DNA of 59,683 nucleotides from positions 105,421 to 165,103 of the forward strand of contig JADFYI010000003.1 in assembly GCA_015233145.1 (NCBI GenBank). Direction: 5' to 3'. Source of the DNA: Candidatus Omnitrophota bacterium (GTDB lineage Bacteria > Omnitrophota > Gorgyraeia > Zapsychrales > Fredricksoniimonadaceae). The translations under genes were made by a program, and so were the position numbers. The stretch's first letter is position 1. Each line of letters begins with the position of its first letter. The notes under the pieces were generated by a model. The model was not told the origin of the DNA. It saw nothing but the letters and a program-made list of their open reading frames with translations, and ran no database searches. Below, piece after piece: positions 1-59,683 of this stretch.

Positions 1-1
1 C

Positions 2-343
2 GATCAGGCTTTAGCAGGGGAGGATTTTACAACCGGGATTGCTCTGCTTCAGAAAACGGAGATTTTGGATTCAAGGGATGTTCAATATCCTTTTGCCTTG
101 GGCGTGGCTTTTATCAAGCTTTACCGCCTTGCCCGCAGCCCTGATCTTATTGATCGCGCTGAAAAAGAATTTTTAGAGGCTGTCCGGCGGTCTCCCCATG
201 CTTACGAGAGTTATTTTATTCTTGCCAAGATTTATGAGTATAAGAAAGATTCCCCCAGGGCGCTTGATTTTTCCCGCCGGGCAGCGTTAGCGTCTCCTTT
301 TGAGTATCAGCGCGACGCACAGTTCATTAAAGGCATTTTTTAA
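2..343 (+). CDS. TPR-like repeat protein, C-terminal fragment (5' end outside window)
   Basis: The frame is open from nt 2, with no stop before the listed TTG at 65. The helical-repeat sequence (AEKEFLEAVRRSPHAYESYFILAKIYEYKKDSPRALDFSRRA) is typical of TPR motifs. Confidence 0.55.
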   Translation, partial: DQALAGEDFTTGIALLQKTEILDSRDVQYPFALGVAFIKLYRLARSPDLIDRAEKEFLEAVRRSPHAYESYFILAKIYEYKKDSPRALDFSRRAALASPFEYQRDAQFIKGIF

Positions 344-405
344 GGTTTTTTTGTTGCGCGGAGAAATAATATTGTTAATATACACTGCTTAAAACGGTAT
401 CTGTT

Positions 406-1002
406 ATGAGTTCTTTTTCTCCAACGGCGCTTGACGGCAAGATCAGTTCTGTTAAGGAAATTTTTCAGAAGCTTGACTGTGACATTGCCCATTTTCGTCG
501 GGTTGCGAAGTTCAGCTGCACTGCGCGTTGCTCTCATTGCTGTGAAAACCATGAGGTCGAGGCTACAGAGCTTGAAATGCTGCCGCTGGCCCGTGAGCTT
601 GTTCGTTTAGGCCAGGCTGAGGAGTGGTACAAAAAAGCCGAGTTGCAGTCTTTTAGCGGTGTATGTGTTTTTTATGATCCCTTAAAAACAGACCCCGGGG
701 CCTGCGCGCAGTATTTGTTTCGGCCGTTGGTTTGCCGGTTGTTTGGATTTGCGGCCAATCCCGACAAATATGGAAAAGCAAGGATGATCGCTTGTTCCTT
801 GATCAAAAAGAATGACGCAAAATATTTTGAAGATGCCGAGGAGTTGATTGCCCGGGGGAAGGCCTATCCGCCCCTCATGTCCGCGTATATGATGCCCCTG
901 GCCCTGATTGACCCTGAAATGACACGGGAACGGCATGTGATCAATAAAGCCTTTAAAAAAGCGAGGGAACGCTTATGGCTTTATGAAAAGTTTGAGTGTT
1001 AA
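406..1002 (+). CDS. YkgJ/UPF0153-type cysteine-cluster protein (putative Fe-S or Zn binding)
   Basis: CTARCSHCCE (CxxCxxCC) motif plus further conserved Cys residues (GVCVFYD, GACAQY, VCRLFG). ATG start. Confidence 0.65.
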   Translation: MSSFSPTALDGKISSVKEIFQKLDCDIAHFRRVAKFSCTARCSHCCENHEVEATELEMLPLARELVRLGQAEEWYKKAELQSFSGVCVFYDPLKTDPGACAQYLFRPLVCRLFGFAANPDKYGKARMIACSLIKKNDAKYFEDAEELIARGKAYPPLMSAYMMPLALIDPEMTRERHVINKAFKKARERLWLYEKFEC

Positions 1003-1013
1003 AGGAGAAAGAT

Positions 1014-2765
1014 ATGCAGTCTTATGATATAAGGGAAAATAAAATTATTTTACGCATCCAGGACCGCGTGTGCGATTCGGCCGAGGAAATTTTATCGAGC
1101 GACCTTTTTCGCGGCATTGTTACCGATGGGGTGAACAAGCTTGTTAAGCGCAAATCTGTGCTTTTGGATGTTTTTGGGAAGAAGGATGTCAGCGGCCAGG
1201 ATATTGACATTTTGATTGAAACGCTCAAATTTTTAACCAAGATGCCGGCCAGCCTTGTGCCTAATGTGGTTCCGGGGGCTGGTGTTCTTTTGAGAAATAC
1301 GACGTTATTTAACGATTTTATTGAGTATTTATATAATTACTGGCGGAGTTTTGACCGTTTTATTATTTCTTCTGATTCCATGGGCCGCAATTGGGACAAA
1401 AGGCCTTACCGCACCTTTAACGAAACCATAGGATTTCTGACCAACCTTATCCGGGGGATGTACCGCGACATTCAGGAAAATGTGACAGGCCAGCATCCGC
1501 GCATTTATCGCCAGGTCGCGGCCGGCGCTGAGGTCTCGACCATTGCCGTTGCAAGGGACATGAAACTTCCCGAGGAGTATCGGGAGCTAAACAAGGTTCC
1601 TTTAATCCGCCAGATGCTGATTTATCCGCCGCTTATCTTGACGCCGCCCATGAATAAACGCTCCGGCCGTTTTGAGCGCGTCGAAGACAATCCGCTCAAA
1701 GGCGTTGATTTTGGCAATGGCGAATGGCTGTGCTATCCGGCAAAAGTGGGAACGCTCATTATTTTGATCTATTTCCATTACAGTTTTGCGGAACTGGGGC
1801 ACTCGCTGTGTAATTTGTTTCAGCTGGCTGAGGATGAGGATTTGGAGCGCGCTCCTGATGCTGTTTACGCATTTGGCGTTCCTGAAAATGCCTTAAGCCG
1901 TTACGAGTGCAAGCAGGTTTTCTTTGACGATGAGAAGAACAATGTTCTTGTCGGGGCGGTTCCCTTAACTGCCGAGTTTGGTTATTTTGGCTACCTTAAG
2001 AAGATGGTTTTGACGCTGCATAACATCATTATGATGAAGCGGGGTATTTTGCCGTTTCACGGCGCTTTGGTGCGCCTTATTTTAAAAGGAAATATTGACC
2101 GGACAATTCTTTTTATCGGCGATACCGGCGCAGGGAAGTCAGAGACCCTGGAGGCGTTACGCGGATTAGGAGAAGAAATCATCCAGGATTTTATTGTCAT
2201 TGCCGATGATATGGGGTCTATCCAGATTTCGCCGGAAGGGAAAATTATCGGGTACGGCACGGAAATCGGCGCGTTTTTAAGGCTCGACGATTTACAGCCG
2301 GGATATGCCCTGGGCCAGATTGACCGCGCTATTATTATGAACGCCAATCAGGTGAATGCGCGCATTATTCTTCCTGTAACGACGTATGACCAGGTCGTTA
2401 AGGGCGAGGAAATTGATTTTATTTTTTATGCCAATAATTATGAGGACATTGATGAAAGTCATCCGATCATCGAGCGTTTTAAGGATGTGGAAAAGGCCTT
2501 GAGTGTTTTTGGCGAAGGCACGGCCATGAGCAAAGGGACGACCACCTCCGTAGGGATTGGCCACACTTATTTTGTGAACCCCTTTGGCCCGGCGCAGTAT
2601 AAGGAATTGCATGATCCCCTGGCCAGGAAATATTTTGAAGCGTTTTTTAAAAATAATGTTTTTGTGGGGCAAATGAGAAGCCGGTTAGGCCTGCCTGGCT
2701 GGGAGCGCAAAGGCCCCCAAGAAGCGGCCCGCGAGCTTTTAAAAGTCCTTCATATAAAAAATTGA
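1014..2765 (+). CDS. Large protein with C-terminal HPr-kinase/phosphorylase-like P-loop domain; N-terminal ~350 aa unassigned
   Basis: The ATG at 1014 lies 6 nt after AAGGAG (1002-1007); the listed GTG at 996 overlaps the previous stop. FHGALVRLILKGNIDRTILFIGDTGAGKSETLEAL...VIADD matches the HprK/P nucleotide-binding core (HG..V..G.G.L..G.SG.GKSE...ADD). Confidence 0.7.
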   Translation: MQSYDIRENKIILRIQDRVCDSAEEILSSDLFRGIVTDGVNKLVKRKSVLLDVFGKKDVSGQDIDILIETLKFLTKMPASLVPNVVPGAGVLLRNTTLFNDFIEYLYNYWRSFDRFIISSDSMGRNWDKRPYRTFNETIGFLTNLIRGMYRDIQENVTGQHPRIYRQVAAGAEVSTIAVARDMKLPEEYRELNKVPLIRQMLIYPPLILTPPMNKRSGRFERVEDNPLKGVDFGNGEWLCYPAKVGTLIILIYFHYSFAELGHSLCNLFQLAEDEDLERAPDAVYAFGVPENALSRYECKQVFFDDEKNNVLVGAVPLTAEFGYFGYLKKMVLTLHNIIMMKRGILPFHGALVRLILKGNIDRTILFIGDTGAGKSETLEALRGLGEEIIQDFIVIADDMGSIQISPEGKIIGYGTEIGAFLRLDDLQPGYALGQIDRAIIMNANQVNARIILPVTTYDQVVKGEEIDFIFYANNYEDIDESHPIIERFKDVEKALSVFGEGTAMSKGTTTSVGIGHTYFVNPFGPAQYKELHDPLARKYFEAFFKNNVFVGQMRSRLGLPGWERKGPQEAARELLKVLHIKN

Positions 2766-2805
2766 TTGTTGTAATGGGGGTCTTTGCTGCCCGACAAATG
2801 AGTGT

Positions 2806-3399
2806 ATGAAAAGAATCATTCTTTGTCTAATGCTCATGGGGTGTGTTATGGTCAATGCCTCTGCCCAGGGGGACGCGAAGAATTTGAAAACTGCCATCTT
2901 TGCGGGTGGTTGCTTTTGGTGTATGCAGCCGCCGTATGACAAACTTCCTGGTGTTATATCAACCACAGTCGGCTATACGGGCGGCGCAAAGCCAAACCCT
3001 TCTTATGAAGAAGTTTCAAGCGGCAAAACCGGCCACCTTGAAGCGGTTCAGGTTCTTTATGATTCCTCAAAGACATCTTATCGGGACCTTTTAAAGGTTT
3101 TTTGGCTGAGTATTGACCCCACTGATCCCAGGGGCCAGTTTGCGGATCAGGGAAGCCAGTATGAAACCGCGATTTTTTATGCTGACGAAGAACAAAAACG
3201 CCTGGCTGAAGAATCGAGACAAGAGCTTGCCGCTTCAGGCCGTTTTTCCAAACCCATTGTGACGCAAATTCTTCTAGCCAGGCCTTTTTATCCGGCCGAA
3301 CAGTATCATCAAAAATATTACCAGAAAAATTCTTTGCACTACAACTTGTACCGGCAAGGCTCCGGGCGCGAAGGTTATCTGGAACGTGTCTGGAAATAA
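2806..3399 (+). CDS. msrA: Peptide-methionine (S)-S-oxide reductase MsrA, with signal peptide
   Basis: GGCFWCMQPPYDKLPGVISTTVGYTGG...NPSYEEVSSGKTGHLEAVQVLYD is the MsrA signature. Hydrophobic N-terminus MKRIILCLMLMGCVMVNASA. Confidence 0.9.
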   Translation: MKRIILCLMLMGCVMVNASAQGDAKNLKTAIFAGGCFWCMQPPYDKLPGVISTTVGYTGGAKPNPSYEEVSSGKTGHLEAVQVLYDSSKTSYRDLLKVFWLSIDPTDPRGQFADQGSQYETAIFYADEEQKRLAEESRQELAASGRFSKPIVTQILLARPFYPAEQYHQKYYQKNSLHYNLYRQGSGREGYLERVWK

Positions 3400-3452
3400 A
3401 AACAAGAGCAAAACGTTAGCGCCCACCATCTTTTTTCGTTACAATAATTTTC

Positions 3453-4319
3453 ATGTGGTTACTGTTGTCGTTTCTTACAGCCGTATGCACCTCGGGGCAG
3501 GACATTCTTTCCAAGCGGGTGTCAGGGCAAGTCAGCCCTTATGTGACGGCCTGGGCAGTTAGCTTTTTTTCCCTTCCATTTCTAGCGGTCTTCTTTTTAT
3601 GGGAAAAACCAGTGGTCTTGTCTGCGCAATTCTGGCCGGCGCTTCTTGCGTCTACCGTGATTCTTACGGTTTCTTCCATCTTCTTTTTTAAGTCTATTGA
3701 AAATTCCGACCTTTCACTGACCATACCTCTTTTGAGTTTTACGCCGCTTTTGCTTTTACTCACCTCACCGATCATGTTAGGAGAGTTCCCGCGTCCTTGG
3801 GGAATTGTGGGCATGGTTTTGATTGTCAGTGGTTCGTACGTTCTTTTTTATCATCCTGAGCAGGAGGATATCCTGGCGCCTTTTCGCCGCCTTTTGAAAG
3901 CCCGCGGAAGCCGTTATATGGTTATTGTGGCCATTCTTTATAGTATTGGGGCTAATGTGGATAAGATCGGGATGCGAAATTCTTCTCCCTTGATATGGAG
4001 TATTTATTTGAATGCGGCTGTTTCTTTTTTTCTTGGCGTTATTATGTTGAATAAAGTGCCTGATGCCCAAAAACAGGTGCAAAAAAGCTGGCCATGGCTT
4101 TTAGGCATTGGGTGTTGTATGGCGCTGGTCATGATGTTTCAGATGTATGCCCTTAAGTTGACGATTGTTCCTTATGTGATTGCCATTAAACGAACCAGTA
4201 TTATCATGACATCTTTGTGGGGGGTGTGGTTTTTGAAGGAAAAAGGCGATCGCCAAAGGGTTTGGGCTGTAGCACTTATGGTGGTTGGGGTATTTGTGAT
4301 CTCATTCAGTAATTCCTGA
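3453..4319 (+). CDS. EamA/DMT-family transporter (10-TM type)
   Basis: Polytopic hydrophobic protein of ~288 aa with two similar halves, typical of the drug/metabolite transporter superfamily. Confidence 0.6.
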   Translation: MWLLLSFLTAVCTSGQDILSKRVSGQVSPYVTAWAVSFFSLPFLAVFFLWEKPVVLSAQFWPALLASTVILTVSSIFFFKSIENSDLSLTIPLLSFTPLLLLLTSPIMLGEFPRPWGIVGMVLIVSGSYVLFYHPEQEDILAPFRRLLKARGSRYMVIVAILYSIGANVDKIGMRNSSPLIWSIYLNAAVSFFLGVIMLNKVPDAQKQVQKSWPWLLGIGCCMALVMMFQMYALKLTIVPYVIAIKRTSIIMTSLWGVWFLKEKGDRQRVWAVALMVVGVFVISFSNS

Positions 4320-4419
4320 GAAAAATATTTAAAAATGTTTTACTTTAGGATTTCGATGTATAATAACTCTGTTTTTATGATTGAGGTGTGAAGAGAAACC
4401 TATTACAAGGAGGGGGAGT

Positions 4420-5103
4420 ATGATAACAGGATGGCATCAGGTAATCATTGAACCGGTCAAGACAATGCTTAATTCTGTTGCGGAATTTATCCCGCAGATG
4501 TTAGGTGCGCTCTTGATTCTTTTGGTGGGCTGGATTGTTGCCAAGGTTTTGGCAGGACTGTTCCAGAAAATTCTGGATCAACTTAAGTTTAATGAGTTTG
4601 CGGCAAAAATTGGGTTGGCAGACCTTCTTATCAAGGGCAATGTGGGGCCGTCAGCTGCTAACCTTTTAAGCGGACTGCTTTATTGGGCCTTGATGATTGT
4701 TGTATTTGCCATTACTGTTGATTCTATTGGCCTTACTGTGGCCGCCAAGCTGCTGGAAAAGGTGACATCTTATATCCCCAATGTTGTTTCTGCGGTCTTT
4801 GTGGCGTTGGTGGGTATGTTTTTGGCAAATCTGATTTCCGGTATTATTAAAGCAACAGCAGCTAATGCCAATGTTAATCGTCCCGAATTTTTGGGAAGCA
4901 TTGCCAAGGGCGCTATTCTGGTTTTTGCGACAGTGATGGCTCTTGATCAGCTGAATATTTCCACTTTCTTTGTGAGCACAACGTTTCAGATTTTCTTTGC
5001 TGCTGTTTGTTTTGCTTTGGCCCTCGCTTTTGGCCTTGGCGGGAAAGATTTGGCGGCAAAGCTTCTCTGGGATTTTTATAATAAGCAGAATGTGAATAAA
5101 TAA
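4420..5103 (+). CDS. Membrane protein with conserved TM-helix repeats (mechanosensitive-channel-associated type)
   Basis: The ATG at 4420 follows AGGAGGGGGAG; the listed TTG at 4381 is unlikely. Repeated hydrophobic helices flanked by charged loops. Intrinsic terminator downstream. Confidence 0.55.
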   Translation: MITGWHQVIIEPVKTMLNSVAEFIPQMLGALLILLVGWIVAKVLAGLFQKILDQLKFNEFAAKIGLADLLIKGNVGPSAANLLSGLLYWALMIVVFAITVDSIGLTVAAKLLEKVTSYIPNVVSAVFVALVGMFLANLISGIIKATAANANVNRPEFLGSIAKGAILVFATVMALDQLNISTFFVSTTFQIFFAAVCFALALAFGLGGKDLAAKLLWDFYNKQNVNK

Positions 5104-5133
5104 ATAGTTTGAAAGAGGAAGCAGGTTTTATTA

Positions 5134-5177
5134 AGAAACGCAGATCTATAGTTTTTAAATCTGCGTTTCTTTTTTTG
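5134..5177 (+). terminator. Rho-independent terminator
   Basis: AGAAACGCAGAT (5134-5145) pairs with ATCTGCGTTTCT (5159-5170), followed by a T-run. Confidence 0.8.
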
Positions 5178-5270
5178 TAATGATGAAACTTTTTTAAGTC
5201 AGGGCGTGTCTAATGGTCATAAGGGCCATAAAGACATTCCTATATCTAAAAATAATAAACAGGAGGTTGT

Positions 5271-5531
5271 ATGAAGAAGTCGGGTTTAGCGTTAGGGGCA
5301 GTGATTGTTTTAACAGGGGTTTTTGCTTTGGCGTCCATTCCAAGCGTTTATGCTGCAGAAGCTGCGGTTCAGACGAATAGCGCAGTAGCTGCTTCTGATA
5401 CCATGGCTCCTACCGTGAAGCCCGCTCATAAGAAGAGTAAGGGGCATAAGAAGTCAGAGAAAAAGCATCACAAAAAGGTGGAAAAGACTTCTGATACAAC
5501 AACGCCTGTGACGACTAACGCTGTAAAATAG
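5271..5531 (+). CDS. Small secreted Lys/His-rich protein
   Basis: Strong RBS (CAGGAGG), signal peptide MKKSGLALGAVIVLTGVFALASIPSVYA, and a basic low-complexity centre (KKSKGHKKSEKKHHKK). Confidence 0.6.
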   Translation: MKKSGLALGAVIVLTGVFALASIPSVYAAEAAVQTNSAVAASDTMAPTVKPAHKKSKGHKKSEKKHHKKVEKTSDTTTPVTTNAVK

Positions 5532-5641
5532 TCGTTTGAAAGAATAATCAGAGCCAGGGATGATGTGGCAGTGAATACTTTTCAAAGTATCCATTTGCTT
5601 TTTATTCCTGGCTTTTTTTATTTTTTAAGGATAATAATGTC

Positions 5642-7795
5642 ATGCCTTCTTATTGCGTTTTTGCATTAATATTAGGATTTTCTTCCGCCATCTCGCAGAT
5701 TTTGATTTTTCGAGAGCTTATTACCTCCCTTTATGGCAATGAATTGATTTTTGCAGGGCTTATGTCGGCGTGGTTTTTAGGCATTGCCCTGGGAAGTTTT
5801 TTGTTTAAGGCCTTTTCCGTCTGGCTGAAAGGGCGCGGGGCCGTGTCTGTGCTCATGGCCTTAGCGGGCGTCCTTCTTTTTGCGACACTTCTTGTGGCAC
5901 GAATCCTCCGCACTGTTTTAGGCTGGCCTGTGGGGCAGGTTTTAGACATTTTTCCGTTGCTGGGAGTTTCTTTCCTTTTGATTCTTCCGTTAACCATGGT
6001 GTGGGGCAGCCTTTACGCGGCGCTGGTGCGCTGGGCAGGGGAAAAGTCTTCAGGCGTTTCCGGAAAGATTTACGCATGGGAAGCCCTGGGGTTTGTTTTT
6101 GGCGGCGCTGTTATTTGCGTGGCGCTGCCTTTTGTCAAAGCAATGGATATTGCTTTTGCCGTCTTGCTATTGCATGTTTGTGTTGTTTTTCATCGTTGGA
6201 GTTTGGGATTGCCGGTTATTCTTTGTGCGGCATTGATTTTTGTTTTTACAGGGGCTGGCGCCAGGATTGACCGCTGGAGCCGCAATGTCCAGTGGCAGGG
6301 TTTTGAGGTTGTTGCGGTCAGGGATTCGCTTTATGGCAACCTTGCGGTTGTGGAGCGAAACAAGGAACGGAGCCTGTTTGACAACGGCCTTTTAAGCGGA
6401 ACCACCCATGATGCCTTAACCAGCGAAGAGAGCGTTCATTATGCCCTTTTGGCTGAGGAGTCTGTACATCAGGTTTTGCTGTTGGGGGGAGGGGCTTCAG
6501 GAAGTGTGGCAGAGGTTTTGAAATATCCGGGTGTCTCTCTTGACAGTGTTGAGCGCGATCCTGTGGTGATTCAACTGTTGCCATGGCTTTCACAAGGCCT
6601 TAACAATGAGCGCGTCCATTATTGGGCTATGGACGGCCGGCGTTTTGTGCGCTCGACATCAAAAACGTATGATGTGATTATTGTGAATTTATCCGACCCT
6701 TTGACGCTTCTGGTGAACCGCTATTTTACAAAAGAGTTTCTTGAGGATGCGCAGCGTATTCTATCTCCTCAGGGCATCCTGGCGCTCAGTGTCACAGGTT
6801 CTGAAAATTACGTTAATGGCGAAGGCCGGGCATTTTTATCGTCCATTCGCATGACTTTGGGAAGTGTGTTTAAGGAGGTTCGGGTCATTCCGGGTGAGCG
6901 TTATATTTTTCTGGCCGCCTCCACACCGGGAAGCGTTTCGATAGCCCCTGAGATCCTTTCAGCCAGGCTCAAGGCAAGGGGGGTACAAACACAGTATGTC
7001 AGGGATTATTATTTTAAATTTCGCCTGGACCCTGAGCGTTTAAAAGAAGCCGAAGGCATTGTGAGCGCTTCTCCCGGTGTTAACAGTGACTCAAAGCCTT
7101 TGACATTCCTTTTAGGGTTGGGGTATTGGTCTACGCATTTTAACGGAACATTTTCAAAAATGATTCATGCCTTTGAAAGGTTTTCTTTTTTTCTGCTTTT
7201 TTTGCCGCTTTTGCTTTGGATGGCAGGCCGCCTCGGGGCGCGTTCTCCGTCAAAAATCGCAGGGATAGCCCTTTTCAGCGCAGGCTTGACGCAAATGGCG
7301 TTGCAAACAGGGATTGTGCTTTTGTTTCAATCTGTTTACGGGTTTGTTTACAGCATGCTTGGGCTTTTGACAGCAGCTTTTATGTTAGGGGTGTTTGGGG
7401 CCTGCCGCTGGCATGAGCATGACAACGGTGAGGCCGGAAGATTTTTTTCTTTCACCCAGGCCAGCGCTGTTGTCGTGGCCATTGTTGCGGCCATGGGCAG
7501 TATCGGGGTTGAACAATGGAACGGCATGACAGCGGTCCTTTTTTTTATTGTGATGCCGTTTTTAACCGGATGGGTGGGTGGGTGCCAGTTTGCCGCAGCA
7601 GCCCGGCTTGTGGGAGATGAACATGCGGCCTGGGTTTACGGCGTTGAGGTTTTGGGCGCGTTTTTCGGGGTTTTTGTTATGGGAATCTTTTTGATTCCTT
7701 TGTGGGGAGTTTCCAGCGTCTTTTTATTTTCCGCACTCATGAGTTTTTCAGTCTGGGCCCTGGCACAGATTTATCCGGCCAAATCATCGGCCTGA
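5642..7795 (+). CDS. Spermidine-synthase-like aminopropyl/methyltransferase fold fused between two polytopic membrane domains
   Basis: The central soluble domain has VLLLGGGASGSVAEVL (SAM/dcSAM Gly-rich loop) and YDVIIVNLSDP...YFTKEFLEDAQRILSPQGILAL, as in SpeE-like proteins. It is flanked by multiple TM helices. Confidence 0.7.
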   Translation: MPSYCVFALILGFSSAISQILIFRELITSLYGNELIFAGLMSAWFLGIALGSFLFKAFSVWLKGRGAVSVLMALAGVLLFATLLVARILRTVLGWPVGQVLDIFPLLGVSFLLILPLTMVWGSLYAALVRWAGEKSSGVSGKIYAWEALGFVFGGAVICVALPFVKAMDIAFAVLLLHVCVVFHRWSLGLPVILCAALIFVFTGAGARIDRWSRNVQWQGFEVVAVRDSLYGNLAVVERNKERSLFDNGLLSGTTHDALTSEESVHYALLAEESVHQVLLLGGGASGSVAEVLKYPGVSLDSVERDPVVIQLLPWLSQGLNNERVHYWAMDGRRFVRSTSKTYDVIIVNLSDPLTLLVNRYFTKEFLEDAQRILSPQGILALSVTGSENYVNGEGRAFLSSIRMTLGSVFKEVRVIPGERYIFLAASTPGSVSIAPEILSARLKARGVQTQYVRDYYFKFRLDPERLKEAEGIVSASPGVNSDSKPLTFLLGLGYWSTHFNGTFSKMIHAFERFSFFLLFLPLLLWMAGRLGARSPSKIAGIALFSAGLTQMALQTGIVLLFQSVYGFVYSMLGLLTAAFMLGVFGACRWHEHDNGEAGRFFSFTQASAVVVAIVAAMGSIGVEQWNGMTAVLFFIVMPFLTGWVGGCQFAAAARLVGDEHAAWVYGVEVLGAFFGVFVMGIFLIPLWGVSSVFLFSALMSFSVWALAQIYPAKSSA

Positions 7796-7923
7796 CGGTA
7801 AAAACTGGCTTCTTTAAGGCTGTGGTCAAGTTTTTCTCCAAAAGAAAAAAGTTTCGTGACGCGGGCCAAAAAAATCCCGGCAATCCCAAGCGCGCAGAAT
7901 TTCAAAAAATCACGGCGTTTCAT
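7771..7923 (-). CDS. 50-aa mini-ORF with twin-arginine signal; possible remnant of a radical-SAM paralogue N-terminus
   Basis: Manual translation: MKRRDFLKFCALGIAGIFLARVTKLFSFGEKLDHSLKEASFYRQADDLAG*. AAGGA lies 6-7 nt upstream of the ATG. It is below the ORF-track size cut-off and overlaps the 3' end of the convergent gene by 25 nt. Confidence 0.3.
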   Translation of the reverse strand: MKRRDFLKFCALGIAGIFLARVTKLFSFGEKLDHSLKEASFYRQADDLAG

Positions 7924-8002
7924 AAACGATCCTTTTATTGTTTTGATTTCTTTGTATCAATGGCGGATAAGTTTTTCCGGCGTCCGTAATACAAAGCAAC
8001 CA

Positions 8003-8977
8003 TTATCGCCATATTCCCGGTATTTGTGTCCCGCAGTATTCGCATTTTCCGTCAATCACATGATTTTCAGTGACTTCAAAGCCCTGGCGCCCGATCAAAA
8101 GTTTTCCATCATTGGGGCAGTAGGTGTTATTGCCGGGATGGCTGGGCACATTTCCCACATAAACGTAATGCAAGCCCTCTTCTTTGGCAATGTCCCAGGC
8201 CCTGGTCAGGGTTTCAACCGGTGTCGGCGGTAAATTTTGCAGTTTATGCAAAGGCCAGAAACGCGAAAAATGCAGCGGCATATCTGCTCCGCCATTTTGA
8301 AGTATCCAGCGGCAAAGACTTCGGATGTCTTTTTCACTGTCATTCAACGTTGGGACAAGGAGGTTTGTGATTTCAACCCACAGCCCCATTTTTTTCATGG
8401 TGACAACGCAATCCAGGACAGGTTTAAGCGTGGCCTCGGACATGTTGCGGTAAAAATCATCACTCATGCTTTTAATGTCCACATTAGCCGCGTGTATGAC
8501 TTTACATAGTTCCACAAGGGGTTTTTGTTCAATATACCCGGCGGTCACAAGCACATTGAGAAGCCCCTGTTTTTGGGCAAGGCTTGAGGTGTCGTAAGTG
8601 TATTCGTAAAAAACAACCGGATCCGAGTAGGTATAGGCAATGGAACGGCAGTTGTGGGCCATGGCCTGGCGCACGACTTCCTCAGGAGGAAGGTCCATAT
8701 TTTGGGTTTCTTCAGGCGGACGCTGGGAGATTTCCCAGTTCTGGCAGAATTTGCAGTGGAGATTGCATCCGGCCGTGGCAATGGAAAAAGCACTACTTCC
8801 CGGGAGGATATGGAAAAATGGTTTTTTTTCAATGGGATCAATATGCACGGCGCAGGGTTTTCCGTAAACCAGAGAATAGAGTTTTCCTCCCACGTTTGTG
8901 CGGATACGGCAATTACCCCGGCCGCCTTCTTCAATCCGGCAATGACGGGGACAAAGTTCACATTCAACTTTTTTCAT
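8003..8977 (-). CDS. AmmeMemoRadiSam-type radical SAM enzyme (PFL-activase-like)
   Basis: CELCPRHCRIEEGGRGNCRIRTNVGGKLYSLVYGKPCAVHIDPIEKKPF and the cluster motif GCNLHCKFCQNWEISQ. The ATG at 8977 is preceded by GGAAGG. The longer ORF to 9028 has no supporting motif. Confidence 0.85.
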   Translation of the reverse strand: MKKVECELCPRHCRIEEGGRGNCRIRTNVGGKLYSLVYGKPCAVHIDPIEKKPFFHILPGSSAFSIATAGCNLHCKFCQNWEISQRPPEETQNMDLPPEEVVRQAMAHNCRSIAYTYSDPVVFYEYTYDTSSLAQKQGLLNVLVTAGYIEQKPLVELCKVIHAANVDIKSMSDDFYRNMSEATLKPVLDCVVTMKKMGLWVEITNLLVPTLNDSEKDIRSLCRWILQNGGADMPLHFSRFWPLHKLQNLPPTPVETLTRAWDIAKEEGLHYVYVGNVPSHPGNNTYCPNDGKLLIGRQGFEVTENHVIDGKCEYCGTQIPGIWR

Positions 8978-10568
8978 CAGACACCTTCCAGTATTTTCCT
9001 TCGTGCAATGGCAGCCCTTTGGATTCAAATTGCTTTTTTATCGCTTCAGAGCGTGACGGCGTTTCAACATCGGCTGATGAAGTTTTGATTTTGTTGGAGG
9101 ATTGAATATTTTTTAAGATGTTATCGTTGATAATGGCCGCAAGGAAAATAGCGGCAGAGGCTGTCAGGACAAGAAAAAGCGCGTCAGACGAGCGTTTGTT
9201 GTTTTGTGTTTGTGCCGGCTTTATGTTTTCTGGGCCCATGGGGTAGCGCGCACACGATAATTTGAGTTTCTTTTCAGGGCAAGCCTGGATGCATTTTCCG
9301 CATAAGATGCACTCCGCCTGGTCAATCACAGGGTGTTTCTCTTTATCATGTCCAATAGCCTCCACCGGGCAGGTGCCGGCGCAAATGCCGCAACAGGAAC
9401 ACGGGGGCATGGTTTGGATCTTGAACAAACTGATGCGCGCCGTGAGCCCGGTCAGAGCTCCGACGGGGCAAAGGTATTTGCACCAGAACCGGTAATGAAA
9501 AATAGCCAGGATGAAAAGAAGGAAAAGGAATCCCCAGGTTAGTTTTTCGCCGTGGCCGCTAAAAAGAGTCACAAAAGGCTCCATATTGGCGGCCGAGGCG
9601 TTGTTGAAAATTATGGAAAGCCCGAGGATAATAAACAGGAACAGGTACTTAAGGAGTCGCGCAGCAGAGTCAGCTCCAGGGCTGATGGTTTTGGCCGGAG
9701 GTTTTTTTCTCAGGAAAAGTTTGGCCATGACTTCCTGCGGAAAGGCAAACGGGCAAAGGCTGCCGCAGTAAATACGTCCTATAATCAAAGTTGCGATAAA
9801 TGCCGGGATAAGGGTTAAGGCCCATAATGGGTTTTTCAGGAAATCAGGGATGTTCAATAAAGACACATTGGACACCTGCACCAAAGAGAGCATGGTGTGG
9901 GTGATAAGGCCTAAGTAAATAAAACCACAGATAAGCGCAAGCCAGCGCAGGCGCATATCAACCCAAACAATACCGACGATCGCCGTTAAAAAAAGCAGGA
10001 AAGTGATGATAATGGGCGCCCAGGGAAATGGCTGGGGAGGAGAATTCCCTGAAGGGCTTTTTGTGTTCAGGATCTCTTTGGAAAAACGTTCCAGGCTTTC
10101 TTTGATGGTGCGCGTTATGGCCTCACTCGAGACGGTTGCACCGGTTATTCCATCGATATCTTTCCCAAGGATCAGGGGATTTTGATGGCTTTTTAAAAGA
10201 AACTGCCTTGTAAAAACGTTTAAGTCCCCGGTGTAATCAGGAGTCTCGTTATTTTCCGTGATATCAATATTTTTGATGCGGCCAGCAGTGTCAATGGAGA
10301 TGACCATTTTGACAGGGCCGCCATAGCCTTTGATATTCGTTGTCAGATCAGATGTCTGGAATATGTAGCCTGTGATGCGGCTTTTGTCTGCGGAGAAAAT
10401 TTTATAATAAGGGAAGGGGGAGGTTTCAAACTTTGTTGATAGCGGGTTCTCAAGAGTGACGGGGATAGCAAAAGCGTTTTTTTGAGGCGCATGGGCGCGC
10501 TGCCAGGACACCTTAAGCCCGCCGAGGAAAATAATCAGGAATAGGAAAAAAAGTATGCGGTATTTCAT
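8964..10568 (-). CDS. NosR/NirI/NapH-like membrane redox protein: periplasmic FMN-binding domain, polytopic CX3CP domain, 2x[4Fe-4S] ferredoxin domain
   Basis: DGITGATVSS (FMN_bind flavinylation motif), CGSLCPFAFPQE and WCKYLCPVGALTG (NapH/NosR-type), CSCCGICAGTCP and CILCGKCIQACP (ferredoxin). The start at 10568 (MKYRILFFLFL...) gives a signal anchor. Alternative starts at 10607 and 10715. Confidence 0.8.
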   Translation of the reverse strand: MKYRILFFLFLIIFLGGLKVSWQRAHAPQKNAFAIPVTLENPLSTKFETSPFPYYKIFSADKSRITGYIFQTSDLTTNIKGYGGPVKMVISIDTAGRIKNIDITENNETPDYTGDLNVFTRQFLLKSHQNPLILGKDIDGITGATVSSEAITRTIKESLERFSKEILNTKSPSGNSPPQPFPWAPIIITFLLFLTAIVGIVWVDMRLRWLALICGFIYLGLITHTMLSLVQVSNVSLLNIPDFLKNPLWALTLIPAFIATLIIGRIYCGSLCPFAFPQEVMAKLFLRKKPPAKTISPGADSAARLLKYLFLFIILGLSIIFNNASAANMEPFVTLFSGHGEKLTWGFLFLLFILAIFHYRFWCKYLCPVGALTGLTARISLFKIQTMPPCSCCGICAGTCPVEAIGHDKEKHPVIDQAECILCGKCIQACPEKKLKLSCARYPMGPENIKPAQTQNNKRSSDALFLVLTASAAIFLAAIINDNILKNIQSSNKIKTSSADVETPSRSEAIKKQFESKGLPLHEGKYWKVSDEKS

Positions 10569-10708
10569 GGCAAGAACTGTTAACCCTTTGAGCCATATTT
10601 TATACATCTGTTTTGTTGATAAGGGAAATATTATTTTGTTTCGTGAGGTTATGTTGTTCGGGGTATCTGTGATATAAATATTATTGAAAATAAAAGAACA
10701 GGATTCCC

Positions 10709-11146
10709 ATGGCACAGTTAAAACAAATTTATTTGGCGTATTGGCGGCAGTTAAAGTTTTTTGTGGACGAACAGGGACTTGACTGGAAGTTTTCTTCTTT
10801 TGAAGGGGAGGGCGAGGCTGTTGTCAAGATCGGCGATCCTAAACGCAAGATTTGTTTGTCTCTGAACGGCAGTGACGGAAAAAAACCGCAGCCTGTCTTG
10901 TCGGCTGGTTTTTGGATACCGGATTCAAGGGAAGAATATATGACGCTCAAAGCCAAAAGGGCTCAAATTGAAGCTGAAATGGGAAAGTCTCTGGTGTGGG
11001 ACATGCGGCCCGGCAGAAAATCTTCCTGGGTTTGGATAACAATTGGCATGGATCTTTCCAACGAAAAGAACTGGCCCTCCTCTTTTGAGTGGTTTGCCCA
11101 AAATGCCCAAAAAATCAGGGATGTCTGCCAACGGCATTTGTCTTAA
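10709..11146 (+). CDS. Hypothetical protein (resembles DUF4268-type domain)
   Basis: 145-aa ORF divergent from the NosR-like gene. C-terminal pattern ...SLVWDMRPGRKSSWVWI...DLSNEKNWPSSFEWF... recalls DUF4268 from memory only. Confidence 0.45.
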   Translation: MAQLKQIYLAYWRQLKFFVDEQGLDWKFSSFEGEGEAVVKIGDPKRKICLSLNGSDGKKPQPVLSAGFWIPDSREEYMTLKAKRAQIEAEMGKSLVWDMRPGRKSSWVWITIGMDLSNEKNWPSSFEWFAQNAQKIRDVCQRHLS

Positions 11147-11198
11147 GAAATTTAAGGTAATGCGCATTTAATTTTTCTTTCCAGGGTGCTTACTGACG

Positions 11199-12431
11199 AT
11201 GAACTCCAGGATTTTTCAAAATATTCTTTTATTGGCCGCCTGTTGCGTGATCGGTGTGCTGACATTTGAATGTGTATCATTCTTTTTTATTAAGCAATCC
11301 CCCAGAAGCTACGGGCTGTTTTTAAAAAGAGACCTGCCGCCGTTTAAAATAAAATTATTGGACAACCCCAATGCGGAAGATGACAAGGCCATTAATGACG
11401 TGGTTGTCAATAATCAAAAGATCACGTGGGGAGACTTGCGGGGTGTGGCGCGGGAAGATGAAATATTAGGTTACGCCCCCATGGAGAACAGGGTTTCTCG
11501 GAATGGCTGGTGGCAGTCAAATAATCTCGGCGCCACTTCGAGAGAGGATACAGAAGCGAAGACCCCTCCGGGTAAGAAACGGGTTATTATTTTTGGCGAG
11601 TCGTTTGCCAATTGCTGGGGTGTGCCGCTTGAAGAGTCCTGGCCGTTTTTTATGAATAAAAAAAGCGGAAAATGGGAAATCGTTAATTTTGCTGTCAGCG
11701 GCTACAGCATGGGGCAATGCCTTTTAAGGTTCGAGAACATCAAACAGAAGCTCGATTATGATAAGGTAATCCTTGCTTTTGTACCGTCGGTTGACCTGTG
11801 GCGGGATGTTAATGTGCTCAGGCAGTTGAGAGGCTGGGCCAAAGGGCCGGTCATGCCCAGGTTTATCGTGGACCATGATCAGTTAAAGCTGGTCCAATCT
11901 CCTTATAAGACATGGCGCGACGCGCTCGAAGACAATGCCAGCGGAATTTCAGAAACCCTTAAGCGTCATTTACAAGCCTATGACCGGTTTTATTCTTCAA
12001 GTCAATATGAGTCGCCGCCTGGGATAGGCGCGCTGGTATCGTATAAGCTTTTGGCAAGTGTTATCCATGATTTTAAAGAGAAATTACTGTTGCGCAACAT
12101 GGGCAGGCCCGGCTCAGAAGCCAGGGCTGTCACGCAAAGAATCATTGAAAGAATGAACAACGAAACGAAGCGCGCGGGAAAAGAATTTATACTGGTCTAT
12201 ATCCCGACAAAGGAGGATATCGGCTATTATAAAAATAACCGCGCGTTTGCCCGGCAATATGACGAAATGGTCTTATCAACGTCACGCCTGGGCATTACTG
12301 CCATTGATTTGATGAAAGACCTCGTAAAGGCGGACCCTCTTCAGATGGATTGTAGTTATGATGGATCACATTACGGCCCTAAGGCTAACAAGATGATCGC
12401 GGAATTGCTTTGGCGCTATTTTCTGTTATAA
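11199..12431 (+). CDS. SGNH/GDSL-like hydrolase family protein with N-terminal membrane anchor
   Basis: VIIFGESFANCWG (block I, GDS-like) and DGSHYGPKANKMIAELL (block V, DxxH). N-terminal hydrophobic helix. Confidence 0.6.
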   Translation: MNSRIFQNILLLAACCVIGVLTFECVSFFFIKQSPRSYGLFLKRDLPPFKIKLLDNPNAEDDKAINDVVVNNQKITWGDLRGVAREDEILGYAPMENRVSRNGWWQSNNLGATSREDTEAKTPPGKKRVIIFGESFANCWGVPLEESWPFFMNKKSGKWEIVNFAVSGYSMGQCLLRFENIKQKLDYDKVILAFVPSVDLWRDVNVLRQLRGWAKGPVMPRFIVDHDQLKLVQSPYKTWRDALEDNASGISETLKRHLQAYDRFYSSSQYESPPGIGALVSYKLLASVIHDFKEKLLLRNMGRPGSEARAVTQRIIERMNNETKRAGKEFILVYIPTKEDIGYYKNNRAFARQYDEMVLSTSRLGITAIDLMKDLVKADPLQMDCSYDGSHYGPKANKMIAELLWRYFLL

Positions 12432-12514
12432 TAAAATGAGTTAGGTAAAGTGGAGGGGGCGTAAAAAAAGATTCCATGGCTGTGGAGTTGTGGGGTTTTA
12501 TAGTCAAGTTTTTC

Positions 12515-12543
12515 TTGCCACGCATTTGTTTCCTCCTTATAAT
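12515..12543 (+). promoter_or_regulatory. Sigma70-type promoter of the hydrogenase structural operon
   Basis: TTGCCA (12515-12520), 17-nt spacer, TATAAT (12538-12543); 73 nt upstream of the hydC start. Confidence 0.55.
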
Positions 12544-12616
12544 CTTTTAATCTTCATATTTTTTATTTCACGCGGCTAATCTTTGTAGTCAGTATTCGTC
12601 AAATCAGGAGAAATAT

Positions 12617-13099
12617 ATGGTCATTGAAACTCTTAGCGAAGATGTCAAAAAATGCGTCGATCGTTGGAAAGATAGAGAGGGCAACCTTATCATGATCCTT
12701 CACGACGTGCAGGATCGTTACGGCTATGTGCCTCGCGAAGCTTCTCTCGAAATTTCACGCCAGCTTGATGCGCCTTTGGCCAGAATTTACGAGGTTTTGA
12801 CTTTTTATAATTATTTCAAGCTCCAGGCTCCTGGTAAGTTTAACCTTTCCGTGTGTTTGGGGACCGCGTGCTATCTTAAGGGAGCCCCCACTCTCATTGA
12901 TCAGGTTCGCCGCATCCTTCATGTCGAAGAAGGGCAAACAACCAAAGACGGCATGTTTCATTTGCAGATTGTCAGATGCCTGGGCTGCTGCGGCCTGGCT
13001 CCGGTCGTGACTGTGGGCGAGAAGGTTTACAGTGCTGTCAAAAGAAGCGATATTGTGGATATTATCGCGGAACACGCAAAGATTTATCAGAAAAATTAA
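12617..13099 (+). CDS. hydC: NuoE-like [2Fe-2S] subunit of NADH-dependent [FeFe]-hydrogenase
   Basis: CLGTACYLKG and CLGCCGLAPV thioredoxin-like 2Fe-2S motifs. RBS AGGAG. Confidence 0.9.
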   Translation: MVIETLSEDVKKCVDRWKDREGNLIMILHDVQDRYGYVPREASLEISRQLDAPLARIYEVLTFYNYFKLQAPGKFNLSVCLGTACYLKGAPTLIDQVRRILHVEEGQTTKDGMFHLQIVRCLGCCGLAPVVTVGEKVYSAVKRSDIVDIIAEHAKIYQKN

Positions 13100-13113
13100 G
13101 AGGGGGGTCTCCG

Positions 13114-13455
13114 ATGGGAATGACAAAAGATCAATTACTGGCCATTAAGGATGAGACCTTAAAGAAGCAGCCTGCCAGCTGGATTCGCGTTGGTTATTCG
13201 ACCTGCGGAGTGGCTGCCGGGGCTAAAGAGGTTTATGAGGTCCTGTGTGAGGAAATCAAGGCCCGCAACCTTACTCTGGAAATCAAAAAATGCGGTTGTG
13301 TCGGGCTTTGTTCGGCAGAGCCTTTGGTTGAGGTGAACGTTGAGGGCGCTCCGCGTGTTTTTTACGGTAAGGTCAATAAAGAAATTGCTCATAAGATTAT
13401 GGATGAGCATGTGTCCCAGAAGAAGCTTGTCGACGGGCATATTTACGATATTTGA
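13114..13455 (+). CDS. Thioredoxin-like (2Fe-2S) ferredoxin-domain protein of the hydrogenase operon
   Basis: The ATG at 13114 follows GAGGGGGG; the listed upstream start overlaps hydC. STCG...C...KKCGCVGLCSAEPLVEV Cys pattern. Confidence 0.8.
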   Translation: MGMTKDQLLAIKDETLKKQPASWIRVGYSTCGVAAGAKEVYEVLCEEIKARNLTLEIKKCGCVGLCSAEPLVEVNVEGAPRVFYGKVNKEIAHKIMDEHVSQKKLVDGHIYDI

Positions 13456-13517
13456 AGGAAGTTTTTTTTAAGGATTTACCCTCCCCTCAAAGGGGTTACA
13501 ACAAAAGGAAAAGGGAT

Positions 13518-15251
13518 ATGAAACGAATCCTCATTCAGGATACCAACGGCGAGTTAAAAAAGGTTTTGCGGGAGTTTTCCGTGTCTTTCAAAAGTCAGCT
13601 TCAGGACCGCGGTCTGTCTGGGCAGGCTCAGGTTGTAGTTGTGTCTGACATTGGTGTTTATAACAAAGGCATTGTGGCGAAAATTCTCCCTGAAGGCTTT
13701 ATTTACATCAATTTGGACAACGCTCATATTGCGGACATTATTGAAAAGACGGTTCTTAAAGGCGAAAAGATCGACGCTATTGCTCTTGATAAGAAAAATA
13801 AGCAGCTTCGGATTGTTTTACGTAATTGCGGGATCATTGATCCGGAAAGCATTGAAGATTACATTGCCGTTAACGGGTATCAGGGCATTGCCCGCGCCCT
13901 TGAGTTGGGGCCGGAAAAGGTTATTGAGGACATGAAAAAGTCAGGCCTGCGCGGCCGCGGCGGCGCCGGATTTCCGACCTGGCTTAAGTGGAACCTGGCC
14001 CGTAATGTCAAGGCCGATGAAAAGTTCATTATTTGCAACGGCGATGAAGGTGACCCCGGCGCTTATATGGACCGTTCTGTTCTGGAAGGCGATCCCCATT
14101 CGGTTATTGAGGGGCTCATGATCGGCGGATTGGCCACAGGCGCAACGCGCGGCTTTTTTTATATCCGCGCCGAGTACCCCCTGGCCATCCAGCGCATTCA
14201 AAAGGCGATTGACGTAGCCTATTCCAAAGGCCTGTTAGGTAAAAATATTTTGGGAAGTAATTTTAATTTTGATGTGGAAATCCGTTTAGGCGCGGGCGCT
14301 TTTGTTTGCGGCGAAGAAACTGCGCTCATTGCCTCCATTGAGGGCCTTCGCGGGTATCCCCGGCCTCGCCCGCCTTTTCCGACGACAAAAGGCCTCTGGG
14401 GCAAGCCCACGGTCATTAACAATGTCGAAACTCTGGCCAATGTTTCCTATGTGCTTTTCAAAGGCGGAGAAGAGTTTGGAAAAATCGGGACTGAAGGCTC
14501 TAAGGGCACCAAGGTTTTCGCATTGACCGGCAAGGTGCGCAATTCCGGGCTGGTGGAAGTCCCCATGGGGATTTCCCTTCGGGAAATTGTGTTTGATATC
14601 GGCGGCGGAGTTTTGGATAATCGAAAGATCAAGGCCATCCAGACAGGCGGCCCCTCGGGCGGTGTTATTCCGGAACATTTTTTTGATACTCCGGTCGAAT
14701 ATGAGACCCTTCAGAAGCTGGGGTCTATTATGGGTTCCGGCGGCATGATCGTGATGGATGAAAACGACTGTATGGTCGATATTTCGAAATTTTATTTGGG
14801 TTTTTGCGTGGATGAATCCTGCGGTAAATGCGCGCCATGCCGTATCGGGGGCATGGAAATGCTTCTTCTTCTTAAAAAGATTGCCCAGGGCAAGGGCGTT
14901 GCTGAGGACCTTACCAAGTTGTCTGAGATCGCCGAGGCCATGCAGAAGGCGTCTTTGTGCGGGCTTGGCCAAACAGCGCCAAACCCGGTTATTTCAACGC
15001 TCAAGTATTTTATGGATGAATATAAGGCTCATGTTTTTGACAAAAAGTGCCCGTCAGCAAAATGTGCAAGTTTGGTGACGTATTCTATTAACAAGGAAGA
15101 GTGCACGGGCTGCGGGATGTGTTCTCGTGTTTGCCCGGTCATTGCCATTACCGGCAGTCGCCAGGATAAGTATGCGATCGATAAGGTGAAGTGCATCAGT
15201 TGCGGCCAGTGTTTTGAAGTGTGTAAATTTAAGTCAGTTGTGCGGCAGTAA
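13518..15251 (+). CDS. hydB: NuoF-like NADH-binding flavoprotein subunit of [FeFe]-hydrogenase with C-terminal 2x[4Fe-4S]
   Basis: GLRGRGGAGFPTWLKW (FMN/NADH site), CGKCAPCRIG, CTGCGMCSRVCP, CISCGQCFEVC. The ATG at 13518 follows AAGGAAAAGGG. Confidence 0.9.
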   Translation: MKRILIQDTNGELKKVLREFSVSFKSQLQDRGLSGQAQVVVVSDIGVYNKGIVAKILPEGFIYINLDNAHIADIIEKTVLKGEKIDAIALDKKNKQLRIVLRNCGIIDPESIEDYIAVNGYQGIARALELGPEKVIEDMKKSGLRGRGGAGFPTWLKWNLARNVKADEKFIICNGDEGDPGAYMDRSVLEGDPHSVIEGLMIGGLATGATRGFFYIRAEYPLAIQRIQKAIDVAYSKGLLGKNILGSNFNFDVEIRLGAGAFVCGEETALIASIEGLRGYPRPRPPFPTTKGLWGKPTVINNVETLANVSYVLFKGGEEFGKIGTEGSKGTKVFALTGKVRNSGLVEVPMGISLREIVFDIGGGVLDNRKIKAIQTGGPSGGVIPEHFFDTPVEYETLQKLGSIMGSGGMIVMDENDCMVDISKFYLGFCVDESCGKCAPCRIGGMEMLLLLKKIAQGKGVAEDLTKLSEIAEAMQKASLCGLGQTAPNPVISTLKYFMDEYKAHVFDKKCPSAKCASLVTYSINKEECTGCGMCSRVCPVIAITGSRQDKYAIDKVKCISCGQCFEVCKFKSVVRQ

Positions 15252-15300
15252 GGAAATTTTAAATTGAATAAGAAGAGGTTTTTTGGCATTTTTATGTTTT

Positions 15301-15425
15301 TAAATAACTCTGGCTTGGACGGAGCCAAGCCAGAGTTATTTAATTCTTTCTGAATTTTTGGGAACAACATTTTTCGCCTGTTCAGGTAAGAAAAATGTTG
15401 TTCTATGGAAAATTAAATAAGGAGC
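15301..15425 (+). repeat. Bipartite intergenic element, copy A (terminator-like hairpin 1, T-rich linker, 5'-UTR hairpin 2, conserved RBS block)
   Basis: Hairpin 1 is a perfect 18-bp stem, TAAATAACTCTGGCTTGG (15301-15318) with CCAAGCCAGAGTTATTTA (15325-15342). Hairpin 2 pairs GAACAACATTTTTC (15362-15375) with GAAAAATGTTGTTC (15390-15403). It is followed by TATGGAAAATTAAATAAGGAG. Copies B and C are listed below. Confidence 0.85.
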
Positions 15426-15431
15426 TTAGTT

Positions 15432-17192
15432 ATGTCAACGGTCACTATGGTCAAGGCGCTTATTAATGGTATCGAGGTGAAAGTCCCGGCAGGGACAACC
15501 ATTTTAGATGCCGCCAGAAGCGTCCAGGTTAATATTCCGACTTTGTGCAAACATCCGGACCTGGCAGCCTCTGCAGGCTGCGGCATTTGCATTGTTAAGG
15601 CAAAAAACAACCGCAAGATGCTCCGCGCCTGTTGTACGCCGCTTGAAGAGGGCATGGATATCACCACCCATGACCCTGAAATTGTTCAGACCCGCCGCAC
15701 GGTTTTGGAACTCATTATGGCCAACCACCCTACGGAATGTTTGACGTGCGGGCGCAACAGGGATTGCGAGCTTCAGAAGATTGCAGCGGATTTCGGCATC
15801 CGCGAAGACCTTTATGAGCGTGTCCTGCCTGACCTTCCCATTGACAGGTCAACAGGCACGATTGTCATGGAGCCTAAAAAGTGTATTAAATGCGGACGCT
15901 GCATTGATGTCTGCCAGAACGTGCAGGATGTCTGGGCGCTTTCATTTATTGACAGGGGATTTAAGACGCGCATTTCTCCGGCGGGGGATATTAAGCTCGC
16001 AGAGTCTCCTTGCGTGCGCTGCGGCCAGTGTTCGGCGCATTGCCCGACAGGCGCCATTTTCGAGAACGATGAAACACAAAAGGTATGGTCGCTTTTGCAG
16101 GATCCGGACAAGCATTGTGTTGTCCAGATAGCTCCGGCTGTCCGTGTGGCTGTGGGAGAGGGGTTTGGGTATCCTGTGGGCACGAATCTGACCAAGAAAC
16201 TTTATTCGTTGCTCCGCCGCCTGGGATTCAAGGCTGTGTTTGACACGAATTTCGGCGCTGACCTGACCATTATGGAAGAAGGCACGGAATTTGTGGAACG
16301 CTTTGTAAACAAAAATGGCCCGCTTCCGCTCATTACCAGCTGCTGCCCGGCATGGGTGGATTATCTTGAAAAATATTATGGCGACATGATCAGCCTTTTT
16401 TCGTCGACAAAAAGCCCGCATGAGATGGTGGGTGCGCTGACCAAGACGTATTACGCCCAGAAAAATAATATTGATCCGGCCAAGATCAAGGTTGTTTCAA
16501 TCATGCCGTGCACAGCAAAAAAGTATGAGATTTTAAGGTCTGAAGAGATGGCGTCTTCCGGGTATCAGGACGTGGATGTGTCTTTAACCACGCGTGAACT
16601 TATCCGCATGATCAAGCAGGCGGGCGTTGACTTTAAACAGCTTCCTGATGAAGATGCCGATCTTATGCTCGGTGATTATGCGGGCGCCGGCACTATTTTC
16701 GGCGCCACGGGTGGTGTTATGGAGGCTGCGCTTCGTACGGCTTATTTTGTGATTACAGGCGAGGGTCTCAAAGACGTGAATTTTACCAATGTTCGCGGCC
16801 TTCAGGGGGTCAAGGAAACGTCGGTGGATATTAAGGGCACGGAGGTGAAAATCGCCGTGGCGCATGGCCTTAAGAATGTCAAGTTTGTCATGGATAAGGT
16901 GCGTGATGCCATCTTAAATAACAAGCCTTTGCCGTACCATTATATCGAGGTCATGGCCTGCCCTGGCGGATGCGTAGGCGGCGGCGGCCAGCCCTATATG
17001 GTCACGGATGACATCAGAAAACAGCGCGCCAAGGGGCTTTATGACGAAGATGCCGGGCTGCCGCACCGTTGCGCGCATGAGAACCCGCATGTTCAAGAGC
17101 TTTACAGAAACTTTTTAGAGAAACCTTTAAGCCATAAGTCGCACCAGTTGTTGCATACCAAGTACACGGCCAGGCCGTTGTATATCAAATAA
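15432..17192 (+). CDS. hydA: [FeFe]-hydrogenase catalytic subunit (M3-type, N-terminal 2Fe-2S and 4Fe-4S domains)
   Basis: H-cluster motifs TSCCPAW, MPCTAKKYE and EVMACPGGCVGGGGQP. N-terminal ferredoxin-like Cys clusters. Confidence 0.95.
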   Translation: MSTVTMVKALINGIEVKVPAGTTILDAARSVQVNIPTLCKHPDLAASAGCGICIVKAKNNRKMLRACCTPLEEGMDITTHDPEIVQTRRTVLELIMANHPTECLTCGRNRDCELQKIAADFGIREDLYERVLPDLPIDRSTGTIVMEPKKCIKCGRCIDVCQNVQDVWALSFIDRGFKTRISPAGDIKLAESPCVRCGQCSAHCPTGAIFENDETQKVWSLLQDPDKHCVVQIAPAVRVAVGEGFGYPVGTNLTKKLYSLLRRLGFKAVFDTNFGADLTIMEEGTEFVERFVNKNGPLPLITSCCPAWVDYLEKYYGDMISLFSSTKSPHEMVGALTKTYYAQKNNIDPAKIKVVSIMPCTAKKYEILRSEEMASSGYQDVDVSLTTRELIRMIKQAGVDFKQLPDEDADLMLGDYAGAGTIFGATGGVMEAALRTAYFVITGEGLKDVNFTNVRGLQGVKETSVDIKGTEVKIAVAHGLKNVKFVMDKVRDAILNNKPLPYHYIEVMACPGGCVGGGGQPYMVTDDIRKQRAKGLYDEDAGLPHRCAHENPHVQELYRNFLEKPLSHKSHQLLHTKYTARPLYIK

Positions 17193-17199
17193 AGTTTTG

Positions 17200-17208
17200 T
17201 GGTATAAT
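17200..17208 (+). promoter_or_regulatory. Extended -10 promoter (TGgTATAAT) for the hyd maturation operon leader
   Basis: TGG TATAAT at 17200-17208, just after the hydA stop. A weak -35 (TTGTAT) sits at 17178-17183 with a 19-nt spacer. Confidence 0.45.
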
Positions 17209-17324
17209 AATTAAAATCTGAGTTGCCGGGGGTAAAGCCCGGGTAACAAGGAGACAAGAAGTTTAAAGTATCTGAGGGAAGGGCTTACGCCTAACCTGAG
17301 GGAAAAGATAAGACAATCTTAACC

Positions 17325-17357
17325 CCGGTTTTGCGTAAGCGAAACCGGTTTTTTTTT
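17325..17357 (+). terminator. Intrinsic terminator inside the leader of the hyd maturation operon (attenuator candidate)
   Basis: CCGGTTT (17325-17331) pairs with AAACCGG (17342-17348), followed by nine T (17349-17357). GGAGG and the ATG at 17367 follow immediately. Confidence 0.7.
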
Positions 17358-17366
17358 GGAGGAAAC

Positions 17367-17615
17367 ATGGACAAACGACTCGGATTTGTTGGCATCATTA
17401 TTGAAAACCGTTTAAAAGTCGCGCCGTTAGTGAACAAGATTCTTTCAGAGTATGGCGAGGAAATTATTGCCCGCGTCGGTGTCCCTTATAAAGAACGGCA
17501 TTGCAGTGTTATTACCTTGACAGTTGATATGACCACCGATGAACTGGGGGGCTTGACTGGAAAACTTGGGGCCATTGAGGGCGTGACCGTGCGTTCAGGC
17601 CTTGCAAAACAATAG
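17367..17615 (+). CDS. TM1266-family iron-only hydrogenase system regulator (ACT/NikR-C-like small protein)
   Basis: MDKRLGFVGIIIENR...ARVGVPYKERHCSVITLTVD pattern and its position directly upstream of hydF/G/E. The ATG at 17367 follows GGAGG; the listed TTG at 17331 lies inside the terminator. Confidence 0.7.
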   Translation: MDKRLGFVGIIIENRLKVAPLVNKILSEYGEEIIARVGVPYKERHCSVITLTVDMTTDELGGLTGKLGAIEGVTVRSGLAKQ

Positions 17616-17623
17616 GATCATTT

Positions 17624-18994
17624 ATGGATTTTAGAACAGAGCTCGATATGCTTGGGGAAAAACAAGTTCCGGCCAATGCCTACTGGGGCATTCATACCCA
17701 GCGGGCCATTGAGAATTTTTCTTTAAGTTCCCGCCGGGTGCCGTTGGCCCTGATACGGGCTGTAGCCCAGGTCAAGAAAGCCGCGGCCTTGGCCAATGAA
17801 GAACTGGGTTTCCTGCCAAAGGACAAAGCGTGTGCGATTGTGGCGGCCTGTGATGATGTCATGGATGGAAGTTTAAGCGATGCCTTTCCTTTGGATGCGC
17901 TTCAAGGGGGTGCGGGAACTTCTACCAATATGAATGTGAATGAAGTCGTGGCCAACCGCGCCATTGAAATTTTGGGAGGAAAAAAGGGGGAATATTCGCT
18001 GGTGCATCCTTTGGAGCATGTGAATCTTCACCAGTCCACCAATGATGTTTATCCCACGGCCTTAAAGATTGCCCTTATCAGGGAACTTCAGCGGACAAGT
18101 GAGGCCGTGGCTGCCTTGCAGGGTGCTTTTCAGCGCAAGGAAAAAGAATTTGCGTCTATCGTCAAGATTGGCCGCAGTGAGCTTCAGGATGCTGTGCCCA
18201 TGACACTGGGAGCTGAATTTTCAGGATTTAGTGAGGCCATATCACGTGACCGCTGGCGTATTTTTAAATGTGAAGAGCGCCTTCGGGTGTTGAATATCGG
18301 TGCGACTGCCATTGGCACAGGCCTGGGGAGCCCGCGGGATTATATTTTTCTGGTGATCGAGAAGTTAAGAGATTTAACGGGCTTAGGGATTAGCCGTGGA
18401 GAAAATCCTGTCGGAGAAACAGCCAATGCCGATGTCTTTGTGGAAGTCTCCGGCATTTTGAAAGCTCATGCCGCGAGCCTTGTGAAGATTTCAGGAGACC
18501 TCCGCCTTTTGAATTACCTGGGTGAGATCCGTTTGCCGCAGCTTCAGGCCGGCTCATCCATCATGCCGGGGAAGGTGAATCCTGTCATGCTTGAGGCCGC
18601 CATCCAGGTGGGGTTACAGGTGATGGCCAATGACGGGCTTGTGACTGAAACGGTTTCCCGGGGAACTCTGCAGATCAATGAATTTTTACCGTTACTGGCG
18701 AGCGCGATTCTGGAATCCGTCGAGATTATGACTGCGATTAATTTGTCTTTGACGGAGTATATTGATGGGATCAAGGCTGATGAGGCCAGGTGCCGGTATT
18801 ATTTTGACCGCAGCCGCACGATTGTGACAGCGTTTTTGCCGGTGATCGGCTATGACAGGGCGAATGGGCTTTTAAAAGAATTTGATGCTGCGGGCTGCGA
18901 GGATTTTAGAGCATTTTTGACAGAGAAGCTGGGGGAAGAGGTTGTAGAAAAGATTCTGGCGCCTCATAACTTAATGGCACTAGGGTATCGATAA
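17624..18994 (+). CDS. Aspartate ammonia-lyase/fumarase-family lyase (hydrogenase-maturation-linked type)
   Basis: GSSIMPGKVNP signature (GSxxMxxKxN), TNMNVNEV, HQSTNDVYPT. Confidence 0.85.
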   Translation: MDFRTELDMLGEKQVPANAYWGIHTQRAIENFSLSSRRVPLALIRAVAQVKKAAALANEELGFLPKDKACAIVAACDDVMDGSLSDAFPLDALQGGAGTSTNMNVNEVVANRAIEILGGKKGEYSLVHPLEHVNLHQSTNDVYPTALKIALIRELQRTSEAVAALQGAFQRKEKEFASIVKIGRSELQDAVPMTLGAEFSGFSEAISRDRWRIFKCEERLRVLNIGATAIGTGLGSPRDYIFLVIEKLRDLTGLGISRGENPVGETANADVFVEVSGILKAHAASLVKISGDLRLLNYLGEIRLPQLQAGSSIMPGKVNPVMLEAAIQVGLQVMANDGLVTETVSRGTLQINEFLPLLASAILESVEIMTAINLSLTEYIDGIKADEARCRYYFDRSRTIVTAFLPVIGYDRANGLLKEFDAAGCEDFRAFLTEKLGEEVVEKILAPHNLMALGYR

Positions 18995-19001
18995 TTTTTT
19001 T

Positions 19002-19045
19002 CATGTTGACAGCTTTGTCTGCTTGTCGCAGACGCTGTCAACATG
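19002..19045 (+). other. Intercistronic stem-loop between the lyase gene and hydF
   Basis: CATGTTGACAGC (19002-19013) pairs with GCTGTCAACATG (19034-19045). An inner stem pairs GTCTGC with GCAGAC. No downstream T-run. Confidence 0.7.
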
Positions 19046-19069
19046 ATTTCGTTAGGGAATAGAGTGATT

Positions 19070-20320
19070 ATGCAAACAACACCAAAATCATTAAGGCTTC
19101 ATATCGGAATTTTTGGCCGCACCAATGTCGGGAAATCGAGTTTTTTGAACATGCTGGCAGGCCAGGACGTGGCCATTACCTCGCCTGTGGCCGGAACAAC
19201 GACTGATGTGGTGGAAAAGCCCACGGAGCTTTTGCCTTTGGGGCCTGTGGTTTTTCTGGATACGGCAGGGCTTCTTGACGTATCTCTTTTGGGAGAAAAA
19301 CGCCTGGAGCGGACCCGTCGGGCGCTTGACCGTTCAGATGTGGCCCTGGTTTTGGCAGAGCCTGGAGTGTGGGAAGAGGCAGAACAGGCGTTGGTCAAGG
19401 AGCTTAAAGAAAAAAAGAAGCCGTTTATTGTTATTGTTAACAAATCTGATTTATCGCCTTCAGCCAAAGAATTTTCAGAAACTTTAAAATCAGCGGGCGC
19501 ACAAACACTTTTGTGTTCAAGCATTATTAAGGATGGCCGGGAAGCTTTTATGAATGACCTGAAGCGTTTGCTGATTCAAATCTGCCCTGAAGATTTTTTA
19601 AGGCCGCCGGCCTTGATCGGCGACCTTGTTCCCTCGGGTGGATTGGCCGTCCTGGTGGTCCCTATTGATCTTCAGGCTCCCAAGGGCCGGCTTATTCTGC
19701 CGCAGGTGCAGACGATTCGTGACGCGCTGGATAATGACGCGGCTACCCTTGTGGTCAAAGAGCGCGAATACGCCCATGCTTTGCAAAATTTAAAGAATCC
19801 GCCGGCTGTTGTGGTGTGCGATTCGCAGGTGATTATGAAAGTCGTGGCTGATACGCCCAAGGATGTGAAGTGTACGACTTTTTCAATCCTTTTTGCGCGG
19901 TTTAAGGGTGACCTTGTTGAGCTGGCTCAGGGAGCCGCGCATATTGATGCGCTTAAGCCCCATGATAAAGTGCTTATTGCCGAGAGCTGTTCCCATCATG
20001 CGGCGGAAGATGATATTGGCCGCGTCAAGATTCCGCGCTGGCTCAAGCAATATGTAGGAGGAGATTTGAAGGTTGACCATTTTGCCGGCCGGGATTATCC
20101 GGCGAACTTAAAAGATTATAAGCTGATTATTCACTGCGGGTCATGCATGTTGACGCGCGGCGAGATGCTTTTTCGGATTCATCAGGCCAGAGAAAAAGGG
20201 GTTCCCATTACCAATTACGGAGTGGCCATAGCGTTTGTCCAGGGTGTTTTACCGCGTGCCTTGTCGCCGTTTCCGGCGGCATTGAGCGCGTTTGAAAAAG
20301 AGAGGTTATTATGCCGATAG
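19070..20320 (+). CDS. hydF: [FeFe]-hydrogenase H-cluster maturation GTPase HydF
   Basis: GRTNVGKSSFLN (G1), DTAG, NKSD. C-terminal cluster ligands CSHH...HCGSCM. The start at 19070 is preferred because the ATG at 19043 lies inside the stem-loop. Confidence 0.9.
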   Translation: MQTTPKSLRLHIGIFGRTNVGKSSFLNMLAGQDVAITSPVAGTTTDVVEKPTELLPLGPVVFLDTAGLLDVSLLGEKRLERTRRALDRSDVALVLAEPGVWEEAEQALVKELKEKKKPFIVIVNKSDLSPSAKEFSETLKSAGAQTLLCSSIIKDGREAFMNDLKRLLIQICPEDFLRPPALIGDLVPSGGLAVLVVPIDLQAPKGRLILPQVQTIRDALDNDAATLVVKEREYAHALQNLKNPPAVVVCDSQVIMKVVADTPKDVKCTTFSILFARFKGDLVELAQGAAHIDALKPHDKVLIAESCSHHAAEDDIGRVKIPRWLKQYVGGDLKVDHFAGRDYPANLKDYKLIIHCGSCMLTRGEMLFRIHQAREKGVPITNYGVAIAFVQGVLPRALSPFPAALSAFEKERLLCR

Positions 20321-21807
20321 AAACAGTCCCCGGCGCCTGGGTTAATAAGCGCATCAAGGAAGATGAGATCACAAAATACATGGAGCATGGCCGTGATTTT
20401 ATCCCGGATGATGAGATTGCCTTCAAAATCAAAAATGCGCCGAAAGACCCTGCCCCTCAGCAAGTGCGGGATATTTTGAAAAAATCCATGGCCATAAAAG
20501 ACCTTACACCAGACGAGGTGGCGATCCTTATTAATGTGAAGGACAAATCCCTTTTGGAAGAAATGCGGGACACGGCCTTTAAGATCAAGGTCAAGATTTA
20601 TGATAACCGCATTGTGACGTTTGCCCCTTTTTATCTGGGGAACTTTTGCGTGAACAGCTGCGCCTATTGCGGGTTCAGCAAGGATAATGCCACGGCTAAA
20701 CGCAAGGTCCTTAATGAACAGGAAATCCGAAAGGAAGTCGAGGTTCTGGCCGGGAAGATCGGCCACAAGCGTTTGATTGTTGTTTATGGCGAGCATCCGA
20801 AAAATGATGTGGATTATATTGTCGAAAGCCTGAAAACGATTTATGCCGTGAAAGTCAAAACAAAAAACGGGCATGGCTCTATCCGCCGGGTGAATGTGAA
20901 TGCGCCTGCTTTTTCTGTTGATGATTTGAAGAAAATCAATGAGGCCGGCATCGGCACTTATCAGGTTTTTCAGGAAACTTACCATAAAGAGACTTATGCC
21001 CGGATGCATCCGGTCAGCACGCTTAAAGGCAATTACCGTTGGCGGCTTTATTGCATGCACCGGGCCATGGAGGCAGGGATTGATGATGTGGGCATTGGCG
21101 CGCTTTTTGGCCTTTACGACTGGCGTTTTGAGTTGATGGCCTTGATTTATCACACCCAGGAGCTTGAAAAAAAGCTGGGGGTTGGGGCGCACACGATTTC
21201 TTTTCCGCGGCTTGTGCCGGCCTTGAATTCTGTTATTACCCCGGATTGGCCGTATTTGGTCAATGACGAGGATTTTAAGAAGATCATGATGATTATCCGC
21301 CTGGCTGTGCCTTATACCGGGATGATCATTACCGCGCGCGAGAAAGCTTCCATTCGCGATGAAGCCCTGATGCTGGGGGTGACTCAAATGGATGCCTCGA
21401 GCCGTATTGCGATCGGCGGATATTCTGATGTCGTGACGGCCCAGGAGAAAAATAAACAGCAATTTATTTTGGGAGATACCCGCAGCCTTGATGAGTTAAT
21501 CCGTGATTTTGCCCAAAAAGGGATTATCACGTCGTTTTGTACCGCCGGATACCGCTGCGGCAGGACAGGCAAGTGCATCATGGATTTGCTGCGCAGCGGC
21601 GCTGAAGGCAAGTTTTGCAAGCTGAACGCTGTTTTGACGTTTCAGGAATGGCTCGATGATTTTGGCAGTGAAGATACTCGCCGGATGGGTCTGCCCCTGA
21701 TTGAAAAGGAAATTGCTGAGATCAAGGCCAAAAACCCCAAGGCCCTGGATATGTTTTTGCAATACCATGCACGGATTAAGAAGGGGGAAAGGGATTTATA
21801 TTTGTAA
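20311..21807 (+). CDS. hydG: [FeFe]-hydrogenase H-cluster radical SAM maturase HydG
   Basis: CVNSCAYCGF (CX3CX2C) and C-terminal CTAGYRCGRTGKC cluster region. 10-nt overlap with hydF. Confidence 0.9.
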   Translation: MPIETVPGAWVNKRIKEDEITKYMEHGRDFIPDDEIAFKIKNAPKDPAPQQVRDILKKSMAIKDLTPDEVAILINVKDKSLLEEMRDTAFKIKVKIYDNRIVTFAPFYLGNFCVNSCAYCGFSKDNATAKRKVLNEQEIRKEVEVLAGKIGHKRLIVVYGEHPKNDVDYIVESLKTIYAVKVKTKNGHGSIRRVNVNAPAFSVDDLKKINEAGIGTYQVFQETYHKETYARMHPVSTLKGNYRWRLYCMHRAMEAGIDDVGIGALFGLYDWRFELMALIYHTQELEKKLGVGAHTISFPRLVPALNSVITPDWPYLVNDEDFKKIMMIIRLAVPYTGMIITAREKASIRDEALMLGVTQMDASSRIAIGGYSDVVTAQEKNKQQFILGDTRSLDELIRDFAQKGIITSFCTAGYRCGRTGKCIMDLLRSGAEGKFCKLNAVLTFQEWLDDFGSEDTRRMGLPLIEKEIAEIKAKNPKALDMFLQYHARIKKGERDLYL

Positions 21808-22007
21808 GGGCTGCAAGTGGCGTGATTTGTTGTCTCCTTACATTTTTCTCGCGGACGTTTGGCCGCCCCAGCGTGGCGGCCGGCACTCGACGGTCTCGCT
21901 CGCTCTTCGGCATCACATTGTGATGCCGAAACCATGCCCGCTCGCTCGACCGACGCCGCTCGAAAAATTCCAGTCGCCAACATCACGCCCCGCGAAGGCT
22001 TAAAGTT
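21808..22007 (+). other. GC-rich, highly self-complementary spacer between hydG and the next ORF (candidate structured RNA or element)
   Basis: Closing stem GGCGTGATttGTTG (21819-21832) with CAACATCACGCC (21978-21989). Hairpin GGCCGCC/GGCGGCC (21861-21881). Perfect 12-bp palindrome TTCGGCATCACA t TGTGATGCCGAA (21906-21930), flanked by CTCGCTCGCTC / CGCTCGCTCGA direct repeats. Confidence 0.6.
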
Positions 22008-22280
22008 ATGAGTATTTCTAAAACTAATCTCGAAGTTGTTTTTGCGTTTGAAAGTTTACGGCAGAAGCTTGAGGAAGAATCCGGCGGGCCTGTGCATTTG
22101 GTTAAAATTGTGGGGCCCCGCTGGTCGTATGTGGCGGGCACGGTGCCCGAGGAGCTTCCTTGCGTGGTGCCTGAGCGCGTGATTTTGAATGACGACTGGG
22201 CGCTTATGTTTTATCCGGCCCATAACCGTGCTGTTGATAGTCAGCGTATCCGTGAGCTTTTTTTAAGAAGCATTTCTTGA
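22008..22280 (+). CDS. Hypothetical 90-aa protein embedded between hydG and hydE
   Basis: Intact ORF ending 9 nt before hydE. No recognisable motif. Confidence 0.5.
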   Translation: MSISKTNLEVVFAFESLRQKLEEESGGPVHLVKIVGPRWSYVAGTVPEELPCVVPERVILNDDWALMFYPAHNRAVDSQRIRELFLRSIS

Positions 22281-22289
22281 GGGGCTGCC

Positions 22290-23303
22290 ATGAGGCGTGA
22301 TGAGATCATAAAACAGTTAAAGAATCCTGACACGTCTGAACTTTTTCGTGAGGCCGACCGTGTGCGCAAGGAACAGGTGGGCGATGGTGTCCATTTGCGC
22401 GGACTTATTGAATTTTCCAATGCCTGCGTACGGGATTGCCTTTATTGCGGGCTTCGCCGGTCTAACCGTGATGTGAAGCGGTATCAGATGAGTATTGATG
22501 AGATTTTTGAAACTGTTCAAACCGCGCAAAAGCTTGGCTATAGAAGTGTTGTGCTCCAGTCCGGGGAAAACTGCCAGTATCCGACGGATGCCATGTGCGG
22601 GCTTCTTTCGAAGATCAAGAAGGAATTTAACCTCGCCGTGACGTTGTCCATAGGGGAGAAAACGCGGGAAGAGTATGCGGCGTTTAAGGCGGCAGGGGCT
22701 GACCGGTATCTGTTGCGTTTTGAGACTTCGGCGGAGAAATTGTTTTCAAAGCTCAAGCCTGACTCGTCGTACGGGCAAAGGATGCTCTGTTTACAGTGGC
22801 TGCGCGAGCTGGGGTTTCAGGTCGGCTCCGGCATTATGGTCGGGCTTCCCGGGCAGGCCGAAGAGATGATCGCCGACGACATCCTCCTTATGGAAAAACT
22901 TGACCTGGACATGATCGGCATTGGCCCTTTTATTGCCAACCCGCAAACCCCTTTAAATGATGCGCCGTCCGGCACGCTCGACTTGACCCTTAAGACGCTC
23001 GCCCTTATCCGGATTGTGACGAAAAACACCCATCTTCCCGCTACAACAGCCATGGGGTCCATGGACCCTCAGGGACGGGAGAAGGCCCTTCAGTGCGGTG
23101 CGAATGTCCTGATGCCGAATGTGACGCCCACCATGTATCGGGAGCATTATCAGTTATACCCTAACAAGATCTGCATAAAAGATAAACCCGGCGATTGCTG
23201 GATGTGTATCTCCGGCATGGTCCGCATGCTGGGAAGAGTTGTCGCCGAAGACCCGGGCCACAGCCTTAAATTTTCTTCCCGGTTATTCAGGGGTTCTTAT
23301 TAA
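22290..23303 (+). CDS. hydE: [FeFe]-hydrogenase H-cluster radical SAM maturase HydE
   Basis: CVRDCLYCGLRRSN cluster motif. BioB-like fold sequence (GEKTREEYAAFKAAGADRYLLRFETS). Confidence 0.9.
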   Translation: MRRDEIIKQLKNPDTSELFREADRVRKEQVGDGVHLRGLIEFSNACVRDCLYCGLRRSNRDVKRYQMSIDEIFETVQTAQKLGYRSVVLQSGENCQYPTDAMCGLLSKIKKEFNLAVTLSIGEKTREEYAAFKAAGADRYLLRFETSAEKLFSKLKPDSSYGQRMLCLQWLRELGFQVGSGIMVGLPGQAEEMIADDILLMEKLDLDMIGIGPFIANPQTPLNDAPSGTLDLTLKTLALIRIVTKNTHLPATTAMGSMDPQGREKALQCGANVLMPNVTPTMYREHYQLYPNKICIKDKPGDCWMCISGMVRMLGRVVAEDPGHSLKFSSRLFRGSY

Positions 23304-23494
23304 ATACTCCGACGAATTACGCTGGATTAAACAAGAATTTCGAAAGATTTCCGGCGGGGAAAAAGAGTTGACACGTAAAATTCCCGCAGGTAAGATGCCT
23401 ACAGTTCTTTCATTTCCCTTATGAATTTTCCTTTCTCGGCGAGAAAAAAATCCAAAAATCTTTTAAAAATGTCTTGACAGTGAAACCCTGGGGA

Positions 23495-23542
23495 ATACCA
23501 TATGTTGTATAGGATGATTAAAGGGATAACAATATGTAGGTT
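23495..23542 (+). promoter_or_regulatory. Two candidate NrdR boxes, 32 bp apart
   Basis: ATACCATATGTTGTAT (23495-23510) and TAACAATATGTAGGTT (23527-23542) resemble the acaCwAtATaTwGtgt consensus (about 12/16 and 10/16 by eye). They overlap a possible TTGTAT-17-AACAAT promoter. An upstream TTGACA sits at 23474. Confidence 0.45.
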
Positions 23543-23585
23543 TTATGGGGCTGCCGGAGTTTAGGCAGCTTTTAACATATTTTAC

Positions 23586-24401
23586 GTGAATCGTATGGTT
23601 TCATTGATGGCCCGTCCTCATTTCAAGCACATTTATGGCCCTGTTTATTCCTGGCGTTTAGGAATGTCCTTAGGCATAGACCCCCTCACCACAGACAAGA
23701 AATACTGCAGTTTTAATTGTTCCTATTGCCAGCTTGGGGCCAACAGGGATGTTTGCCTTGACCGCAGGGCGTTTGTGCCTGTTGAGGAAGTAGTGGCTGA
23801 AGTCAAGGCCCTTGAACCGCATTCTCAGATTGATTATCTTACCTTTTCAGGCCATGGGGAGCCAACCCTGGCCTCTAATCTGGGGGAGATGATCCGCGCA
23901 GTCAAGTCTATAAGGAATGACAAGGTTGCCGTAATCACAAACTCTTCCACAGTTATCAGGCCTGATGTCCAGGCTGATCTTAAGCTTGCAGATTTGGTGC
24001 TTTTTAAGATTGACGCCGCAGACCAGAAAACATTCGAAGTCCTTGCCCAGCCCGTGCCAGGATTAAAGCTTGAAAATATTGTCCGCGGCATCAAGGATTT
24101 TAAAAAAACATTTAAGGGGAAGTTAGCCCTGCAGATGATGTTTGTTGCGGCCAACAAGTCTTGGGCGCCGGAGATGGCGTCACTGGCGCGCGACATTGCG
24201 CCTGATGAGGTTCAGATCAATACTCCGCTTCGGCCAGGCAATGAAAAGCCTTTGAGCGAGGCTGAGATGGCCCAGATTAAGAAATGCTTTATTTCCGCCG
24301 GGCTGAGCAATGTCCGTTCGGTTTATGAAGAAGAGAAAAAAGAATGTAAGCCTTTTGACGAGCACGCGACAGTTAAACGTCATGGTCGTTATAAAGGCTA
24401 G
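23586..24401 (+). CDS. Radical SAM protein (COG0731-like), first gene of the nrdDG operon
   Basis: IYGPVYSWRLGMSLGIDPL...CSFNCSYCQLG cluster motif. The start is uncertain: GTG 23586, ATG 23595 or ATG 23607. Confidence 0.75.
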   Translation: MNRMVSLMARPHFKHIYGPVYSWRLGMSLGIDPLTTDKKYCSFNCSYCQLGANRDVCLDRRAFVPVEEVVAEVKALEPHSQIDYLTFSGHGEPTLASNLGEMIRAVKSIRNDKVAVITNSSTVIRPDVQADLKLADLVLFKIDAADQKTFEVLAQPVPGLKLENIVRGIKDFKKTFKGKLALQMMFVAANKSWAPEMASLARDIAPDEVQINTPLRPGNEKPLSEAEMAQIKKCFISAGLSNVRSVYEEEKKECKPFDEHATVKRHGRYKG

Positions 24402-24444
24402 GCTTTAGTTATCATTTATACTCTTTCAACCCAGGGGGTGGCTA

Positions 24445-26574
24445 GTGTACACAACGGAAATCTTTAGTAAGATTGTCAAAAGGAATGGTGCCGAAGTTGA
24501 TTTTGAACCTGAAAAAATTACACAGGCATTGTTAAAAGCTGGCCAGGCAACGGGTGAGTTTGCCGAAGATGGCGCCCAGAAGCTGACCATCCGCGTTTTA
24601 AACCTCGCGCTTCAGGCCTATTCCAAAAGACTTCCGACGGTTGAAGGCATCCAGGATATTGTTGAAGAAGTTTTGATTACCTCTCCTTATCGAAAAACCG
24701 CCAAGGCTTACATCATTTATCGTGACCAGCATTCCCGCAACCGTGAGATCGCCTCCATGTTTAACGTCGATCTTGTGGAAAAGTATCTTTGCCGTCGGGA
24801 CTGGAAGGTGAATGAAAATTCCAACATGGCTTATTCTCTCCAGGGCCTTAATCATTACGTTTCTTCAGAGATCTCCCAGGCGTATTGGCTGAACAAAGTT
24901 TATCCTCTGGAAGTCCGCGAGGCGCATACGAATGGCGATCTGCACATCCATGACCTGGGCAGTATCAGCGTTTACTGCGTTGGCTGGGATTTGTATGATC
25001 TTTTGTTGCAGGGGTTCCAGGGCGCGTCGGGAAAGGCAGAATCACTGCCAGCCAAGCATTTTCGTTCTGCCTTGGGCCAGGTCGTTAATTTCTTTTATAC
25101 CCTGCAGGGTGAGGCCGCAGGCGCGCAGGCCTTTTCCAACTTTGATACCCTTTTGGCCCCGTTTATCCGTTATGACAGCCTTTCTTATAAAGAAGTCCGC
25201 CAGGCTCTCCAGGAATTCCTTTTTAATGTCAATGTCCCGACGCGCGTGGGGTTTCAGACGCCTTTTACCAATGTGACGCTGGATGTGCGTGTGCCGTCTT
25301 ATTACAAGGACAAGGGGGTTCTTATCGGCGGCAAGATTCAGAATGAAACTTACGGCGAGTTCCAGGTGGAAATGGATATGTTTAACAAGGCTTTCCTGGA
25401 GGTCATGATTGAAGGCGATGCCAAGGGCCGCGTGTTTACCTTCCCGATCCCGACGTATAACATCACCAAGGATTTTGACTGGGGGAACCCTGAGTTAAAG
25501 CCTTTGTGGGATATGGCCGGCAAGTACGGTATCCCGTATTTTACAAATTATATTAACTCAGAAATGAGCCCGGAAGATGCCCGCAGTATGTGCTGCCGCC
25601 TGCGCATTGATAACCGCGAGCTTAATTCACGCGGCGGCGGGCTTTTTGGCGCAGCGCCATTGACCGGTTCCATTGGTGTTGTGACAATCAATATGCCGCG
25701 TTTGGGGTATGCCTGCAAGAATGAAGAAACATTTTATGCAGACCTTGAGCACCAGATGATCCTTGCCAGAGAGAGCCTTGAGATCAAGCGTAAGGGCCTG
25801 GAAGTGCTTACGGACGACAATCTTTATCCGTATATGAAATTTTACCTGCGCAACATGAAGTCCCGTTTTGGCCAGTACTGGAAAAATCATTTCTCGACCA
25901 TTGGTCTTGTGGGCATGAATGAATGCTGCGTGAATTTCCTGGGCGAGAACATCTCAACCCCCAAGGGCAAGAAGTTTGCCGAAGATGTGCTGGATTTCAT
26001 GCGCAAGGTTCTCCTTAAGTTCCAGCAGGAGACAGGGAATAATTATAACCTGGAAGCAACTCCGGCCGAGGGGGTCAGCTACCGCCTGGCGCGCATGGAC
26101 AAGGATATGTTCCCGAACCTGAAACGCGATTGCCCCAACGAAGCCGCGGGCGGGGAACCGTTTTATTCAAATTCCACGCATTTGCCGGTTCATCATACGG
26201 ATGACATTTTTGAGCTGTTCGACCACCAGGATTCCCTCCAGGCGCGTTACACAGGGGGCACGGTTATCCATGTTTTTGTGGGAGAGCGTATTGAAGATAC
26301 GGACGCGGTCAAGAATTTTGTCCGCACGGTTTGCGAAAAATACAGCCTGCCGTATTTTACGATCTCGCCGACCTTCAGCGTCTGCCCGAGCTGCGGTTAC
26401 ATTACCGGCGAGCATCAGAATTGTCCCAAATGCTCAAATGAGTGCGAAGTTTATTCCCGTATCGTCGGTTATCTTCGCCCTGTCAAACAATGGAACAAGG
26501 GCAAGAAATCCGAGTTCCTTCAGCGAAAGACGTTCAGTGTATGCTCATCGGGGGCTTGCTCAAATTCACACTGA
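24445..26574 (+). CDS. nrdD: Anaerobic ribonucleoside-triphosphate reductase (class III)
   Basis: N-terminal ATP-cone (IVKRNGAEVDFEPEKITQALLKA), active-site CCRLRID, C-terminal Zn ribbon CPSCGY...CPKC, and glycyl-radical motif SRIVGYLRP. Confidence 0.92.
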   Translation: MYTTEIFSKIVKRNGAEVDFEPEKITQALLKAGQATGEFAEDGAQKLTIRVLNLALQAYSKRLPTVEGIQDIVEEVLITSPYRKTAKAYIIYRDQHSRNREIASMFNVDLVEKYLCRRDWKVNENSNMAYSLQGLNHYVSSEISQAYWLNKVYPLEVREAHTNGDLHIHDLGSISVYCVGWDLYDLLLQGFQGASGKAESLPAKHFRSALGQVVNFFYTLQGEAAGAQAFSNFDTLLAPFIRYDSLSYKEVRQALQEFLFNVNVPTRVGFQTPFTNVTLDVRVPSYYKDKGVLIGGKIQNETYGEFQVEMDMFNKAFLEVMIEGDAKGRVFTFPIPTYNITKDFDWGNPELKPLWDMAGKYGIPYFTNYINSEMSPEDARSMCCRLRIDNRELNSRGGGLFGAAPLTGSIGVVTINMPRLGYACKNEETFYADLEHQMILARESLEIKRKGLEVLTDDNLYPYMKFYLRNMKSRFGQYWKNHFSTIGLVGMNECCVNFLGENISTPKGKKFAEDVLDFMRKVLLKFQQETGNNYNLEATPAEGVSYRLARMDKDMFPNLKRDCPNEAAGGEPFYSNSTHLPVHHTDDIFELFDHQDSLQARYTGGTVIHVFVGERIEDTDAVKNFVRTVCEKYSLPYFTISPTFSVCPSCGYITGEHQNCPKCSNECEVYSRIVGYLRPVKQWNKGKKSEFLQRKTFSVCSSGACSNSH

Positions 26575-27203
26575 TTGATTATCCTGGCAAAGTGGCAGCG
26601 GTTGTTTTCACCCAAGGGTGTAACTACCGCTGCCCTTTTTGCCATAATCCCGAACTGGTTCTCCCTGAACTTTTTCAGCCTGCCATTTCCCCTGACGATG
26701 TGCTGGCCTTTCTGGATAAACGTAAAAATCAGCTTCAGGCTGTTGTTATCACCGGCGGAGAGCCGACCCTTCAGCATGACCTTCCGGATTTTTTAAAAAA
26801 AATCAAGGCGTTGGGGTATTGTGTCAAGGTTGATACCAACGGGTCCAACCCTCAGGTTTTACGCCTTCTTGTTGAGGAAAAGCTCGTGGATTATGTGGCC
26901 ATGGACATCAAATCGTCTTTGGAGAATTACGGCAAGGCGAGCGGCGTTTCGCCGGACTTGTCCGCAGTCCAGGCGTCGGTCTCCATCATCAAAGCCTCAG
27001 GGGTTGACCATGAATTCCGTACCACGGCTTTTAAAAGTATTGTTTCCGAACCTGATATGGCAGGCATCCTTGCGCTCATCGGAACTAATGAGTCCTATAA
27101 TTTACGAAGAGGTAGTTTGAAAAACAAGGTTTTGGATTTTAATTTCTTTGCCGACAGGCCGGATTATACCGAAGAAGAGTGGACGCACATCAAAGGGCTG
27201 TAG
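26541..27203 (+). CDS. nrdG: Anaerobic ribonucleotide reductase activating protein
   Basis: GCNYRCPFCHNP cluster motif. The start at 26541 (MLIGGLLKFTLIDYPG) overlaps the nrdD end. Upstream alternatives at 26442 and 26490. Confidence 0.85.
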   Translation: MLIGGLLKFTLIDYPGKVAAVVFTQGCNYRCPFCHNPELVLPELFQPAISPDDVLAFLDKRKNQLQAVVITGGEPTLQHDLPDFLKKIKALGYCVKVDTNGSNPQVLRLLVEEKLVDYVAMDIKSSLENYGKASGVSPDLSAVQASVSIIKASGVDHEFRTTAFKSIVSEPDMAGILALIGTNESYNLRRGSLKNKVLDFNFFADRPDYTEEEWTHIKGL

Positions 27204-27226
27204 GCTAAGGCCAAACAGGTGGTTGT

Positions 27227-27904
27227 ATGAGGGTTCTTGTTATTGAGGATGAGAAAAAGATTGCGAGTTTTATCCAGCGCGGGCTTAAAGAAGAGCATTA
27301 CGCCGTTGACCTTGCCTATGACGGTGAGCAGGGCATGTATCTGGCGGAAATAAACCCCTATAACCTCATTGTCCTGGACATTATGCTTCCCGGCAAAGAC
27401 GGCGTTTTTATCTGCCGGGAGCTGCGTAAAAAAAATATCAATACCCCTATCCTTATGCTCACGGCCCGCGATGCCATTGAAGACAAGGTTTCCGGCCTTG
27501 ACTCCGGCGCTGACGATTACATGACCAAGCCCTTTTCTTTTGAGGAGTTTCTGGCCCGCGTGCGGTCCCTTTTACGGCGAGGGGCAGAGCAAAAATCCAA
27601 TATCCTTAAAGTGGCTGACCTTGAATTAAACCAGCTGACGCATAAGGTGAAACGCGCCCTCAGGGAAATCACCTTGAGCGCCAAGGAATATTCTTTTCTG
27701 GAATTCATGATGCTGCACGCCAACGAAGTTGTGACCCGTACCATGATTTCCGAACAGGTCTGGAATGAGGATTTTGACAGTTTTACCAATGTCATTGATG
27801 TTTATGTCAAGCACCTGCGCGACAAGGTTGACAAGAAAACCGACGTGCCGTTAATCCATACCGTGCGCGGGGCAGGATACATGCTTTCCGAGACTCCACC
27901 GTGA
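27227..27904 (+). CDS. OmpR-family response regulator
   Basis: Receiver domain (VLVIEDE, LIVLDIMLPGKDG, MLTA) and winged-helix output (LTHKVKRALREITLSAKEYSFLEF...VRGAGYML). Confidence 0.9.
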   Translation: MRVLVIEDEKKIASFIQRGLKEEHYAVDLAYDGEQGMYLAEINPYNLIVLDIMLPGKDGVFICRELRKKNINTPILMLTARDAIEDKVSGLDSGADDYMTKPFSFEEFLARVRSLLRRGAEQKSNILKVADLELNQLTHKVKRALREITLSAKEYSFLEFMMLHANEVVTRTMISEQVWNEDFDSFTNVIDVYVKHLRDKVDKKTDVPLIHTVRGAGYMLSETPP

Positions 27905-29391
27905 AATTCAATTCCTTTAAATTCAAAATCAGCGTCCTTTATTCGCTCGTCCTGGGGGTTGTCCTCCTTTTGTACAGTTCCTTTCTTTATTGGGGATTGG
28001 CCGCGGCGCTTCACAGCGAACTTGACCGCGATTTAAAAATCAAGGCCCAGGCAACGATCAAGGTGCTGGAACTTTATGTGCGGGCGGCCGGCGACGCCCC
28101 CCGCGTTGTGAATTATGTTTTTAACCGGATCAGTTTTCCCGAGGATGTTGATGTCAAACTCGAGCTTATTACAAAGATTGACTTTTATTGGGCGCAGCAA
28201 TTTGAGAAGCTCAATATGCAAGACGACCTTTTGCTCCTCGCCAAAAGTTCAGCCGAGCCTATCGGCAAAAGCCGAAAGCTTTCCAATGACCTTGCGAAAA
28301 TATTTCTTAAAAATGTCTCCGAAGTCCCTGGGGATGGAGACATAGACCTGTCCGACGTTTATTACAAGCATAAGGTGCTGAGGCTCTTATCCGAGCGTTG
28401 CTACCTGGATGGCAAGGGCCCTTATGTGCTTTTCATTGCCGCGTCACAGCGCCCGATTGTCAAGCTCCTTAAAGACAGGCAGTTTGCCATGATTGTGAGC
28501 ATCCCGGCTATTTTTATTTTAACCTTTGTTTTAGGGGCTTTTTTTATTAACCAGCTTTTGCGTCCGGTTTTAAAGGTCACGGAGGCGGCGGAAACGATCA
28601 GCCATAAACATTTGGGCGCGCGCATTGCGCCTGCGCATGGTGATGAAGAGATGGAGCGCCTTGTGGCGGCTTTTAACAATATGATTGCCCGTCTTGAAAA
28701 AGTTTTTAAGCATAGCGAAGAATTCAGTTCTCAGGTTGCCCATGAGCTGCGCACTCCTTTGGCCATCATGAAAGGTGAGTCAGAGTTGGCCTTGCGCAAG
28801 GAGCGGGAACCCAAGGAATACCGGCGGGTCATTGGCCTTAACCTTGAGGAGATTGACCGCATGCTGCGTACGATTGACGACTTGCTTCTGATTACCAAAA
28901 TTGACTACAGCCCCCAGATTTTCAAGAAAGAACCGTTTGAATTCGGCGCTTTTTATCGTGAGGTTTTTGAACAGGCGAAAGTGCTGGGAGAAAAGAAAGG
29001 TGTCGCCATTTCTTTTGCTCCGCCTTCTGTGAGTATTCCGGTCGTGGGGGACCGCCTGCACTTAAGAAGGCTTTTTTACAATTTGATTCACAATGCCGTC
29101 AAGTTTACCCCTTCGGGAGGTGCGGTTGTCTTAACAGCCAAAGTGAAAGAGGGAATGGTCCTGGCAAGCGTGTCAGACTCCGGCAGCGGGATTGCGGAGG
29201 CTGATTTGCCGAAAATTTTTGACCGGTTTTTTCACAGAGACCACCCCCAGAGCGATGAAGAGCCAGGGAGCGGTTTGGGCCTGAGCATAGCGCTGGCCAT
29301 TGCCAAGTTTCATGGGGGGGATATTAAAGCCGAAAGCTGGGTAGGCAAGGGGTCCACCTTTACTGTTATTTTACCGCAAGGCGGCGCTTAA
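27901..29391 (+). CDS. Sensor histidine kinase (2 TM, HAMP, HisKA, HATPase)
   Basis: SSQVAHELRTPLA (H-box), NLIHNAVKFTP (N-box), DSGSGI and GSGLGLSIA (G-boxes). 4-nt overlap with the regulator gene. Confidence 0.9.
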   Translation: MKFNSFKFKISVLYSLVLGVVLLLYSSFLYWGLAAALHSELDRDLKIKAQATIKVLELYVRAAGDAPRVVNYVFNRISFPEDVDVKLELITKIDFYWAQQFEKLNMQDDLLLLAKSSAEPIGKSRKLSNDLAKIFLKNVSEVPGDGDIDLSDVYYKHKVLRLLSERCYLDGKGPYVLFIAASQRPIVKLLKDRQFAMIVSIPAIFILTFVLGAFFINQLLRPVLKVTEAAETISHKHLGARIAPAHGDEEMERLVAAFNNMIARLEKVFKHSEEFSSQVAHELRTPLAIMKGESELALRKEREPKEYRRVIGLNLEEIDRMLRTIDDLLLITKIDYSPQIFKKEPFEFGAFYREVFEQAKVLGEKKGVAISFAPPSVSIPVVGDRLHLRRLFYNLIHNAVKFTPSGGAVVLTAKVKEGMVLASVSDSGSGIAEADLPKIFDRFFHRDHPQSDEEPGSGLGLSIALAIAKFHGGDIKAESWVGKGSTFTVILPQGGA

Positions 29392-29549
29392 ATTTTTCTT
29401 GCATATTTCATTAATTTATTTTAATATTCGTTTCATCTTGTTTTCATAAAAAGACTGTTAAAGTTATTCCCGGTAACAGGATGTATTCTGTTATAACTTA
29501 AATAAATTTTGTATTTAAAGAACATTTTTGGAAAGGAGAAAGAAGAGAC

Positions 29550-30080
29550 ATGAGAAAAACGTTAATAGCAGTTTTGTTTTTCCTTGGCCTCGTCCTTATC
29601 AACATCCCGGTATCGGTTGCTGAGGAAGCGGAGAATGACAAGTTTTCTTTTGGCAAGGTTGTGAATGTGGCCGCGGGCCAGATCACGGTGAAGGAATATG
29701 ACTTTACCAAGGATGCGGATGTTGAAATGACCTATTCTGTAACGTCAGAGACAGAGCTTGGGAATATTAATGCTGTCACAGATCTTACAGCCAATGATGA
29801 TGTGGTTATTGACTATGTTGAAAAAGACGGCAAAAGGGTTGTTACAACCCTTGTGAAAGAGGAAAAGGGAGCAGAAACACCTGCGGCGTCAACCGCAGCT
29901 GAAGCTCCTAAAGCGCCGGAAGCCGCGCCAGCAGCAGCGGTAGCGGCACCAGCCGCTGAAGCAGCACCGGCAGCAGCTGCACCAGCCGCTGAAGCCGCAC
30001 CAGCAGCCGCACCGGCGGCAGTCGCGCCAGCCGCTGAAGCCGCGCCAGCAGCAGCGCCAGAAGCACCGGCTCAGAAATAA
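29550..30080 (+). CDS. Secreted protein with Ala/Pro-rich repetitive C-terminal tail
   Basis: RBS GGAAAGGAGAAAG, signal peptide MRKTLIAVLFFLGLVLINIPVSVA, and C-terminal (AAPAAEAAPAAA)n. Confidence 0.7.
   Translation: MRKTLIAVLFFLGLVLINIPVSVAEEAENDKFSFGKVVNVAAGQITVKEYDFTKDADVEMTYSVTSETELGNINAVTDLTANDDVVIDYVEKDGKRVVTTLVKEEKGAETPAASTAAEAPKAPEAAPAAAVAAPAAEAAPAAAAPAAEAAPAAAPAAVAPAAEAAPAAAPEAPAQK
29946..30058 (+). repeat. Imperfect tandem coding repeat (three units, GCACCAGCCGCTGAAGC-type) encoding the Ala/Pro tail
   Basis: Units start near 29946, 29979 and 30024. Confidence 0.7.
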
Positions 30081-30160
30081 TAAAGAGCTGAAACGAACAA
30101 ATTCCTCAAAGGTGGGGAATGAAACAATAAACACAGTACTAGAATCAGAAAGAGACTCAA

Positions 30161-30400
30161 ATGGAAAAGGGAAAAGTGAAGTGGTTTGACAGGAAAAAGG
30201 GCTATGGTTTCGTAACAATGACCGATGGTAAGGATGTTTACGTTCATTACAGCGGTATCAATGGCGAAGGTTATAAGTACCTCGTTGATGGCGAAGACGT
30301 CGAGTTTGACGTCCAGGAGGACACTCGTGGTCCTAAGGCTGTTAACGTTGTTCGTCTGAATCCGCCGGCTGAGAAGCCTTCACGCCGCGGCGAGATGTAA
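30161..30400 (+). CDS. Cold-shock domain protein (CspA family) with short C-terminal extension
   Basis: GKVKWFDRKKGYGFV (RNP1) and VYVHYS (RNP2-like). Confidence 0.9.
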   Translation: MEKGKVKWFDRKKGYGFVTMTDGKDVYVHYSGINGEGYKYLVDGEDVEFDVQEDTRGPKAVNVVRLNPPAEKPSRRGEM

Positions 30401-30442
30401 AAACATTACGGTTCTTGTCGTTTTGGACTGTCTTATAAGGGG

Positions 30443-31486
30443 GTGAAAAAGAAATTCTTCGCCCCCTTTTTATTTATCAAGGAAGGTCTGTTGTTAAGCT
30501 TAAGAAAATTCTTTTTGATGATTTCTTTTTGCGTAGCCTGCACCCAGGCATGGGCAGGGCTTTCTAAATTTGATGAAAGCCTTTTGTCTTTTTTCTTCGC
30601 GGGCCAGAAAATTGCCGCTATCCAGACTGATATGGATTTTTATTTTGGCTGGCGCAGGCTTGACCGTGATGAGTGGAAGGCGCCTGCCTTGAAAGCTGTG
30701 GCTGAACTTGAAAAGATTAAAACAGGCCTGCCGAAAGACTTGCCTGCAGACCTTGAGATCCTGCGTTCCAGTTTTTTGACAGCGGTGAATCATCTGGAAA
30801 CCCTTTACCATAACGTTGAGTCAAAAAACGACCTTGATTTTGAAAAAGAGCAGGAATTGTTTATTCGCGCCACCGAGCGGTTTAACGGATATCTGGAACG
30901 CGTGGCAAGCGTTATGCCAATGACCCCTCTTGCCGATGACTTTGATCCCCTTGATGAAGAAATGAAGGCTTTCCCGCCCAAAGACAGGGACCGTTTCAGG
31001 GAGGCTGCGGCAGAAGTTGAGGAAAAAAAATTTGATAAAGCCAGGATAACGATTTTATCTTTACTTAAAGAGTACCAAGGCTCTGTGGCCGAAGGGAGCC
31101 TGGTCTTAAGGCTTGCTTTGGCCAGTTTGCCTGATGAAGATGCCGAGGGCAACAACACTGAAATTCTTAAAAAGATCGAGGATTTGTCACAGCTTTTGCA
31201 TTCCGGACGTTATTACCCGAACCTCGTTGATAGTTATCTGACATGGCGCTCGGCTTATCAGGAATATCGCCATGGCATTTCAGAAACCTCGATTATTCCC
31301 AACCATCTGTACGTTGAAACGATTGATATTGTTTGCAGCGCCATAAAAAAGCATCTTGAAACTTCCGGCACTGATGAATGGGCGAGAGTTCAGCTTTTTA
31401 TGCTGGCTCAACTACCTGTGATTCCCCGCGGCTCATCAGGCAAACCTTCGCCTGGCGTCATTCCCGCCTTGTATGGGGAAGAGTAA
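30443..31486 (+). CDS. Hypothetical exported or membrane-anchored protein
   Basis: 347-aa ORF with a hydrophobic N-terminal segment (FLMISFCVACTQAWA). No motif recognised. GTG start is uncertain. Confidence 0.5.
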   Translation: MKKKFFAPFLFIKEGLLLSLRKFFLMISFCVACTQAWAGLSKFDESLLSFFFAGQKIAAIQTDMDFYFGWRRLDRDEWKAPALKAVAELEKIKTGLPKDLPADLEILRSSFLTAVNHLETLYHNVESKNDLDFEKEQELFIRATERFNGYLERVASVMPMTPLADDFDPLDEEMKAFPPKDRDRFREAAAEVEEKKFDKARITILSLLKEYQGSVAEGSLVLRLALASLPDEDAEGNNTEILKKIEDLSQLLHSGRYYPNLVDSYLTWRSAYQEYRHGISETSIIPNHLYVETIDIVCSAIKKHLETSGTDEWARVQLFMLAQLPVIPRGSSGKPSPGVIPALYGEE

Positions 31487-31489
31487 TTT

Positions 31490-32194
31490 CTATATTTTTC
31501 CGGTTAAATAACGCTGCCGCTGTTTTTGAGGAAATCTTTCAATGGCGTAACGGAGCATGGTGCGCGGCAGGCGGTTGTAGCGGGTTTTTAAGAAATTTTC
31601 GAGTGCTTTTGTGTCTCTTTTTCCTGCTTCCCTCAGCATCCATCCAGCAGCTTTGTGCAGTAAATCTTCCCTGTCGTTTTGAAGAATGTCAGCAATAAAA
31701 AAAGTATCTGAAAAATCATTGTTTCTGATAAAGGTCAATGTTGAAACAATTGACATGCGCCGTTGCCACATGTTTTTTGAACGGGCAAGTTTGTAAAGGA
31801 TGCGTCTGCTTTTGTCCTCTAGAAATCGGCCCAGGATTTTGTGCGCAGAAACGTCAATAAGGTCCCAGTTGTTGCAGTAACAGCTGTTATCAAGATAAAG
31901 CCTTGTGATGTGTTTTTTGGTTTTTTTGTCACCGGACTCAAACTGTGCAATCAAAATAAGAAGGGCCAGCAGCCTTTCTTCGTGGATGGGTGAGCGTAGC
32001 AGCGTTAAGACATGGGGTTTGGAAAGTGGTTTGAATTGCCGGGCCACACGGCGTATGTCGGGGACTTTGACGCCGATAAAAATATCTCCCTCTCCATATT
32101 CTCCCGGGCCGGTTTTGAAAAAACCGGAGAGAATTTTGGCTTTGGAGAGTGAAGCGTATTTTTTAAGCTCTGTCCTGGCATTTTGGGCTGTCAT
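31490..32194 (-). CDS. DNA alkylation repair protein (AlkD/AlkC-like HEAT-repeat family)
   Basis: KILSGFFKTGPGEYGEGDIFIGVKVPDIRRVARQF...NNWDLIDVSAHKILGRFL...WQRRMSIVSTLTFI is typical of PF08713-type proteins. Confidence 0.75.
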   Translation of the reverse strand: MTAQNARTELKKYASLSKAKILSGFFKTGPGEYGEGDIFIGVKVPDIRRVARQFKPLSKPHVLTLLRSPIHEERLLALLILIAQFESGDKKTKKHITRLYLDNSCYCNNWDLIDVSAHKILGRFLEDKSRRILYKLARSKNMWQRRMSIVSTLTFIRNNDFSDTFFIADILQNDREDLLHKAAGWMLREAGKRDTKALENFLKTRYNRLPRTMLRYAIERFPQKQRQRYLTGKI

Positions 32195-32282
32195 AGCAAG
32201 GTTCTTTTTATTTCATATAGAGGTTGCTCTGAATTTTCTTAGACGTTATTATAAAATAAGATTTCAATGAAAGCATAAAATT

Positions 32283-33158
32283 ATGGGTAATAAATTCTTT
32301 ATTGTGGTTGCGGTAGTGGTTGCTTTGAATATTCCTCTGGGGCTGGCTTTGGCCTCTGACCGTTCTGATGAGGGGATTGTTAATGAGGATGAAGTTTTTT
32401 TTCTTAAGGATGAGATAAAAACGCTTAAAGCCCGCCTGACCGAGGAATCAGCCCGCCTTGAAAAATCCGAGGCAGATAAAGACCTTCTTGAAAAGAAAGT
32501 AGACCAGCTTCAAAAATCTCTTTTGAGGTATGACAAAAGCATTACCGAGCAGATAACCCAGGAAACCCTTAAAGCGCAGGCAGAAGGGTGCCGGAGCGAA
32601 CTTCAGGCGCAAAAACTTGTTGTGGAAGAGAAAAATGCCAGGATTGACGAGCTGTCCTCTCAAAAGGAGAAACTTGCGCGCGATTTAAACCAGACGGGCA
32701 ATGAAAAAGTTGTTTTGCGTGAAGAGCTCGCCCTGGTTGACAAAGAGCTCAGCACTTTAAAAGCAAATTTTAACACCAGGGCCCGGGAGGAAAAGGCTCC
32801 TTACGAGGATAAAATCAAGGATTTACAAGAGCGCCTGAATGCCGAGCACACGCTTGTTGCTGAAAAAGTAAAGCAGGCGACCCTGGTTTTGGAAGACAAA
32901 TTACGCACCATGGATTTGCAGCTGCGTGCCAAGGATGCCGCGGCTGATGCAAAAGTTTTCGCGGTTAAGGCCCCTTTGGAGGAGAAAATCAAAGATCTCG
33001 GGAACGAATTGTCCTTAACCAAAAACGCCTCGGCCGAGGCTGTAAAAAAGATTCAAGAAGCTGACAAGGCCACGATCAGTAATCTCCTCGCGGAGCTTAC
33101 AGCCAAAAAAGAAGAACTTAAAAAATGCCTTTCGGATCAAAAAGGCCAGAAACCCTAA
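32283..33158 (+). CDS. Secreted coiled-coil protein
   Basis: Signal anchor MGNKFFIVVAVVVALNIPLGLALA followed by a long heptad-rich, Lys/Glu-rich sequence. Confidence 0.6.
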   Translation: MGNKFFIVVAVVVALNIPLGLALASDRSDEGIVNEDEVFFLKDEIKTLKARLTEESARLEKSEADKDLLEKKVDQLQKSLLRYDKSITEQITQETLKAQAEGCRSELQAQKLVVEEKNARIDELSSQKEKLARDLNQTGNEKVVLREELALVDKELSTLKANFNTRAREEKAPYEDKIKDLQERLNAEHTLVAEKVKQATLVLEDKLRTMDLQLRAKDAAADAKVFAVKAPLEEKIKDLGNELSLTKNASAEAVKKIQEADKATISNLLAELTAKKEELKKCLSDQKGQKP

Positions 33159-33173
33159 AAGAAAACTGCTGCG

Positions 33174-34391
33174 ATGCGCGTCGCGTTTATCGTCGGAAAA
33201 TTTCCCTCACTCTCAGAAACATTCATCCTTAACCAGATGACCGGGCTTCTTGACCAGGGGCATATGGTGCGCATTTTTGCCGGGGAGCGCTCTTCGGATG
33301 TGATGACCCACGAAGACGTTATCCGTTCAGGGTTGCTGCAGCATACCCGCTATTATTGCGATGTCCCGCGTTCGCTTTTTATCCGTTACTTGAGTTTCCC
33401 ATGGCATTTCTTTCTTAATATCTGGCGGGCTCCGGGGGTGATCTTAAAGTCATTGAATGTTTTTCGCTTTGGAAAAGAGGCGGCATCCCTTGAGCTTTTT
33501 TTTAAGGCCCTTGTTTTTCTGGACATCAGAGACTATGACGTGATCCTTTGCCATTTTGGCCACAATGGCCTAGAAGGGCTTCGTATGAAAGAAATCGGCG
33601 CCCTTCAGGGAAAATTGGTCACAGCGTTTCATACCAGAGACATTACCTCTTTTATCTGGAAAGACGGCCGGAATACTTATAAAAAACTTTTTGAAGAGAG
33701 TGCCATGATTTTGCCGGTAAGCCGTTATGCCAAAGGCAAACTGATTGAATTGGGGTGCCCTGAACAAAAAATCAATATCCATCATATGGGGGTTGACCTA
33801 AGCCAGTTTGATATTATAACGCGCCGCAAGTTCGGCAGTTTACCCATGAAATTCTTGTCTGTGGCGTATCTTGTCGAGAAAAAAGGAATCCGCTATGCCC
33901 TCGAAGCCCTCGCGCTTCTCATGAAAGAGGGGATTGTTTGGGAATATACAATCATTGGTGATGGGCCTCTTCGCAGTGAACTGGGGAGCCTGACGCGTTC
34001 TTTAGGCATTGTGCCGCGTGTCCGTTTTATGGGCTGGCAGGATTCCGGGGCTGTCAGGCGGGCCCTTAAAGATTCTGATGTTTTCCTGGCGCCAAGCATC
34101 AAGGCGGAAAATGGGGATGAAGAGGGAATTCCTGTGGTTCTGATGGAAGCCATGGCCACCCGTGTGCCGGTCATTACAACGCCCACAGGCAGTATTCGTG
34201 AACTGGTTGAGGACGGAAAGACCGGTTTTTTAGTTCCTGAAAAAAATGCCAAAGCCTTGGCGCAAAAAATTGTTTACCTTTATAAAAACCCCAAAGCCGT
34301 TGATATTGTGTCAGCCAGCGGTCGCAGCCTTATTGAACAAGAGTATAATGTGGAAACCCTGAACAAAATCCTTGTCAAAATTCTGAGCTGA
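33174..34391 (+). CDS. Glycosyltransferase family 4 (GT-B)
   Basis: C-terminal EEGIPVVLMEAMATRVPVITTPTGSIRELVEDGKTGFLV (EX7E-type motif). Confidence 0.85.
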   Translation: MRVAFIVGKFPSLSETFILNQMTGLLDQGHMVRIFAGERSSDVMTHEDVIRSGLLQHTRYYCDVPRSLFIRYLSFPWHFFLNIWRAPGVILKSLNVFRFGKEAASLELFFKALVFLDIRDYDVILCHFGHNGLEGLRMKEIGALQGKLVTAFHTRDITSFIWKDGRNTYKKLFEESAMILPVSRYAKGKLIELGCPEQKINIHHMGVDLSQFDIITRRKFGSLPMKFLSVAYLVEKKGIRYALEALALLMKEGIVWEYTIIGDGPLRSELGSLTRSLGIVPRVRFMGWQDSGAVRRALKDSDVFLAPSIKAENGDEEGIPVVLMEAMATRVPVITTPTGSIRELVEDGKTGFLVPEKNAKALAQKIVYLYKNPKAVDIVSASGRSLIEQEYNVETLNKILVKILS

Positions 34392-34502
34392 GAAATCGTT
34401 TCCTTCTTTCCCTTCTTCTGACCTTTTTTTCTATATTTTTATAATATATACTTCTGCTGACGGTTTTGGTGGCCGTCCGATACACATAAATAAGGAAAGT
34501 AT

Positions 34503-37500
34503 ATGTTCAGGAAATTAACATCAGTATTTTTGATTTTAAGTTTTGTTTTAAGTTGTATTGCCCCTCGCTACAGCTTTTCACAAAACATTACAGCCGTTGG
34601 GCTTATGACTGAGCCTGGAACTATGGTAAGCCTGACACCGGCCTTTACACCTGCCTATTTGAAGGGCATGGTCATCAACCCTAATGATCCTTTTAAGTTT
34701 GATTTTCTGGTGTTTCGCGGGGATGAGGCGCTTACCGATGCCCAAAAACAGGTTGAATATCCAAACCTTATTAAATATTTTCTAGCAGCCCTGGCTGTCC
34801 CTGACACGGACCAGTGGGTAAACCTTTCGCCTTATGAAAAAGACCGGATTATCCCTGATAATTTCGGCCTGACCATCATGGGGCGTGACCTTTTGGCACA
34901 GGATTATTTGCTGAAACAGATTTCATCTTCGCTCACTCATCCTGATACTGATTTGGGAAAGAAATTCTGGGACGGCATTTATGCCGAGGCGCATGAGAAG
35001 TTTGGCACAACAGACATTCCCACAGATACGTTCAATAAAGTATGGATTGTCCCGGATAAGGCTGTTGTGTATGAAAAAGGGAACACGGTTTATGTCCTTG
35101 AGAATCATTTGAAGGTCATGATTGATAAAGATTACCTGGCCATGAAGGAAAATAATGCGGACATCGCTGTGACCGAGGAAAACGGGGTTGCCGATATTTC
35201 TCATAAGGTGATGCGCGAAGTGATTATCCCGGCCATTGAAAAAGAGGTGAATGAGGGCAAGAACTTTGCCCCGCTTCGTCAGGTGTATAGCGGCATGCTT
35301 TTGGCCACATGGTACAAGCGTGCGCTTAAAGAATCGATTTTAAGCAGGGTTTACGCTGATCAGGGCAAGGTCAAAGGCATTGACCAAGACCCCGCGCGCA
35401 ACCAGGAGATTTACACCCAGTATGTGTCTGCCTTTAAAAGAGGCGTTTTCAATATGATTAAAGAGGATGTTGACCGGTTTTCCCAGGAAGTCATTCCCAG
35501 AAAGTATTTCTCCGGCGGAACAAAAGGCTATGATGCCGCCCAGATCATAAAGGCTGATGAGGCTCTGGGCCAGAAAGATTTTGCTCAGCAGAAAGACCGG
35601 CTCGATGATGTGAGCGCTGAAATGAAAAACATGACGCCTGAGGATGTGCTGGCGCTTGATGAAAAAGGCCTGACAGAGTATTTGCAAAGTTTAAAAAGGA
35701 CTGATGGAACGCCGTTGTTTACTGCTGATCAGGTGGCGCAGGTTGTCAAAGGCAGATTTTCTCCAGTTGAAAAAGGCGGCAGCCAGGACGCAGCCATGTT
35801 TAATGATTTTGACAGGTTCAGGGCTTATGTGAAGGCCGTTGATACCTTGAAATTTTCCATAACCCCGGCAGGCCTTGATGAAATATTAGGGCGGTTAGGA
35901 AAACTCTTTTCCATGAGAAAAACGCAGTTTGACCAGCTGGTGAATGCGGTCAGGCAAGGTGAAGGCAGGGTGGAAGTCAATAAAAAAAGGGATGGGACAT
36001 TTATTATAGACTTTGGCCTGGTGCATGCCAACGGCAGTATCCCCAGCGATATTTCAGATGTTATTGCCACGGCCATCAATGGCGCCAGAAAGGCTGTCAG
36101 GGCCCGTCCTGATGCCGCCATGAATGTGTCGGGGTTCAGCACTTTTGAGTTCTTTAAGAATGCTGTTCAAAAAAGCAATGTCCAAAATAGCGACGAATTG
36201 ACAGGTATGGGCGTGCATGAGTATCGTTTCGAGCGGTTGATGGCCCATATTCAGGATCTTTTTAAAGATAAATCAGCGGGCATTAATCAGTTGATAGAAA
36301 TTATTTCACAAAACCAATTCCTGGATGCCGAGACATTACAACAGGATTTCGGATGGAAGTTTGAGGAGCTTTTTGATGCCGAAGACTTTTTGCCAGGCCT
36401 GGTGATTTTAAAGGCCGCTGTGAAGCAGGGGTTGCTCGCCCAGTTTGGCAATACCGAGGATCCTGTAGGGAGAACCTTAGAACCCATTTATTCGGAAAGA
36501 GAAGTCGGGATCCCAAAATTTGTTGGCTCTACAGGCGGAATGGTTTTTGAAGATGCTTTAGGAGGGTTGTCCACGTTATCGTTCAACGGATTTATCAGAA
36601 GCGTACCTGTCCCCACGATTGTTAAAAAAGCCTTTGATGATGCAGGCCTTGATGGAGAGCAGGTTCTTGTTCAATTGAAGAATGCAGGCATGATTTATTA
36701 CCGCAACGGAGATTCAACTGCTTTAATACGTGAAGCTAGATTTAAGAGTAACGGCTGGAAAGAAAAAGGCCTGCCCAAGGCCCTTCGCGCAGATGCTGAA
36801 AAGATATGGGGTATTTTGGGTCAGCATTTGAGCGTTGATTTGGTTGTGGGTTCCAGCGACGGAAAGAAAGTTTTGACAACAGGCAATGGATGGGTGCAGG
36901 TTGTTGGGCTGATGCAGGATAATAGCAATGTCTCGTTATTGCATGACAATGTGGCGAGTATGCCGGTGTTCGGCGCTTTTTCTTTGGACGGAACAAAAGT
37001 TTTGACGGTTGGCGGCGACAATAAAACTGTTACGGTTTATATGGAAAAGGATGGGGTCTTTAACAAAACGTCAGAATTTTCAGCAAAAGGTATTGTTTAT
37101 TCTGCTGTAGTTTCCAATGATGGACAGAGGATTTTTATCCTGGGAGCGGATGGCTTTTCAGCATTGAAAAAAGAGGGCAGTTCTTATGTGACAGAGTCTA
37201 ATATTTCTGTCAGGGATGATTTTCATTCGCTGGCAATATCGCCTGATAATCAGCGTTTAACCATGTGGGGAGGGGAATATCTCGCCATATGGGAAAGAAA
37301 TGCTGATGGCTTGCTTAAAGAAAAACCTTTGGCTGACGAAAAAACAATGGGGCTTGTTAAATCCGCGGTTTTTTCTCCTAACGGGCAACATGCTTTCGTT
37401 TTAGGAGAAAGAGGGTGGGCCCAGGTTATGACAGCGACTCCGGAAAGGATCATCAGGCAGACTGTGGATAATATTGGCGACGGGATTACCAGCGGTGTAT

Positions 37501-37946
37501 TTTCTAAGGATAATGAACTTATTTTGGCTGGCGAAAAGGGCCTTAAGATATTTGTGGCTCAAGAGGGGATTTTTAGCCCTATTTATGAGGATATATCGAG
37601 AGGTTACAGGGCTGTGACAATCTCAGAAGATGCTTTGGTTTCTATCAGGCAAAGTAAAGAAGCTGAAGGACAATGGGATTTGAATGTTTCTGCCATTAAG
37701 AAGGTCAAACGCGTTCTTTCTGACCAGTCTGCTGACAATGCCATGAAGGGTGGTATTGACCTTGCCGCGTCGAATCTGGACATGCAAATCAAGCGCGATG
37801 GGAGCGGCGTGCCATTACCCATCAGCCAGCAGAACCTGGACAGCATCCGTATCGACGGCCTTGTGCCTGTGATTCTTGACATTAAACCCGCTGCAAGCAT
37901 CCCTTTATTTAGTGAAACCGCCCCATCGTCTCAGCCAGCGGCGTAA
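34503..37946 (+). CDS. 1147-aa secreted protein: conserved uncharacterised N-domain, central helical region, C-terminal WD40-like/beta-propeller repeats, terminal GGIDL module
   Basis: Signal peptide MFRKLTSVFLILSFVLSCIAPRYSFS. Repeats FSLDGTKVLTVGGD, VVSNDGQRIFILG, ISPDNQRLTMWG, FSPNGQHAFVLG, FSKDNELILAG. C-terminal GGIDLAASNLDMQIKRDGSGVPLP... Confidence 0.75.
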   Translation: MFRKLTSVFLILSFVLSCIAPRYSFSQNITAVGLMTEPGTMVSLTPAFTPAYLKGMVINPNDPFKFDFLVFRGDEALTDAQKQVEYPNLIKYFLAALAVPDTDQWVNLSPYEKDRIIPDNFGLTIMGRDLLAQDYLLKQISSSLTHPDTDLGKKFWDGIYAEAHEKFGTTDIPTDTFNKVWIVPDKAVVYEKGNTVYVLENHLKVMIDKDYLAMKENNADIAVTEENGVADISHKVMREVIIPAIEKEVNEGKNFAPLRQVYSGMLLATWYKRALKESILSRVYADQGKVKGIDQDPARNQEIYTQYVSAFKRGVFNMIKEDVDRFSQEVIPRKYFSGGTKGYDAAQIIKADEALGQKDFAQQKDRLDDVSAEMKNMTPEDVLALDEKGLTEYLQSLKRTDGTPLFTADQVAQVVKGRFSPVEKGGSQDAAMFNDFDRFRAYVKAVDTLKFSITPAGLDEILGRLGKLFSMRKTQFDQLVNAVRQGEGRVEVNKKRDGTFIIDFGLVHANGSIPSDISDVIATAINGARKAVRARPDAAMNVSGFSTFEFFKNAVQKSNVQNSDELTGMGVHEYRFERLMAHIQDLFKDKSAGINQLIEIISQNQFLDAETLQQDFGWKFEELFDAEDFLPGLVILKAAVKQGLLAQFGNTEDPVGRTLEPIYSEREVGIPKFVGSTGGMVFEDALGGLSTLSFNGFIRSVPVPTIVKKAFDDAGLDGEQVLVQLKNAGMIYYRNGDSTALIREARFKSNGWKEKGLPKALRADAEKIWGILGQHLSVDLVVGSSDGKKVLTTGNGWVQVVGLMQDNSNVSLLHDNVASMPVFGAFSLDGTKVLTVGGDNKTVTVYMEKDGVFNKTSEFSAKGIVYSAVVSNDGQRIFILGADGFSALKKEGSSYVTESNISVRDDFHSLAISPDNQRLTMWGGEYLAIWERNADGLLKEKPLADEKTMGLVKSAVFSPNGQHAFVLGERGWAQVMTATPERIIRQTVDNIGDGITSGVFSKDNELILAGEKGLKIFVAQEGIFSPIYEDISRGYRAVTISEDALVSIRQSKEAEGQWDLNVSAIKKVKRVLSDQSADNAMKGGIDLAASNLDMQIKRDGSGVPLPISQQNLDSIRIDGLVPVILDIKPAASIPLFSETAPSSQPAA

Positions 37947-37980
37947 ACAGTCTTTTCTAAAAATCCTTTCTGAAATGTCT

Positions 37981-38009
37981 TTGACAAATAATACTCAAAA
38001 GCCTATGAT
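37981..38009 (+). promoter_or_regulatory. Sigma70-type promoter upstream of element copy C and the FKBP gene
   Basis: TTGACA (37981-37986), 17-nt spacer, TATGAT (38004-38009). Confidence 0.6.
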
Positions 38010-38021
38010 TACAAAACTATG

Positions 38022-38140
38022 GAAACTCCATGGCAGACGGAGCCGCCCTGGAGTTGTTTGATTTTTCTTGGAATAAGGGGAAAAACATTTTTCACCATAC
38101 GGGTAGAAAAATGTTTTTCTAATGTATATTAAACAAGGAG
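38022..38140 (+). repeat. Bipartite intergenic element, copy C
   Basis: Hairpin 1 pairs AACTCCA (38024-38030) with TGGAGTT (38049-38055), with an inner GGC/GCC stem, then GTTTGATTTTTC. Hairpin 2 pairs GAAAAACATTTTTC (38080-38093) with GAAAAATGTTTTTC (38106-38119). It is followed by TAATGTATATTAAACAAGGAG. Confidence 0.8.
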
Positions 38141-38145
38141 GTTTT

Positions 38146-38739
38146 ATGAGGAGTGTTGTAGTCGCACTAGCGATGGTTGCAGGTTTAATGATGTCAGGTT
38201 CTTTAGTCAGAGCGGAGGATATGGTGATTACAAAAGGCAAGCTTGTTAAATTTGATTATACTCTGACAGTTGATAATAAAGAGGTTGAGAGCACAAAGGG
38301 CAAGCAGCCTTTGGAATATACTCAGGGCCAGAATATGTTGATTCCCGGGCTTGAGAAAGCGCTTGAAGGCGCCAAGGCCGGCGACACCAAGAAAGTGGTT
38401 GTGAAGCCTGAAGAAGGTTACGGGAAAGTGAACCCGACTTTGGTTCGTGAATTTGATAAAACAAAATTGCCTAAGGGCATGGAGCCCAAGGTGGGCATGA
38501 TTCTTGAAGTCCAGGACCCTCAAGGCAACGCTTTTCCCTGCACAGTGACCGAGGTCAAGGATAAGGTGATCATGCTTGATTTTAACCATCCGCTTGCGGG
38601 CAAAGAGCTGACGTTTGATGTCAAGGTTGTCTCAGTTGAGAACGCGCCTGTTGCTCCGGCAGCGGTTGCGGCTCCTGCGGCTGCTCCAGCGCCTGCGGCT
38701 ACGGCTCCTGCGGCCAAAGCGCCTGAAGCAAAGAAGTAA
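38146..38739 (+). CDS. Exported FKBP-type peptidyl-prolyl cis-trans isomerase (SlyD-like with insert-in-flap) with Ala/Pro-rich tail
   Basis: KFDYTLTVDNKEVESTKGKQPLEYTQGQNMLIPGLEKALEG...EEGYG...LDFNHPLAGKELTFDVKVVSV. Signal peptide MRSVVVALAMVAGLMMSGSLVRA. The ATG at 38146 follows AAGGAGG. Confidence 0.85.
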   Translation: MRSVVVALAMVAGLMMSGSLVRAEDMVITKGKLVKFDYTLTVDNKEVESTKGKQPLEYTQGQNMLIPGLEKALEGAKAGDTKKVVVKPEEGYGKVNPTLVREFDKTKLPKGMEPKVGMILEVQDPQGNAFPCTVTEVKDKVIMLDFNHPLAGKELTFDVKVVSVENAPVAPAAVAAPAAAPAPAATAPAAKAPEAKK

Positions 38740-38754
38740 TTTTTTTTGATTTTT

Positions 38755-38800
38755 AAAAAGGCTCATAGAGAAAACTATGAGCCTTTTTTATTTTTTTTAA
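38755..38800 (+). terminator. Rho-independent terminator
   Basis: AAAAAGGCTCATAG (38755-38768) pairs with CTATGAGCCTTTTT (38775-38788), followed by a T-run. Confidence 0.85.
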
Positions 38801-38918
38801 GGATTTTCCCTGCGCGGTTTTAAGAGTTGCACAAAGCATTCGCATGGAGTTATTTTTACTGCTATATTATGCAAGTATTAATCAGAGAGCTCGACAAATA
38901 ACTAAATAGCAGAGGTTA

Positions 38919-39590
38919 ATGGTGCATTTGCATGGTAATTTTTTAGATTACTTTGTAGTGTTTTTTTCCGGGATTTTTGTGAGCTTCACTCCCTGCGTTT
39001 ATCCGCTGATTCCTGTGACCGCAGCGTCTATAGCCGGCGTCAATACCTCCAAAAGCCCGTGGGTGGGGTTTCTCTTATCATTAGTGTATGTTTTGGGCAT
39101 GACCTTGTCTTACAGCATTCTGGCTGCTATTGCGATTTTGACAGGCAAGGTGTTTGGCGTGATTCAGCAGAGTCCCTGGGTTTCTTTGGGGCTGGGTATT
39201 GTATTTGTCCTGTTTGCGCTTATGATGTGGGATGTCTTGCCGTTGCCGGTTTTCAGTTTCGCTCCTCAATCCAGGCCGAAAACGCCCTGGACTGTTTTTT
39301 TGCTGGGATTTGCCTGCGGCTTTGTTATTGGCCCGTGCACAGCGCCGATTTTAGGGACATTATTGCTTTTTATAGCATCAAAACAAAACCTGGCCTTTGG
39401 GATAAGCCTTCTATTTGTGTTTGCATATGGATTAGGAACGTCCCTGATTTTGGCAGGCACGTTGAGCGGGTTTTTATCAGGCCTGCCAAAGCCAGGGGCC
39501 TGGATGGTGTGGATTAAACGGGCAGCAGGCCTTGTTTTTCTTGTTGTTGCCGTTTTTTATTTTATTCGGGTGTGGAGTGTGTTTCATTGA
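38919..39590 (+). CDS. ccdA: Cytochrome c biogenesis/thiol-disulfide transporter CcdA (DsbD-beta family)
   Basis: FTPCVYPLIP and GPCTAPIL motifs; six TM helices. Confidence 0.85.
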   Translation: MVHLHGNFLDYFVVFFSGIFVSFTPCVYPLIPVTAASIAGVNTSKSPWVGFLLSLVYVLGMTLSYSILAAIAILTGKVFGVIQQSPWVSLGLGIVFVLFALMMWDVLPLPVFSFAPQSRPKTPWTVFLLGFACGFVIGPCTAPILGTLLLFIASKQNLAFGISLLFVFAYGLGTSLILAGTLSGFLSGLPKPGAWMVWIKRAAGLVFLVVAVFYFIRVWSVFH

Positions 39591-39712
39591 GACTCTGGCT
39601 CAGGCAGAGCTTCGCCAGAGTTATTTAATCTTTTCTGGATTTGGGGGAACAATATCTTTCTCCCATTCGGGTAAGAAAGATATTGTTCCATGGTAGATTA
39701 AATAAGGAGATC
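39590..39712 (+). repeat. Bipartite intergenic element, copy B
   Basis: Hairpin 1 pairs ACTCTGGC (39592-39599) with GCCAGAGT (39614-39621), then TATTTAATCTTTTC. Hairpin 2 pairs GGAACAATATCTTTC (39646-39660) with GAAAGATATTGTTCC (39675-39689). It is followed by ATGGTAGATTAAATAAGGAG. Confidence 0.85.
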
Positions 39713-39717
39713 TTCTT

Positions 39718-40230
39718 ATGCAGGTTTTTGTTCGTTCCGTGATTCTTTTTTTTATTGTTGCATTTTCCGTCGCTGGATTTTCAGGAAAAACTTCAGCGCA
39801 GGGATTTTTTGACCATCCGTTAAGAGGCAAGGCAGCGCCTAATATTGTGCTTGAAAAGCTTGAGGGAGGGCGCGTCGGTCTTATTGACCAGGTCAAGGGC
39901 AAACAAGCGATTGTTTTCTTTTGGGCCACATGGTGCCCGCATTGCCGTGAGCAGATTCAAGCGTTAAATGCCAGGCGATCAGAGCTGGAAAAGGCAGGCA
40001 TTATGATTGAATTTGTGGATGTGGGGGAGCCAAAAGGACAGGTTAAGGCATTTCTCAAAGACCACCAGATGAGTGATAATGTTTTTCTCGATATTGATAC
40101 TCAGGCGAGCGAGGCCTATTCGGTTTATGGCATCCCGACGCTATATTTTATCGGCCGTGACGGCATTGTTCATGAGGCCTTAAACGAATTTCCTGATAAT
40201 TTTGAGAAGATACTGGGGCAAAAGCCCTGA
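39718..40230 (+). CDS. Periplasmic thioredoxin-like thiol-disulfide oxidoreductase (TlpA/ResA family)
   Basis: FWATWCPHCREQ active site. N-terminal signal sequence. Confidence 0.85.
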   Translation: MQVFVRSVILFFIVAFSVAGFSGKTSAQGFFDHPLRGKAAPNIVLEKLEGGRVGLIDQVKGKQAIVFFWATWCPHCREQIQALNARRSELEKAGIMIEFVDVGEPKGQVKAFLKDHQMSDNVFLDIDTQASEAYSVYGIPTLYFIGRDGIVHEALNEFPDNFEKILGQKP

Positions 40231-40250
40231 CTAATTCTTGATGGAATGCC

Positions 40251-41834
40251 ATGCGGAGTGAACGGGTTGTTTATTGTGTTGTCAGCGGTCTTCTGGCCCT
40301 TATCCTTTCTTTCCGGGCTGTGACTTATTTGCCGTATTTTGATCACACAACTTTTCATGGGGCCTCTTTGTGGCTGGATTTTTTTGTTGTGCTTAGTTTT
40401 CATGTGATTCTTTTTCTTTTAGCGTATTTTTATGAATTGTTCTACGGAACATTGAGCATACTTTTCTTTTATATCTTTTTTCTTCTCAGTTTATATTTCC
40501 TCTCATTGATCAATGCATTAGGGATTCATGCTCAAGAGCGTCTTTGGCTCGGGACGTGTGTCATTGGCTTTTTTATTCCCCTGGTTTCTCAAATAAGAAA
40601 GAAATGGGCTTTTAAAATACGCCCTCCTCAATTTTCCTGGGAAGATGGGCTGATTTTTTTATGGGGCATCAATGCGGTTTTCTTATTTTCGCGGCTTAAT
40701 TTTACTCTCCAGCGCGCGATTTATATGGATGAGGGGTCTTTTTGGTTTGTTGCGGCGCGCGATATGCTGACGCACAGTTTGCAATGGGTCCATACAGCAA
40801 GTTATGCCGGGGCAGGGCTGCATCCTTTGGGTGTGCCTTTTTTAGCGGCTTTGCCGGTAAAGTTTTTTGGGTTGCCAGATCCCCGTGCGATTTTTTTCTT
40901 TCCGGTCTCGATCATTCTTTGCCTTTTGATTTTTCTCTATCGCATTAAATCCCAATCCTGGACATTTATTTTCTTTTTATGCGCGCTGAGCGGAGTGTTT
41001 TATAACAGGTCGTGGCTGGCGTATTTTTTATATGGCTTTGTTTATGGCGAGGGGATAAGTGCCATGATTTTTCTGGTGATGACTTATGAGTGGCTGCGCC
41101 TTTTACAAAATAAACTATTGTCAGATGCCGTAACCCTGATTTTTTGTTTGGGTATTGGTCTTATGGCATTAACAAAGTCTCCGCTCGCAAGCATTGTTAT
41201 TCCTTTTTCTATTCTTTTTTTGTGTTCTGTTTTCTATGCACGCAAGGCTGTCAATCCCAGGGCCTCGTTTAAGTTTTTAGTTTTTGCACTATTATTGGCT
41301 TTTTGTCCCATGATTTTGTGGCGAATGACAGTCATGATTTGGCATGTTCCTTTTATAAAGGTTGCTTTTTCTTTCAATGAACTTTTGGGCCGATGCCTTC
41401 ATCCGCATCTGTGGATGTTCAAAAATATGCTGGGCCTTATGTGGGAGAATTCTAATAATCTTTTTTATTATGGGTTTATGGCGATTTTGAGTTATTTATG
41501 TTTTTCCAGAAAAATTCTTTATGGATTTCCGGCGGTCATACTATTTACAGGTGTTTTCTTGTATTATGCTTATTTTTATAATTATGGCACTGATACCGGA
41601 GATTTCGGAAGCGCGTTGCGATATTTTATGCCGGTATGGCTTGTATTTTTTTATTTAGGCGGATTAGGTTTTGAAAATATAATGCGGCGCATAGAACAGG
41701 GGCAGTGGAAGGTTGGCATTAAAATAGCGGTTCAGTCGATTCTTTGTCTTTTTCTTGTTTGGGGGTTGTTTGAAATAAAAACAGCAGAAAAGATATTGAC
41801 TGCCACACACATGTGTGGTATAAAAGCGTTATGA
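40251..41834 (+). CDS. Polytopic membrane protein, probable GT-C-fold glycosyltransferase (ArnT/PMT-like)
   Basis: More than 10 TM helices. First-loop IYMDEGSFWFVAARDM resembles the GT-C Asp-Glu motif. Assignment is tentative. Confidence 0.5.
   Translation: MRSERVVYCVVSGLLALILSFRAVTYLPYFDHTTFHGASLWLDFFVVLSFHVILFLLAYFYELFYGTLSILFFYIFFLLSLYFLSLINALGIHAQERLWLGTCVIGFFIPLVSQIRKKWAFKIRPPQFSWEDGLIFLWGINAVFLFSRLNFTLQRAIYMDEGSFWFVAARDMLTHSLQWVHTASYAGAGLHPLGVPFLAALPVKFFGLPDPRAIFFFPVSIILCLLIFLYRIKSQSWTFIFFLCALSGVFYNRSWLAYFLYGFVYGEGISAMIFLVMTYEWLRLLQNKLLSDAVTLIFCLGIGLMALTKSPLASIVIPFSILFLCSVFYARKAVNPRASFKFLVFALLLAFCPMILWRMTVMIWHVPFIKVAFSFNELLGRCLHPHLWMFKNMLGLMWENSNNLFYYGFMAILSYLCFSRKILYGFPAVILFTGVFLYYAYFYNYGTDTGDFGSALRYFMPVWLVFFYLGGLGFENIMRRIEQGQWKVGIKIAVQSILCLFLVWGLFEIKTAEKILTATHMCGIKAL
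41796..41824 (+). promoter_or_regulatory. lexA promoter with embedded palindrome (candidate LexA operator)
   Basis: TTGACT (41796-41801), 17-nt spacer, TATAAA (41819-41824). The spacer holds the 12-bp perfect palindrome CACACATGTGTG (41806-41817). The lexA ATG lies 6 nt after the -10. Confidence 0.55.
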
Positions 41835-42430
41835 CAAATGAAACCCTGACAGAGAAACAAAAACAAGTCCTTAAGTTTATTTACGAATGCATCCGCCGGC
41901 ATCAGTCAGCGCCCACAATTCGTGAGATCGGGGAAAAGTTTGGATTTTCCTCCACAGGAACTGTGCGCGATCATCTGAAGGCCCTGGTCAATAAGGGCTA
42001 TATTCGGATGCAGGAAGGGAAGTCGCGGGCCATTGAGCTTGTGAAAGAGGCGTTGTTTCAGGTTCCGGTGTTAGGCCGTGTCCAGGCCGGTATGCCGGTT
42101 TACGCGGCTGAAGATTTGGTCGGGTATTTGAACCTCGAGGCCTTTGTTTTTCCTGAACCTGATGTCTTTGCCTTGCGTGTCCGGGGTTTAAGCATGCGCG
42201 ATGCCGGGATCATGGAAGGAGATTTTGTTTTGATCCGTAAACAGGATCATGCCCAGGCCGGTGATATTGTGGTGGCGTTAATAGGAGAAGAGGCCACTGT
42301 GAAGCGTTTGGTTAAACGAGGAAGTGAATATTTTCTAGACCCTGCCAACCCTGATTTTAAGCCCATTCCCATGACACCTGAGGCTAGTATTATCGGCAAA
42401 GTGCTTCAGGTCGTCCGCGATTACAATTGA
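41831..42430 (+). CDS. lexA: LexA repressor
   Basis: wHTH (PTIREIGEKFGFSSTGTVRDHLKALVNKGYI), cleavage site VQAG, and Ser/Lys dyad motifs RGLSMRDAGI and ATVKRL. The ATG at 41831 overlaps the upstream stop (ATGA). Confidence 0.92.
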   Translation: MTNETLTEKQKQVLKFIYECIRRHQSAPTIREIGEKFGFSSTGTVRDHLKALVNKGYIRMQEGKSRAIELVKEALFQVPVLGRVQAGMPVYAAEDLVGYLNLEAFVFPEPDVFALRVRGLSMRDAGIMEGDFVLIRKQDHAQAGDIVVALIGEEATVKRLVKRGSEYFLDPANPDFKPIPMTPEASIIGKVLQVVRDYN

Positions 42431-42490
42431 TTCTCATTCGTCATCGCTGCGAAGCCAAACCTCAAAATGTTTGGCGTAGCAGGATGAAAC

Positions 42491-42519
42491 TTGCCAATAT
42501 TCCTGCAGGGTTGTATGAT
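42491..42519 (+). promoter_or_regulatory. Sigma70-type promoter of the methyltransferase gene
   Basis: TTGCCA (42491-42496), 17-nt spacer, TATGAT (42514-42519). Confidence 0.5.
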
Positions 42520-42542
42520 ATTTGCTTTCAAGGAAATAGCCT

Positions 42543-43400
42543 ATGGCCAAAGCAACAGACGAAACTTTTAACGGTCTTTCGGGAAAAGAATGGACGCTTC
42601 TCAGCAAAAATGTCTGGGATGATGTCAGTTCTCCCCGTGAAGCGTATCAGATTGAACATGGCTCAACATTTCCCTTGGCCCTTGCCGAGCGGGTTATCAG
42701 GCTTTATTCCAAGGAAGGGGATCTGGTTTTTGACCCCTTTGTGGGGGTGGGTACAACCGTGATTGCCGCGGCCAAGATGGAACGCGACGCGATCGGCATT
42801 GAGCTTCAAAAAAAGTTTTGCGATACAGCCAAGCGAATCCTGGATGAAGAAAAAACTGATCTTTTCGGCCAAAAGCGTTCGCGCCAGGCTGTGGTGTGCG
42901 ATGATTGCCGCAATCTTTTGGAGTATGTTGACCGCGATTCGGTGCAGGTGACATTAACGTCAGCTCCTTATGCCAATTTTTCCCGCCGGGACCGTTCCCG
43001 TGTTTACAAAAGGGCTATCAGCCCTGCGAGCGATGCTAATGCCAAGCCAGGGGCGTTCAGTATTTTTTCAGAAGATTTCGGAAACCTCGGATATGAGGAA
43101 TACACCGAAGAGTTAAAGAAAATCTTTAAAAAAGTTTTTGACGTCACCAAGCCCGGGGGGTATTGTGTATGGGTTGTCAAAGATTACCGTGACACCCAAT
43201 CCGGAATTCCTTATGTTTCCGTGCATTCGGATATTACCAATTTTGGCGTGTCCGCCGGATGGCTTCATCATGATTTGATTATTTGGGACCAGAACGACCA
43301 GAGGCGCTTGATGCTTTTGGGTTTTCCCAATGTGTTTTACAGCAACCAGAACTGCGCGTTCTTAGTCGTATTCAGAAAACCAGAGCGGGTCACCGCTTAG
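42543..43400 (+). CDS. DNA methyltransferase (N4/N6 type), circularly permuted motif order, no adjacent endonuclease
   Basis: HGSTFPLALAERVIRLYSKEGDLVFDPFVGVGTTVIAAAKMERDAIGIE (AdoMet-binding block, normally C-terminal in beta-class enzymes) precedes SVQVTLTSAPY (catalytic S/D-P-P-Y-type block). Confidence 0.8.
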   Translation: MAKATDETFNGLSGKEWTLLSKNVWDDVSSPREAYQIEHGSTFPLALAERVIRLYSKEGDLVFDPFVGVGTTVIAAAKMERDAIGIELQKKFCDTAKRILDEEKTDLFGQKRSRQAVVCDDCRNLLEYVDRDSVQVTLTSAPYANFSRRDRSRVYKRAISPASDANAKPGAFSIFSEDFGNLGYEEYTEELKKIFKKVFDVTKPGGYCVWVVKDYRDTQSGIPYVSVHSDITNFGVSAGWLHHDLIIWDQNDQRRLMLLGFPNVFYSNQNCAFLVVFRKPERVTA

Positions 43401-43415
43401 GTGCCGAGTAATAAA

Positions 43416-43469
43416 ACACCGCGGAGGTTTGGTTAGGTTATTTAAATGGTCTAACCTACGCGGTGTGCC
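43416..43469 (+). repeat. Palindromic leader element, short copy (R1)
   Basis: ACACCGCGGAGGT (43416-43428) pairs with ACCTACGCGGTGT (43454-43466) with one mismatch. The 27-nt block TAAATGGTCTAACCTACGCGGTGTGCC (43443-43469) is identical to 50581-50607. Confidence 0.8.
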
Positions 43470-43483
43470 GAAAGCAGGGGAAT

Positions 43484-43861
43484 ATGCGAATTGTTAAAAC
43501 AGATAAAGCGCCGGCGGCCGTGGGGCCCTACAGCCAGGCTGTGATTGCCGGGGATTTGGTTTTTTGCGCGGGGCAGATTCCTCTGGACCCTGCCACAGGC
43601 AATGTGGTTCCCGGAGGGATTGAGGAGCAGACGCGCCGCGTGTGTGAGAATATCAAGGGAGTTCTTGCCGGGGCAGGCTCTTCGTTGCCTCAGGTGGTGA
43701 AGGCTTCTGTTTTTTTAAAAGACATGAATGATTTCGCGGGCATGAACAAGGTTTACAGCGAGTACTTTACATCAGATTTCCCGGCGCGTTCAACGCTCCA
43801 GGTTGCCCGCATCCCCAAGGATTGCCTGGTCGAGATTGAAGTCGTGGCTTTAATAAAATAG
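43484..43861 (+). CDS. ridA: RidA/YjgF-family reactive intermediate deaminase
   Basis: MRIVKTDKAPAAVGPYSQAV...CAGQIPLDPATG...ARSTLQVARIPKDCLVEIEV. Confidence 0.9.
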   Translation: MRIVKTDKAPAAVGPYSQAVIAGDLVFCAGQIPLDPATGNVVPGGIEEQTRRVCENIKGVLAGAGSSLPQVVKASVFLKDMNDFAGMNKVYSEYFTSDFPARSTLQVARIPKDCLVEIEVVALIK

Positions 43862-43880
43862 TTTTTTGAAAGGGGTATCT

Positions 43881-44384
43881 ATGATGTTAGCTTTGGGACT
43901 GTTAATGGTGGGAGTTTTGGCTCGCTTTTTGCCGCATGCGCCGAATTTTACGCCGGTTATTGCGATTGCGCTTTTTGGCAGTGTCTATTTAAAACGTTCT
44001 CAGGCGATTCTCCTGCCGCTGATCCTCATGATGGTTACTGACCTTTTTTTGGGGCTTTATCCGTCCGTCATGCTGACCTGGGCGGCTATTTTTTGCGTGT
44101 CAGCGATTGGTCTTTGGGTGCGTCAGAATAAAAATGTCCACAGGTCGCTCACAGGGGCTTTGTGGTCAGCCATTTTATTTTTTATTGTTTCCAATTTTGG
44201 ATGCTGGTTAACAGATTATCCTCATACCTGGGCCGGCTTTGTGTCGTGCTATACGCTGGCTGTGCCGTTTTTTAGGATGACCCTGGTGAGCACCCTGCTT
44301 TATGCTGTCCTTTTATTCGGCGGGTATGAATTTCTGGCCCAAAGGGTTAAGGCAACAAAGCTGGCAGAAGTTCTTTTAAAGTAA
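43881..44384 (+). CDS. Small 5-6 TM membrane protein (DUF6580-like or ECF S-component-like; tentative)
   Basis: The ATG at 43881 follows AAAGGGG. The N-terminal LARFLPHAPNFTPVIAIALFG motif resembles DUF6580 from memory. Confidence 0.5.
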   Translation: MMLALGLLMVGVLARFLPHAPNFTPVIAIALFGSVYLKRSQAILLPLILMMVTDLFLGLYPSVMLTWAAIFCVSAIGLWVRQNKNVHRSLTGALWSAILFFIVSNFGCWLTDYPHTWAGFVSCYTLAVPFFRMTLVSTLLYAVLLFGGYEFLAQRVKATKLAEVLLK

Positions 44385-44395
44385 GTTCCTTTTTT

Positions 44396-44590
44396 CTGTA
44401 TCAGAACTGGGAAACCGTGTGAAATTCACGGGCAGTCGCGCTACTGTAAGATGAATGAGTTCATCAAGCCAGAATACCGTCTGATATTTAAAGCATCGAT
44501 GTCGCGCGTAACGACAGTTCGAGGCGTATAGATATTGTCTATGCCCCTTGTCTGGCTTATCGCCGGGCAAGGGGCAATTTATTTTATGGA
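44396..44590 (+). ncRNA. Cobalamin (B12) riboswitch with terminator expression platform
   Basis: P1 pairs TATCAGA (44399-44405) with TCTGATA (44480-44486). Core GGGAAACCGTGTGAAATTCACGGGCAGTCGCGCTACTGT. B12 box AAGCCAGAATACC (44467-44479). Terminator pairs GCCCCTTG (44543-44550) with CAAGGGGC (44568-44575), followed by a T-rich run (AATTTATTTT); its loop TCTGGCTT can pair with the B12 box. Confidence 0.85.
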
Positions 44591-44596
44591 GAAAAA

Positions 44597-46594
44597 ATGA
44601 AAAAATTATTGAATTTGGTTTTGAGTTTAAGTGTGTTGTTGGTGTGTGCCGCTCAAGCGGACACGCTTGACTTGGGGCAGATTGTGGTGACGCCGTATCG
44701 CTATGGCGAAGCAATGGAAAGGGCGGCATCTGATGTGACTGTAGTCACTGCCAGCGATATTAAAAGGTCGAATGCCGGCAATGTGATTGATGTTTTAAGG
44801 GCAGTCCCTGGACTTATGGTCAGGGATTATTATGGCAATGGCACCAGGGCCACCGTTGATATGGCAGGCTTTGGCGAGCAGGCGCCGTTGAATGTGCTGG
44901 TGTTGGTGGATGGCCGGCGCGTGAATGAAATTGATTTAAGCGGTGTGGATTGGAGCCAAATCCCGTTGGACCGCGTTGAGAGGATTGAGGTGATCCAGGG
45001 CGGGTCTGGCGCGGCTTTGTACGGGGACAATGCCTCAAGCGGGGTTGTTAATATTATTACAAAAACAGGGGCAGGCAAGCCGCAGGTCAATCTGGAAACG
45101 CAATATGGAAGTTATGATACCAATTCTCAAAAAATTCATTTAAATGGCGGGGTTGATAAACTTTCGTATTGGTTGAGTGAAGGGCGGGAATTCAGTAACG
45201 GTTATCGCAATAACGGTTTTAACAAGGCCAATGATTTTTCCTCCAAGATCGGCTATGACTTTACCGAGGCATTATCCATGCATTTTGACTCAGGATTCCA
45301 CTCCTCGACATTTGGAATGCCGGGCGCTCTTTTCCAAAGCAATATTGATGCCAATGGCCCGCGGTATGCCAGGTTTAGCTTTGATCATGCGAATGAAAAA
45401 GATTATTACTTTGTCTGGGGCACAAAGGCCAGGGTCTTGGATTCCGGAGACTTTGATATTGATCTTTCTTATCGCAAAAAGGATTCTGATACCTACTCAA
45501 CGACGCTGGATACGCGAATAAATCACATTGAAACGGTCGGCGTCACCCCTAAGTATACGATTAAAGAAAGCGTGTTGGGGCATGATAACAAGCTGGTTAC
45601 GGGCTTTGATTTTTATCGGGTTTTATATGTTTCTGATAATTATGACCGGATAAATAAGAGCCTCACCAGTTATACCAATATCAATAAAATTTCCATGGCC
45701 GGGTACCTGCAAGATGAGTTTTCAATCTTTAAGGAGCTTGTTTTTGTGAATGGTTACCGCTATGAAAAGGCCCGCTATGCTTTTAATTATCATGATTATG
45801 TGTGGGGAAACCCTGACCAGGATACAAAAATAGCCCCTGATATGCAGGCGTTTAACAGCGGACTGGTTTATAACTATAAAGAGGACTCCAGCCTTTTTGT
45901 TAACGTGAGTAAAAGTTTTCGTTTTCCTGCGGCGGATGAATTCGGGTATTTTGATGATATGGGTGCGGCCCAGCTTAATACGGGTTTAAAGCCGCAGTCA
46001 GCCATCAATTATGAAACAGGCGTCCGCCACAAGTTTTCTGAAAGGTTAAAAGCGGATTTGTCATTGTTCAGAATGAATGTTAACGATGAACTTTATGCGG
46101 ATTATACGGCTGGAGCCGGCGGGTTCCCTCAGAATGAAAATTATGACAAGACCGTTCACCAGGGACTGCGGTCTTCTTTAGAAGCCAAGTTAAACGACTG
46201 GGTAACCTCGTTTGGCAGTTATACGTATACCGACGCTTATTTTGATGGCGGAGAGCATGGCAAAAATGAAATCCCCATGGCGCCGCGGCATAAGGGGAGT
46301 GTGGGCTTAAGGCTTCTTTTAACCAGAAATACAACGCTTAATATCACAGATACTTATGTGGGCAATAGCTATGCCCTTAATGATCAGGCCAATGCCCATT
46401 CGCGAGTGAATGGCTACATGGTTGCAGATGCCAATTTATCCTGGCGGCACAAGGATTTCAAGGTCACAGGAAGCATTAATAACATTTTTGACAAGCAATA
46501 TTCCGAGGTCGTGGGGTTTGACCGGACACGCGACAGGTTTTATTATCCAAGCCCTGGGCGGAATTACGCCTTAAAGATGAGTTGCTCGTTTTAG
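44597..46594 (+). CDS. btuB: TonB-dependent outer-membrane receptor, probable cobalamin/corrinoid receptor
   Basis: Signal peptide, TonB-box-like DTLDLGQIVVTP, plug domain (RAVPGLMVRDYYGNG, VLVDGRRVN) and terminal aromatic ...MSCSF. Located directly downstream of the B12 riboswitch. Confidence 0.85.
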   Translation: MKKLLNLVLSLSVLLVCAAQADTLDLGQIVVTPYRYGEAMERAASDVTVVTASDIKRSNAGNVIDVLRAVPGLMVRDYYGNGTRATVDMAGFGEQAPLNVLVLVDGRRVNEIDLSGVDWSQIPLDRVERIEVIQGGSGAALYGDNASSGVVNIITKTGAGKPQVNLETQYGSYDTNSQKIHLNGGVDKLSYWLSEGREFSNGYRNNGFNKANDFSSKIGYDFTEALSMHFDSGFHSSTFGMPGALFQSNIDANGPRYARFSFDHANEKDYYFVWGTKARVLDSGDFDIDLSYRKKDSDTYSTTLDTRINHIETVGVTPKYTIKESVLGHDNKLVTGFDFYRVLYVSDNYDRINKSLTSYTNINKISMAGYLQDEFSIFKELVFVNGYRYEKARYAFNYHDYVWGNPDQDTKIAPDMQAFNSGLVYNYKEDSSLFVNVSKSFRFPAADEFGYFDDMGAAQLNTGLKPQSAINYETGVRHKFSERLKADLSLFRMNVNDELYADYTAGAGGFPQNENYDKTVHQGLRSSLEAKLNDWVTSFGSYTYTDAYFDGGEHGKNEIPMAPRHKGSVGLRLLLTRNTTLNITDTYVGNSYALNDQANAHSRVNGYMVADANLSWRHKDFKVTGSINNIFDKQYSEVVGFDRTRDRFYYPSPGRNYALKMSCSF

Positions 46595-46607
46595 AATTTA
46601 TTTTTAA

Positions 46608-46749
46608 AAATATTTTATCAAATATCGGGTCCTGCCACTTCGGCACCCTTTTGTCTGCACGGCTCCCTTTCTTCAAATGCCTTGGCAATAACCCATGCAG
46701 AGCAAAAGGGAACCCGCCTTCGTGTCACCCGATATTTGATAAAATATTT
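46608..46749. repeat. 142-nt element bounded by perfect 23-bp inverted repeats, between convergent btuB and metH
   Basis: AAATATTTTATCAAATATCGGGT (46608-46630) and ACCCGATATTTGATAAAATATTT (46727-46749). An inner long hairpin pairs CCCTTTTGTCTGCA (46646-46659) with TGCAGAGCAAAAGGG (46696-46710). Confidence 0.8.
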
Positions 46750-46751
46750 CT

Positions 46752-49700
46752 TTAGAGAAGGATTGGCCCAAGCCAGCGTTTGGCTTCGTCCAGAGAAAGC
46801 CCCTTGCGTTTGGCATAGTCTAAAAGCTGGTCATTGGCAATATGCCCGATGGAAAAATAATGGGATTTGGGGCACGCAAAATAATGGCCGCAGACAGAGG
46901 CCGCAGGCATCATCATGAGGGATTCTGTCAGGGTTATGCCGGTTACTTCGCTGGCATTCAAGATGTTGAAAAGTTGAAGTTTTTCCGTGTGGTCCGGGCA
47001 GGCGGGGTAGCCTGGCGCCGGGCGGATGCCGCGGTAATGCCCGGCAAAAATATCGTCATTGGAAAGCTTTTCATCTGGAGCATATCCCCAGTATTCCCGG
47101 CGCACAGTTTCATGCAGCACTTCTGCAAAACCCTCGGCCAGGCGGTCCGCAAGCGTTTTTAAGAGGGTGATTTTATAATCGTCTCCTTTAAAATATTTTT
47201 CTGCATTTTCCATCCCTGTTCCGCCGGTTACGGCAAAGGCGCCTAAGTAACTTTTAGCGCCGGTTTCTTTGGGGGCAATAAAGTCTGACAGGCTGTAGTA
47301 AGGCTCATCGTCTGTTTTTAAAATCTGCTGGCGGAGCATGTAAAAAGTGGTGAGGATTTTTTTACGCGAGTCATCGGTGTAAACCTCAATGTCATCCCCA
47401 ACACTGTTAGCAGGAAAGAATCCCACAACACCATGACAGGAAAGAAGCCTTTTGATAGTAATGTCATCGAGCATGGCGTTGGCATCGTTAAAAATTTTAA
47501 CAGCCTCAGGGCCAAATTTAGGGTCTTTAAGGATTGCCGGGTAACGGCCTTTTAAGCCCCAGGCCAGAAAAAGAAACGACCAGTCAATCCGTTCACGGAT
47601 GCGGCGGATATCAAAATCCTTAAGCGCCTTGGTTCCCAGAAAAGAGGGTTTTTGAATAGCCGCTTTGCTCCAGTCGAAAGAGGGCTTTAACCGGCGCGCC
47701 TCGGAAAGCGGGATGAGCCTGGTGGCAGCCTTGTTGGCCTCAAAATTCTTACGGATTTCTTCCTGTTTAGCCCGGTTAGCGGACACAAAGGCATCGCGTG
47801 TTTTTGGGTTGAGCAAATCCCGGCAAATGCCGACTCCCCGCGAGGCATCTTTGACATGCACAACCGCGCCGCTGTAGGCCGGGGCGATTTTTACGGCCGT
47901 GTGGTTTTCAGAGGTAGTGGCACCTCCTAGAATAAGAGGAATAGTAAAGCCTTCGTTTTTCATGTCTGAGGCGACCTTGACCATTTCGTCCAGAGACGGC
48001 GTAATGAGGCCCGAGAGGGCCACAATATCCACCTTAAGTTCACGGGCTTTTTTTAAGATCACTTCTGACGGTGTCATGACACCGAGATCAATGATTTCAA
48101 AATTGTTGCAGGCTAAAACAACACCTGTAATATTTTTTCCGATATCATGAACATCACCTTTGACCGTTGCCATAAGAATCCGGCCCGCGGTTTTGGCAGC
48201 GCCAGATTTTTCTTTTTCAATCAGGGGCTGGAGAATGGCCACGGCTTTTTTCATGACGCGGGCGCTTTTGACCACTTGAGGCAAAAACATTTTTCCGGCG
48301 CCAAAAAGGTCTCCCACAATGTGCATGCCATCCATTAAAGGGCCTTCAATGATAGTGAGCGGGCGGGGGTATGTTTTTAAAGCCTCTTCAATATCAATGT
48401 CAATGAAATCCGTGATGCCTTTGACAAGCGCATGAGCCAGGCGTTTTTCAATGGGCCCAGAGCGCCACGCCTGATCTTCAACAATCGCCTTATCTTTGCC
48501 TTTGAGTGTTCCTGCAAAAGAGAGAAGCCTTTCGGTTGCGTCACTTCGACGATTTAAAATGACATCCTCAACCATTTCGAGGAAATCTTTAGGGATTTCA
48601 TCATAAACCGCGATCATTCCGGCGTTCACAATACCCATGTCCATGCCAGCCTTGATCGCGTGATAAAGAAAAACAGAGTGCATGGCTTCACGAACCTGGT
48701 CATTGCCGCGGAAAGAGAAAGACACGTTGCTCACGCCGCCTGATATGCGGCAGTGGGGAAGCTTTTCTTTTATTTCGCGCGTGGCATTAATAAAGTCCAG
48801 GGCATAATTATTGTGCGCATCAATCCCCGTGGCCACGGCAAAAATGTTGGGGTCAAAAATAATATCCTCGGCAGGAAATCCAATATCCCGGGTAAGGATT
48901 TTATAAGCACGCTGGCAAATTTCAACCTTACGGGTTTGAGTGTCAGCCTGTCCTTGTTCATCAAAGGCCATAACAACTACAGCCGCGCCGTATTTTCTGA
49001 TTTTACGGGCCTGGGCTTTAAAATTGTCTTCGCCTTCCTTGAGGCTGATGGAGTTCACGATTGATTTGCCCTGCACGCATTTTAACCCGGCCTCAATAAC
49101 ATCCCATTTGGAAGAATCAATCATGACAGGGACGCGCGCAATGTCTGGTTCCGACGCAATCAGATTTAAAAATTTGACCATGGCTGCCTTGGAATCAAGC
49201 ATGGCCTCATCCATGTTAATGTCAATGGCCTGGGCGCCGGCGTCAACCTGCTGGCGGGCCACGGAAAGGGCCTCATCGTAATGGCCGTCAATAATGAGTT
49301 TTGCAAATTTCTTAGAGCCTGTGACATTGGTGCGTTCGCCGATGTTTACAAAATTTATGCCTTCCCGCAACGTCAAAGGCTCAAGCCCGCTGTAGGATGA
49401 GCAAGGTTCAAAAGAGGGCACTTTGCGCGGCAGGATTTCTTTAACTGCCTCGGCAATCGCGCGGATGTGGTCGGGAGTTGTGCCGCAGCACCCGCCAAGG
49501 ATATTGACAAGCCCGCTTTGGGCAAATTCTTTAACAAAGGTGGTCATTTCTTCGGGGGTTTGGTCATATTGGCCAAATTGGTTCGGCAGCCCTGCGTTAG
49601 GATAAGCGCTGACAAAAGTATTGGCCAGGCGCGCAAGGTCGAGAATATGCGGCCGCATGTCTTTGGCGCCCAGCGCACAGTTAAATCCGACAGCCAGAGG

Positions 49701-50420
49701 TTGGGCATGTTTCACGGAAATCCAGAAAGCCTCTGCGGTCTGGCCTGAAAGGGTGCGGCCAGAGGCGTCGGTAATTGTGCCGGAAATGATGATAGGAATG
49801 GGATGCTTTGCCGACTCATTATAGGAAAGTGCGGCATAAATTGCGGCCTTGGCGTTCAGGGTGTCGAAAATTGTTTCGATCAAAAGAACGTCAACGTTTC
49901 CCTCGCCAAGGCCCGTTATTTGTTCGCCATAGGCTTCGACCAATTTATCAAAATTGATCGCACGGTAAGAGGGGTCGTTCACGTCAGGAGAAATGGACGC
50001 TGTTCTGTTGGTGGGGCCGATAGAGCCAGCCACAAAACGCGGCTTTAATGGATTTTTTTTTGTAAATTCGTCGCAAGCCGCACGCGCGAGTTTGGCAGAG
50101 GCGAGGTTCAGCTCATACACCAAAGACTCCATGTGGTAATCCACCATGCTGATGCGATTCGCGTTAAAGGTATTGGTTTCAATGATATCTGCGCCAGCAT
50201 CAAGGTAAAGCTTATGGATATTGGCAATAATGTCCGGTCGGGTGAGGGATAAAAGGTCATTATTTCCTTTTAGGTCATGGCTCCAGTCTTTAAAGCGTTC
50301 GCCCCGGTAATCTTTTTCCGTAAGGTTGCGGCGCTGAACCATGGTGCCCATGGCGCCATCCAAAATAAGGATGCGTTCTTTAAGGAGCTTTTCGATAGGT
50401 GAAGGAGTATTCTTATTCAT
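46752..50420 (-). CDS. metH: Cobalamin-dependent methionine synthase
   Basis: Hcy-binding ([17 protein letters not shown]), pterin-binding, B12-binding DVHDIGKN (DxHxxG) and a C-terminal AdoMet reactivation domain. 1222 aa. Confidence 0.95.
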
Positions 50421-50427
50421 GGATTAA

Positions 50428-50456
50428 ACAATAATTGAAAGGTATATTATTGTCAA
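50428..50456 (-). promoter_or_regulatory. metH promoter, candidate leaderless transcript
   Basis: On the minus strand: TTGACA (50456-50451), 17-nt spacer, TATTGT (50433-50428), then 7 nt to the ATG (50420) with no SD. The inverted repeat ACAATAAT/ATTATTGT (50428-50453) spans both hexamers. Confidence 0.45.
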
Positions 50457-50477
50457 TTGGTAAACATTTTCTAAAAT
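50450..50477 (+). promoter_or_regulatory. Promoter of the structured leader and permease gene
   Basis: TTGTCA (50450-50455), 16-nt spacer, TAAAAT (50472-50477). The predicted start falls at the base of element R2. Confidence 0.5.
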
Positions 50478-50481
50478 ATAG

Positions 50482-50607
50482 ACACCGCGGAGGTGATTTT
50501 CAAAGGATTCTTTGAAAATCATCCCGAAGACTGCCAGAGCCACCAATAGTGGCTCGGAGGCTTCGGGGTGGTGAAAAGTATAAATGGTCTAACCTACGCG
50601 GTGTGCC
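50482..50607 (+). repeat. Palindromic leader element, long copy (R2) with inserted multi-stem domain
   Basis: Outer arms ACACCGCGGAGGT (50482-50494) and ACCTACGCGGTGT (50592-50604). Inner stems pair GATTTTCAAAG with CTTTGAAAATC (50495-50520), CCCGAAG with CTTCGGG (50523-50567), and GAGCCAC with GTGGCTC (50537-50555). Confidence 0.8.
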
Positions 50608-50622
50608 AAAGGCGGCAATAAG

Positions 50623-51618
50623 ATGTTTAAAAATAAACTTTTTCTAACTATTTTAATAATTGGCGCAATCCTTGGCCTCTCTTATTTTATTCCATTGTTA
50701 GGCCCTTTTCGCCATGTCTTTGGTTCTTTGTTTAAGCTGATGTGGTGGGCGCTTGGTTTGGGCTTGTTTATCGGCGGGTTTATTGATTATTATGTGCCCA
50801 GAGAGTATGTGTCGCAAATTTTGGCGCAGCCTAAAAAACGCACAATTTTTTATTCTGTCTTTTTAGGTTTTCTTATGGCGGTTTGCAATCACGGTGTTTT
50901 GGCGATTGCCATCCAGTTTTATAAAAAGGGAGCGTCCACTTCATCGGTTGTGGCATTTCTTTTGGCCAGTCCCTGGGCCAATTTCCCTTTGACATTAATG
51001 ATGATCGGTTTTTTTGGGCTTATGAAGGGTTTGTTTCTGATTTTTACCGCCATTTTGATCGCAATTATTGTGGGGCTCATTTATCAGGCTTTTGAAAGAA
51101 ACGGTGTAGTTGAAAAGAATCCTTATGTTCCACCTCATGATGCCGCCTTTGATTTACGAAAAGATATCTTTGCCAGGATGGCTGCTTACCGCTTCACTCC
51201 AGAGCAGTTGATGGCAGATGCAAAAGGCGTTGTGAAAGGCATAAAAGACCTTTCCAACATGACGCTTTGGTGGCTTTTGATCGGTTTGACGCTTGCTTCT
51301 TTTGCGGCCGCTTATATCCCGGAGCATTTTTTCCATCATTACATGGGCAAATCGTTTGGCGGCATGACCTTCACGCTTGTGGCTGCCACTTTTATGGAAA
51401 CCTGTTCCACAGGCATGTCGCCTTTGGCTTTTGAAATTTACCGCCAGACCGGTGCCTTAGGGAACGCCCTGGTGTTTCTTATGGCTGGGGTAGCCACCAA
51501 TTACACGGCGATCGGGCTTTTGTGGGTCAATGCCGGACGCCGCACTGCGCTCTGGCTTCCGGTTGTAAGCGTTCCTCTGGTGCTTTTTTTTGGTTTTCTA
51601 GCTAATAAATTATTTTAA
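50623..51618 (+). CDS. Predicted permease (COG0701/PF03773-like)
   Basis: ~9 TM helices. Two-lobed architecture with a charged central loop (RNGVVEKNPYVPPHDAAFDLRKD). CSTGMSPLAFEIYRQTGALGNALVFLMAG. Confidence 0.65.
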   Translation: MFKNKLFLTILIIGAILGLSYFIPLLGPFRHVFGSLFKLMWWALGLGLFIGGFIDYYVPREYVSQILAQPKKRTIFYSVFLGFLMAVCNHGVLAIAIQFYKKGASTSSVVAFLLASPWANFPLTLMMIGFFGLMKGLFLIFTAILIAIIVGLIYQAFERNGVVEKNPYVPPHDAAFDLRKDIFARMAAYRFTPEQLMADAKGVVKGIKDLSNMTLWWLLIGLTLASFAAAYIPEHFFHHYMGKSFGGMTFTLVAATFMETCSTGMSPLAFEIYRQTGALGNALVFLMAGVATNYTAIGLLWVNAGRRTALWLPVVSVPLVLFFGFLANKLF

Positions 51619-51708
51619 TTTTGCCCTTCCTTCCATAACTTTCCTGCCAAGATAATATTCAAAAAAAGGCAAGCTGAGCCGATTTTATTAATTTATAATA
51701 TCAATACT

Positions 51709-52956
51709 ATGATTGATAAAAATCGTTACCGGACGATTGTTTTTATTTTACTGGGTATTCTGGTGTTTTTTGTTTACGGGTATCATTTTTACCTTCCGAG
51801 GGAACCCTACTTTGATGAGATTCTTTATGTGAACTTCATGCGAAGCTTGGGAGCCGGGGAGTACAGCATAACGCTTTCCGCTCATCCACCGTTGTGGAAT
51901 TTTTTAATGGCTGGATGTGTTCGTGTTTTTGGCGATTATTCCTGGTCATGGCGGCTGGTATCGCTTTTGGCAGGAGTTGGGGTTTTGATTGTTTTATATT
52001 TTTTGGTCAAACAAATTACGCAAGATGTAACCACGTCTTTGCTGGCTGTCTTTTTTATGCTTTTTGACTGCCTTTCCTTGACGCAAGCCCGTGCGGCCAT
52101 GATGAATGCTTTTCTTTTGTTGTGGATGCTTTTATCCATGTTGTTTTTCTTTTATGCTTTGGAGGGAAAAGCCTCTTTTAACCGAAAATACCTTTTATTA
52201 TCTGGAATATTTTTAGGCCTGGCCTTGGCCACCAAAATACTGGTGTTCAATATGGTTTTCTTTTTCGGGCCTTTTGTCCTCATTTATGCCTGGCAGAGAA
52301 AGGCCGAGCGCGGTAAGTTTCTCATGTGGAGCGCGGTATGTTTTATCCTGATTCCGGTGGTCATGTTTTTCTGTGTTTATGTGCCGGTCATGTTCTTTAA
52401 GGATCATCAAGCAGTCGATATATGGGCGATTCCATTGTTTCATCTGCAATACCACTTTTCAACAAAGCAAACACATCCGTATGTTTCTGACTGGTGGACG
52501 TGGCCGGCCATGGCGCGTCCGGTCTGGATGTATTTTCAGACAGCCTATTACGGCACTCCTGGCGCAACGGTTGAGGGGATTGTTTGCATAGGCAATCCTG
52601 CTCTGTTCTGGATGATGCCGGTTGCCATAGGGTATATGTTGTGGGAAGGCTTAAAAAACAAGTCGCGCGTGGCTGGTATCATTTTGGCAGGGTTTGCATC
52701 GCAATGGCTTTGTTATATTTTTGTCAGCCGCATGAAGTTTCTTCATTATATGTATCCTGTGATGCCTTTTTTAGCCATGGCCTTTGCGGTGATGGGTGTG
52801 AAACTATGGAATAAAGGCAAAATTGGCCGTGCGGTGGTCATATATTATCTGGTCCTGACCGCAGGGATGTTTGTTTTCTGGTATCCGCTTCTGACAGGGC
52901 TGCCAGTGAGCGCCAGCTTTTACAGCCATCATATCTGGTTCCGGTCATGGGTTTAA
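51709..52956 (+). CDS. GT39-family (PMT-like) phospholipid-carrier-dependent protein O-mannosyltransferase homologue
   Basis: First-loop PYFDEILYVNF (DE motif), many TM helices, and C-terminal PMT_4TMC-like HPYVSDWWTWPAMARPVWMYF. Confidence 0.75.
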   Translation: MIDKNRYRTIVFILLGILVFFVYGYHFYLPREPYFDEILYVNFMRSLGAGEYSITLSAHPPLWNFLMAGCVRVFGDYSWSWRLVSLLAGVGVLIVLYFLVKQITQDVTTSLLAVFFMLFDCLSLTQARAAMMNAFLLLWMLLSMLFFFYALEGKASFNRKYLLLSGIFLGLALATKILVFNMVFFFGPFVLIYAWQRKAERGKFLMWSAVCFILIPVVMFFCVYVPVMFFKDHQAVDIWAIPLFHLQYHFSTKQTHPYVSDWWTWPAMARPVWMYFQTAYYGTPGATVEGIVCIGNPALFWMMPVAIGYMLWEGLKNKSRVAGIILAGFASQWLCYIFVSRMKFLHYMYPVMPFLAMAFAVMGVKLWNKGKIGRAVVIYYLVLTAGMFVFWYPLLTGLPVSASFYSHHIWFRSWV

Positions 52957-52999
52957 GGAACTTGAGCATTGTTAGACGGAAAAATTACAGGCCATTGCC

Positions 53000-53027
53000 T
53001 TGACAGGCCTTCTTTATATGTTATATT
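53000..53027 (+). promoter_or_regulatory. Sigma70-type promoter of the sedolisin-like gene
   Basis: TTGACA (53000-53005), 16-nt spacer, TATATT (53022-53027). The leader contains the palindrome AATATTAAC/GTTAATATT (53043-53064). Confidence 0.5.
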
Positions 53028-53158
53028 TTTGTTATATAGGGTAATATTAACAAAAGTTAATATTGCAAAGATCTGGTTCAAGCACAGGCTTAACCAAGAT
53101 GTGGTTTTTTTGACAATCGCCAGAGATGTTTGGCTTTATTATTAAGGAGTGCAAGACA

Positions 53159-56100
53159 ATGAAAAAGATTAAAAAACCATGTCTTAGATTTCTTAAAAGC
53201 GTTGTCGTAGTTGTTTCCAGTCTTGCCCTTATCGCCCAATCTTTGCTTTTTGCCTCACCCTCTTATGCCCAAACTTCTCCCAGAATTTTAACAGGACTGG
53301 TCCCTGCATGGGTTCAGAAAAATTTTCCCGCTTACAAGACTGCCAATAATCCAGCCTCGGATAGCATGGTTATTGACACCAGGGTTGTTTTGCCTTTAGC
53401 TCCGGATGCGCAAACCAAACTCAATGCCTTGCTTTTAAGCTTATATAGTCCTGAAGATGTTAATTTTGAATCTTTTATCACTCCTGCTGTATTTAATCAG
53501 TCATACCGGGCTTCGGATGCCGATATTGCGGCTGTAAAAAGTTTTCTTACGGGTTATGGCCTTAGTGTAACAGCACAGTCTCTTAACGGGACAGTATTAT
53601 CAGTGCGCGGTCCGGTTTCGGCTTATAATAAAGCATTTTTTGGCGGCGCTTCAGCCATACAAATGTTTCCAGGATGGGGGACTGCCCAACACTATGCGCC
53701 TAATCGCAATGCCACAGTGCCATCAGGAGTTAATATCCTGGAGGTCGCTGGCCTGGATGATTGCCCAAGGTATAATCCACATGCTCTTCCTGGTCCGCAA
53801 ATCGTATCTCCTGCAATAGGTCATGCCCCGAACGGGGCTTTAGCGCCCGCAGATGTCAAGGCAGCGTATAATTTCCAGTCATTTCCCGCTCCAACTTCGA
53901 CAACAGAAGTCACTCCGCCGCTCATTACACAGCAGCCAACGGATGTAACGGTTATAACTCCGGCATCGGCAACTTTTACAGTGGCAGCCGCAGGCTCACC
54001 TGCGCCGGCATATCAATGGATGAAAATGCCAAACGGCAGCACGGCTTATGCACCTGTTCTCGGGGCAATAAGCGCAACTTATTCCATAGGAGCGACAACA
54101 GTTGCTGACAGCGGAACGTATCAATGCGTGATTACAAATGATGCCGGCAGCGTCACCAGTAATCCGGTAAAATTAACAGTGAGCCCTGTAACGGCAACCC
54201 TTACGATTGTAAAAGCGCCGTCTTCTCAGTCCGTTATGGCAGGGGACGCGGCGACTTTTTCAGTATTAGCCAGCGGACCTGCTCCAATAACATATCAATG
54301 GATGGTCAAACCACCTGCTGGCACTATGAGCAATATTCCTGGAGCCACGGGCCCTGCCTATACCACTGGTTCGACAACTCTTGATATGGCCAGAACAGTT
54401 TATTATTGTCTTGTGGGAGGCTCTATTTATGTCTCGGCCCCCTTATTGGTGAGGCCAGCGGTAGCTCCGACTATCACAGTTCAACCAAAAAGCCAAACAG
54501 TGACGCCATTGAGCCCTGTAACCATGACTGTAGCGGCCACAGGTTTTCCTGCGCCAAAATATCAGTGGGTGAAAAAGCCTATAGGCGCTGGCCTTATTAA
54601 TGGCATTAGTGCCGACTATTTGCCCATTCCCGGAGCCACAGGCTCCACATTTACTCTTAATACAACAACACTGGTGCAAAGCGGCGCATACGCTGTTACT
54701 GTTACCAATTCTGCCGGGAGCGTGACCAGCAGTCCGGCGACAGTCACAGTTACCTCTGCGATTCCGAGCTATGCAGGGAAAACTAATATTGCCCTTTTGG
54801 AGTTTGATGGGTATCAGTCTGCGGATATCGCAACCTTTGAAAAAGAATTTGCGCTTTCGCATGTGCCTTTGATTAATGTTCCTGTTAACCGGTTTATTCC
54901 GCCCCTTGATTATACTGTTACAGGAGGAGCCAGCCAGGCAACACTTGATGTTGAGTCTCTGGAAGCCTATGCGCTTGGGACAAAAGCGATTTATGTTTAT
55001 CAGGCGAGCAATACCGCCAATGGCCTGATAGATGCCTTGGGGCAAATGGTTAATGCCGCAACAGCCGCCGGAAAGCCGCAGAATAATGTTATCAGCCTTA
55101 CCTGGGGCGCTCCTGAGCACCAGACCGTCACAGCCAATTTTTATAATCAGATGGCCCAGCAGGCCGCGGCCCAGGGGATAAGTGTTCTGGCTGCTTCAGG
55201 GGATAATGGTGCTTATGATGACCCGTTAAACCCTCAAATAGCATCCGTGGATTTACCTGCCAGTTTGCCTTATGTCACGGCGGTTGGAAGCACAAGTCTT
55301 GCAGCCAAAAATGGAACATATGCTGAATCAGCCTCAATGCTGGGCGGCGGCGGTGTAAGCCGGCTTTGGCCTATTCCATTTTATCAGGTTCCCATTGTTA
55401 CCCCCGGCGCAGCAAGGACTGCAAAACTGTCACCAAGCTATCGTAATCTGCCGGATACAGCCCTTAATGCAGATCAATCAACCCCATATGCATTTCGTAT
55501 TAATGGAGCTTGGGGGGGGTATTCTGGTACAGCCATAGCAACGAATATTGTGGCATCGTTGGTGGGGCTCGTGGACCAGGGGCTCAGTCAATTAACCAGA
55601 GATACGATACCTTCCATAGGGCTTATTAACCCTATGTTTTATAATTTTGCGCAGGATCCTGTAAATTATCCTGGAAATTTCAAGGATGTTATTTCTGGCA
55701 GTAACGGTTATTTTACAGCCGTGAAAGGTTTTGACGCTGTCACGGGATTTGGATCCGTTGATTTTTTTAAAGGATATCTGAATCTTGTGAAAAGTGCGTT
55801 ATTTATAAAATTTGAGACCAATGGTTTTCTTGTTGGAAACTGCGCGGTGAATATCGCTGATCCCGCAAATCCGTGTCCGATTGGTCAAGATCAATACAAC
55901 CTTTCTGGCACAAGGTATTTCGCCTGTTGCGCTAATCCTCCTCAGGGGAAAACGGTTTTTGCTCAACCTGCAACGATAATCGCCCTGAAACAAAAAGTAG
56001 CCAGTCCCATGTTTGCAGCATGGGCAGGACCAAGCGGAGAAGATGTGCTTGGTGGTGCAATAATAGGTATAGCATTTGTTATTATAGTTTTTTCCATATT

Positions 56101-57070
56101 CGGCTCAGTTGCGCCAATTGTTATTGCTGCCGTTGTTATTGGCGCTGCGATAGGCGGAGCGGTTAAATATGCGACAGGAGATGATCATTTAAATCCTCCG
56201 AAGCCAACTCCGACCCCAACGCCAACTCCGACGCCAACACCAACGCCGACACCGACACCAACGCCAACGCCGTGTCCTTCTGCCCAGCCGACAAGGTGCA
56301 ACGGGACGTGCACCAATACCAGCACAGATGCCAGTAACTGTGGTGGTTGTGGGAACGTATGCTCAGCTACGGGACAAACATGTCAGAGCGGGAGCTGTAA
56401 GTGTCCTGGTACGCAGGTCGTTTGTGCAGGGGCTTGCACGGACACACAGACAAGCAATAGTAACTGCGGCGGCTGCGGGATTACATGTTCAGGCGGAGAA
56501 AGCTGCCAGAGCGGAGCTTGCAAGTGCCCCAATGGTGGCAAAGTGGGAGACAACAATAATTGCGGTGCCTGCGGGACTCAATGCACAAATGGAGAAACCT
56601 GCCAGAGCGGCGCGTGCAAGTGTCCTAGCGGTTACCTAGGAGACAACGATAATTGCGGTACCTGCGGGCATGCATGTACTGCTCCAGATTCATGCGTAAA
56701 TGGGCAATGTGTTTGTCAGCCTCGGACATGCTCTTTTTATAATGCCGATTATCATGCCAATGACAATGCCTGTGGAGTTTTTGATGACGGGTGTGGCAAG
56801 ACAATTGATTGTACAACATGCGCCGCTCCTAAGGTTTGTTCGGGGCCTCCTCTTACTATCCCGCCTCCTCCGATGTGGCAGGGAGTTTGCCAGGACCCCT
56901 GTTGCACTCAGACAAGTGCCGTGACGATTACATTAGGGGGGCAGCCATCAAGCGTCTTGGCTGTTCAAAAAACACCGACAGTAATAGCCAATGTTGTGGG
57001 GTGTATTTGCACAACGCCAACAGCATCGACAATAACGTTTTATAAATATTTAACAGGCTCTAACAAATAA
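53159..57070 (+). CDS. Sedolisin (peptidase S53)-like surface protein, predicted catalytically inactive. Order: pro-kumamolisin prodomain, 4 inserted Ig-like repeats, S53 core, hydrophobic hairpin, (PT)11 linker, 4 Cys-rich modules
   Basis: The ATG at 53159 lies 9 nt after AAGGAG. S53 motifs LAPADVKAAYNF, IALLEFDGY, VLAASGDNGAYD and DVISGSNGYFTAVKGFDAVTGFGSVDF. Triad positions read QATLD (expected ExxLD) and SGTAIAT (expected GTS). Ig repeats end in YQCVITNDAGSVTSNPVKLTV-type strands. Confidence 0.8.
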   Translation: MKKIKKPCLRFLKSVVVVVSSLALIAQSLLFASPSYAQTSPRILTGLVPAWVQKNFPAYKTANNPASDSMVIDTRVVLPLAPDAQTKLNALLLSLYSPEDVNFESFITPAVFNQSYRASDADIAAVKSFLTGYGLSVTAQSLNGTVLSVRGPVSAYNKAFFGGASAIQMFPGWGTAQHYAPNRNATVPSGVNILEVAGLDDCPRYNPHALPGPQIVSPAIGHAPNGALAPADVKAAYNFQSFPAPTSTTEVTPPLITQQPTDVTVITPASATFTVAAAGSPAPAYQWMKMPNGSTAYAPVLGAISATYSIGATTVADSGTYQCVITNDAGSVTSNPVKLTVSPVTATLTIVKAPSSQSVMAGDAATFSVLASGPAPITYQWMVKPPAGTMSNIPGATGPAYTTGSTTLDMARTVYYCLVGGSIYVSAPLLVRPAVAPTITVQPKSQTVTPLSPVTMTVAATGFPAPKYQWVKKPIGAGLINGISADYLPIPGATGSTFTLNTTTLVQSGAYAVTVTNSAGSVTSSPATVTVTSAIPSYAGKTNIALLEFDGYQSADIATFEKEFALSHVPLINVPVNRFIPPLDYTVTGGASQATLDVESLEAYALGTKAIYVYQASNTANGLIDALGQMVNAATAAGKPQNNVISLTWGAPEHQTVTANFYNQMAQQAAAQGISVLAASGDNGAYDDPLNPQIASVDLPASLPYVTAVGSTSLAAKNGTYAESASMLGGGGVSRLWPIPFYQVPIVTPGAARTAKLSPSYRNLPDTALNADQSTPYAFRINGAWGGYSGTAIATNIVASLVGLVDQGLSQLTRDTIPSIGLINPMFYNFAQDPVNYPGNFKDVISGSNGYFTAVKGFDAVTGFGSVDFFKGYLNLVKSALFIKFETNGFLVGNCAVNIADPANPCPIGQDQYNLSGTRYFACCANPPQGKTVFAQPATIIALKQKVASPMFAAWAGPSGEDVLGGAIIGIAFVIIVFSIFGSVAPIVIAAVVIGAAIGGAVKYATGDDHLNPPKPTPTPTPTPTPTPTPTPTPTPTPCPSAQPTRCNGTCTNTSTDASNCGGCGNVCSATGQTCQSGSCKCPGTQVVCAGACTDTQTSNSNCGGCGITCSGGESCQSGACKCPNGGKVGDNNNCGACGTQCTNGETCQSGACKCPSGYLGDNDNCGTCGHACTAPDSCVNGQCVCQPRTCSFYNADYHANDNACGVFDDGCGKTIDCTTCAAPKVCSGPPLTIPPPPMWQGVCQDPCCTQTSAVTITLGGQPSSVLAVQKTPTVIANVVGCICTTPTASTITFYKYLTGSNK
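56204..56272 (+). repeat. (Pro-Thr)11-Pro coding microsatellite-like linker
   Basis: CCA ACT CCG ACC ... encodes PTPTPTPTPTPTPTPTPTPTPTP. Confidence 0.9.
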
Positions 57071-57104
57071 AGGATATTTTTTCTTAAAAACAGGAGTAAA
57101 AATA

Positions 57105-57139
57105 AAAAAGCCTCAGTCGGAAACGGTTGAGGCTTTTTT
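57105..57139 (+). terminator. Rho-independent terminator
   Basis: AAAAAGCCTCA (57105-57115) pairs with TGAGGCTTTTT (57128-57138). Confidence 0.85.
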
Positions 57140-57231
57140 GGCCGTGCTTAAGTCCATTCCTGTTGCCATGCCAAGACAACAATGGGGCTTAAGGTGTTAA
57201 CCAATATCAAGCCTTGGAAGGATGCGTTGTT

Positions 57232-58602
57232 ATGAAAAAAGATAATATTAAAGGCGCATTTGGTTTGCATCGGATTTTCTTGATATTGGCAGGTGCGTTA
57301 GTTGTTGTGCTTTGCTTGGGGATTGTTTCTTACGCAGATCCCGTAACAGTAAAAACAGCAAAGCCTCCGGCGTTGGCCACAACAGCAACGTCCATACCGG
57401 TAGCAATATCAACGCAAACACCGGTAACAATATCAACTTTCACCCCGATAACAACATTAATGCCTGTCGTGAATGTTCCCGTCAGGTTGACTCAACCGTT
57501 AAATAATACTGTTTATCCGGCTGGGGCCAATATGTTTTTTGAGGCCAAGGTGTTAAATCCCATGACGGTTCGGGTTGATTTTTATAACGGCACAACATTA
57601 TTAAAAACAGTGCCCTGGAAGCCTTACACCTATACGTGGAAGAATGTGGCTCCTGGCAGCTACCACATAACAGCTGTGGCTACAGATTTCAGGGGTGTGA
57701 AAAACACCTCTGCTGCAGTGAATGTGACAGTAGGGCCTTCACCGGTAGCGGGATTAACAGCCTTTGCCGTTAATCCTTCTGCCACAGCCCCGTTAAATTT
57801 TATTCTGGCGGCGTGGGCGACATCGGCCAAAGGCCCCATCACTCAAATTGCTTTTTACAATGGTTCAACATTATTAGAAACTGTGACTGCCGCGGATTCA
57901 AAGGTTGACTCGTGGTATAGTGAGGCGACTGCCACCTGGAGTAGTGTTGCCTTGGGTTCTTTGTTGAATGTGCCTGCCGGCAGTTATAACTTAAGCGCTA
58001 TAGCCACAGACAGCACAGGGGCTATGTCCACAGCTTACTATGCGGTAAGTAATACAGTTGTTGCTGCCACTAACGCAAGCTTTATAATTTTTGCCCAGAT
58101 CCCTATTGACGGCCCTGCAAAATTTTGTACCAGACCAGAATTAGCTGACAGGGAAGAATGTATTTTTTCCACTTGGTTAAGAATTCGCTACTGGCTGGGG
58201 GATATATTCGACCCTGTCGAAGATCCGCCACCCCCAGTGTTGTGCCCTGAATTACCGGCAACGCCTGGTAATGTTTCAGCAATCTACAATCCCGCTACAG
58301 GAACATGTAACGTGACCTGGAACAATTCCCAAGATGGTGTGGTTTATTCTGCTTCTTGCTATGTTCCGGGAAGTGATTCGCAAGGTCATCCTAAAATACC
58401 ACCTGACACATCTGGTGAGACCAAAACGCCACCGCCACCAGTAACATCAGGTTGCGATGTTATACCTCACCCAGGTAATATGGAATCACTAGAGGGAGCT
58501 AAGTGTGTAGTTTATGCAAAAAATCCGAGTGGAGGAGACGCTTGTTTCAGTTGGTCTCAAACAGTAACGTGTGTAGATCCAAGGCATCCGATCGCTCAAT
58601 AA
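57232..58602 (+). CDS. Membrane-anchored protein with Thr/Pro-rich linker, two or more bacterial Ig-like domains and a Cys-containing C-terminal domain
   Basis: The ATG at 57232 gives MKKDNIKGAFGLHRIFLILAGALVVVLCLG (signal anchor). Repeats VDFYNGTTLLKTV...GSYHITAVATDFRGV and IAFYNGSTLLETV...GSYNLSAIATDSTGA. Confidence 0.7.
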   Translation: MKKDNIKGAFGLHRIFLILAGALVVVLCLGIVSYADPVTVKTAKPPALATTATSIPVAISTQTPVTISTFTPITTLMPVVNVPVRLTQPLNNTVYPAGANMFFEAKVLNPMTVRVDFYNGTTLLKTVPWKPYTYTWKNVAPGSYHITAVATDFRGVKNTSAAVNVTVGPSPVAGLTAFAVNPSATAPLNFILAAWATSAKGPITQIAFYNGSTLLETVTAADSKVDSWYSEATATWSSVALGSLLNVPAGSYNLSAIATDSTGAMSTAYYAVSNTVVAATNASFIIFAQIPIDGPAKFCTRPELADREECIFSTWLRIRYWLGDIFDPVEDPPPPVLCPELPATPGNVSAIYNPATGTCNVTWNNSQDGVVYSASCYVPGSDSQGHPKIPPDTSGETKTPPPPVTSGCDVIPHPGNMESLEGAKCVVYAKNPSGGDACFSWSQTVTCVDPRHPIAQ

Positions 58603-58622
58603 TGTTTTTTGATTAGAAATCC

Positions 58623-58665
58623 AAAAGGCAGCTTAACGATATAAATCGAAGCTGCCTTTTTTATT
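58623..58665 (+). terminator. Rho-independent terminator
   Basis: AAAAGGCAGCTT (58623-58634) pairs with AAGCTGCCTTTT (58649-58660), followed by TTATT. Confidence 0.85.
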
Positions 58666-58692
58666 GGACGTTTGAGGCTCTGCGCATATAAT
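58664..58692 (+). promoter_or_regulatory. Sigma70-type promoter of trpB2
   Basis: TTGGAC (58664-58669), 17-nt spacer, TATAAT (58687-58692). Confidence 0.6.
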
Positions 58693-58729
58693 AGGGGAAT
58701 AAAATTTATTTTTAAACCCAGAGGATATT

Positions 58730-59683
58730 ATGGATCAGATCAAAGTTTTTTTAGATGAAAAAGACATGCCCAAGAAATGGTATAACCTGGCAGCGGATTT
58801 GCCAACACCCATGCTTCCGCCATTAGCGCCTGACGGCACTCCGGTCAAGCCGGAAATGCTGGAGGCCGTGTTCCCGAAGAATTTAATCGAGCAGGAAATG
58901 AGCCAGAAGCGCTGGATAGACATCCCCGAGGAAGTTCAGCAGATTTTATACCAGTGGAGGCCCTCGCCCTTGCGCCGAGCCCTTCGCCTGGAGCAGTACC
59001 TTAAAACTCCGGCCAAGATTTATTATAAGGATGAGAGCGTTTCTCCTGCCGGGAGCCATAAAACCAATACTGCCGTGCCTCAGGCCTGGTATAACAAGCA
59101 GTTTGGCGTCAAAAAGATCACCACAGAAACCGGTGCCGGGCAGTGGGGAACCGCGCTTTCTTTTGCCTGCCATGTTTTTGGCCTGGAGTGCAAGGTGTTC
59201 ATGGTGCGTGTAAGTTTTGAGCAGAAACCTTTACGAAAGATTATGATGGGGCTGTGGGGTGCTAATTGCATTGCAAGCCCGTCTACAGAAACCAATGCCG
59301 GACGCGCTGTGCTTAAGGAAATGCCCCATACGCCTGGCAGCCTTGGCATTGCCATCAGTGAGGCTGTGGAAGCGGCGGTGACCGACAAATCCGGCCAGAC
59401 GCGCTATGCTTTGGGAAGCGTTTTAAACCATGTTCTTTTACATCAGACGATCATCGGCCTTGAGGCTAAAAAACAGCTTAAGAAAATTGGCGTTAAAAAG
59501 CCGGATATTGTGATCGCTTGCGCGGGCGGGGGCAGTAATTTTGCGGGAATCGCGTTTCCTTTTACGTGCGATAAAATCAACGGCGAGAAAATTGAGATTA
59601 TTCCTGTGGAATCTGCGGCGTCTCCCAAAATGACCAAAGGCAAATTTGCCTATGACCATGGCGATGTCGCCGGCATGACCCCG
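58730..59683 (+). CDS. trpB: TrpB2-type tryptophan synthase beta-like PLP enzyme (3' end outside window)
   Basis: Manual translation from the ATG at 58730 (RBS AGAGGA): [28 protein letters not shown]...[18 protein letters not shown] (PLP lysine motif)...TETGAGQWG...[11 protein letters not shown]. Open to the window end, so absent from the ORF track. Confidence 0.85.

Follow-up and report, generated by a model that had tools for sequence, protein, structure and literature searches.

A lineage-specific family of small structured repeats, probably co-transcribed and possibly acting as mRNA punctuation, next to Shine-Dalgarno sequences in Candidatus Omnitrophota

The DNA analysed here, a stretch of 59,683 nt to which we refer as the window, is placed in Candidatus Omnitrophota by the homologues of its HydA, the best non-self homologue being 87% identical; in a neighbour-joining tree this protein (P0006) is the sister of the window HydA. 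Three homologous stretches lie on the + strand of the window: copy A (15303-15426) between hydB (13452-15251) and hydA (15432-17192), copy B (38021-38142) flanked by an ORF of 1147 aa and by a gene for an FKBP-type isomerase (Pfam FKBP_C; ATG at 38146), and copy C (39588-39711) between a ccdA/DsbD_TM gene, whose stop codon occupies 39588-39590, and a TlpA-like thioredoxin gene (ATG at 39718). All three have one orientation and co-directional neighbour genes, and each abuts an AAGGAG Shine-Dalgarno sequence (SD). A first-pass annotation of this DNA had described three such copies before the hydA, FKBP and tlpA genes, and all of them are indeed there, on the + strand.

The relatedness of the copies is readily detected. 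In a repeat search, copies A and C matched at 81% over 118 nt, and A, B and C could be jointly aligned over 61 nt at 72-79%. Each single copy, used as an nhmmer query against the window, retrieved the other two (E 8e-20 to 9e-10), and beyond these the best match on that strand of the window reached only E > 0.5. Likewise, the 13-mer ATTAAAYAAGGAG occurs three times in the window with at most one mismatch, against 0.12 occurrences expected. Neither a profile search nor an unfiltered scan of the whole 59.7 kb with a covariance model of the element (R1) returned a fourth or partial copy; the matches of R1 at 44540-44615 and 38679-38806 (at most 22 bits) are the terminator of a riboswitch and that of the FKBP gene. 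The unit measures about 115 nt (copies 115-124 nt), with an upper bound set by copy C, where 39591-39703 occupies the entire space from the ccdA stop codon to the SD; shorter than 300 bp, non-coding and dispersed over unrelated loci, it resembles a MITE in these respects. A conserved small ORF across the element was considered and dropped, since the reading frames differ among the three copies. [quoted passage not shown]

The element is built from three helices. Hairpin 1, of 13 bp, carries a conserved ACTC...GAGT clamp, and its loop reads GACGGAG or GGCAGAG; hairpin 2 combines a stem of 15 bp with a TA(A) bulge and an apical stem of 3-4 bp. Both agree with the first-pass description. The third helix, P3, is long-range: TTATTTAAT, located after hairpin 1, is reverse-complementary to ATTAAATAA, located before GGAG. 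It begins at the nucleotide following hairpin 1 and was produced unprompted by the RNAalifold consensus, in which alignment columns 36-44 pair with 108-116; within it lie a linker of 14 nt, hairpin 2 and a return strand of 5 nt. What had been described as a bipartite element is thus tripartite, and the "conserved RBS block" assigned to it is really the 3' strand of P3 followed by the SD of the host gene itself. As to hairpin 2, the sequences of the arms and apical mini-stems quoted in the first-pass annotation are right and the labels of copies B and C were swapped: the arms given there for copy B belong to the copy at 39590, and those given for copy C to the copy at 38022. The features are the following.

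15306-15337, + strand: copy A hairpin 1, 13-bp stem AACTCTGGCTTGG / CCAAGCCAGAGTT with loop ACGGAG; terminator-like; -22.3 kcal/mol
15338-15346, + strand: copy A P3 5' strand ATTTAATTC, directly 3' of hairpin 1 (RNAalifold, pair counts)
15347-15360, + strand: copy A U-rich linker TTTCTGAATTTTTG, predicted single-stranded, with TTCTGRAT and a pyrimidine run UUUCU that could pair with the SD
15361-15404, + strand: copy A hairpin 2, 15-bp stem, AA bulge and 4-bp apical stem; -20.8 kcal/mol
15410-15418, + strand: copy A P3 3' strand AAATTAAAT (RNAalifold, pair counts)
15419-15434, + strand: site A host AAGGAG SD, 7-nt spacer and hydA ATG (15432), outside the inserted unit
37981-38009, + strand: sigma-70-like promoter of the FKBP gene, TTGACA-17-TATGAT, 11/12 matches
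38024-38055, + strand: copy B hairpin 1, two mismatches; five compensatory pairs relative to copy A
38056-38064, + strand: copy B P3 5' strand GTTTGATTT; column pair 36-116 changed from A-U to G-C, 40-112 from A-U to G-U
38079-38120, + strand: copy B hairpin 2; -18.5 kcal/mol
38126-38134, + strand: copy B P3 3' strand ATATTAAAC (RNAalifold, pair counts)
38135-38148, + strand: site B host AAGGAGG SD and ATG (38146) of the FKBP-type isomerase gene, matching TAAGGAGGGTTTATG in relative L024
39591-39622, + strand: copy C hairpin 1, its first base right after the ccdA stop codon (39588-39590)
39623-39631, + strand: copy C P3 5' strand ATTTAATCT; column pair 43-109 reads C-G, against U-A in copy A
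39646-39689, + strand: copy C hairpin 2; -25.3 kcal/mol; two compensatory pairs relative to copy A
39695-39703, + strand: copy C P3 3' strand AGATTAAAT (RNAalifold, pair counts)
39704-39720, + strand: site C AAGGAG SD, 8-nt spacer and ATG (39718) of the TlpA-like thioredoxin gene (sequence reading, Pfam)

When folded by itself, the 85-nt P3 unit forms P3 and hairpin 2 in all three copies, and the fold z-scores of the copies on the + strand are -8.6, -3.5 and -4.7. Within the linker, the motifs UUUCU and TTCTGRAT are kept among copies.

The pairing of all three helices has been preserved while the sequences diverged by 20-30%. Across the three copies, 94.3% of the cells of the 41-pair structure are standard pairs and 12 of the 41 pairs have changed on both sides, compared with 4.9 +/- 1.7 in column shuffles (0 of 500 as high); with three sequences, and a structure derived from the same three, these are strong indications below the level of an R-scape-grade test. 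When the 3' partners were slid by 1-3 columns as a control, pairing fell to 40-51% and double changes to at most one. P3 takes part in the covariation: one A-U pair of copies A and C is G-C in copy B, and another A-U pair has become G-U there. The divergence between copies amounts to 21-30% at stem positions and 26-40% at unpaired positions, and since these are nearly alike, the stems are not merely more conserved. Nonetheless, 37-40 of the 41 pairs are intact between copies where random substitution leaves 23-28, a value at the observed level being reached in none of 20,000 simulations. The compensatory changes claimed earlier are thereby borne out, by the double-changed pairs as well as by the shuffles and simulations, and these, together with the nhmmer E-values, also uphold the broader claim of a selected structure or structured repeat family rather than chance. 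That base pairing operates on the sense strand is weakly indicated, with five G.U cells against two A.C cells on that strand and a P3 unit that is 1.4-6 kcal/mol stabler on the + than on the minus strand in each of the three copies.

Relatives allow us to see what these sites look like without the element. At site A, the hydB-hydA spacer measures 180 nt in the window, 26 nt in the sister (TAATTGATTTTTTAAAAAGGAGCTCATTCATG) and 21 nt in a second lineage, and copy A therefore does split the hydB-hydA operon, as had been proposed. Spacers of 75-83 nt with unrelated hairpins of their own are present in two further lineages (L028, 9900-9975; L019, 9917-9990), so that an intercistronic hairpin seems to have arisen repeatedly at this junction; the one in L028 is built partly from a duplicated hydB 3' end (GCAGTCTTGAGGCA[A/G]TAG twice), and the GACGGAG common to it and the hairpin-1 loop is at chance level given the number of comparisons. 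At site C, ccdA and tlpA are 127 nt apart in the window but 13 nt in the sister, and another relative has a spacer of 28 nt; in relative L024, nothing but AAAAGGAATTGAT lies between the two genes. At site B, the FKBP 5' UTR of the sister (relative L024) measures about 57 nt and is free of the element, the promoter being kept. Presence/absence polymorphism, another hallmark of MITEs, is thus seen at all three sites, each of which is empty in the sister lineage, as they are in other relatives, and the three copies are therefore insertions specific to the lineage of the window. The absence from the sister at 3/3 sites speaks against a conserved regulatory leader of these genes, and a structured repeat family is for this reason the preferred reading. 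Searches of 28 loci from relatives (about 310 kb, including near-duplicate loci) with R1 and nhmmer gave no copies of the element, and no analogous dispersed repeat was found within these loci.

The same comparisons bear on where the element ends. From AAGGAG to ATG, the window sequence at site A (AAGGAGCTTAGTTATG) matches AAGGAGCTCATTCATG in relative L017, and that at site B (AAGGAGGTTTTATG) matches AAGGAGGGTTTATG in a relative, from which it follows that the SD is that of the host gene and that the element ends just 5' of it. Judged by these alignments, the host genes at sites A and B had this SD before the insertion, and it is not cargo of the element. Each copy was inserted between an upstream gene end or promoter and the pre-existing SD of a co-directional downstream gene.

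Some further observations concern the surroundings of these start sites. An AGGAG-type SD is recognisable in only about 10 of 40 genes of the window, and a perfect AAGGAG in 3/3 element-associated genes. The hydA gene on record encodes 581 aa from the second ATG (15447); given that the ATG at 15432 has AAGGAG at 7-nt spacing and opens an N-terminus, MSTVT, that is conserved in relatives, the deposited start is probably five codons short. Between the hydB stop and hairpin 1 of copy A lie about 50 nt (15252-15305; GGAAATTTTAAATTGAATAAGAAGAGGTTTTTTGGCATTTTTATG...) which are absent in the sister and not part of copies B and C, and which hold an SD-like AAGAAGAGG and an ATG.

Are the copies transcribed, and in which direction? 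The FKBP promoter, whose -35 and -10 blocks are conserved in the sister (relative L024) with a different spacer between them, lies directly upstream of copy B and therefore puts this copy in a 5' UTR. Copies A and C are operon-internal, given that the corresponding spacers in relatives have merely 13-28 nt. A scan for sigma-70-like promoters returned none in the span with copy A and flagged three around copies B and C, none of them inside an element, and no sigma-54 promoter was found on reading the sequence. On the evidence of gene order and promoter position, the copies thus lie in sense-transcribed DNA, two in operon-internal spacers and one in a 5' UTR, and with every copy either downstream of a promoter or inside an operon, sense-strand RNA of the element must exist.

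This has consequences for hairpin 1, which the first-pass annotation had called terminator-like. As hydA, tlpA and the FKBP gene need to be expressed, hairpin 1 cannot terminate with full efficiency. Copy A is the only one flagged by a terminator scan (19 pairs, tail TTCTTTCT); copies B and C have interrupted tails (UUGUUUGAU and UUAUUUAAU) and went unflagged. The tail of copy A is itself an interrupted U-tract, closer to the terminator tail of an AdoCbl riboswitch (44543-44590) than to the clean terminator at 38755-38788, a bona fide terminator with a run of T in the vicinity of the copies.

Comparisons with databases returned no relative of the element. At gathering thresholds, Rfam 15 yields just the AdoCbl riboswitch elsewhere in the window, and permissive Rfam scans over the copies gave sub-threshold noise only, in keeping with the earlier statement that this was no known motif. 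An IUPAC pattern with free stems had 8 genome-contig, 8 metagenome-contig and 0 viral-contig matches in collections without the genome of the window; these matches were judged to be due to chance (nhmmer E >= 0.001, R1 <= 15 bits), and the best of them, in L013, turned out on reading to be a plain terminator, promoter and RBS. A hairpin-2-specific pattern had no match in viral contigs, and blastn against plasmids and phages returned nothing. An integron attC site and a group II intron remnant were each rejected on sequence and context. The guanidine-II mini-ykkC motif was rejected as well: ACGG is present in some loops but unconserved, and there is no Rfam match.

The window has other features of regulatory or repetitive nature. 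The AdoCbl (B12) riboswitch is located at 44385-44527 (+; Rfam RF01482, 54.3 bits) and is followed by a terminator-like hairpin at 44543-44578; by synteny with relative L024, the gene behind it (44597-46594) encodes a TonB-dependent receptor, and the one at 46752-50420, on the other strand, is MetH-like. A 33-nt direct repeat (TAAATGGTCTAACCTACGCGGTGTGCC...; 43443-43475 and 50581-50613, 94% identical) has its copies just upstream of, or overlapping, the starts of + strand ORFs at 43463 and 50623, and may represent either a small repeat or a regulatory motif common to the two. Coding low-complexity repeats are located at 29880-30073, 38656-38711, 56186-56293 and 56324-56679; a 176-aa ORF contains Ala/Pro-rich runs, as does the FKBP protein at its C-terminus, and an ORF of about 1300 aa (53126-57070) combines a Thr/Pro run with four Cys-rich repeats of about 96 nt.

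Given all of the above, the explanation that we favour, with a probability of roughly 0.5, is a lineage-specific family of small, AT-rich structured repeats of the ERIC/BOX/RUP/SPRITE/Correia kind that acts as mRNA punctuation. The parts of this explanation are not equally firm: that the element is a co-transcribed structured interspersed repeat under selection for pairing is quite likely, while the specific mechanism of punctuation, which is largely drawn from analogy, is tentative. In the modelled RNA fold, hairpin 1 is stacked on a long interrupted rod formed by P3 (9 bp), an internal loop of 14/5 nt and hairpin 2 (15 + 4 bp). Hairpin 1 might then act as a leaky terminator or as a 3'-end protector for the upstream cistron. 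An endonuclease of the RNase E or Y type may cut in the AU-rich internal loop with its TTCTGRAT; alternatively, an enzyme of the RNase III type may cut in the interrupted duplex of about 28 bp, the predicted duplex length (15 + 4 bp in hairpin 2 and 9 bp in P3) being adequate for an RNase III substrate, which calls for about two turns of duplex. Hairpin 2 and P3 would subsequently shield the new 5' end and keep the U-rich linker off the SD, and the outcome would be that expression of the neighbouring cistrons is uncoupled and the downstream gene unblocked. An RNase III site, an mRNA stabiliser and a device for tuning translation are all plausible functions. On the other hand, the SD is predicted thermodynamically to be paired for the most part, and its partner changes from copy to copy, which counts against the step in which the SD is kept free. 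The placement next to an SD, seen in three copies, may be real or a matter of survivorship.

Several of these features would also be explained by a purely selfish DNA-hairpin element with no RNA role, be it a palindrome-associated element derived from IS200/IS605 or another MITE, an alternative that we regard as unlikely, though not to be passed over lightly. Such an element would insert strand-specifically beside the complement of the SD, CTCCTT, which lies on the minus strand; its pairing would be kept by a transposase reading ssDNA hairpins or by templated repair of the quasi-palindrome, and its copies would survive just where CTCC is non-coding, i.e., at SD sites. The identical orientation of all three copies next to AAGGAG, the empty sites in relatives and the AT-rich composition all fit, and compensatory change alone cannot separate RNA from ssDNA hairpins. 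The P3 unit even has formal MITE anatomy, its 9-bp terminal inverted repeats (TTATTTAAT...ATTAAATAA) lying between RGAG direct repeats (GGAG/GGAG in B, AGAG/GGAG in A and C), although the whole element including hairpin 1 is not bounded in this way. No target-site duplication of the whole element is consistent across the three copies (TAAATAA flanks it in copy A only), as the selfish model would have it. Against this model, the left flanks share no target motif. The strand speaks against it too, for on the minus strand, which the CTCCTT model makes the active one, the five G.U cells turn into C.A mismatches and the P3 unit is less stable. Furthermore, copies that have diverged by 20-30% retain almost no decayed pairs, unlike old neutral insertions; a Pfam scan of the annotated ORFs of the window showed no transposase, and no parent IS was found.

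We consider it improbable that the element is a translational riboregulator, namely a portable, self-folding RNA module which homes to SD sites or is retained there and switches between two forms: in the open one, P3 is formed and leaves the SD free, and in the closed one, UUUCU of the linker is paired with AGGAG. Temperature, or a protein or ligand at the asymmetric internal loop, would set the balance between the two, and the downstream gene would gain the control offered by such a mobile riboregulator or insulator. Constrained folds of the two forms lie 1.4-5 kcal/mol apart, the closed one being favoured in copies A and B and the open one in C, and the conservation of UUUCU and TTCTGRAT as well as the predicted pairing of the SD fit such a switch. 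RNA thermometers rely on weak helices, to which P3, an all-A/U helix adjoining the SD, can be likened. However, covariation does not back the anti-SD pairing, since an invariant SD leaves nothing to covary and will pair with any run of pyrimidines, and the predicted partner varies by copy. It would also be a switch for hydA, an FKBP isomerase and a TlpA-like thioredoxin, which share no evident regulatory logic, and one that relatives do without; Rfam scans showed no likeness to a known riboswitch. Very improbable, finally, is a dsDNA operator in which the hairpin-2 arms serve a dimeric transcription factor controlling the three genes: there is a 14-15-bp inverted repeat near gene starts, but its arms co-change so as to preserve complementarity and not a fixed recognition sequence, a G.U-type asymmetry is present, the 14-nt spacer itself forms a covarying mini-stem, two copies are operon-internal and far from promoters, and copy B is downstream of its promoter.

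To our knowledge, the Omnitrophota are uncultivated, and their post-transcriptional control and small mobile DNA are almost unknown. Here, an element with three intact helices divides an otherwise compact hydCBA hydrogenase operon and a gene cluster for periplasmic folding. If it marks points of processing or termination, this would be an example of an operon re-punctuated by a repeat. If, instead, the portable-module reading were true, any downstream gene, even one inside an operon, could acquire a new translational or processing control, and a mobile switch close to the SD would be a natural counterpart to the synthetic insulator parts of genetic engineering. R1 provides a clean covariance model which can be used to scan Omnitrophota MAGs.

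Several known systems invite comparison. RNase III sites of phage T7 are intercistronic and have two stems, lower and upper, separated by an asymmetric internal loop; once they are cut, the upstream RNA ends in a protective 3' hairpin and the downstream RNA begins with a short leader that holds the SD. The likeness of our element to them is structural only and not one of homology, and its internal loop is much larger (14/5 nt). REP/BIME sequences, for example at malE-malF, are intercistronic stem-loops too, which shield the upstream mRNA from 3' exonucleases and bring about differential expression within operons. REPs are GC-rich palindromes of 20-40 nt with a conserved GTAG head, mobilised by RAYTs and usually arranged in inverted clusters. 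The element is like them in forming intercistronic stem-loops and differs in sequence, size and composition, with 115 nt, 35-40% GC, two different hairpins and solitary copies, and we therefore rejected an assignment to REP/BIME.

Closer in size and composition are SPRITE, BOX and RUP of Streptococcus pneumoniae, AT-rich repeats shorter than 200 bp which number tens to hundreds of copies, are confined to a single species or lineage and are predicted to fold extensively when co-transcribed (PMC3049150). SPRITE in particular combines an 18-bp duplex with a U-rich tract, resembling a Rho-independent terminator, and has no clear target-site duplication known (PMC3049150). With SPRITE the element shares a terminator-like hairpin 1, and with all three its small size, AT-richness, confinement to one lineage and predicted folding; unlike them, it fuses the terminator-like hairpin to a second, palindromic unit bounded by inverted repeats, and there is no sequence similarity. 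While the pneumococcal repeats are enriched between convergent genes or downstream of coding sequences (PMC3049150), the present copies are co-directional with their neighbours in 3/3 cases and abut the downstream SD.

The ERIC/IRU elements of enterobacteria and the Correia elements of Neisseria (CREE), about 100-150 bp long, are imperfectly palindromic, carry terminal inverted repeats and are located in transcribed intergenic regions, where Correia RNA hairpins are cut by RNase III and ERIC exposes RNase E sites, so that the stability of flanking cistrons is altered (PMC10969869, PMC2649163, PMC3184786). Both families are found in either orientation and show promoter or IHF motifs as well as, in Correia, defined TA duplications; none of this was seen here, and the element, without sequence similarity to either, has an extra, separate 5' hairpin and a single orientation in three copies. 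It is like them in its palindromic build, in its inverted repeats, which here delimit the P3 unit, and in its insertion into transcribed intergenic DNA. On our best reading, the element, which matches no Rfam 15 family, is a previously undescribed family within the small structured repeats of bacteria.

Follow-up and report, generated by a model that had tools for sequence, protein, structure and literature searches.

A conserved leader RNA and candidate transcription attenuator in front of [FeFe]-hydrogenase maturase operons

The spacer between hydA and a TM1266-family gene in a 59,683-nucleotide stretch of Candidatus Omnitrophota DNA (referred to below as the window, meaning the whole stretch that was analysed) carries a conserved, covarying RNA hairpin followed by an intrinsic terminator. 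We read this spacer as the 5' leader of the H-cluster maturase operon and as a transcription attenuator of the OFF type whose likeliest effector is the TM1266 protein. This full reading is, in our judgement, as likely to prove wrong as right, and binding of the protein to the RNA has not been shown. The support that it has is in silico only: the motif is conserved and covaries, a terminator follows it, alternative pairings compete, and the same genes are linked to it.

An earlier sequence-only reading had placed the TM1266, aspartase-like, hydF, hydG and hydE genes under a promoter with a structured leader and a terminator that is read through conditionally, and had suggested an attenuator or riboswitch. 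This interpretation is supported. The feature coordinates that it gave all held, at or within 1 nucleotide (the TM1266 gene starts at ATG 17367, not 17368).

Organisation of the leader and operon

The features of the leader and of the genes behind it are listed here with their coordinates in the window.

17200-17208, + strand: extended -10 promoter TGgTATAAT (hexamer 17203-17208), identified by sequence reading
17217-17252, + strand: upstream degenerate tandem copy of the motif (copy A), 10.4 bits with covariance model R1
17271-17302, + strand: main motif copy ('aptamer' or anti-antiterminator), 29.9 bits with covariance model R1
17286-17337, + strand: antiterminator alternative, the MFE structure of transcripts ending at 17338
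17325-17357, + strand: intrinsic terminator, stem 17325-17348 formed by CCGGUUUUGC and GCGAAACCGG with loop GUAA
17358-17362 and 17367-17369, + strand: Shine-Dalgarno GGAGG and start codon ATG, identified by sequence reading
17367-17615, + strand: TM1266-family gene (82 amino acids), first gene of the controlled operon
17624-18994, + strand: aspartate ammonia-lyase-like gene (NCBIfam aspartate ammonia-lyase subfamily, 561 bits)
19043-20320, + strand: hydF (NCBIfam HydF, 532 bits)
20311-21807, + strand: hydG (NCBIfam HydG, 470 bits)
22008-22280, + strand: conserved small ORF between hydG and hydE
22290-23303, + strand: hydE (NCBIfam HydE, 367 bits)

The upstream gene, hydA, ends at 17192, and its product scores as an NADH-dependent [FeFe] hydrogenase of group A6 (810.8 bits, with a cut-off of 765). 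No match to a -35 element is present upstream of the TGgTATAAT at 17200-17208 and, because this match is missing, the promoter is not listed by a two-hexamer scan. The transcription start is unmapped; we infer that it lies at about 17214-17216, some 8 nucleotides 5' of the first motif copy. Similar sites occur in relatives: TGn with at least four of the six bases of the -10 hexamer is found 27 times in 124 unique related leaders, compared with 15.4 +/- 3.7 in shuffles, mostly 5-15 nucleotides upstream of the motif.

The hydA-TM1266 spacer folds with a z-score of -3.5, and none of 200 shuffles folds as well. At its 3' end the Shine-Dalgarno sequence and the ATG directly adjoin the U-run of the terminator, with no space for a promoter between them. 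The genes that would need read-through are inferred to be the aspartate ammonia-lyase-like gene, hydF, hydG, the small ORF and hydE (17624-23303). AspA is the ammonium donor for the dithiomethylamine ligand (PMC11736057).

A conserved, pseudo-symmetric hairpin

The motif folds as a pseudo-two-fold-symmetric stem with two purine-rich internal loops. Its consensus, derived from 122 unique sequences, is 5' (U)CCUG[C/A]GGnnA[G/A]G, a variable hairpin and CUGAAnCCAAGGG 3', with about 15 positions more than 90% conserved. Each strand approximates to CCUG-R-N3-4-RA-GGG and the two strands pair together. In the main copy of the window, the outer helix P1 pairs U17271-C17272-U17273 with G17300-G17301-G17302 (including two G-U pairs). 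It is followed by loop 1 (GA 17274-17275 opposite GA 17298-17299), P1b (GGG 17276-17278 with CCU 17295-17297), loop 2 (AA 17279-17280 opposite AA 17293-17294) and P2 (GGGC 17281-17284 with GCCU 17289-17292), which is closed by the loop UUAC. The covariance model built from related loci matches 17265-17310 with 29.9 bits (E = 1e-4 in a 530-kb search) and gives no second match at E <= 1 elsewhere in the 59.7-kb window.

When covariance model R1 was run with filters off, the degenerate copy A was scored over 17211-17259 (E = 0.006 in a 251-nucleotide search). Its P1 pairs UCU 17217-17219 with GGA 17250-17252, its internal loop is GA/AA (17220-17221 and 17248-17249) and its long stem runs from 17222-17231 to 17238-17247. 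This hairpin is present in the MFE structure. The same tandem arrangement is found in two relatives, L001 (10.2 bits) and L003 (by reading), and the inner stems of copy A differ between these two and the window yet stay paired in all three. The upstream hairpin is limited to these closest relatives; most loci have nothing between the promoter and the motif. The sequence-only reading had reported a CCGGG/CCCGG hairpin (17226-17230 with 17239-17243) and three CTGAG-containing repeats (17216-17222, 17270-17284 and 17295-17308). All were correctly located. Its treatment of the hairpin and the first repeat (ATCTGAG) as separate features failed: the hairpin is included in the long stem of copy A, and both belong to this degenerate tandem copy.

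Conservation of the leader in relatives had been set in advance as a test of the attenuator or riboswitch interpretation, and it was passed, with covariation, in 79 of 80 close and 7 of 8 distant loci. The covariance model finds one copy, on the coding strand and upstream of the TM1266 gene, in the window and in each of the 79; in the 80th (L043) the motif is present with an insertion of about 75 nucleotides in P2. The distant carriers are Thermotoga, Marinitoga, Thermosipho, Coprothermobacter, Cloacimonas and one Bacteroidetes contig, while no motif was found with a TM1266-like gene from Ignavibacteriae (L206). Close and distant loci together, 87 of 88 TM1266 genes have the motif, which occurs in at least 10 phylum-level lineages.

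Paired cells make up 92% of the family alignment, and pairing falls to 60-73% when the register is slid by one. The covariation score is 0.367 compared with 0.214 +/- 0.011 in shuffles, higher than all 500 shuffles and all slid registers. Six of nine pairs have changes on both sides, with compensatory changes in P1, P1b and P2. The length of P2 is variable, and the motif tolerates indels that are not multiples of three. The criterion for a riboswitch or aptamer, a structured element supported by covariation, is satisfied (in silico only).

In Marinitoga the duplex is perfectly symmetric (CCU-GA-GAUG-AA-GGG with CCU-GA-CAUC-AA-GGG) and several other distant loci share this layout. A P1b of 4 base pairs was considered for the whole family and rejected: of the Omnitrophota-type sequences, only 39% have a pair at alignment columns 14:100 and only 15% at 15:99. 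The perfectly symmetric duplex is restricted to some lineages.

Terminator and competing antiterminator

The terminator stem has 10 pairs, 6 of them G-C, and is followed by U9 (T9 in the DNA) at 17349-17357, as identified by a terminator scan. This satisfies the criterion for an intrinsic (Rho-independent) terminator, a G+C-rich stem-loop followed by a U-run. The pair probabilities are 0.93-1.0 in the full-length ensemble, and a comparable terminator lies 12-34 nucleotides 3' of the motif in about 75 of 80 related loci.

For transcripts that end at 17338, an antiterminator is predicted. Positions 17286-17302 (the 3' arm of P2 and the 3' strand of the motif) pair with 17323-17337, where the terminator has its 5' arm and loop, enclosing a small hairpin, P3 (AAGAU 17305-17309 with AUCUU 17316-17320). 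To enforce the motif fold costs 10.1 kcal/mol in the window. The median cost in the family is 7.7 kcal/mol, compared with 3.6 kcal/mol when the downstream sequence is shuffled. Pairing between the motif 3' strand and the terminator 5' arm is found in 59 of 73 loci. The motif 5' strand pairs more strongly with its own terminator (-10.7 kcal/mol) than with those of other loci (-9.3 kcal/mol), and none of 5000 permutations is as good. Shuffling of the G-rich 3' strand proved a poor control (5.2 versus 4.2 pairs), composition alone being enough to yield pairing; the own-versus-other permutation and the shuffled-downstream comparison were used in its place. When the transcript is cut before the terminator 3' arm, P1 is lost in 72 of 73 loci. 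It is also lost in 74% of shuffles, and this effect is therefore quantitative, not all-or-none.

These results satisfy, in silico only, the criterion for an attenuator in which a terminator shares sequence with an antiterminator that an upstream structure excludes. The full-length MFE structure already holds the terminator without any effector, so that the switch must be kinetic. Its direction (OFF) is probable and is inferred from the logic of the structures alone. No sequencing run containing the window was found, and the RNA data available from relatives are suggestive at most. The leader of one related locus (L075) is covered by a 232-nucleotide contig in a single low-depth sludge RNA library. 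The contig ends at 2932, about 70 nucleotides short of the start codon of TM1266. The beginning of the gene is not covered by any contig; at this depth, the absence is not decisive.

A different antiterminator, in which GCCGGGG (17225-17231) would pair with CCCCGG (17323-17328), had been proposed by the sequence-only reading. The evidence does not support this part, and we regard it as very unlikely. Six G-C pairs are possible on paper but, when forced, the structure reaches -35.3 kcal/mol compared with -51.7 kcal/mol for the MFE (about 16 kcal/mol worse), and the pairing is not conserved. The local antiterminator described above is predicted in its place. On the side of the GCCGGGG pairing, it can be observed that the segment lies in copy A, where its sequestration would free the terminator, as is consistent with the model.

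Association with the TM1266 gene

An unbiased metagenome scan gave 45 matches of at least 26 bits. These comprise 36 that precede TM1266-led hyd operons, 5 that precede hydG directly, 1 that is truncated and 3 that are chance-like; in 36 of the 41 complete high-scoring matches (about 88%), the motif is immediately followed by TM1266. Matches below about 25 bits that lacked hyd genes and a terminator and lay inside ORFs were treated as chance, and there are about as many of them as expected from background.

Gene order was tabulated for 86 hyd-linked TM1266 loci (85 of them with a model match). TM1266 comes first in every one, while the order of aspA, hydF, hydG and hydE varies. In one locus (L205) the cassette of motif, terminator and TM1266 precedes genes for a TonB-dependent receptor and EamA, without hyd genes. 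This is the sole exception: all other credible matches precede TM1266-led hyd maturase operons or hydG. The motif stands directly before hydG in about 5-7 metagenome loci (including L128, L157, L117/L129, L091 and L092), and no TM1266 gene was found near these copies within the sequence at hand (up to about 10 kb, not whole genomes).

The first gene product clearly belongs to the TM1266 family (TIGR03959, 93.9 bits with a cut-off of 60.8; PF21699, 96.8 bits with a cut-off of 27). It matches PDB entry 2NZC (E = 8e-21, fold TM-score 0.93), and its AF2 model (pLDDT 89) has 2NZC as best fold match, followed by the NikR C-domain and ACT domains. Family profile and fold searches revealed no DNA-binding domain in the protein. 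No specific RNA-binding relative emerged from the fold search with the model either; the only RNA binders, at low rank, were generic ferredoxin-like ones (ribosomal S6). In a sequence alignment, T. maritima TM1266 does not conserve the His-Cys pair that the clade of the window has.

Proposed mechanism

In the model that we favour, transcription would begin at the extended -10 promoter just downstream of hydA and the conserved hairpin would form first (in the window, as a canonical copy preceded by a degenerate one). Nearest-neighbour energies make this hairpin weak. Without effector, the terminator 5' arm would capture the 3' half of the hairpin (and, in many relatives, the 5' strand too), creating the antiterminator, and polymerase would read through into the TM1266 gene, aspA, hydF, hydG and hydE. 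If the hairpin were clamped by the effector, the terminator 5' arm would remain free, the terminator would form and transcription would stop at 17349-17357, one base before the ribosome-binding site. The effector would be the TM1266-family ACT/NikR-C-like protein, binding the symmetric hairpin as an oligomer and probably controlled by a small ligand. Such binding, which has not been shown, would give negative feedback with a logic as in PyrR or TRAP.

That the first gene product might itself act on the leader RNA had been offered as speculation in the sequence-only reading. It is now the best-supported effector hypothesis, although it rests on gene linkage only and there are no binding data. 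An autoregulatory RNA-binding TM1266 is favoured by the constant first place of its gene, which is kept even where no hyd genes follow.

Several observations bear on this choice of effector. The two-fold symmetry of the RNA speaks for TM1266, as do the four chains in the entry of the solved homologue, 2NZC, and the lack of a DNA-binding domain. Against TM1266 are the hydG-direct loci without a nearby TM1266 gene, where the protein would have to act in trans or be absent, and the Ignavibacteriae gene (L206) without a motif. To our knowledge, no ACT or NikR-C-type domain is known to bind RNA. The TM1266 protein is not markedly basic (about 11 K/R and 10 D/E residues, by reading).

Comparison with known systems

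The earlier claim that no family of this kind has been described held for Rfam 15 and for the literature searched. With the 4227 models of Rfam 15, positions 16900-17700 of the window gave at E <= 10 only sub-threshold matches to L10_leader, P36 and psRNA6. No match at the gathering threshold was obtained in 20 related loci, and the best-scoring relative (L061) gave only noise (PyrR, 18.9 bits with a gathering threshold of 54). The searched literature, which included three motif-discovery papers but not their supplementary motif lists, contains nothing on this leader RNA. The best Rfam match in the window, the L10 leader (RF00557), is likewise autoregulatory and terminator-ended. It was rejected: the match (20.3 bits with a gathering threshold of 44, E = 0.68) comes from the terminator and an A-rich linker, and the gene context is unrelated. 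The sub-threshold PyrR match was rejected as also driven by terminator and linker.

The closest parallel in layout is provided by the PyrR-controlled pyr attenuators of Bacillus and relatives (RF00515), which also consist of an anti-antiterminator hairpin, an antiterminator and an intrinsic terminator; this three-hairpin arrangement is similar enough to give the sub-threshold PyrR-model match. There the hairpin binds a protein, the regulator is the first gene of the operon and binding leads to termination, whereas binding by TM1266 is unshown. The PyrR loop consensus is absent from the hyd leader, where the stem has two-fold symmetry and its loops are GA/AA. The proteins also differ: PyrR has a phosphoribosyltransferase fold and the TM1266 candidate an 82-residue ACT/NikR-C-like fold.

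TRAP (trp) and HutP (hut) are small ligand-activated oligomers that determine whether the terminator or the antiterminator of a leader forms. TRAP has further targets in trans, to which the hydG-direct motif copies would be a parallel. Both recognise single-stranded RNA by its series of (G/U)AG triplets, whereas the unit of the hyd leader is a structured hairpin, and HutP is an antiterminator (ON), unlike the OFF control proposed here. A TRAP or HutP target was rejected: the leader has only 4 GAG (17220, 17252, 17274 and 17298), irregularly spaced, and no UAG. A kink-turn was rejected by inspection only: there is no 3-nucleotide bulge, and the loops are 2x2 in the window and in Thermotogae and do not exceed 2x3 in the Omnitrophota type.

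TM1266 shares the fold of the C-terminal metal-binding/ACT-like tetramerisation domain of NikR (TM-score 0.8). It is because of this similarity that the family is annotated as 'putative regulator', a label that rests on fold similarity alone. The ribbon-helix-helix domain at the N-terminus of NikR, with which it contacts DNA, has no counterpart in TM1266 proteins.

Among riboswitches, NAD+-I/nadA and xanthine/NMT1 are one-stem aptamers of about 45-50 nucleotides with conserved internal loops. Small hairpin-type riboswitches with terminators show OFF logic, as is inferred for the hyd leader, and occasional tandem copies. The hyd motif nevertheless has no sequence or structure match to any riboswitch in Rfam, and its near-obligatory linkage to one small protein gene (TM1266) would be unusual for a riboswitch.

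Alternative explanations

A classical riboswitch is the main rival and remains possible, though less likely than the protein model. The hairpin would bind a small molecule or metal directly, causing termination, and TM1266 would simply be part of the cargo, for example as a ligand-binding accessory of H-cluster assembly. Copies directly before hydG without a TM1266 gene (the loci named above) favour this view, as do nucleotide conservation across at least 10 phylum-level lineages, the invariant purines of the internal loops (typical of aptamers) and a standard terminator/antiterminator expression platform. Several validated hairpin-type riboswitches are as small as this motif (about 45 nucleotides), and tandem G-A/A-A loops are metal-binding sites. 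The riboswitch leaves unexplained, however, why TM1266 is the immediate neighbour of the motif about 88% of the time, regardless of how the other genes are ordered, and why RNA and TM1266 have moved jointly to a site without hyd genes (L205). It is hard to name a ligand that would suit OFF control of the maturases as well as of a TonB-dependent receptor, and no Rfam aptamer is similar. In a bolder form, also possible, the symmetric GA/AA loops would sense a molecule of H-cluster assembly (Fe2+, or a product or by-product of the HydG pathway). Its extreme, with the organometallic Fe(CO)2(CN)-cysteine synthon as ligand, is very unlikely; if true, it would be the first riboswitch tied to an organometallic cofactor pathway.

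It could also be argued that there is no switch, and that the hairpin with U9 is a leaky terminator of the hydrogenase structural operon which sets the maturases at a lower, fixed ratio, the conserved hairpin being an element of stability, processing or RNase entry. The terminator is indeed formed in the full-length MFE structure without effector, and about 60 of 88 tabulated TM1266 loci have hydA as their direct upstream neighbour in the same orientation, with no other terminator between. We nevertheless consider this unlikely. The motif, the terminator and their own -10 also occur where the upstream gene is divergent or is not hydA (examples are L016, L025, L062, L201-L205 and the hydG-direct loci), the sequence of the terminator 5' arm co-varies with the motif strands, and the native downstream sequence competes about 4 kcal/mol harder than shuffled sequence, something that a plain terminator does not need. 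Ribosome-mediated attenuation through a leader peptide, or a tRNA-sensing (T-box) leader, is all but excluded. A Shine-Dalgarno-like AAGGAG does occur within the leader at 17248-17253, but no start codon follows it and its AAGGA belongs to copy A, of which it forms the 3' strand. Moreover, the motif accepts non-triplet indels and a P2 of variable length, and no such family matches in Rfam.

Implications

How the synthesis of HydE, HydF and HydG is controlled is essentially unknown, and the leader would be the first clue. It assigns TM1266 a job that can be checked, the binding of a defined 45-nucleotide RNA, in lineages that include the cultivable Thermotogae. The motif is also a marker for the annotation of hyd operons in uncultured anaerobes, and it may be of use in limiting or tuning maturase expression in engineered hydrogen producers. 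If the riboswitch model were true, the leader would represent a new ligand class linked to hydrogen metabolism. If the protein model is true, TM1266 proteins would be the first members of a class of RNA-binding attenuation proteins with an ACT fold, a fold new to that short list.

The leader and its surroundings

The spacer separates hydA, which encodes a group A6 NADH-dependent [FeFe] hydrogenase, from the next ORF, a gene for an 82-aa protein of the TM1266 family (TIGR03959 / PF21699). This is followed by genes for an aspartate ammonia-lyase-like protein (aspA), HydF and HydG, a 90-aa ORF and hydE. The presence of aspA in such an operon has been explained: ammonia-lyases are the nitrogen source for the dithiomethylamine bridge (PMC11736057). 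The nearest relatives of the TM1266 protein occur in Candidatus Omnitrophota MAGs (83-89% identity), which probably places the window in this phylum. The spacer fold is better than those of 200/200 shuffled sequences (z = -3.5).

Features of the window locus
Ending at 17192: hydA
17200-17208: extended -10 promoter, TGgTATAAT
17211-17259: upstream motif copy (covariance model, filters off, 10.4 bits)
17226-17243: CCGGG/CCCGG hairpin
17265-17310: main motif match (covariance model, 29.9 bits)
17286-17302 with 17323-17337: predicted antiterminator, enclosing the small P3 hairpin
17325-17348: terminator stem, then U9, with GGAGG and the start codon immediately 3' of it
17367: ATG of the TM1266-family gene
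22008-22280 (+): small ORF after hydG

The promoter, the CCGGG/CCCGG hairpin, three CTGAG repeats and the terminator had all been listed in a sequence-only reading, and all are present to within 1 nt. Its interpretation as an attenuator or riboswitch is supported, apart from two details that we correct below.

Between a NuoF-like gene and hydA there is also a 19-bp near-perfect inverted repeat (15300-15343; TTAAATAACTCTGGCTTGG...CCAAGCCAGAGTTATTTAA). It was rejected as a canonical terminator because no U-run lies 3' of it.

A conserved RNA motif

At 80 genomic loci that encode TM1266 relatives, we inspected the 200 nt lying 5' of each gene. Almost all share an element, (U)CCUG[C/A]GGnnA[G/A]G, a variable stem-loop and CUGAAnCCAAGGG, with a strong terminator 12-34 nt 3' of it. 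A covariance model seeded with 66 of these loci gave exactly one match per locus in the window and 79 of the 80 loci, each on the coding strand and 5' of the TM1266 gene; 14 of the matched loci lie outside the seed. No further match was found in 530 kb at E < 0.1 (the next had 15 bits, E = 0.77). Conservation of the leader in relatives, a check proposed by the sequence-only reading, therefore held. In the one locus missed, L043 (motif at about 2820-2925), the variable stem P2 is interrupted by a structured insert of roughly 75 nt, which is why the model did not detect it.

The modelled fold consists of helix P1, in which CCU pairs with GGG, a short helix P1b, and helix P2, whose base is formed from the conserved GG and CU. 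In the alignment 92% of cells are paired; the figure is 84% for column shuffles and 60-73% after shifting the register by one position. Compensatory changes occur in P1 (C-G to U-A), P1b (G-C, G-U, A-U, C-G) and P2. Among 122 unique sequences, conservation exceeds 90% at about 15 positions, most of which lie within or beside the two internal loops. The Marinitoga motif is a perfectly two-fold-symmetric duplex, CCU|GA|NNNN|AA|GGG with a second CCU|GA|N'N'N'N'|AA|GGG, and the other distant loci have the same layout. Omnitrophota-type copies have a larger second loop and a P1b of 2-3 bp. The main window copy is a mild variant (loops GA/GA and AA/AA, two G-U pairs in P1).

The upstream copy retains P1 and the GA/AA loop, with a continuous inner stem. 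Its equivalent was found in L001, among the closest relatives (10.2 bits), and L003 shows the same arrangement by reading. The inner stems of these copies differ among the three relatives, yet pairing is kept. This provides the first correction: the CCGGG/CCCGG hairpin and the first ATCTGAG, previously listed as separate features, are the inner stem and 5' strand of the upstream copy.

In the window, the -10 hexamer ends 8 nt 5' of the upstream copy. Single-copy relatives mostly have a -10 element 5-15 nt 5' of the motif, in many cases with TGn. Among 124 leaders we counted 27 instances of TGn with at least 4/6 of the hexamer (15.4 +/- 3.7 in shuffles). A leader promoter is plausible, though inferred from sequence alone; its start is not mapped.

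Terminator and inferred switch logic

The 5' arm of the terminator mostly starts with (A/G)UCCC(A/G)G, the complement of GGGA at the motif 3' end. At many loci its upper part and loop contain CCGCAGG, which complements the motif 5' strand (9/9 in L066, 12/12 in L128). At each locus this strand matches the local terminator more closely than it does the terminators of other loci (-10.7 versus -9.3 kcal/mol; 0/5000 permutations as good).

We also folded transcripts from 73 loci cut just 5' of the terminator's 3' arm. P1 was absent from the MFE structure in 72/73, and forcing the motif cost a median of 7.7 kcal/mol; with shuffled downstream sequence these values were 74% and 3.6 kcal/mol. The terminator formed in 65/73 full-length transcripts. 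The second correction concerns the antiterminator: the GCCGGGG:CCCCGG pairing proposed earlier is not conserved, and its energy lies about 16 kcal/mol above the MFE.

These competing structures imply OFF logic: holding the motif closed would allow the terminator to form and switch the operon off. The OFF direction rests on structural inference, not on measurement. That the attenuator itself is real we consider very likely, in the absence of transcript or binding evidence.

The sole RNA data for any relative are a low-depth leader contig that stops 5' of the gene. This 232-nt sludge RNA-seq contig, identical to L075 (2735-2932; motif 2819-2853), has its last base at 2932, directly 3' of GGUUUUAAGAAG. 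Coverage is zero over 2940-3195, a stretch that includes the TM1266 gene start, but it is very low overall, and absence cannot be concluded from contigs.

Probable target genes and distribution

Metagenome contigs were scanned with a gene-independent DNA pattern, matches were scored with the covariance model and downstream genes were identified by tblastn.

Context of metagenome matches of at least 26 bits (n = 45)
36/45: TM1266 gene, then hyd maturase genes
5/45: hydG directly, with its own -10 element and terminator and no TM1266 gene
1/45: cut off at contig end
3/45: within apparent coding sequence, without terminator; taken as chance

Lower-scoring matches without hyd genes likewise appear to be chance.

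The order of aspA, hydF, hydG and hydE varies, while the TM1266 gene is always first (88 TM1266 loci, 80 close and 8 distant). The latter eight were taken from a search with the protein sequence of 2NZC, the solved T. maritima homologue. The motif lies 50-70 nt 5' of the TM1266 gene (19.5-35 bits) in Thermotoga caldifontis, Marinitoga, Thermosipho, Coprothermobacter, Cloacimonas, a Bacteroidetes contig and one more genome. Among the eight it was undetected only at an Ignavibacteriae locus (TM1266-like gene and EamA). The Bacteroidetes metagenome contig (L205, 2893-5541) carries motif, terminator and TM1266-like gene, then a TonB-dependent receptor and an EamA transporter, and no hyd genes.

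In one lineage (L128, L157, L117/L129, L091, L092, L116) a stand-alone hydG is directly preceded by the motif, which has a TATAAT element and a terminator of its own; the L128 terminator contains the perfect 12-nt complement of the motif 5' strand. No TM1266, hydE or hydF gene was found nearby (up to about 10 kb examined).

At L005 and L008, and also at L007, palindromic G/C-rich elements are inserted 3' of the leader terminator, ahead of the TM1266 start codon. Such sequences (CCCCTCCCC...GGGGAGGGG, or GGGGCGGTTCATGAACCGCCC) occur in several Omnitrophota MAGs. They resemble REP-type repeats and increase the distance between motif and gene to as much as 300-450 nt.

In the window, in Thermotogae (L201, 4668-4949; L208, 4656-4925) and in the hydG-direct lineage (L157, L117, L128), hydG is directly followed, or overlapped at its end, by a small ORF of 89-111 aa. 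It has no match in Pfam or NCBIfam. The copies have in common a motif like VW....IxG(K/R/P)R(W/I/T)S(H/Y/F)(I/V), and cross-lineage BLASTP gave E = 1e-5 to 2e-3 (4e-4 to 2e-3 for the window ORF). It may encode an unrecognised accessory protein of H-cluster maturation.

Protein or small-molecule effector

There are no binding data for any effector. The leading candidate, which we rate at even odds or slightly better, is the TM1266 protein itself, because its gene follows the RNA almost obligatorily whatever the gene order, because RNA and gene have moved jointly into a non-hyd context, because the RNA is two-fold symmetric and the 2NZC entry has four chains, and because a protein annotated as a regulator has no DNA-binding domain. 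The alternative is a riboswitch whose hairpin senses a small ligand. This is possible, and we rate it about half as probable. In its favour are the hydG-direct copies without a TM1266 gene, conservation at the nucleotide level in many phyla and, by fold search, the lack of precedent for RNA binding by the TM1266 fold.

Relation to known systems

The leader matches no family in Rfam 15, a scan that the sequence-only reading had also suggested, and no description of it was found in the searchable literature. Neither the arrays of triplets typical of TRAP and HutP targets nor the bulge of a kink-turn is present. Functionally it is like the PyrR attenuators, in which the first gene encodes the regulator and an anti-antiterminator, an antiterminator and a terminator make up the leader. 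However, it is not a member of the PyrR family (best relative 18.9 bits, gathering score 54). The leader represents a new family within a known type of mechanism, with effector candidates that can be tested.

Follow-up and report, generated by a model that had tools for sequence, protein, structure and literature searches.

A predicted pseudo-sedolisin with an Ig-interrupted catalytic fold in an uncultured Omnitrophota bacterium

A 59.7-kb window (the whole stretch of DNA analysed here) contains a gene for which a first-pass annotation had proposed a sedolisin (family S53) with substituted catalytic residues. The question raised by this locus is whether the encoded protein has lost catalysis while keeping the protease fold and, if so, what such a protein may do. 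The host is an uncultured Omnitrophota bacterium and a strict anaerobe.

The gene and its export signals

The pseudo-sedolisin gene was found as one uninterrupted open reading frame on the + strand, starting at 53126 or 53159 and ending at 57070. The gene, its signals and its upstream neighbour are as follows.

51709-52956, + strand: PMT/GT39-like protein O-mannosyltransferase gene, upstream (Pfam PMT, PMT_2, PMT_4TMC)
53000-53027, + strand: promoter-like site in the gap downstream of the PMT gene, TTGACA-16 nt-TATATT, the -10 extended by TG
53144-53149, + strand: Shine-Dalgarno sequence AAGGAG, 9 nt ahead of the ATG at 53159, read directly from the sequence
53159-57070, + strand: pseudo-sedolisin coding sequence, 1303 aa plus stop
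53159-53269, + strand: predicted Sec signal peptide, aa 1-37, by sequence reading, with a hydropathy peak at aa 7-17

The promoter-like site, which separates the PMT-like gene from the pseudo-sedolisin gene, agreed with the consensus at 11 of 12 positions by pattern match alone. The signal peptide is made up of a KKIKK n-region followed by a hydrophobic core, SYA and QT, and its cleavage site is predicted to lie after SYA and before QT. Given the Shine-Dalgarno sequence, the promoter-like site and the signal peptide, we judged the gene to be real. As first annotated, the product starts with a signal peptide and a prodomain; the S53 core, interrupted by the Ig array, comes next, followed by a hydrophobic anchor, a PT linker and the Cys modules.

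Assignment to family S53

Pfam/HMMER searches, which the first-pass annotation had proposed as a check, returned Pro-kuma_activ, Ig_3/I-set and Stig1 domains. The prodomain and core were delimited as follows.

53345-53740, + strand: pro-kumamolisin activation domain (prodomain), aa 63-194 (PF09286, E 9.4e-13)
54788-55789, + strand: S53 (sedolisin) catalytic-fold core, aa 544-877 (phmmer, Foldseek, AlphaFold)
55685-55756, + strand: Ca-site motifs DVISGSNG...GFDAVTGFGS, kept (alignment with relatives)

PF09286 scored 49.1 bits (cut-off 23.5), and in phmmer searches the core matched kumamolisin with E values of 4e-25 to 1e-27 (kumamolisin-As, about 1e-27) and TPP1 with an E value of 5e-14. Block-mean pLDDT values of the AlphaFold model were mostly 89-98 in the prodomain, where two blocks were at 77-78, and mostly 80-96 in the core. 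Comparison of this predicted model with known structures by Foldseek, likewise a check proposed earlier, gave a target TM of 0.82-0.84 for pro-kumamolisin and kumamolisin-As and of 0.72-0.75 for TPP1. On the prodomain, the kumamolisin match and the fold, the original assignment to MEROPS family S53 (sedolisin) is solid. The Ca-site-like motif was also present: in the predicted site, DxxxGxN...GxDxxTGxG, all six residues that are invariant among relatives (D843, G847, N849, D859, G863 and G865) are kept.

Substitution of the catalytic residues

The following positions bear on the active site.

54935-54937, + strand: Q593, codon CAG, at the general-base Glu78 position (alignment and 1siu)
54947-54949, + strand: D597, codon GAT, Asp82 equivalent, kept
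55100-55102, + strand: T648, codon ACC, in place of the invariant SWG Ser beside Trp129 (S in 122 of 122 relatives)
55202-55204, + strand: D682, codon GAT, oxyanion-hole Asp164 equivalent, kept (alignment)
55532-55534, + strand: A792, codon GCC, at the nucleophile Ser278 position (S in 122 of 122 relatives)
55544-55546, + strand: N796, codon AAT, in place of the invariant GxSxxxP Pro (P in 122 of 122 relatives)

Engineered mutant chains allowed the columns of the triad substitutions to be pinpointed, as the E78H chain (1siu) has His in the Q593 column, the D164N chain (1zvj) Asn in the D682 column and the S278A chain (1t1e) Ala in the A792 column. The Q593 column holds Glu in all 119 relatives and, among the 150 nearest representatives, in 143 of the 146 with an aligned residue there; the general-base ExxxD motif reads QATLD here. 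The nucleophile motif, defined as GxSxxxP (PMC7804941), reads GTAIATN. Both losses, with their codons, and the retention of the oxyanion Asp had been called correctly in the first pass. Three further active-site-associated invariant positions are changed (S648T, P796N and W798V), the Glu32 equivalent is kept, and so are E548 and W649. The same pattern of losses stood out when the protein was compared with its 150 nearest representatives from a set of 1.84 billion clusters. On sequence grounds, catalysis has very probably been lost in this S53 fold.

One alternative is a peptidase that has stayed active through non-canonical residues such as Ser789 or, in an Asp-centred mechanism, D597 and D682. 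In its favour are the retained D597, D682, E548 and W649 and also S789 itself, which lies three residues upstream of A792 and replaces a Gly conserved in 117 of 122 relatives. Such activity is extremely improbable, as neither nucleophile nor general base is left, the invariant Pro, the SWG Ser and the residue at the Trp position in the nucleophile helix have gone too, and the 1t1e chain with Ala in the nucleophile column is titled as an intact precursor. S278A by itself reportedly blocks kumamolisin processing, according to the precursor structure entry. Furthermore, restoration of the triad in CspC and CspA leaves activity absent (PMC7200643).

Ig array within the protease domain

The insertion and the helix upstream of it were located as follows.

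53840-53875, + strand: LAPADVKAAYNF, N-terminal helix of the mature catalytic domain, upstream of the insertion, matching LAPNDVKTAYNL in relative P0241
53915-54190, + strand: Ig repeat 1 (Ig_3/I-set-like), aa 253-344
54191-54463, + strand: Ig repeat 2, aa 345-435, the most divergent
54464-54760, + strand: Ig repeat 3, aa 436-534

The insert (nt 53915-54760) sits between the LAPADVKAAYNF helix (YNF motif) and strand β1. By hmmsearch, two domains (aa 63-241 and 518-877) fell on adjacent profile positions, and this split at aa 241/518 confirmed the earlier placing of Ig modules inside the protease domain, after the YN motif. Four repeats had been claimed; we counted three, of 92, 91 and 99 aa, which together occupy all 281 residues of the insert. 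Pfam scores were 93.1 bits for Ig_3 (cut-off 30) and 72.1 bits for I-set (cut-off 23.7). Both junctions are in frame; no DNA repeats were found there, nor between one Ig unit and another, and the GC content stays even along the insert. AlphaFold did not resolve the Ig arm, and the geometry proposed for the insert was read from sequence logic.

Relatives and probable selection on the fold

The nearest relatives were intact multidomain sedolisins of metagenomic origin (P0241-P0248 and P0121, the last from a Candidatus Omnitrophota MAG), with a core identity of 40-48%; searches of genome, metagenome and protein collections yielded no orthologue, the best match having 48% identity. These relatives are 57-80% identical to one another, yet 40-47% identical to the pseudo-sedolisin, which appears to be a derived form on a long branch. 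They share its Ig_3 repeat type (46% identity to the P0241 array), but their catalytic residues are intact (P0246 excepted), their FN3, Big_7 and Ig domains lie behind the core and not within it, and they have no hydrophobic anchor, PT linker or Stig1 modules.

Among the near-invariant columns (at least 95% conserved), 35 of 42 were kept at about 45% overall identity, and the retention of fold columns had a P of about 1e-7 against uniform decay. The fold thus seems to be still under selection despite the loss of catalytic residues. It is highly improbable that either the substitutions or the Ig insertion arose as artefacts (of sequencing, consensus or chimeric assembly), or that the gene is a decaying, functionless pseudogene inactivated recently. 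Each of the two triad changes would take a single nucleotide (GAG to CAG and TCC to GCC), and the source is evidently an assembly of an uncultured organism with no second copy for comparison. However, not merely two bases are affected, the real losses at invariant positions being six, of which five are within catalytic motifs; the 3.9-kb frame is open, with its Shine-Dalgarno sequence and signal peptide; fold-defining positions are kept far beyond neutral expectation; and the insertion has in-frame, repeat-free junctions and no shift in GC content.

Two other independently dead S53 proteins, P0246 and P0351, were present among the 150 nearest cluster representatives, the P0351 gene adjoining an intact S53 paralogue. 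Dead sedolisins therefore recur, yet they are not known to have been studied. The first-pass claim that pseudo-sedolisins of this architecture are undescribed stood in part: none of the 150 nearest representatives has the architecture, and no paper joining "sedolisin" with "pseudoprotease" was found in the literature searched, but dead S53 proteins as such do exist.

Putative membrane anchor, PT linker and Cys modules

The region after the core was divided as follows.

55790-56044, + strand: orphan segment behind the core, aa 878-962, containing four Cys (pLDDT <50)
56045-56164, + strand: uncharged hydrophobic stretch of 40 residues, aa 963-1002 (Kyte-Doolittle up to 2.8)
56204-56269, + strand: (PT)11 linker, aa 1016-1037, with mixed codons
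56273-56716, + strand: four tandem Stig1-like (MXAN_6577-like) Cys modules, aa 1039-1186 (PF04885; pLDDT 80-97)
56717-57067, + strand: a fifth, divergent Cys segment, aa 1187-1229, then an orphan tail rich in Thr and Val, aa 1230-1303 (both with low pLDDT)

The post-core segment had no Pfam match at E up to 10 and no homologues, and no family match was found for aa 1187-1303. The (PT)11 linker and the four Cys modules were present as annotated, each module having NCGxCG; the scores were 31 bits for Pfam Stig1 (cut-off 24.1) and 65.8 for NCBIfam NF041328 (cut-off 100), and AlphaFold modelled the modules as disulfide-type β-hairpin knots. Pairwise identity to Stig1-domain proteins was 38-51%, and CxxxCxDxxxDxxNCGxCGxxCxxGxxCxxGxCxC is common to the modules and the Stig1/MXAN_6577-like proteins (PF04885, NF041328), which are mostly Myxococcota-type secreted proteins or lipoproteins, plus plant and fungal Stig1, and have no protease domain. 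Homologous modules were found in proteins starting with signal or lipoprotein leaders.

The hydrophobic stretch, 40 residues by our count instead of the 39 first given, has a central GSVAP and is plausibly a membrane anchor and a candidate helical hairpin. Its flanks are almost devoid of positive charge, and topology rules consequently do not tell a hairpin from a single span. The PMT-like neighbour (NCBIfam equivalog score 68.8 against a cut-off of 800) could possibly glycosylate the (PT)11 linker; the intervening promoter-like site speaks against such a link, as does the finding that a PMT gene was not seen beside the sedolisin genes of the relatives.

A single-pass anchor would place the S53-Ig half in the periplasm and the PT linker together with the Cys modules on the cytoplasmic side, the latter for example as metal-binding modules. 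This would suit the one helix (aa 963-980) that AlphaFold shows in the stretch at pLDDT <50, the Lys that comes after it, and the strictly anaerobic host, as cytoplasmic Cys clusters in such cells are often metal-binding. We nevertheless consider it rather doubtful, since the homologous modules occur behind secretion or lipoprotein leaders, the modules are modelled with disulfide-type knots, the PT linker and the PMT neighbour suggest a location on the outside of the membrane, and an uncharged run of 40 residues, broken in the middle by a turn with Pro, fits the requirement for a hairpin. That a segment of about this length and make-up meets the requirement is said to follow from model-helix work of the von Heijne laboratory.

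Proposed role in the cell envelope

One more neighbour was considered.

57214-58602, + strand: downstream secreted protein with two Big_7 Ig domains (37% identity to the P0241 Big_7 array)

It is fairly probable that the protein is a pseudo-sedolisin descended from multidomain secreted S53 proteases, in which the fold was kept and catalysis lost, and that it acts as a non-enzymatic scaffold or binding protein of the envelope. It would be exported by Sec, and the kept prodomain would chaperone folding of the S53 core. With Ala as nucleophile and Gln as general base, auto-cleavage of the prodomain would be impossible; the protein may remain covalently intact as a "locked zymogen", with the prodomain and linker in the cleft, resembling the engineered S278A pro-kumamolisin. 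The 40-residue segment with its Gly-Ser-Val-Ala-Pro turn would tether it to the cytoplasmic membrane, most likely as a helical hairpin with both halves of the protein outward. Outside, there would be the S53 core as a rigid hub with the three-Ig arm emerging ahead of strand β1, the (PT)11 stalk, perhaps O-mannosylated by the adjacent PMT-like transferase, and the four disulfide-rich Stig1-like modules, which jointly may form an envelope scaffold or a ligand-binding (adhesin-like) protein. A TonB-dependent receptor is encoded in the window, which indicates a cell with both outer membrane and periplasm; as a membrane-tethered protein of a diderm faces the periplasm and not the cell surface, the adhesin reading is weakened.

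The protein might instead serve active sedolisin paralogues as a regulatory partner, or act as their decoy or inhibitor, in the manner of pseudoprotease-protease pairs known elsewhere. The position of the dead P0351 gene beside an intact paralogue and the regulation of active CspB by CspC and CspA (PMC7200643) are in line with this role, but no second S53 gene was found in the 59.7-kb window, and we regard the role as unlikely.

Comparison with known clan SB proteins

The pseudo-sedolisin has in common with kumamolisin and pro-kumamolisin (MEROPS S53; PDB 1t1e, 1gt9, 1sio) the prodomain and the subtilisin-like core, the equivalents of Asp82, Asp164, Glu32 and Trp129 and the Ca-site motifs. It differs in having Gln for Glu78, Ala for Ser278 and no GxSxxxP proline, a 281-aa three-Ig array ahead of strand β1, and about 430 residues past the core (membrane anchor, PT linker and Cys modules). 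Its natural Ser-to-Ala state mimics the unprocessed precursor engineered in kumamolisin by S278A.

PCSK9 (S8) is a clan SB fold with a purely binding role, a prodomain that covers the cleft permanently and a Cys/His-rich domain at its C terminus; unlike the pseudo-sedolisin, it keeps its triad, undergoes one autoprocessing event, and is eukaryotic and soluble. C5a peptidase (ScpA/ScpB) and lactocepin (S8), likewise large proteins of clan SB, are anchored at the cell surface and have a PA domain inserted in the catalytic domain and, as Ig domains occur here, Fn3/Ig-like domains; ScpA and ScpB were weak fold matches to the predicted model (Foldseek). However, they are active enzymes, with another inserted domain in another loop, and are anchored by a sortase motif to the Gram-positive wall.

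Clostridioides difficile CspC and CspA are subtilase-fold pseudoproteases with uncleaved prodomains that act as sensors or regulators (PMC7200643). Like the present protein, they are bacterial, of clan SB and lacking triad residues, and CspA has Gln for His and Ala for Ser, a pair analogous to Q593 and A792. They differ in belonging to family S8, in being soluble spore proteins that bind small-molecule germinants, and in having no Ig insertions, membrane anchors or Cys modules. The pseudo-sedolisin is an unusual variation on a known theme, the clan SB pseudoprotease, and not a new kind of system.

Gene start and S53 homology

The putative pseudo-sedolisin is encoded by a single open reading frame on the + strand, with two possible starts (53126 or 53159) and an end at 57070. 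ATG 53159, from which the first-pass annotation had also read the gene, is the likelier start because it lies at a suitable distance from a Shine-Dalgarno sequence and gives a 1303-aa product whose canonical signal peptide runs from MKKIKK through a hydrophobic core to SYA, with QT next. A promoter-like site was also located in the gap downstream of the preceding gene.

53000-53027, + strand: near-consensus promoter-like site (TTGACA, 16 nt, TATATT, with an extended -10 TG), a pattern match only
53144-53149, + strand: Shine-Dalgarno sequence AAGGAG, 9 nt ahead of ATG 53159

Pfam searches revealed Pro-kuma_activ at aa 63-194 (49 bits against a cut-off of 23.5), Ig_3/I-set/Ig_2 over aa 253-531 and Stig1 close to the C-terminus, and the core (aa 544-877) matched kumamolisin-As with an E value of about 1e-27 and human TPP1 with 5e-14. 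Residues 38-965 were modelled with AlphaFold from an alignment of 55 relatives; block-mean pLDDT values were mostly 80-97 for prodomain and core, and Foldseek ranked pro-kumamolisin 1t1e first (target TM 0.82), with target TM values of 0.83-0.84 for kumamolisin-As, 0.72-0.75 for TPP1 and 0.73 for Pseudomonas sedolisin. Confidence was poor for the N-terminal helix, whose motif in the relatives MAFFT had placed on residues following the insert, and for the Ig arm, which lacked alignment depth; the model was relied on for prodomain and core only. These results established S53 membership by homology, as had been proposed from the sequence.

Substitution of the catalytic residues

The core was aligned with MAFFT to 122 S53 relatives; residues below are given in numbering of the protein itself or, for Glu32, Glu78, Asp164 and Ser278, of kumamolisin. 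The column of Q593 held Glu in 119 of 119 relatives, and in all 122 the columns of A792, N796 and T648 held Ser, the Pro of GxSxxxP and the Ser of SWG, respectively. Retained were Asp597, Asp682, Trp649, the GGGVS motif and the Ca-site motifs. Engineered kumamolisin chains calibrated the columns independently, with the His of E78H (1siu) opposite Q593, the Ala of S278A (1t1e) opposite A792 and the Asn of D164N (1zvj) opposite D682. The two triad substitutions and their codons were exactly those read in the first-pass annotation.

54935-54937, + strand: CAG codon of Q593
55532-55534, + strand: GCC codon of A792

The signature motifs of S53 are ExxxD and GxSxxxP (PMC7804941), at which the protein reads QATLD and GTAIATN. 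It is a member of S53 by homology but, with neither the nucleophile Ser (A792) nor the general-base Glu (Q593), does not qualify as an active S53 peptidase.

Rarity of the loss and constraint on the fold

Searched exhaustively with HMMER, 1.84 billion cluster representatives yielded 7368 relatives, the best with 48% identity, and a nine-position catalytic pattern was scored in the best 150 of them. It read EEDSWD[T/S]SP in 124 of the 150, and the remainder were mostly fragments or varied only at the second-shell Glu32 position. Among these 150 nearest representatives, only P0246 and P0351, two database proteins labelled "kumamolisin" and hitherto unremarked, lacked core catalytic residues as does the protein studied here (EQDNWNSST and EKDSWDTGP, respectively, against EQDTWDTAN). 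No orthologue was found in the exact-protein index, GTDB genomes or JGI metagenomes; the best match in a word-indexed search was 42%. In the literature searched, "sedolisin" was not paired with "pseudoprotease", and S53 was not mentioned in the papers on Omnitrophota.

At seven of the 42 columns with at least 95% conservation the protein departs from the consensus, one of these departures (Y533) being artefactual, from the split alignment. Five of the six real departures (E593Q, S648T, Q674I, S792A, P796N and W798V) fall in catalytic motifs. The median relative has no departure and only P0246 (nine) has more. Since 35 of the 42 columns are kept at about 45% overall identity (binomial P about 1e-7 against uniform decay), the pattern of conservation indicates that the S53 fold remains constrained while the catalytic machinery is not.

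P0246, from a 2.3-kb JGI contig, belongs to an intact multidomain sedolisin clade; it has lost Glu78 (to Gln), the Ser of SWG (to Asn), the oxyanion Asp164 (to Asn) and the motif Pro (to Thr), with the catalytic Ser kept. P0351 (positions 5001-7493 of its locus, L083) is a dead S53 protein with Lys for Glu78 and Gly for Ser278. It has a linker rich in Pro, Ser and Thr and, at the C-terminus, three large Cys-rich repeats, a convergent case of a dead sedolisin with a Cys-rich tail. Its gene adjoins an intact S53 paralogue (L083 7664-9397) on 50-kb contigs, where RING-finger, HNH and ankyrin genes give a context that looks like that of a giant virus or a eukaryote.

The Ig array within the catalytic domain

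Residues 253-534 (281 residues) consist of three repeats of 92, 91 and 99 aa with a mutual identity of 41-48%; four had been counted initially, at 53915-54758, coordinates which stand. With the family profile, hmmsearch gave two separate matches, aa 63-241 (profile positions 34-204) and aa 518-877 (positions 185-538), and LAPADVKAAYNF (aa 228-239) matched LAPNDVKTAYNL of P0241, the closest intact relative, a helix motif that in the relatives sits about 12 residues ahead of the β1 strand VALFELDGY. Both observations indicate that the array replaces a short loop that joins the mature domain's first helix to β1 (IALLEFDGY). As had been suggested, it is by this alignment evidence a genuine insertion within the catalytic domain, ahead of the first core strand.

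None of the 150 nearest representatives had an insertion of at least 40 aa at this site. A full-length protein search was dominated by Ig-repeat proteins and was informative only for two database matches, P0043 and P0072; the latter carries an inserted FN3 domain, but elsewhere, in the linker joining prodomain and mature domain. We also considered whether the insert had arisen by repeat-mediated misassembly. No DNA repeats of at least 18 nt were found at the insert junctions or between Ig units, and the GC content is even over the insert, which argues against chimeric assembly, and misassembly was rejected.

The C-terminal half and its topology

Five segments follow the core:

aa 878-962: post-core segment of 85 aa with four Cys
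aa 963-1002: uncharged 40-residue run, VLGGAIIGIAFVIIVFSIFG-SVAP-IVIAAVVIGAAIGGAV
aa 1016-1037: (PT)11 linker
aa 1039-1186: four Stig1-like modules (Pfam 31 bits; NCBIfam MXAN_6577-like 65.8 bits, under its cut-off)
C-terminal end: divergent fifth Cys segment, then an orphan tail

No family or homologue was detectable for the post-core segment; a degenerate FN3 domain, as in the relatives, was considered and dropped, as there was no Pfam match to E 10 and no similarity to the FN3 of P0241. The mixed codons of the (PT)11 linker indicate that it is not a fresh microsatellite. After it lie 40 of the 47 Cys of the mature protein. In a second AlphaFold model (aa 868-1303), the four disulfide-type Cys modules formed small β-hairpin units (pLDDT 80-97), and pLDDT was below 50 for the post-core segment, the hydrophobic run and the tail; Foldseek against PDB with this model gave nothing significant, the best being integrin β EGF repeats (E 0.6).

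The modules are 38-51% identical to tandem modules of secreted proteins of Myxococcota and others, which start with signal or lipoprotein leaders, indicating that such modules are extracytoplasmic elsewhere. The outer side of the membrane is likewise where PT linkers and PMT-like enzymes act. As reported from model-helix experiments of the von Heijne laboratory, a helical hairpin classically requires a stretch of about 40 hydrophobic residues with a Pro-containing turn in its middle, and both halves of the run here contain small-xxx-small Gly motifs. The run is therefore a candidate helical hairpin, favoured by the module homologues, by its length and turn, and by the PT linker with a PMT-like gene nearby. 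Against this, AlphaFold draws one helix only, at the low confidence noted for this region, and the charge bias is indecisive.

Evolutionary position

The nearest clade (P0241-P0248) comprises multidomain sedolisins of 1000-2200 aa with the order prodomain, S53 core, FN3, and Big_7 and/or Ig_3; similar to these is P0121, encoded in a Candidatus Omnitrophota MAG. Pairwise identities are 57-80% within the clade and only 40-47% between its members and the present protein, which lies on a long branch in the tree. Shared descent of the dead state with P0246 was rejected: tree and identities nest P0246 within the intact clade, so its losses of Glu78 and Asp164 were independent.

The Ig repeats are 46% identical to the C-terminal Ig_3 array of P0241, the cores of the two proteins are also 46% identical, and the two Big_7 domains of the protein encoded directly downstream (57214-58602) are 37% identical to the Big_7 array of P0241. 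The two-gene locus thus corresponds to a P0241-type domain set in rearranged order. These similarities suggest descent from a P0241-type ancestor by domain shuffling and then catalytic loss, and the downstream product may be a split-off remainder of the ancestral multidomain sedolisin. P0241 itself (S53, FN3, four Big_7 and five Ig_3; L081 6001-10542, on a 336-kb contig) is followed directly downstream by a type IV secretion cluster (VirB3/VirB4/TrbL/VirB8/CagX; L081 10652-16542).

Genomic setting

The following genes were identified around the pseudo-sedolisin gene:

13452-21807: hydrogenase cluster (NuoF-like subunit, [FeFe]-hydrogenase HydA, a lyase, HydF and a radical-SAM/BATS maturase)
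24445-26574: anaerobic ribonucleotide reductase NrdD
34503-37946: protein of 1147 aa, unmatched in Pfam and NCBIfam, with a signal-like segment at the N-terminus and repeated SxDG/SPxGQ-type β-propeller-like motifs in its C-terminal third
40251-41834: 527-aa polytopic membrane protein without family match, resembling GT-C-type glycosyltransferases in composition
42543-43400: N6/N4 DNA methylase
44597-46594: TonB-dependent receptor
46752-50420: full-length cobalamin-dependent methionine synthase MetH
51709-52956: PMT/GT39-like protein O-mannosyltransferase (PMT, PMT_2 and PMT_4TMC matches), immediately upstream of the gene for the (PT)11 protein
57214-58602: secreted protein of 462 aa with two Big_7 domains and, N-terminally, a Thr/Pro-rich stretch

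The NCBIfam equivalog score of the PMT-like product was far under the cut-off; a PMT/GT39-like gene beside that of a (PT)11-linker protein is uncommon outside Actinobacteria. A second enzyme of envelope glycosylation may be encoded nearby, at 40251-41834. No family match was found for the Cys-containing C-terminal part (about 190 aa) of the downstream secreted protein, and the 59.7-kb window contained no second S53 gene (active paralogue) and no other Stig1 or PT-linker proteins. Among 583 relatives of MetH, the best matches came from Omnitrophota MAGs (75% identity), which places the window in an uncultured Omnitrophota bacterium. The hydrogenase cluster and NrdD mark the host, by gene content, as a strict anaerobe, and the TonB-dependent receptor implies an outer membrane.

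Proposed function and comparison with known systems

By analogy with the S278A kumamolisin precursor, CspC and CspA, the prodomain would help the S53 core to fold and would then stay in place, not being auto-removable; CspC and CspA retain uncleaved prodomains (PMC7200643). In this state of a locked zymogen the product would be anchored to the cytoplasmic membrane, its two halves on the outside, and would probably act as a non-catalytic scaffold or binding protein; the adjacent PMT-like enzyme may O-mannosylate the PT stalk. Omnitrophota have been proposed to be mostly ultra-small predators or parasites using large adhesin-like proteins (PMC10066038; bioRxiv 10.1101/2023.11.21.568195), a lifestyle which makes a role in attachment attractive. 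This is also the weakest step, as a membrane-tethered protein of a diderm faces the periplasm unless exported further. It is possible, and in our judgement rather doubtful, that this is the first functional sedolisin-family pseudoenzyme, a zymogen-locked S53 hub of a glycosylated, membrane-tethered binding protein with which an ultra-small, probably host-dependent anaerobic Omnitrophota cell holds a partner or prey or organises its envelope, the Ig arm and the Stig1-like modules being the ligand-binding parts.

A protease specialist would find the observation, which is sound, mildly surprising; it opens no long-standing question, and the function is inferential. Pseudoenzymes illustrate the reuse of stable catalytic folds in binding and regulation, and a sedolisin-family case would carry this theme over to S53. 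The protein would be a natural counterpart of the S278A precursor, usable for studies of prodomain locking, and the tolerance of the loop ahead of β1 for a 281-residue graft would be useful for engineering the kumamolisin scaffold. With 1303 aa, the protein is also a tractable new candidate for an envelope or attachment protein of Omnitrophota, a phylum in which giant, hard-to-interpret ORFs have drawn attention. Annotation pipelines would call the gene "S53 family peptidase" or "kumamolisin", as with P0246 and P0351, so that predicted proteolytic capacity is inflated.

To our knowledge, the studied clan SB cases (CspA, CspC and, functionally, PCSK9) all belong to family S8, and we know of no Ig arrays inserted at this S53 loop. 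In C5a peptidase and other cell-envelope subtilases a PA domain lies in the clan SB catalytic domain, whereas here an Ig array occupies the S53 loop. PCSK9 combines a prodomain-plugged subtilase fold with a Cys-rich domain and is comparable in logic to the present protein; the clan SB pseudoproteases CspC and CspA are the closest to it in the working proposed here.
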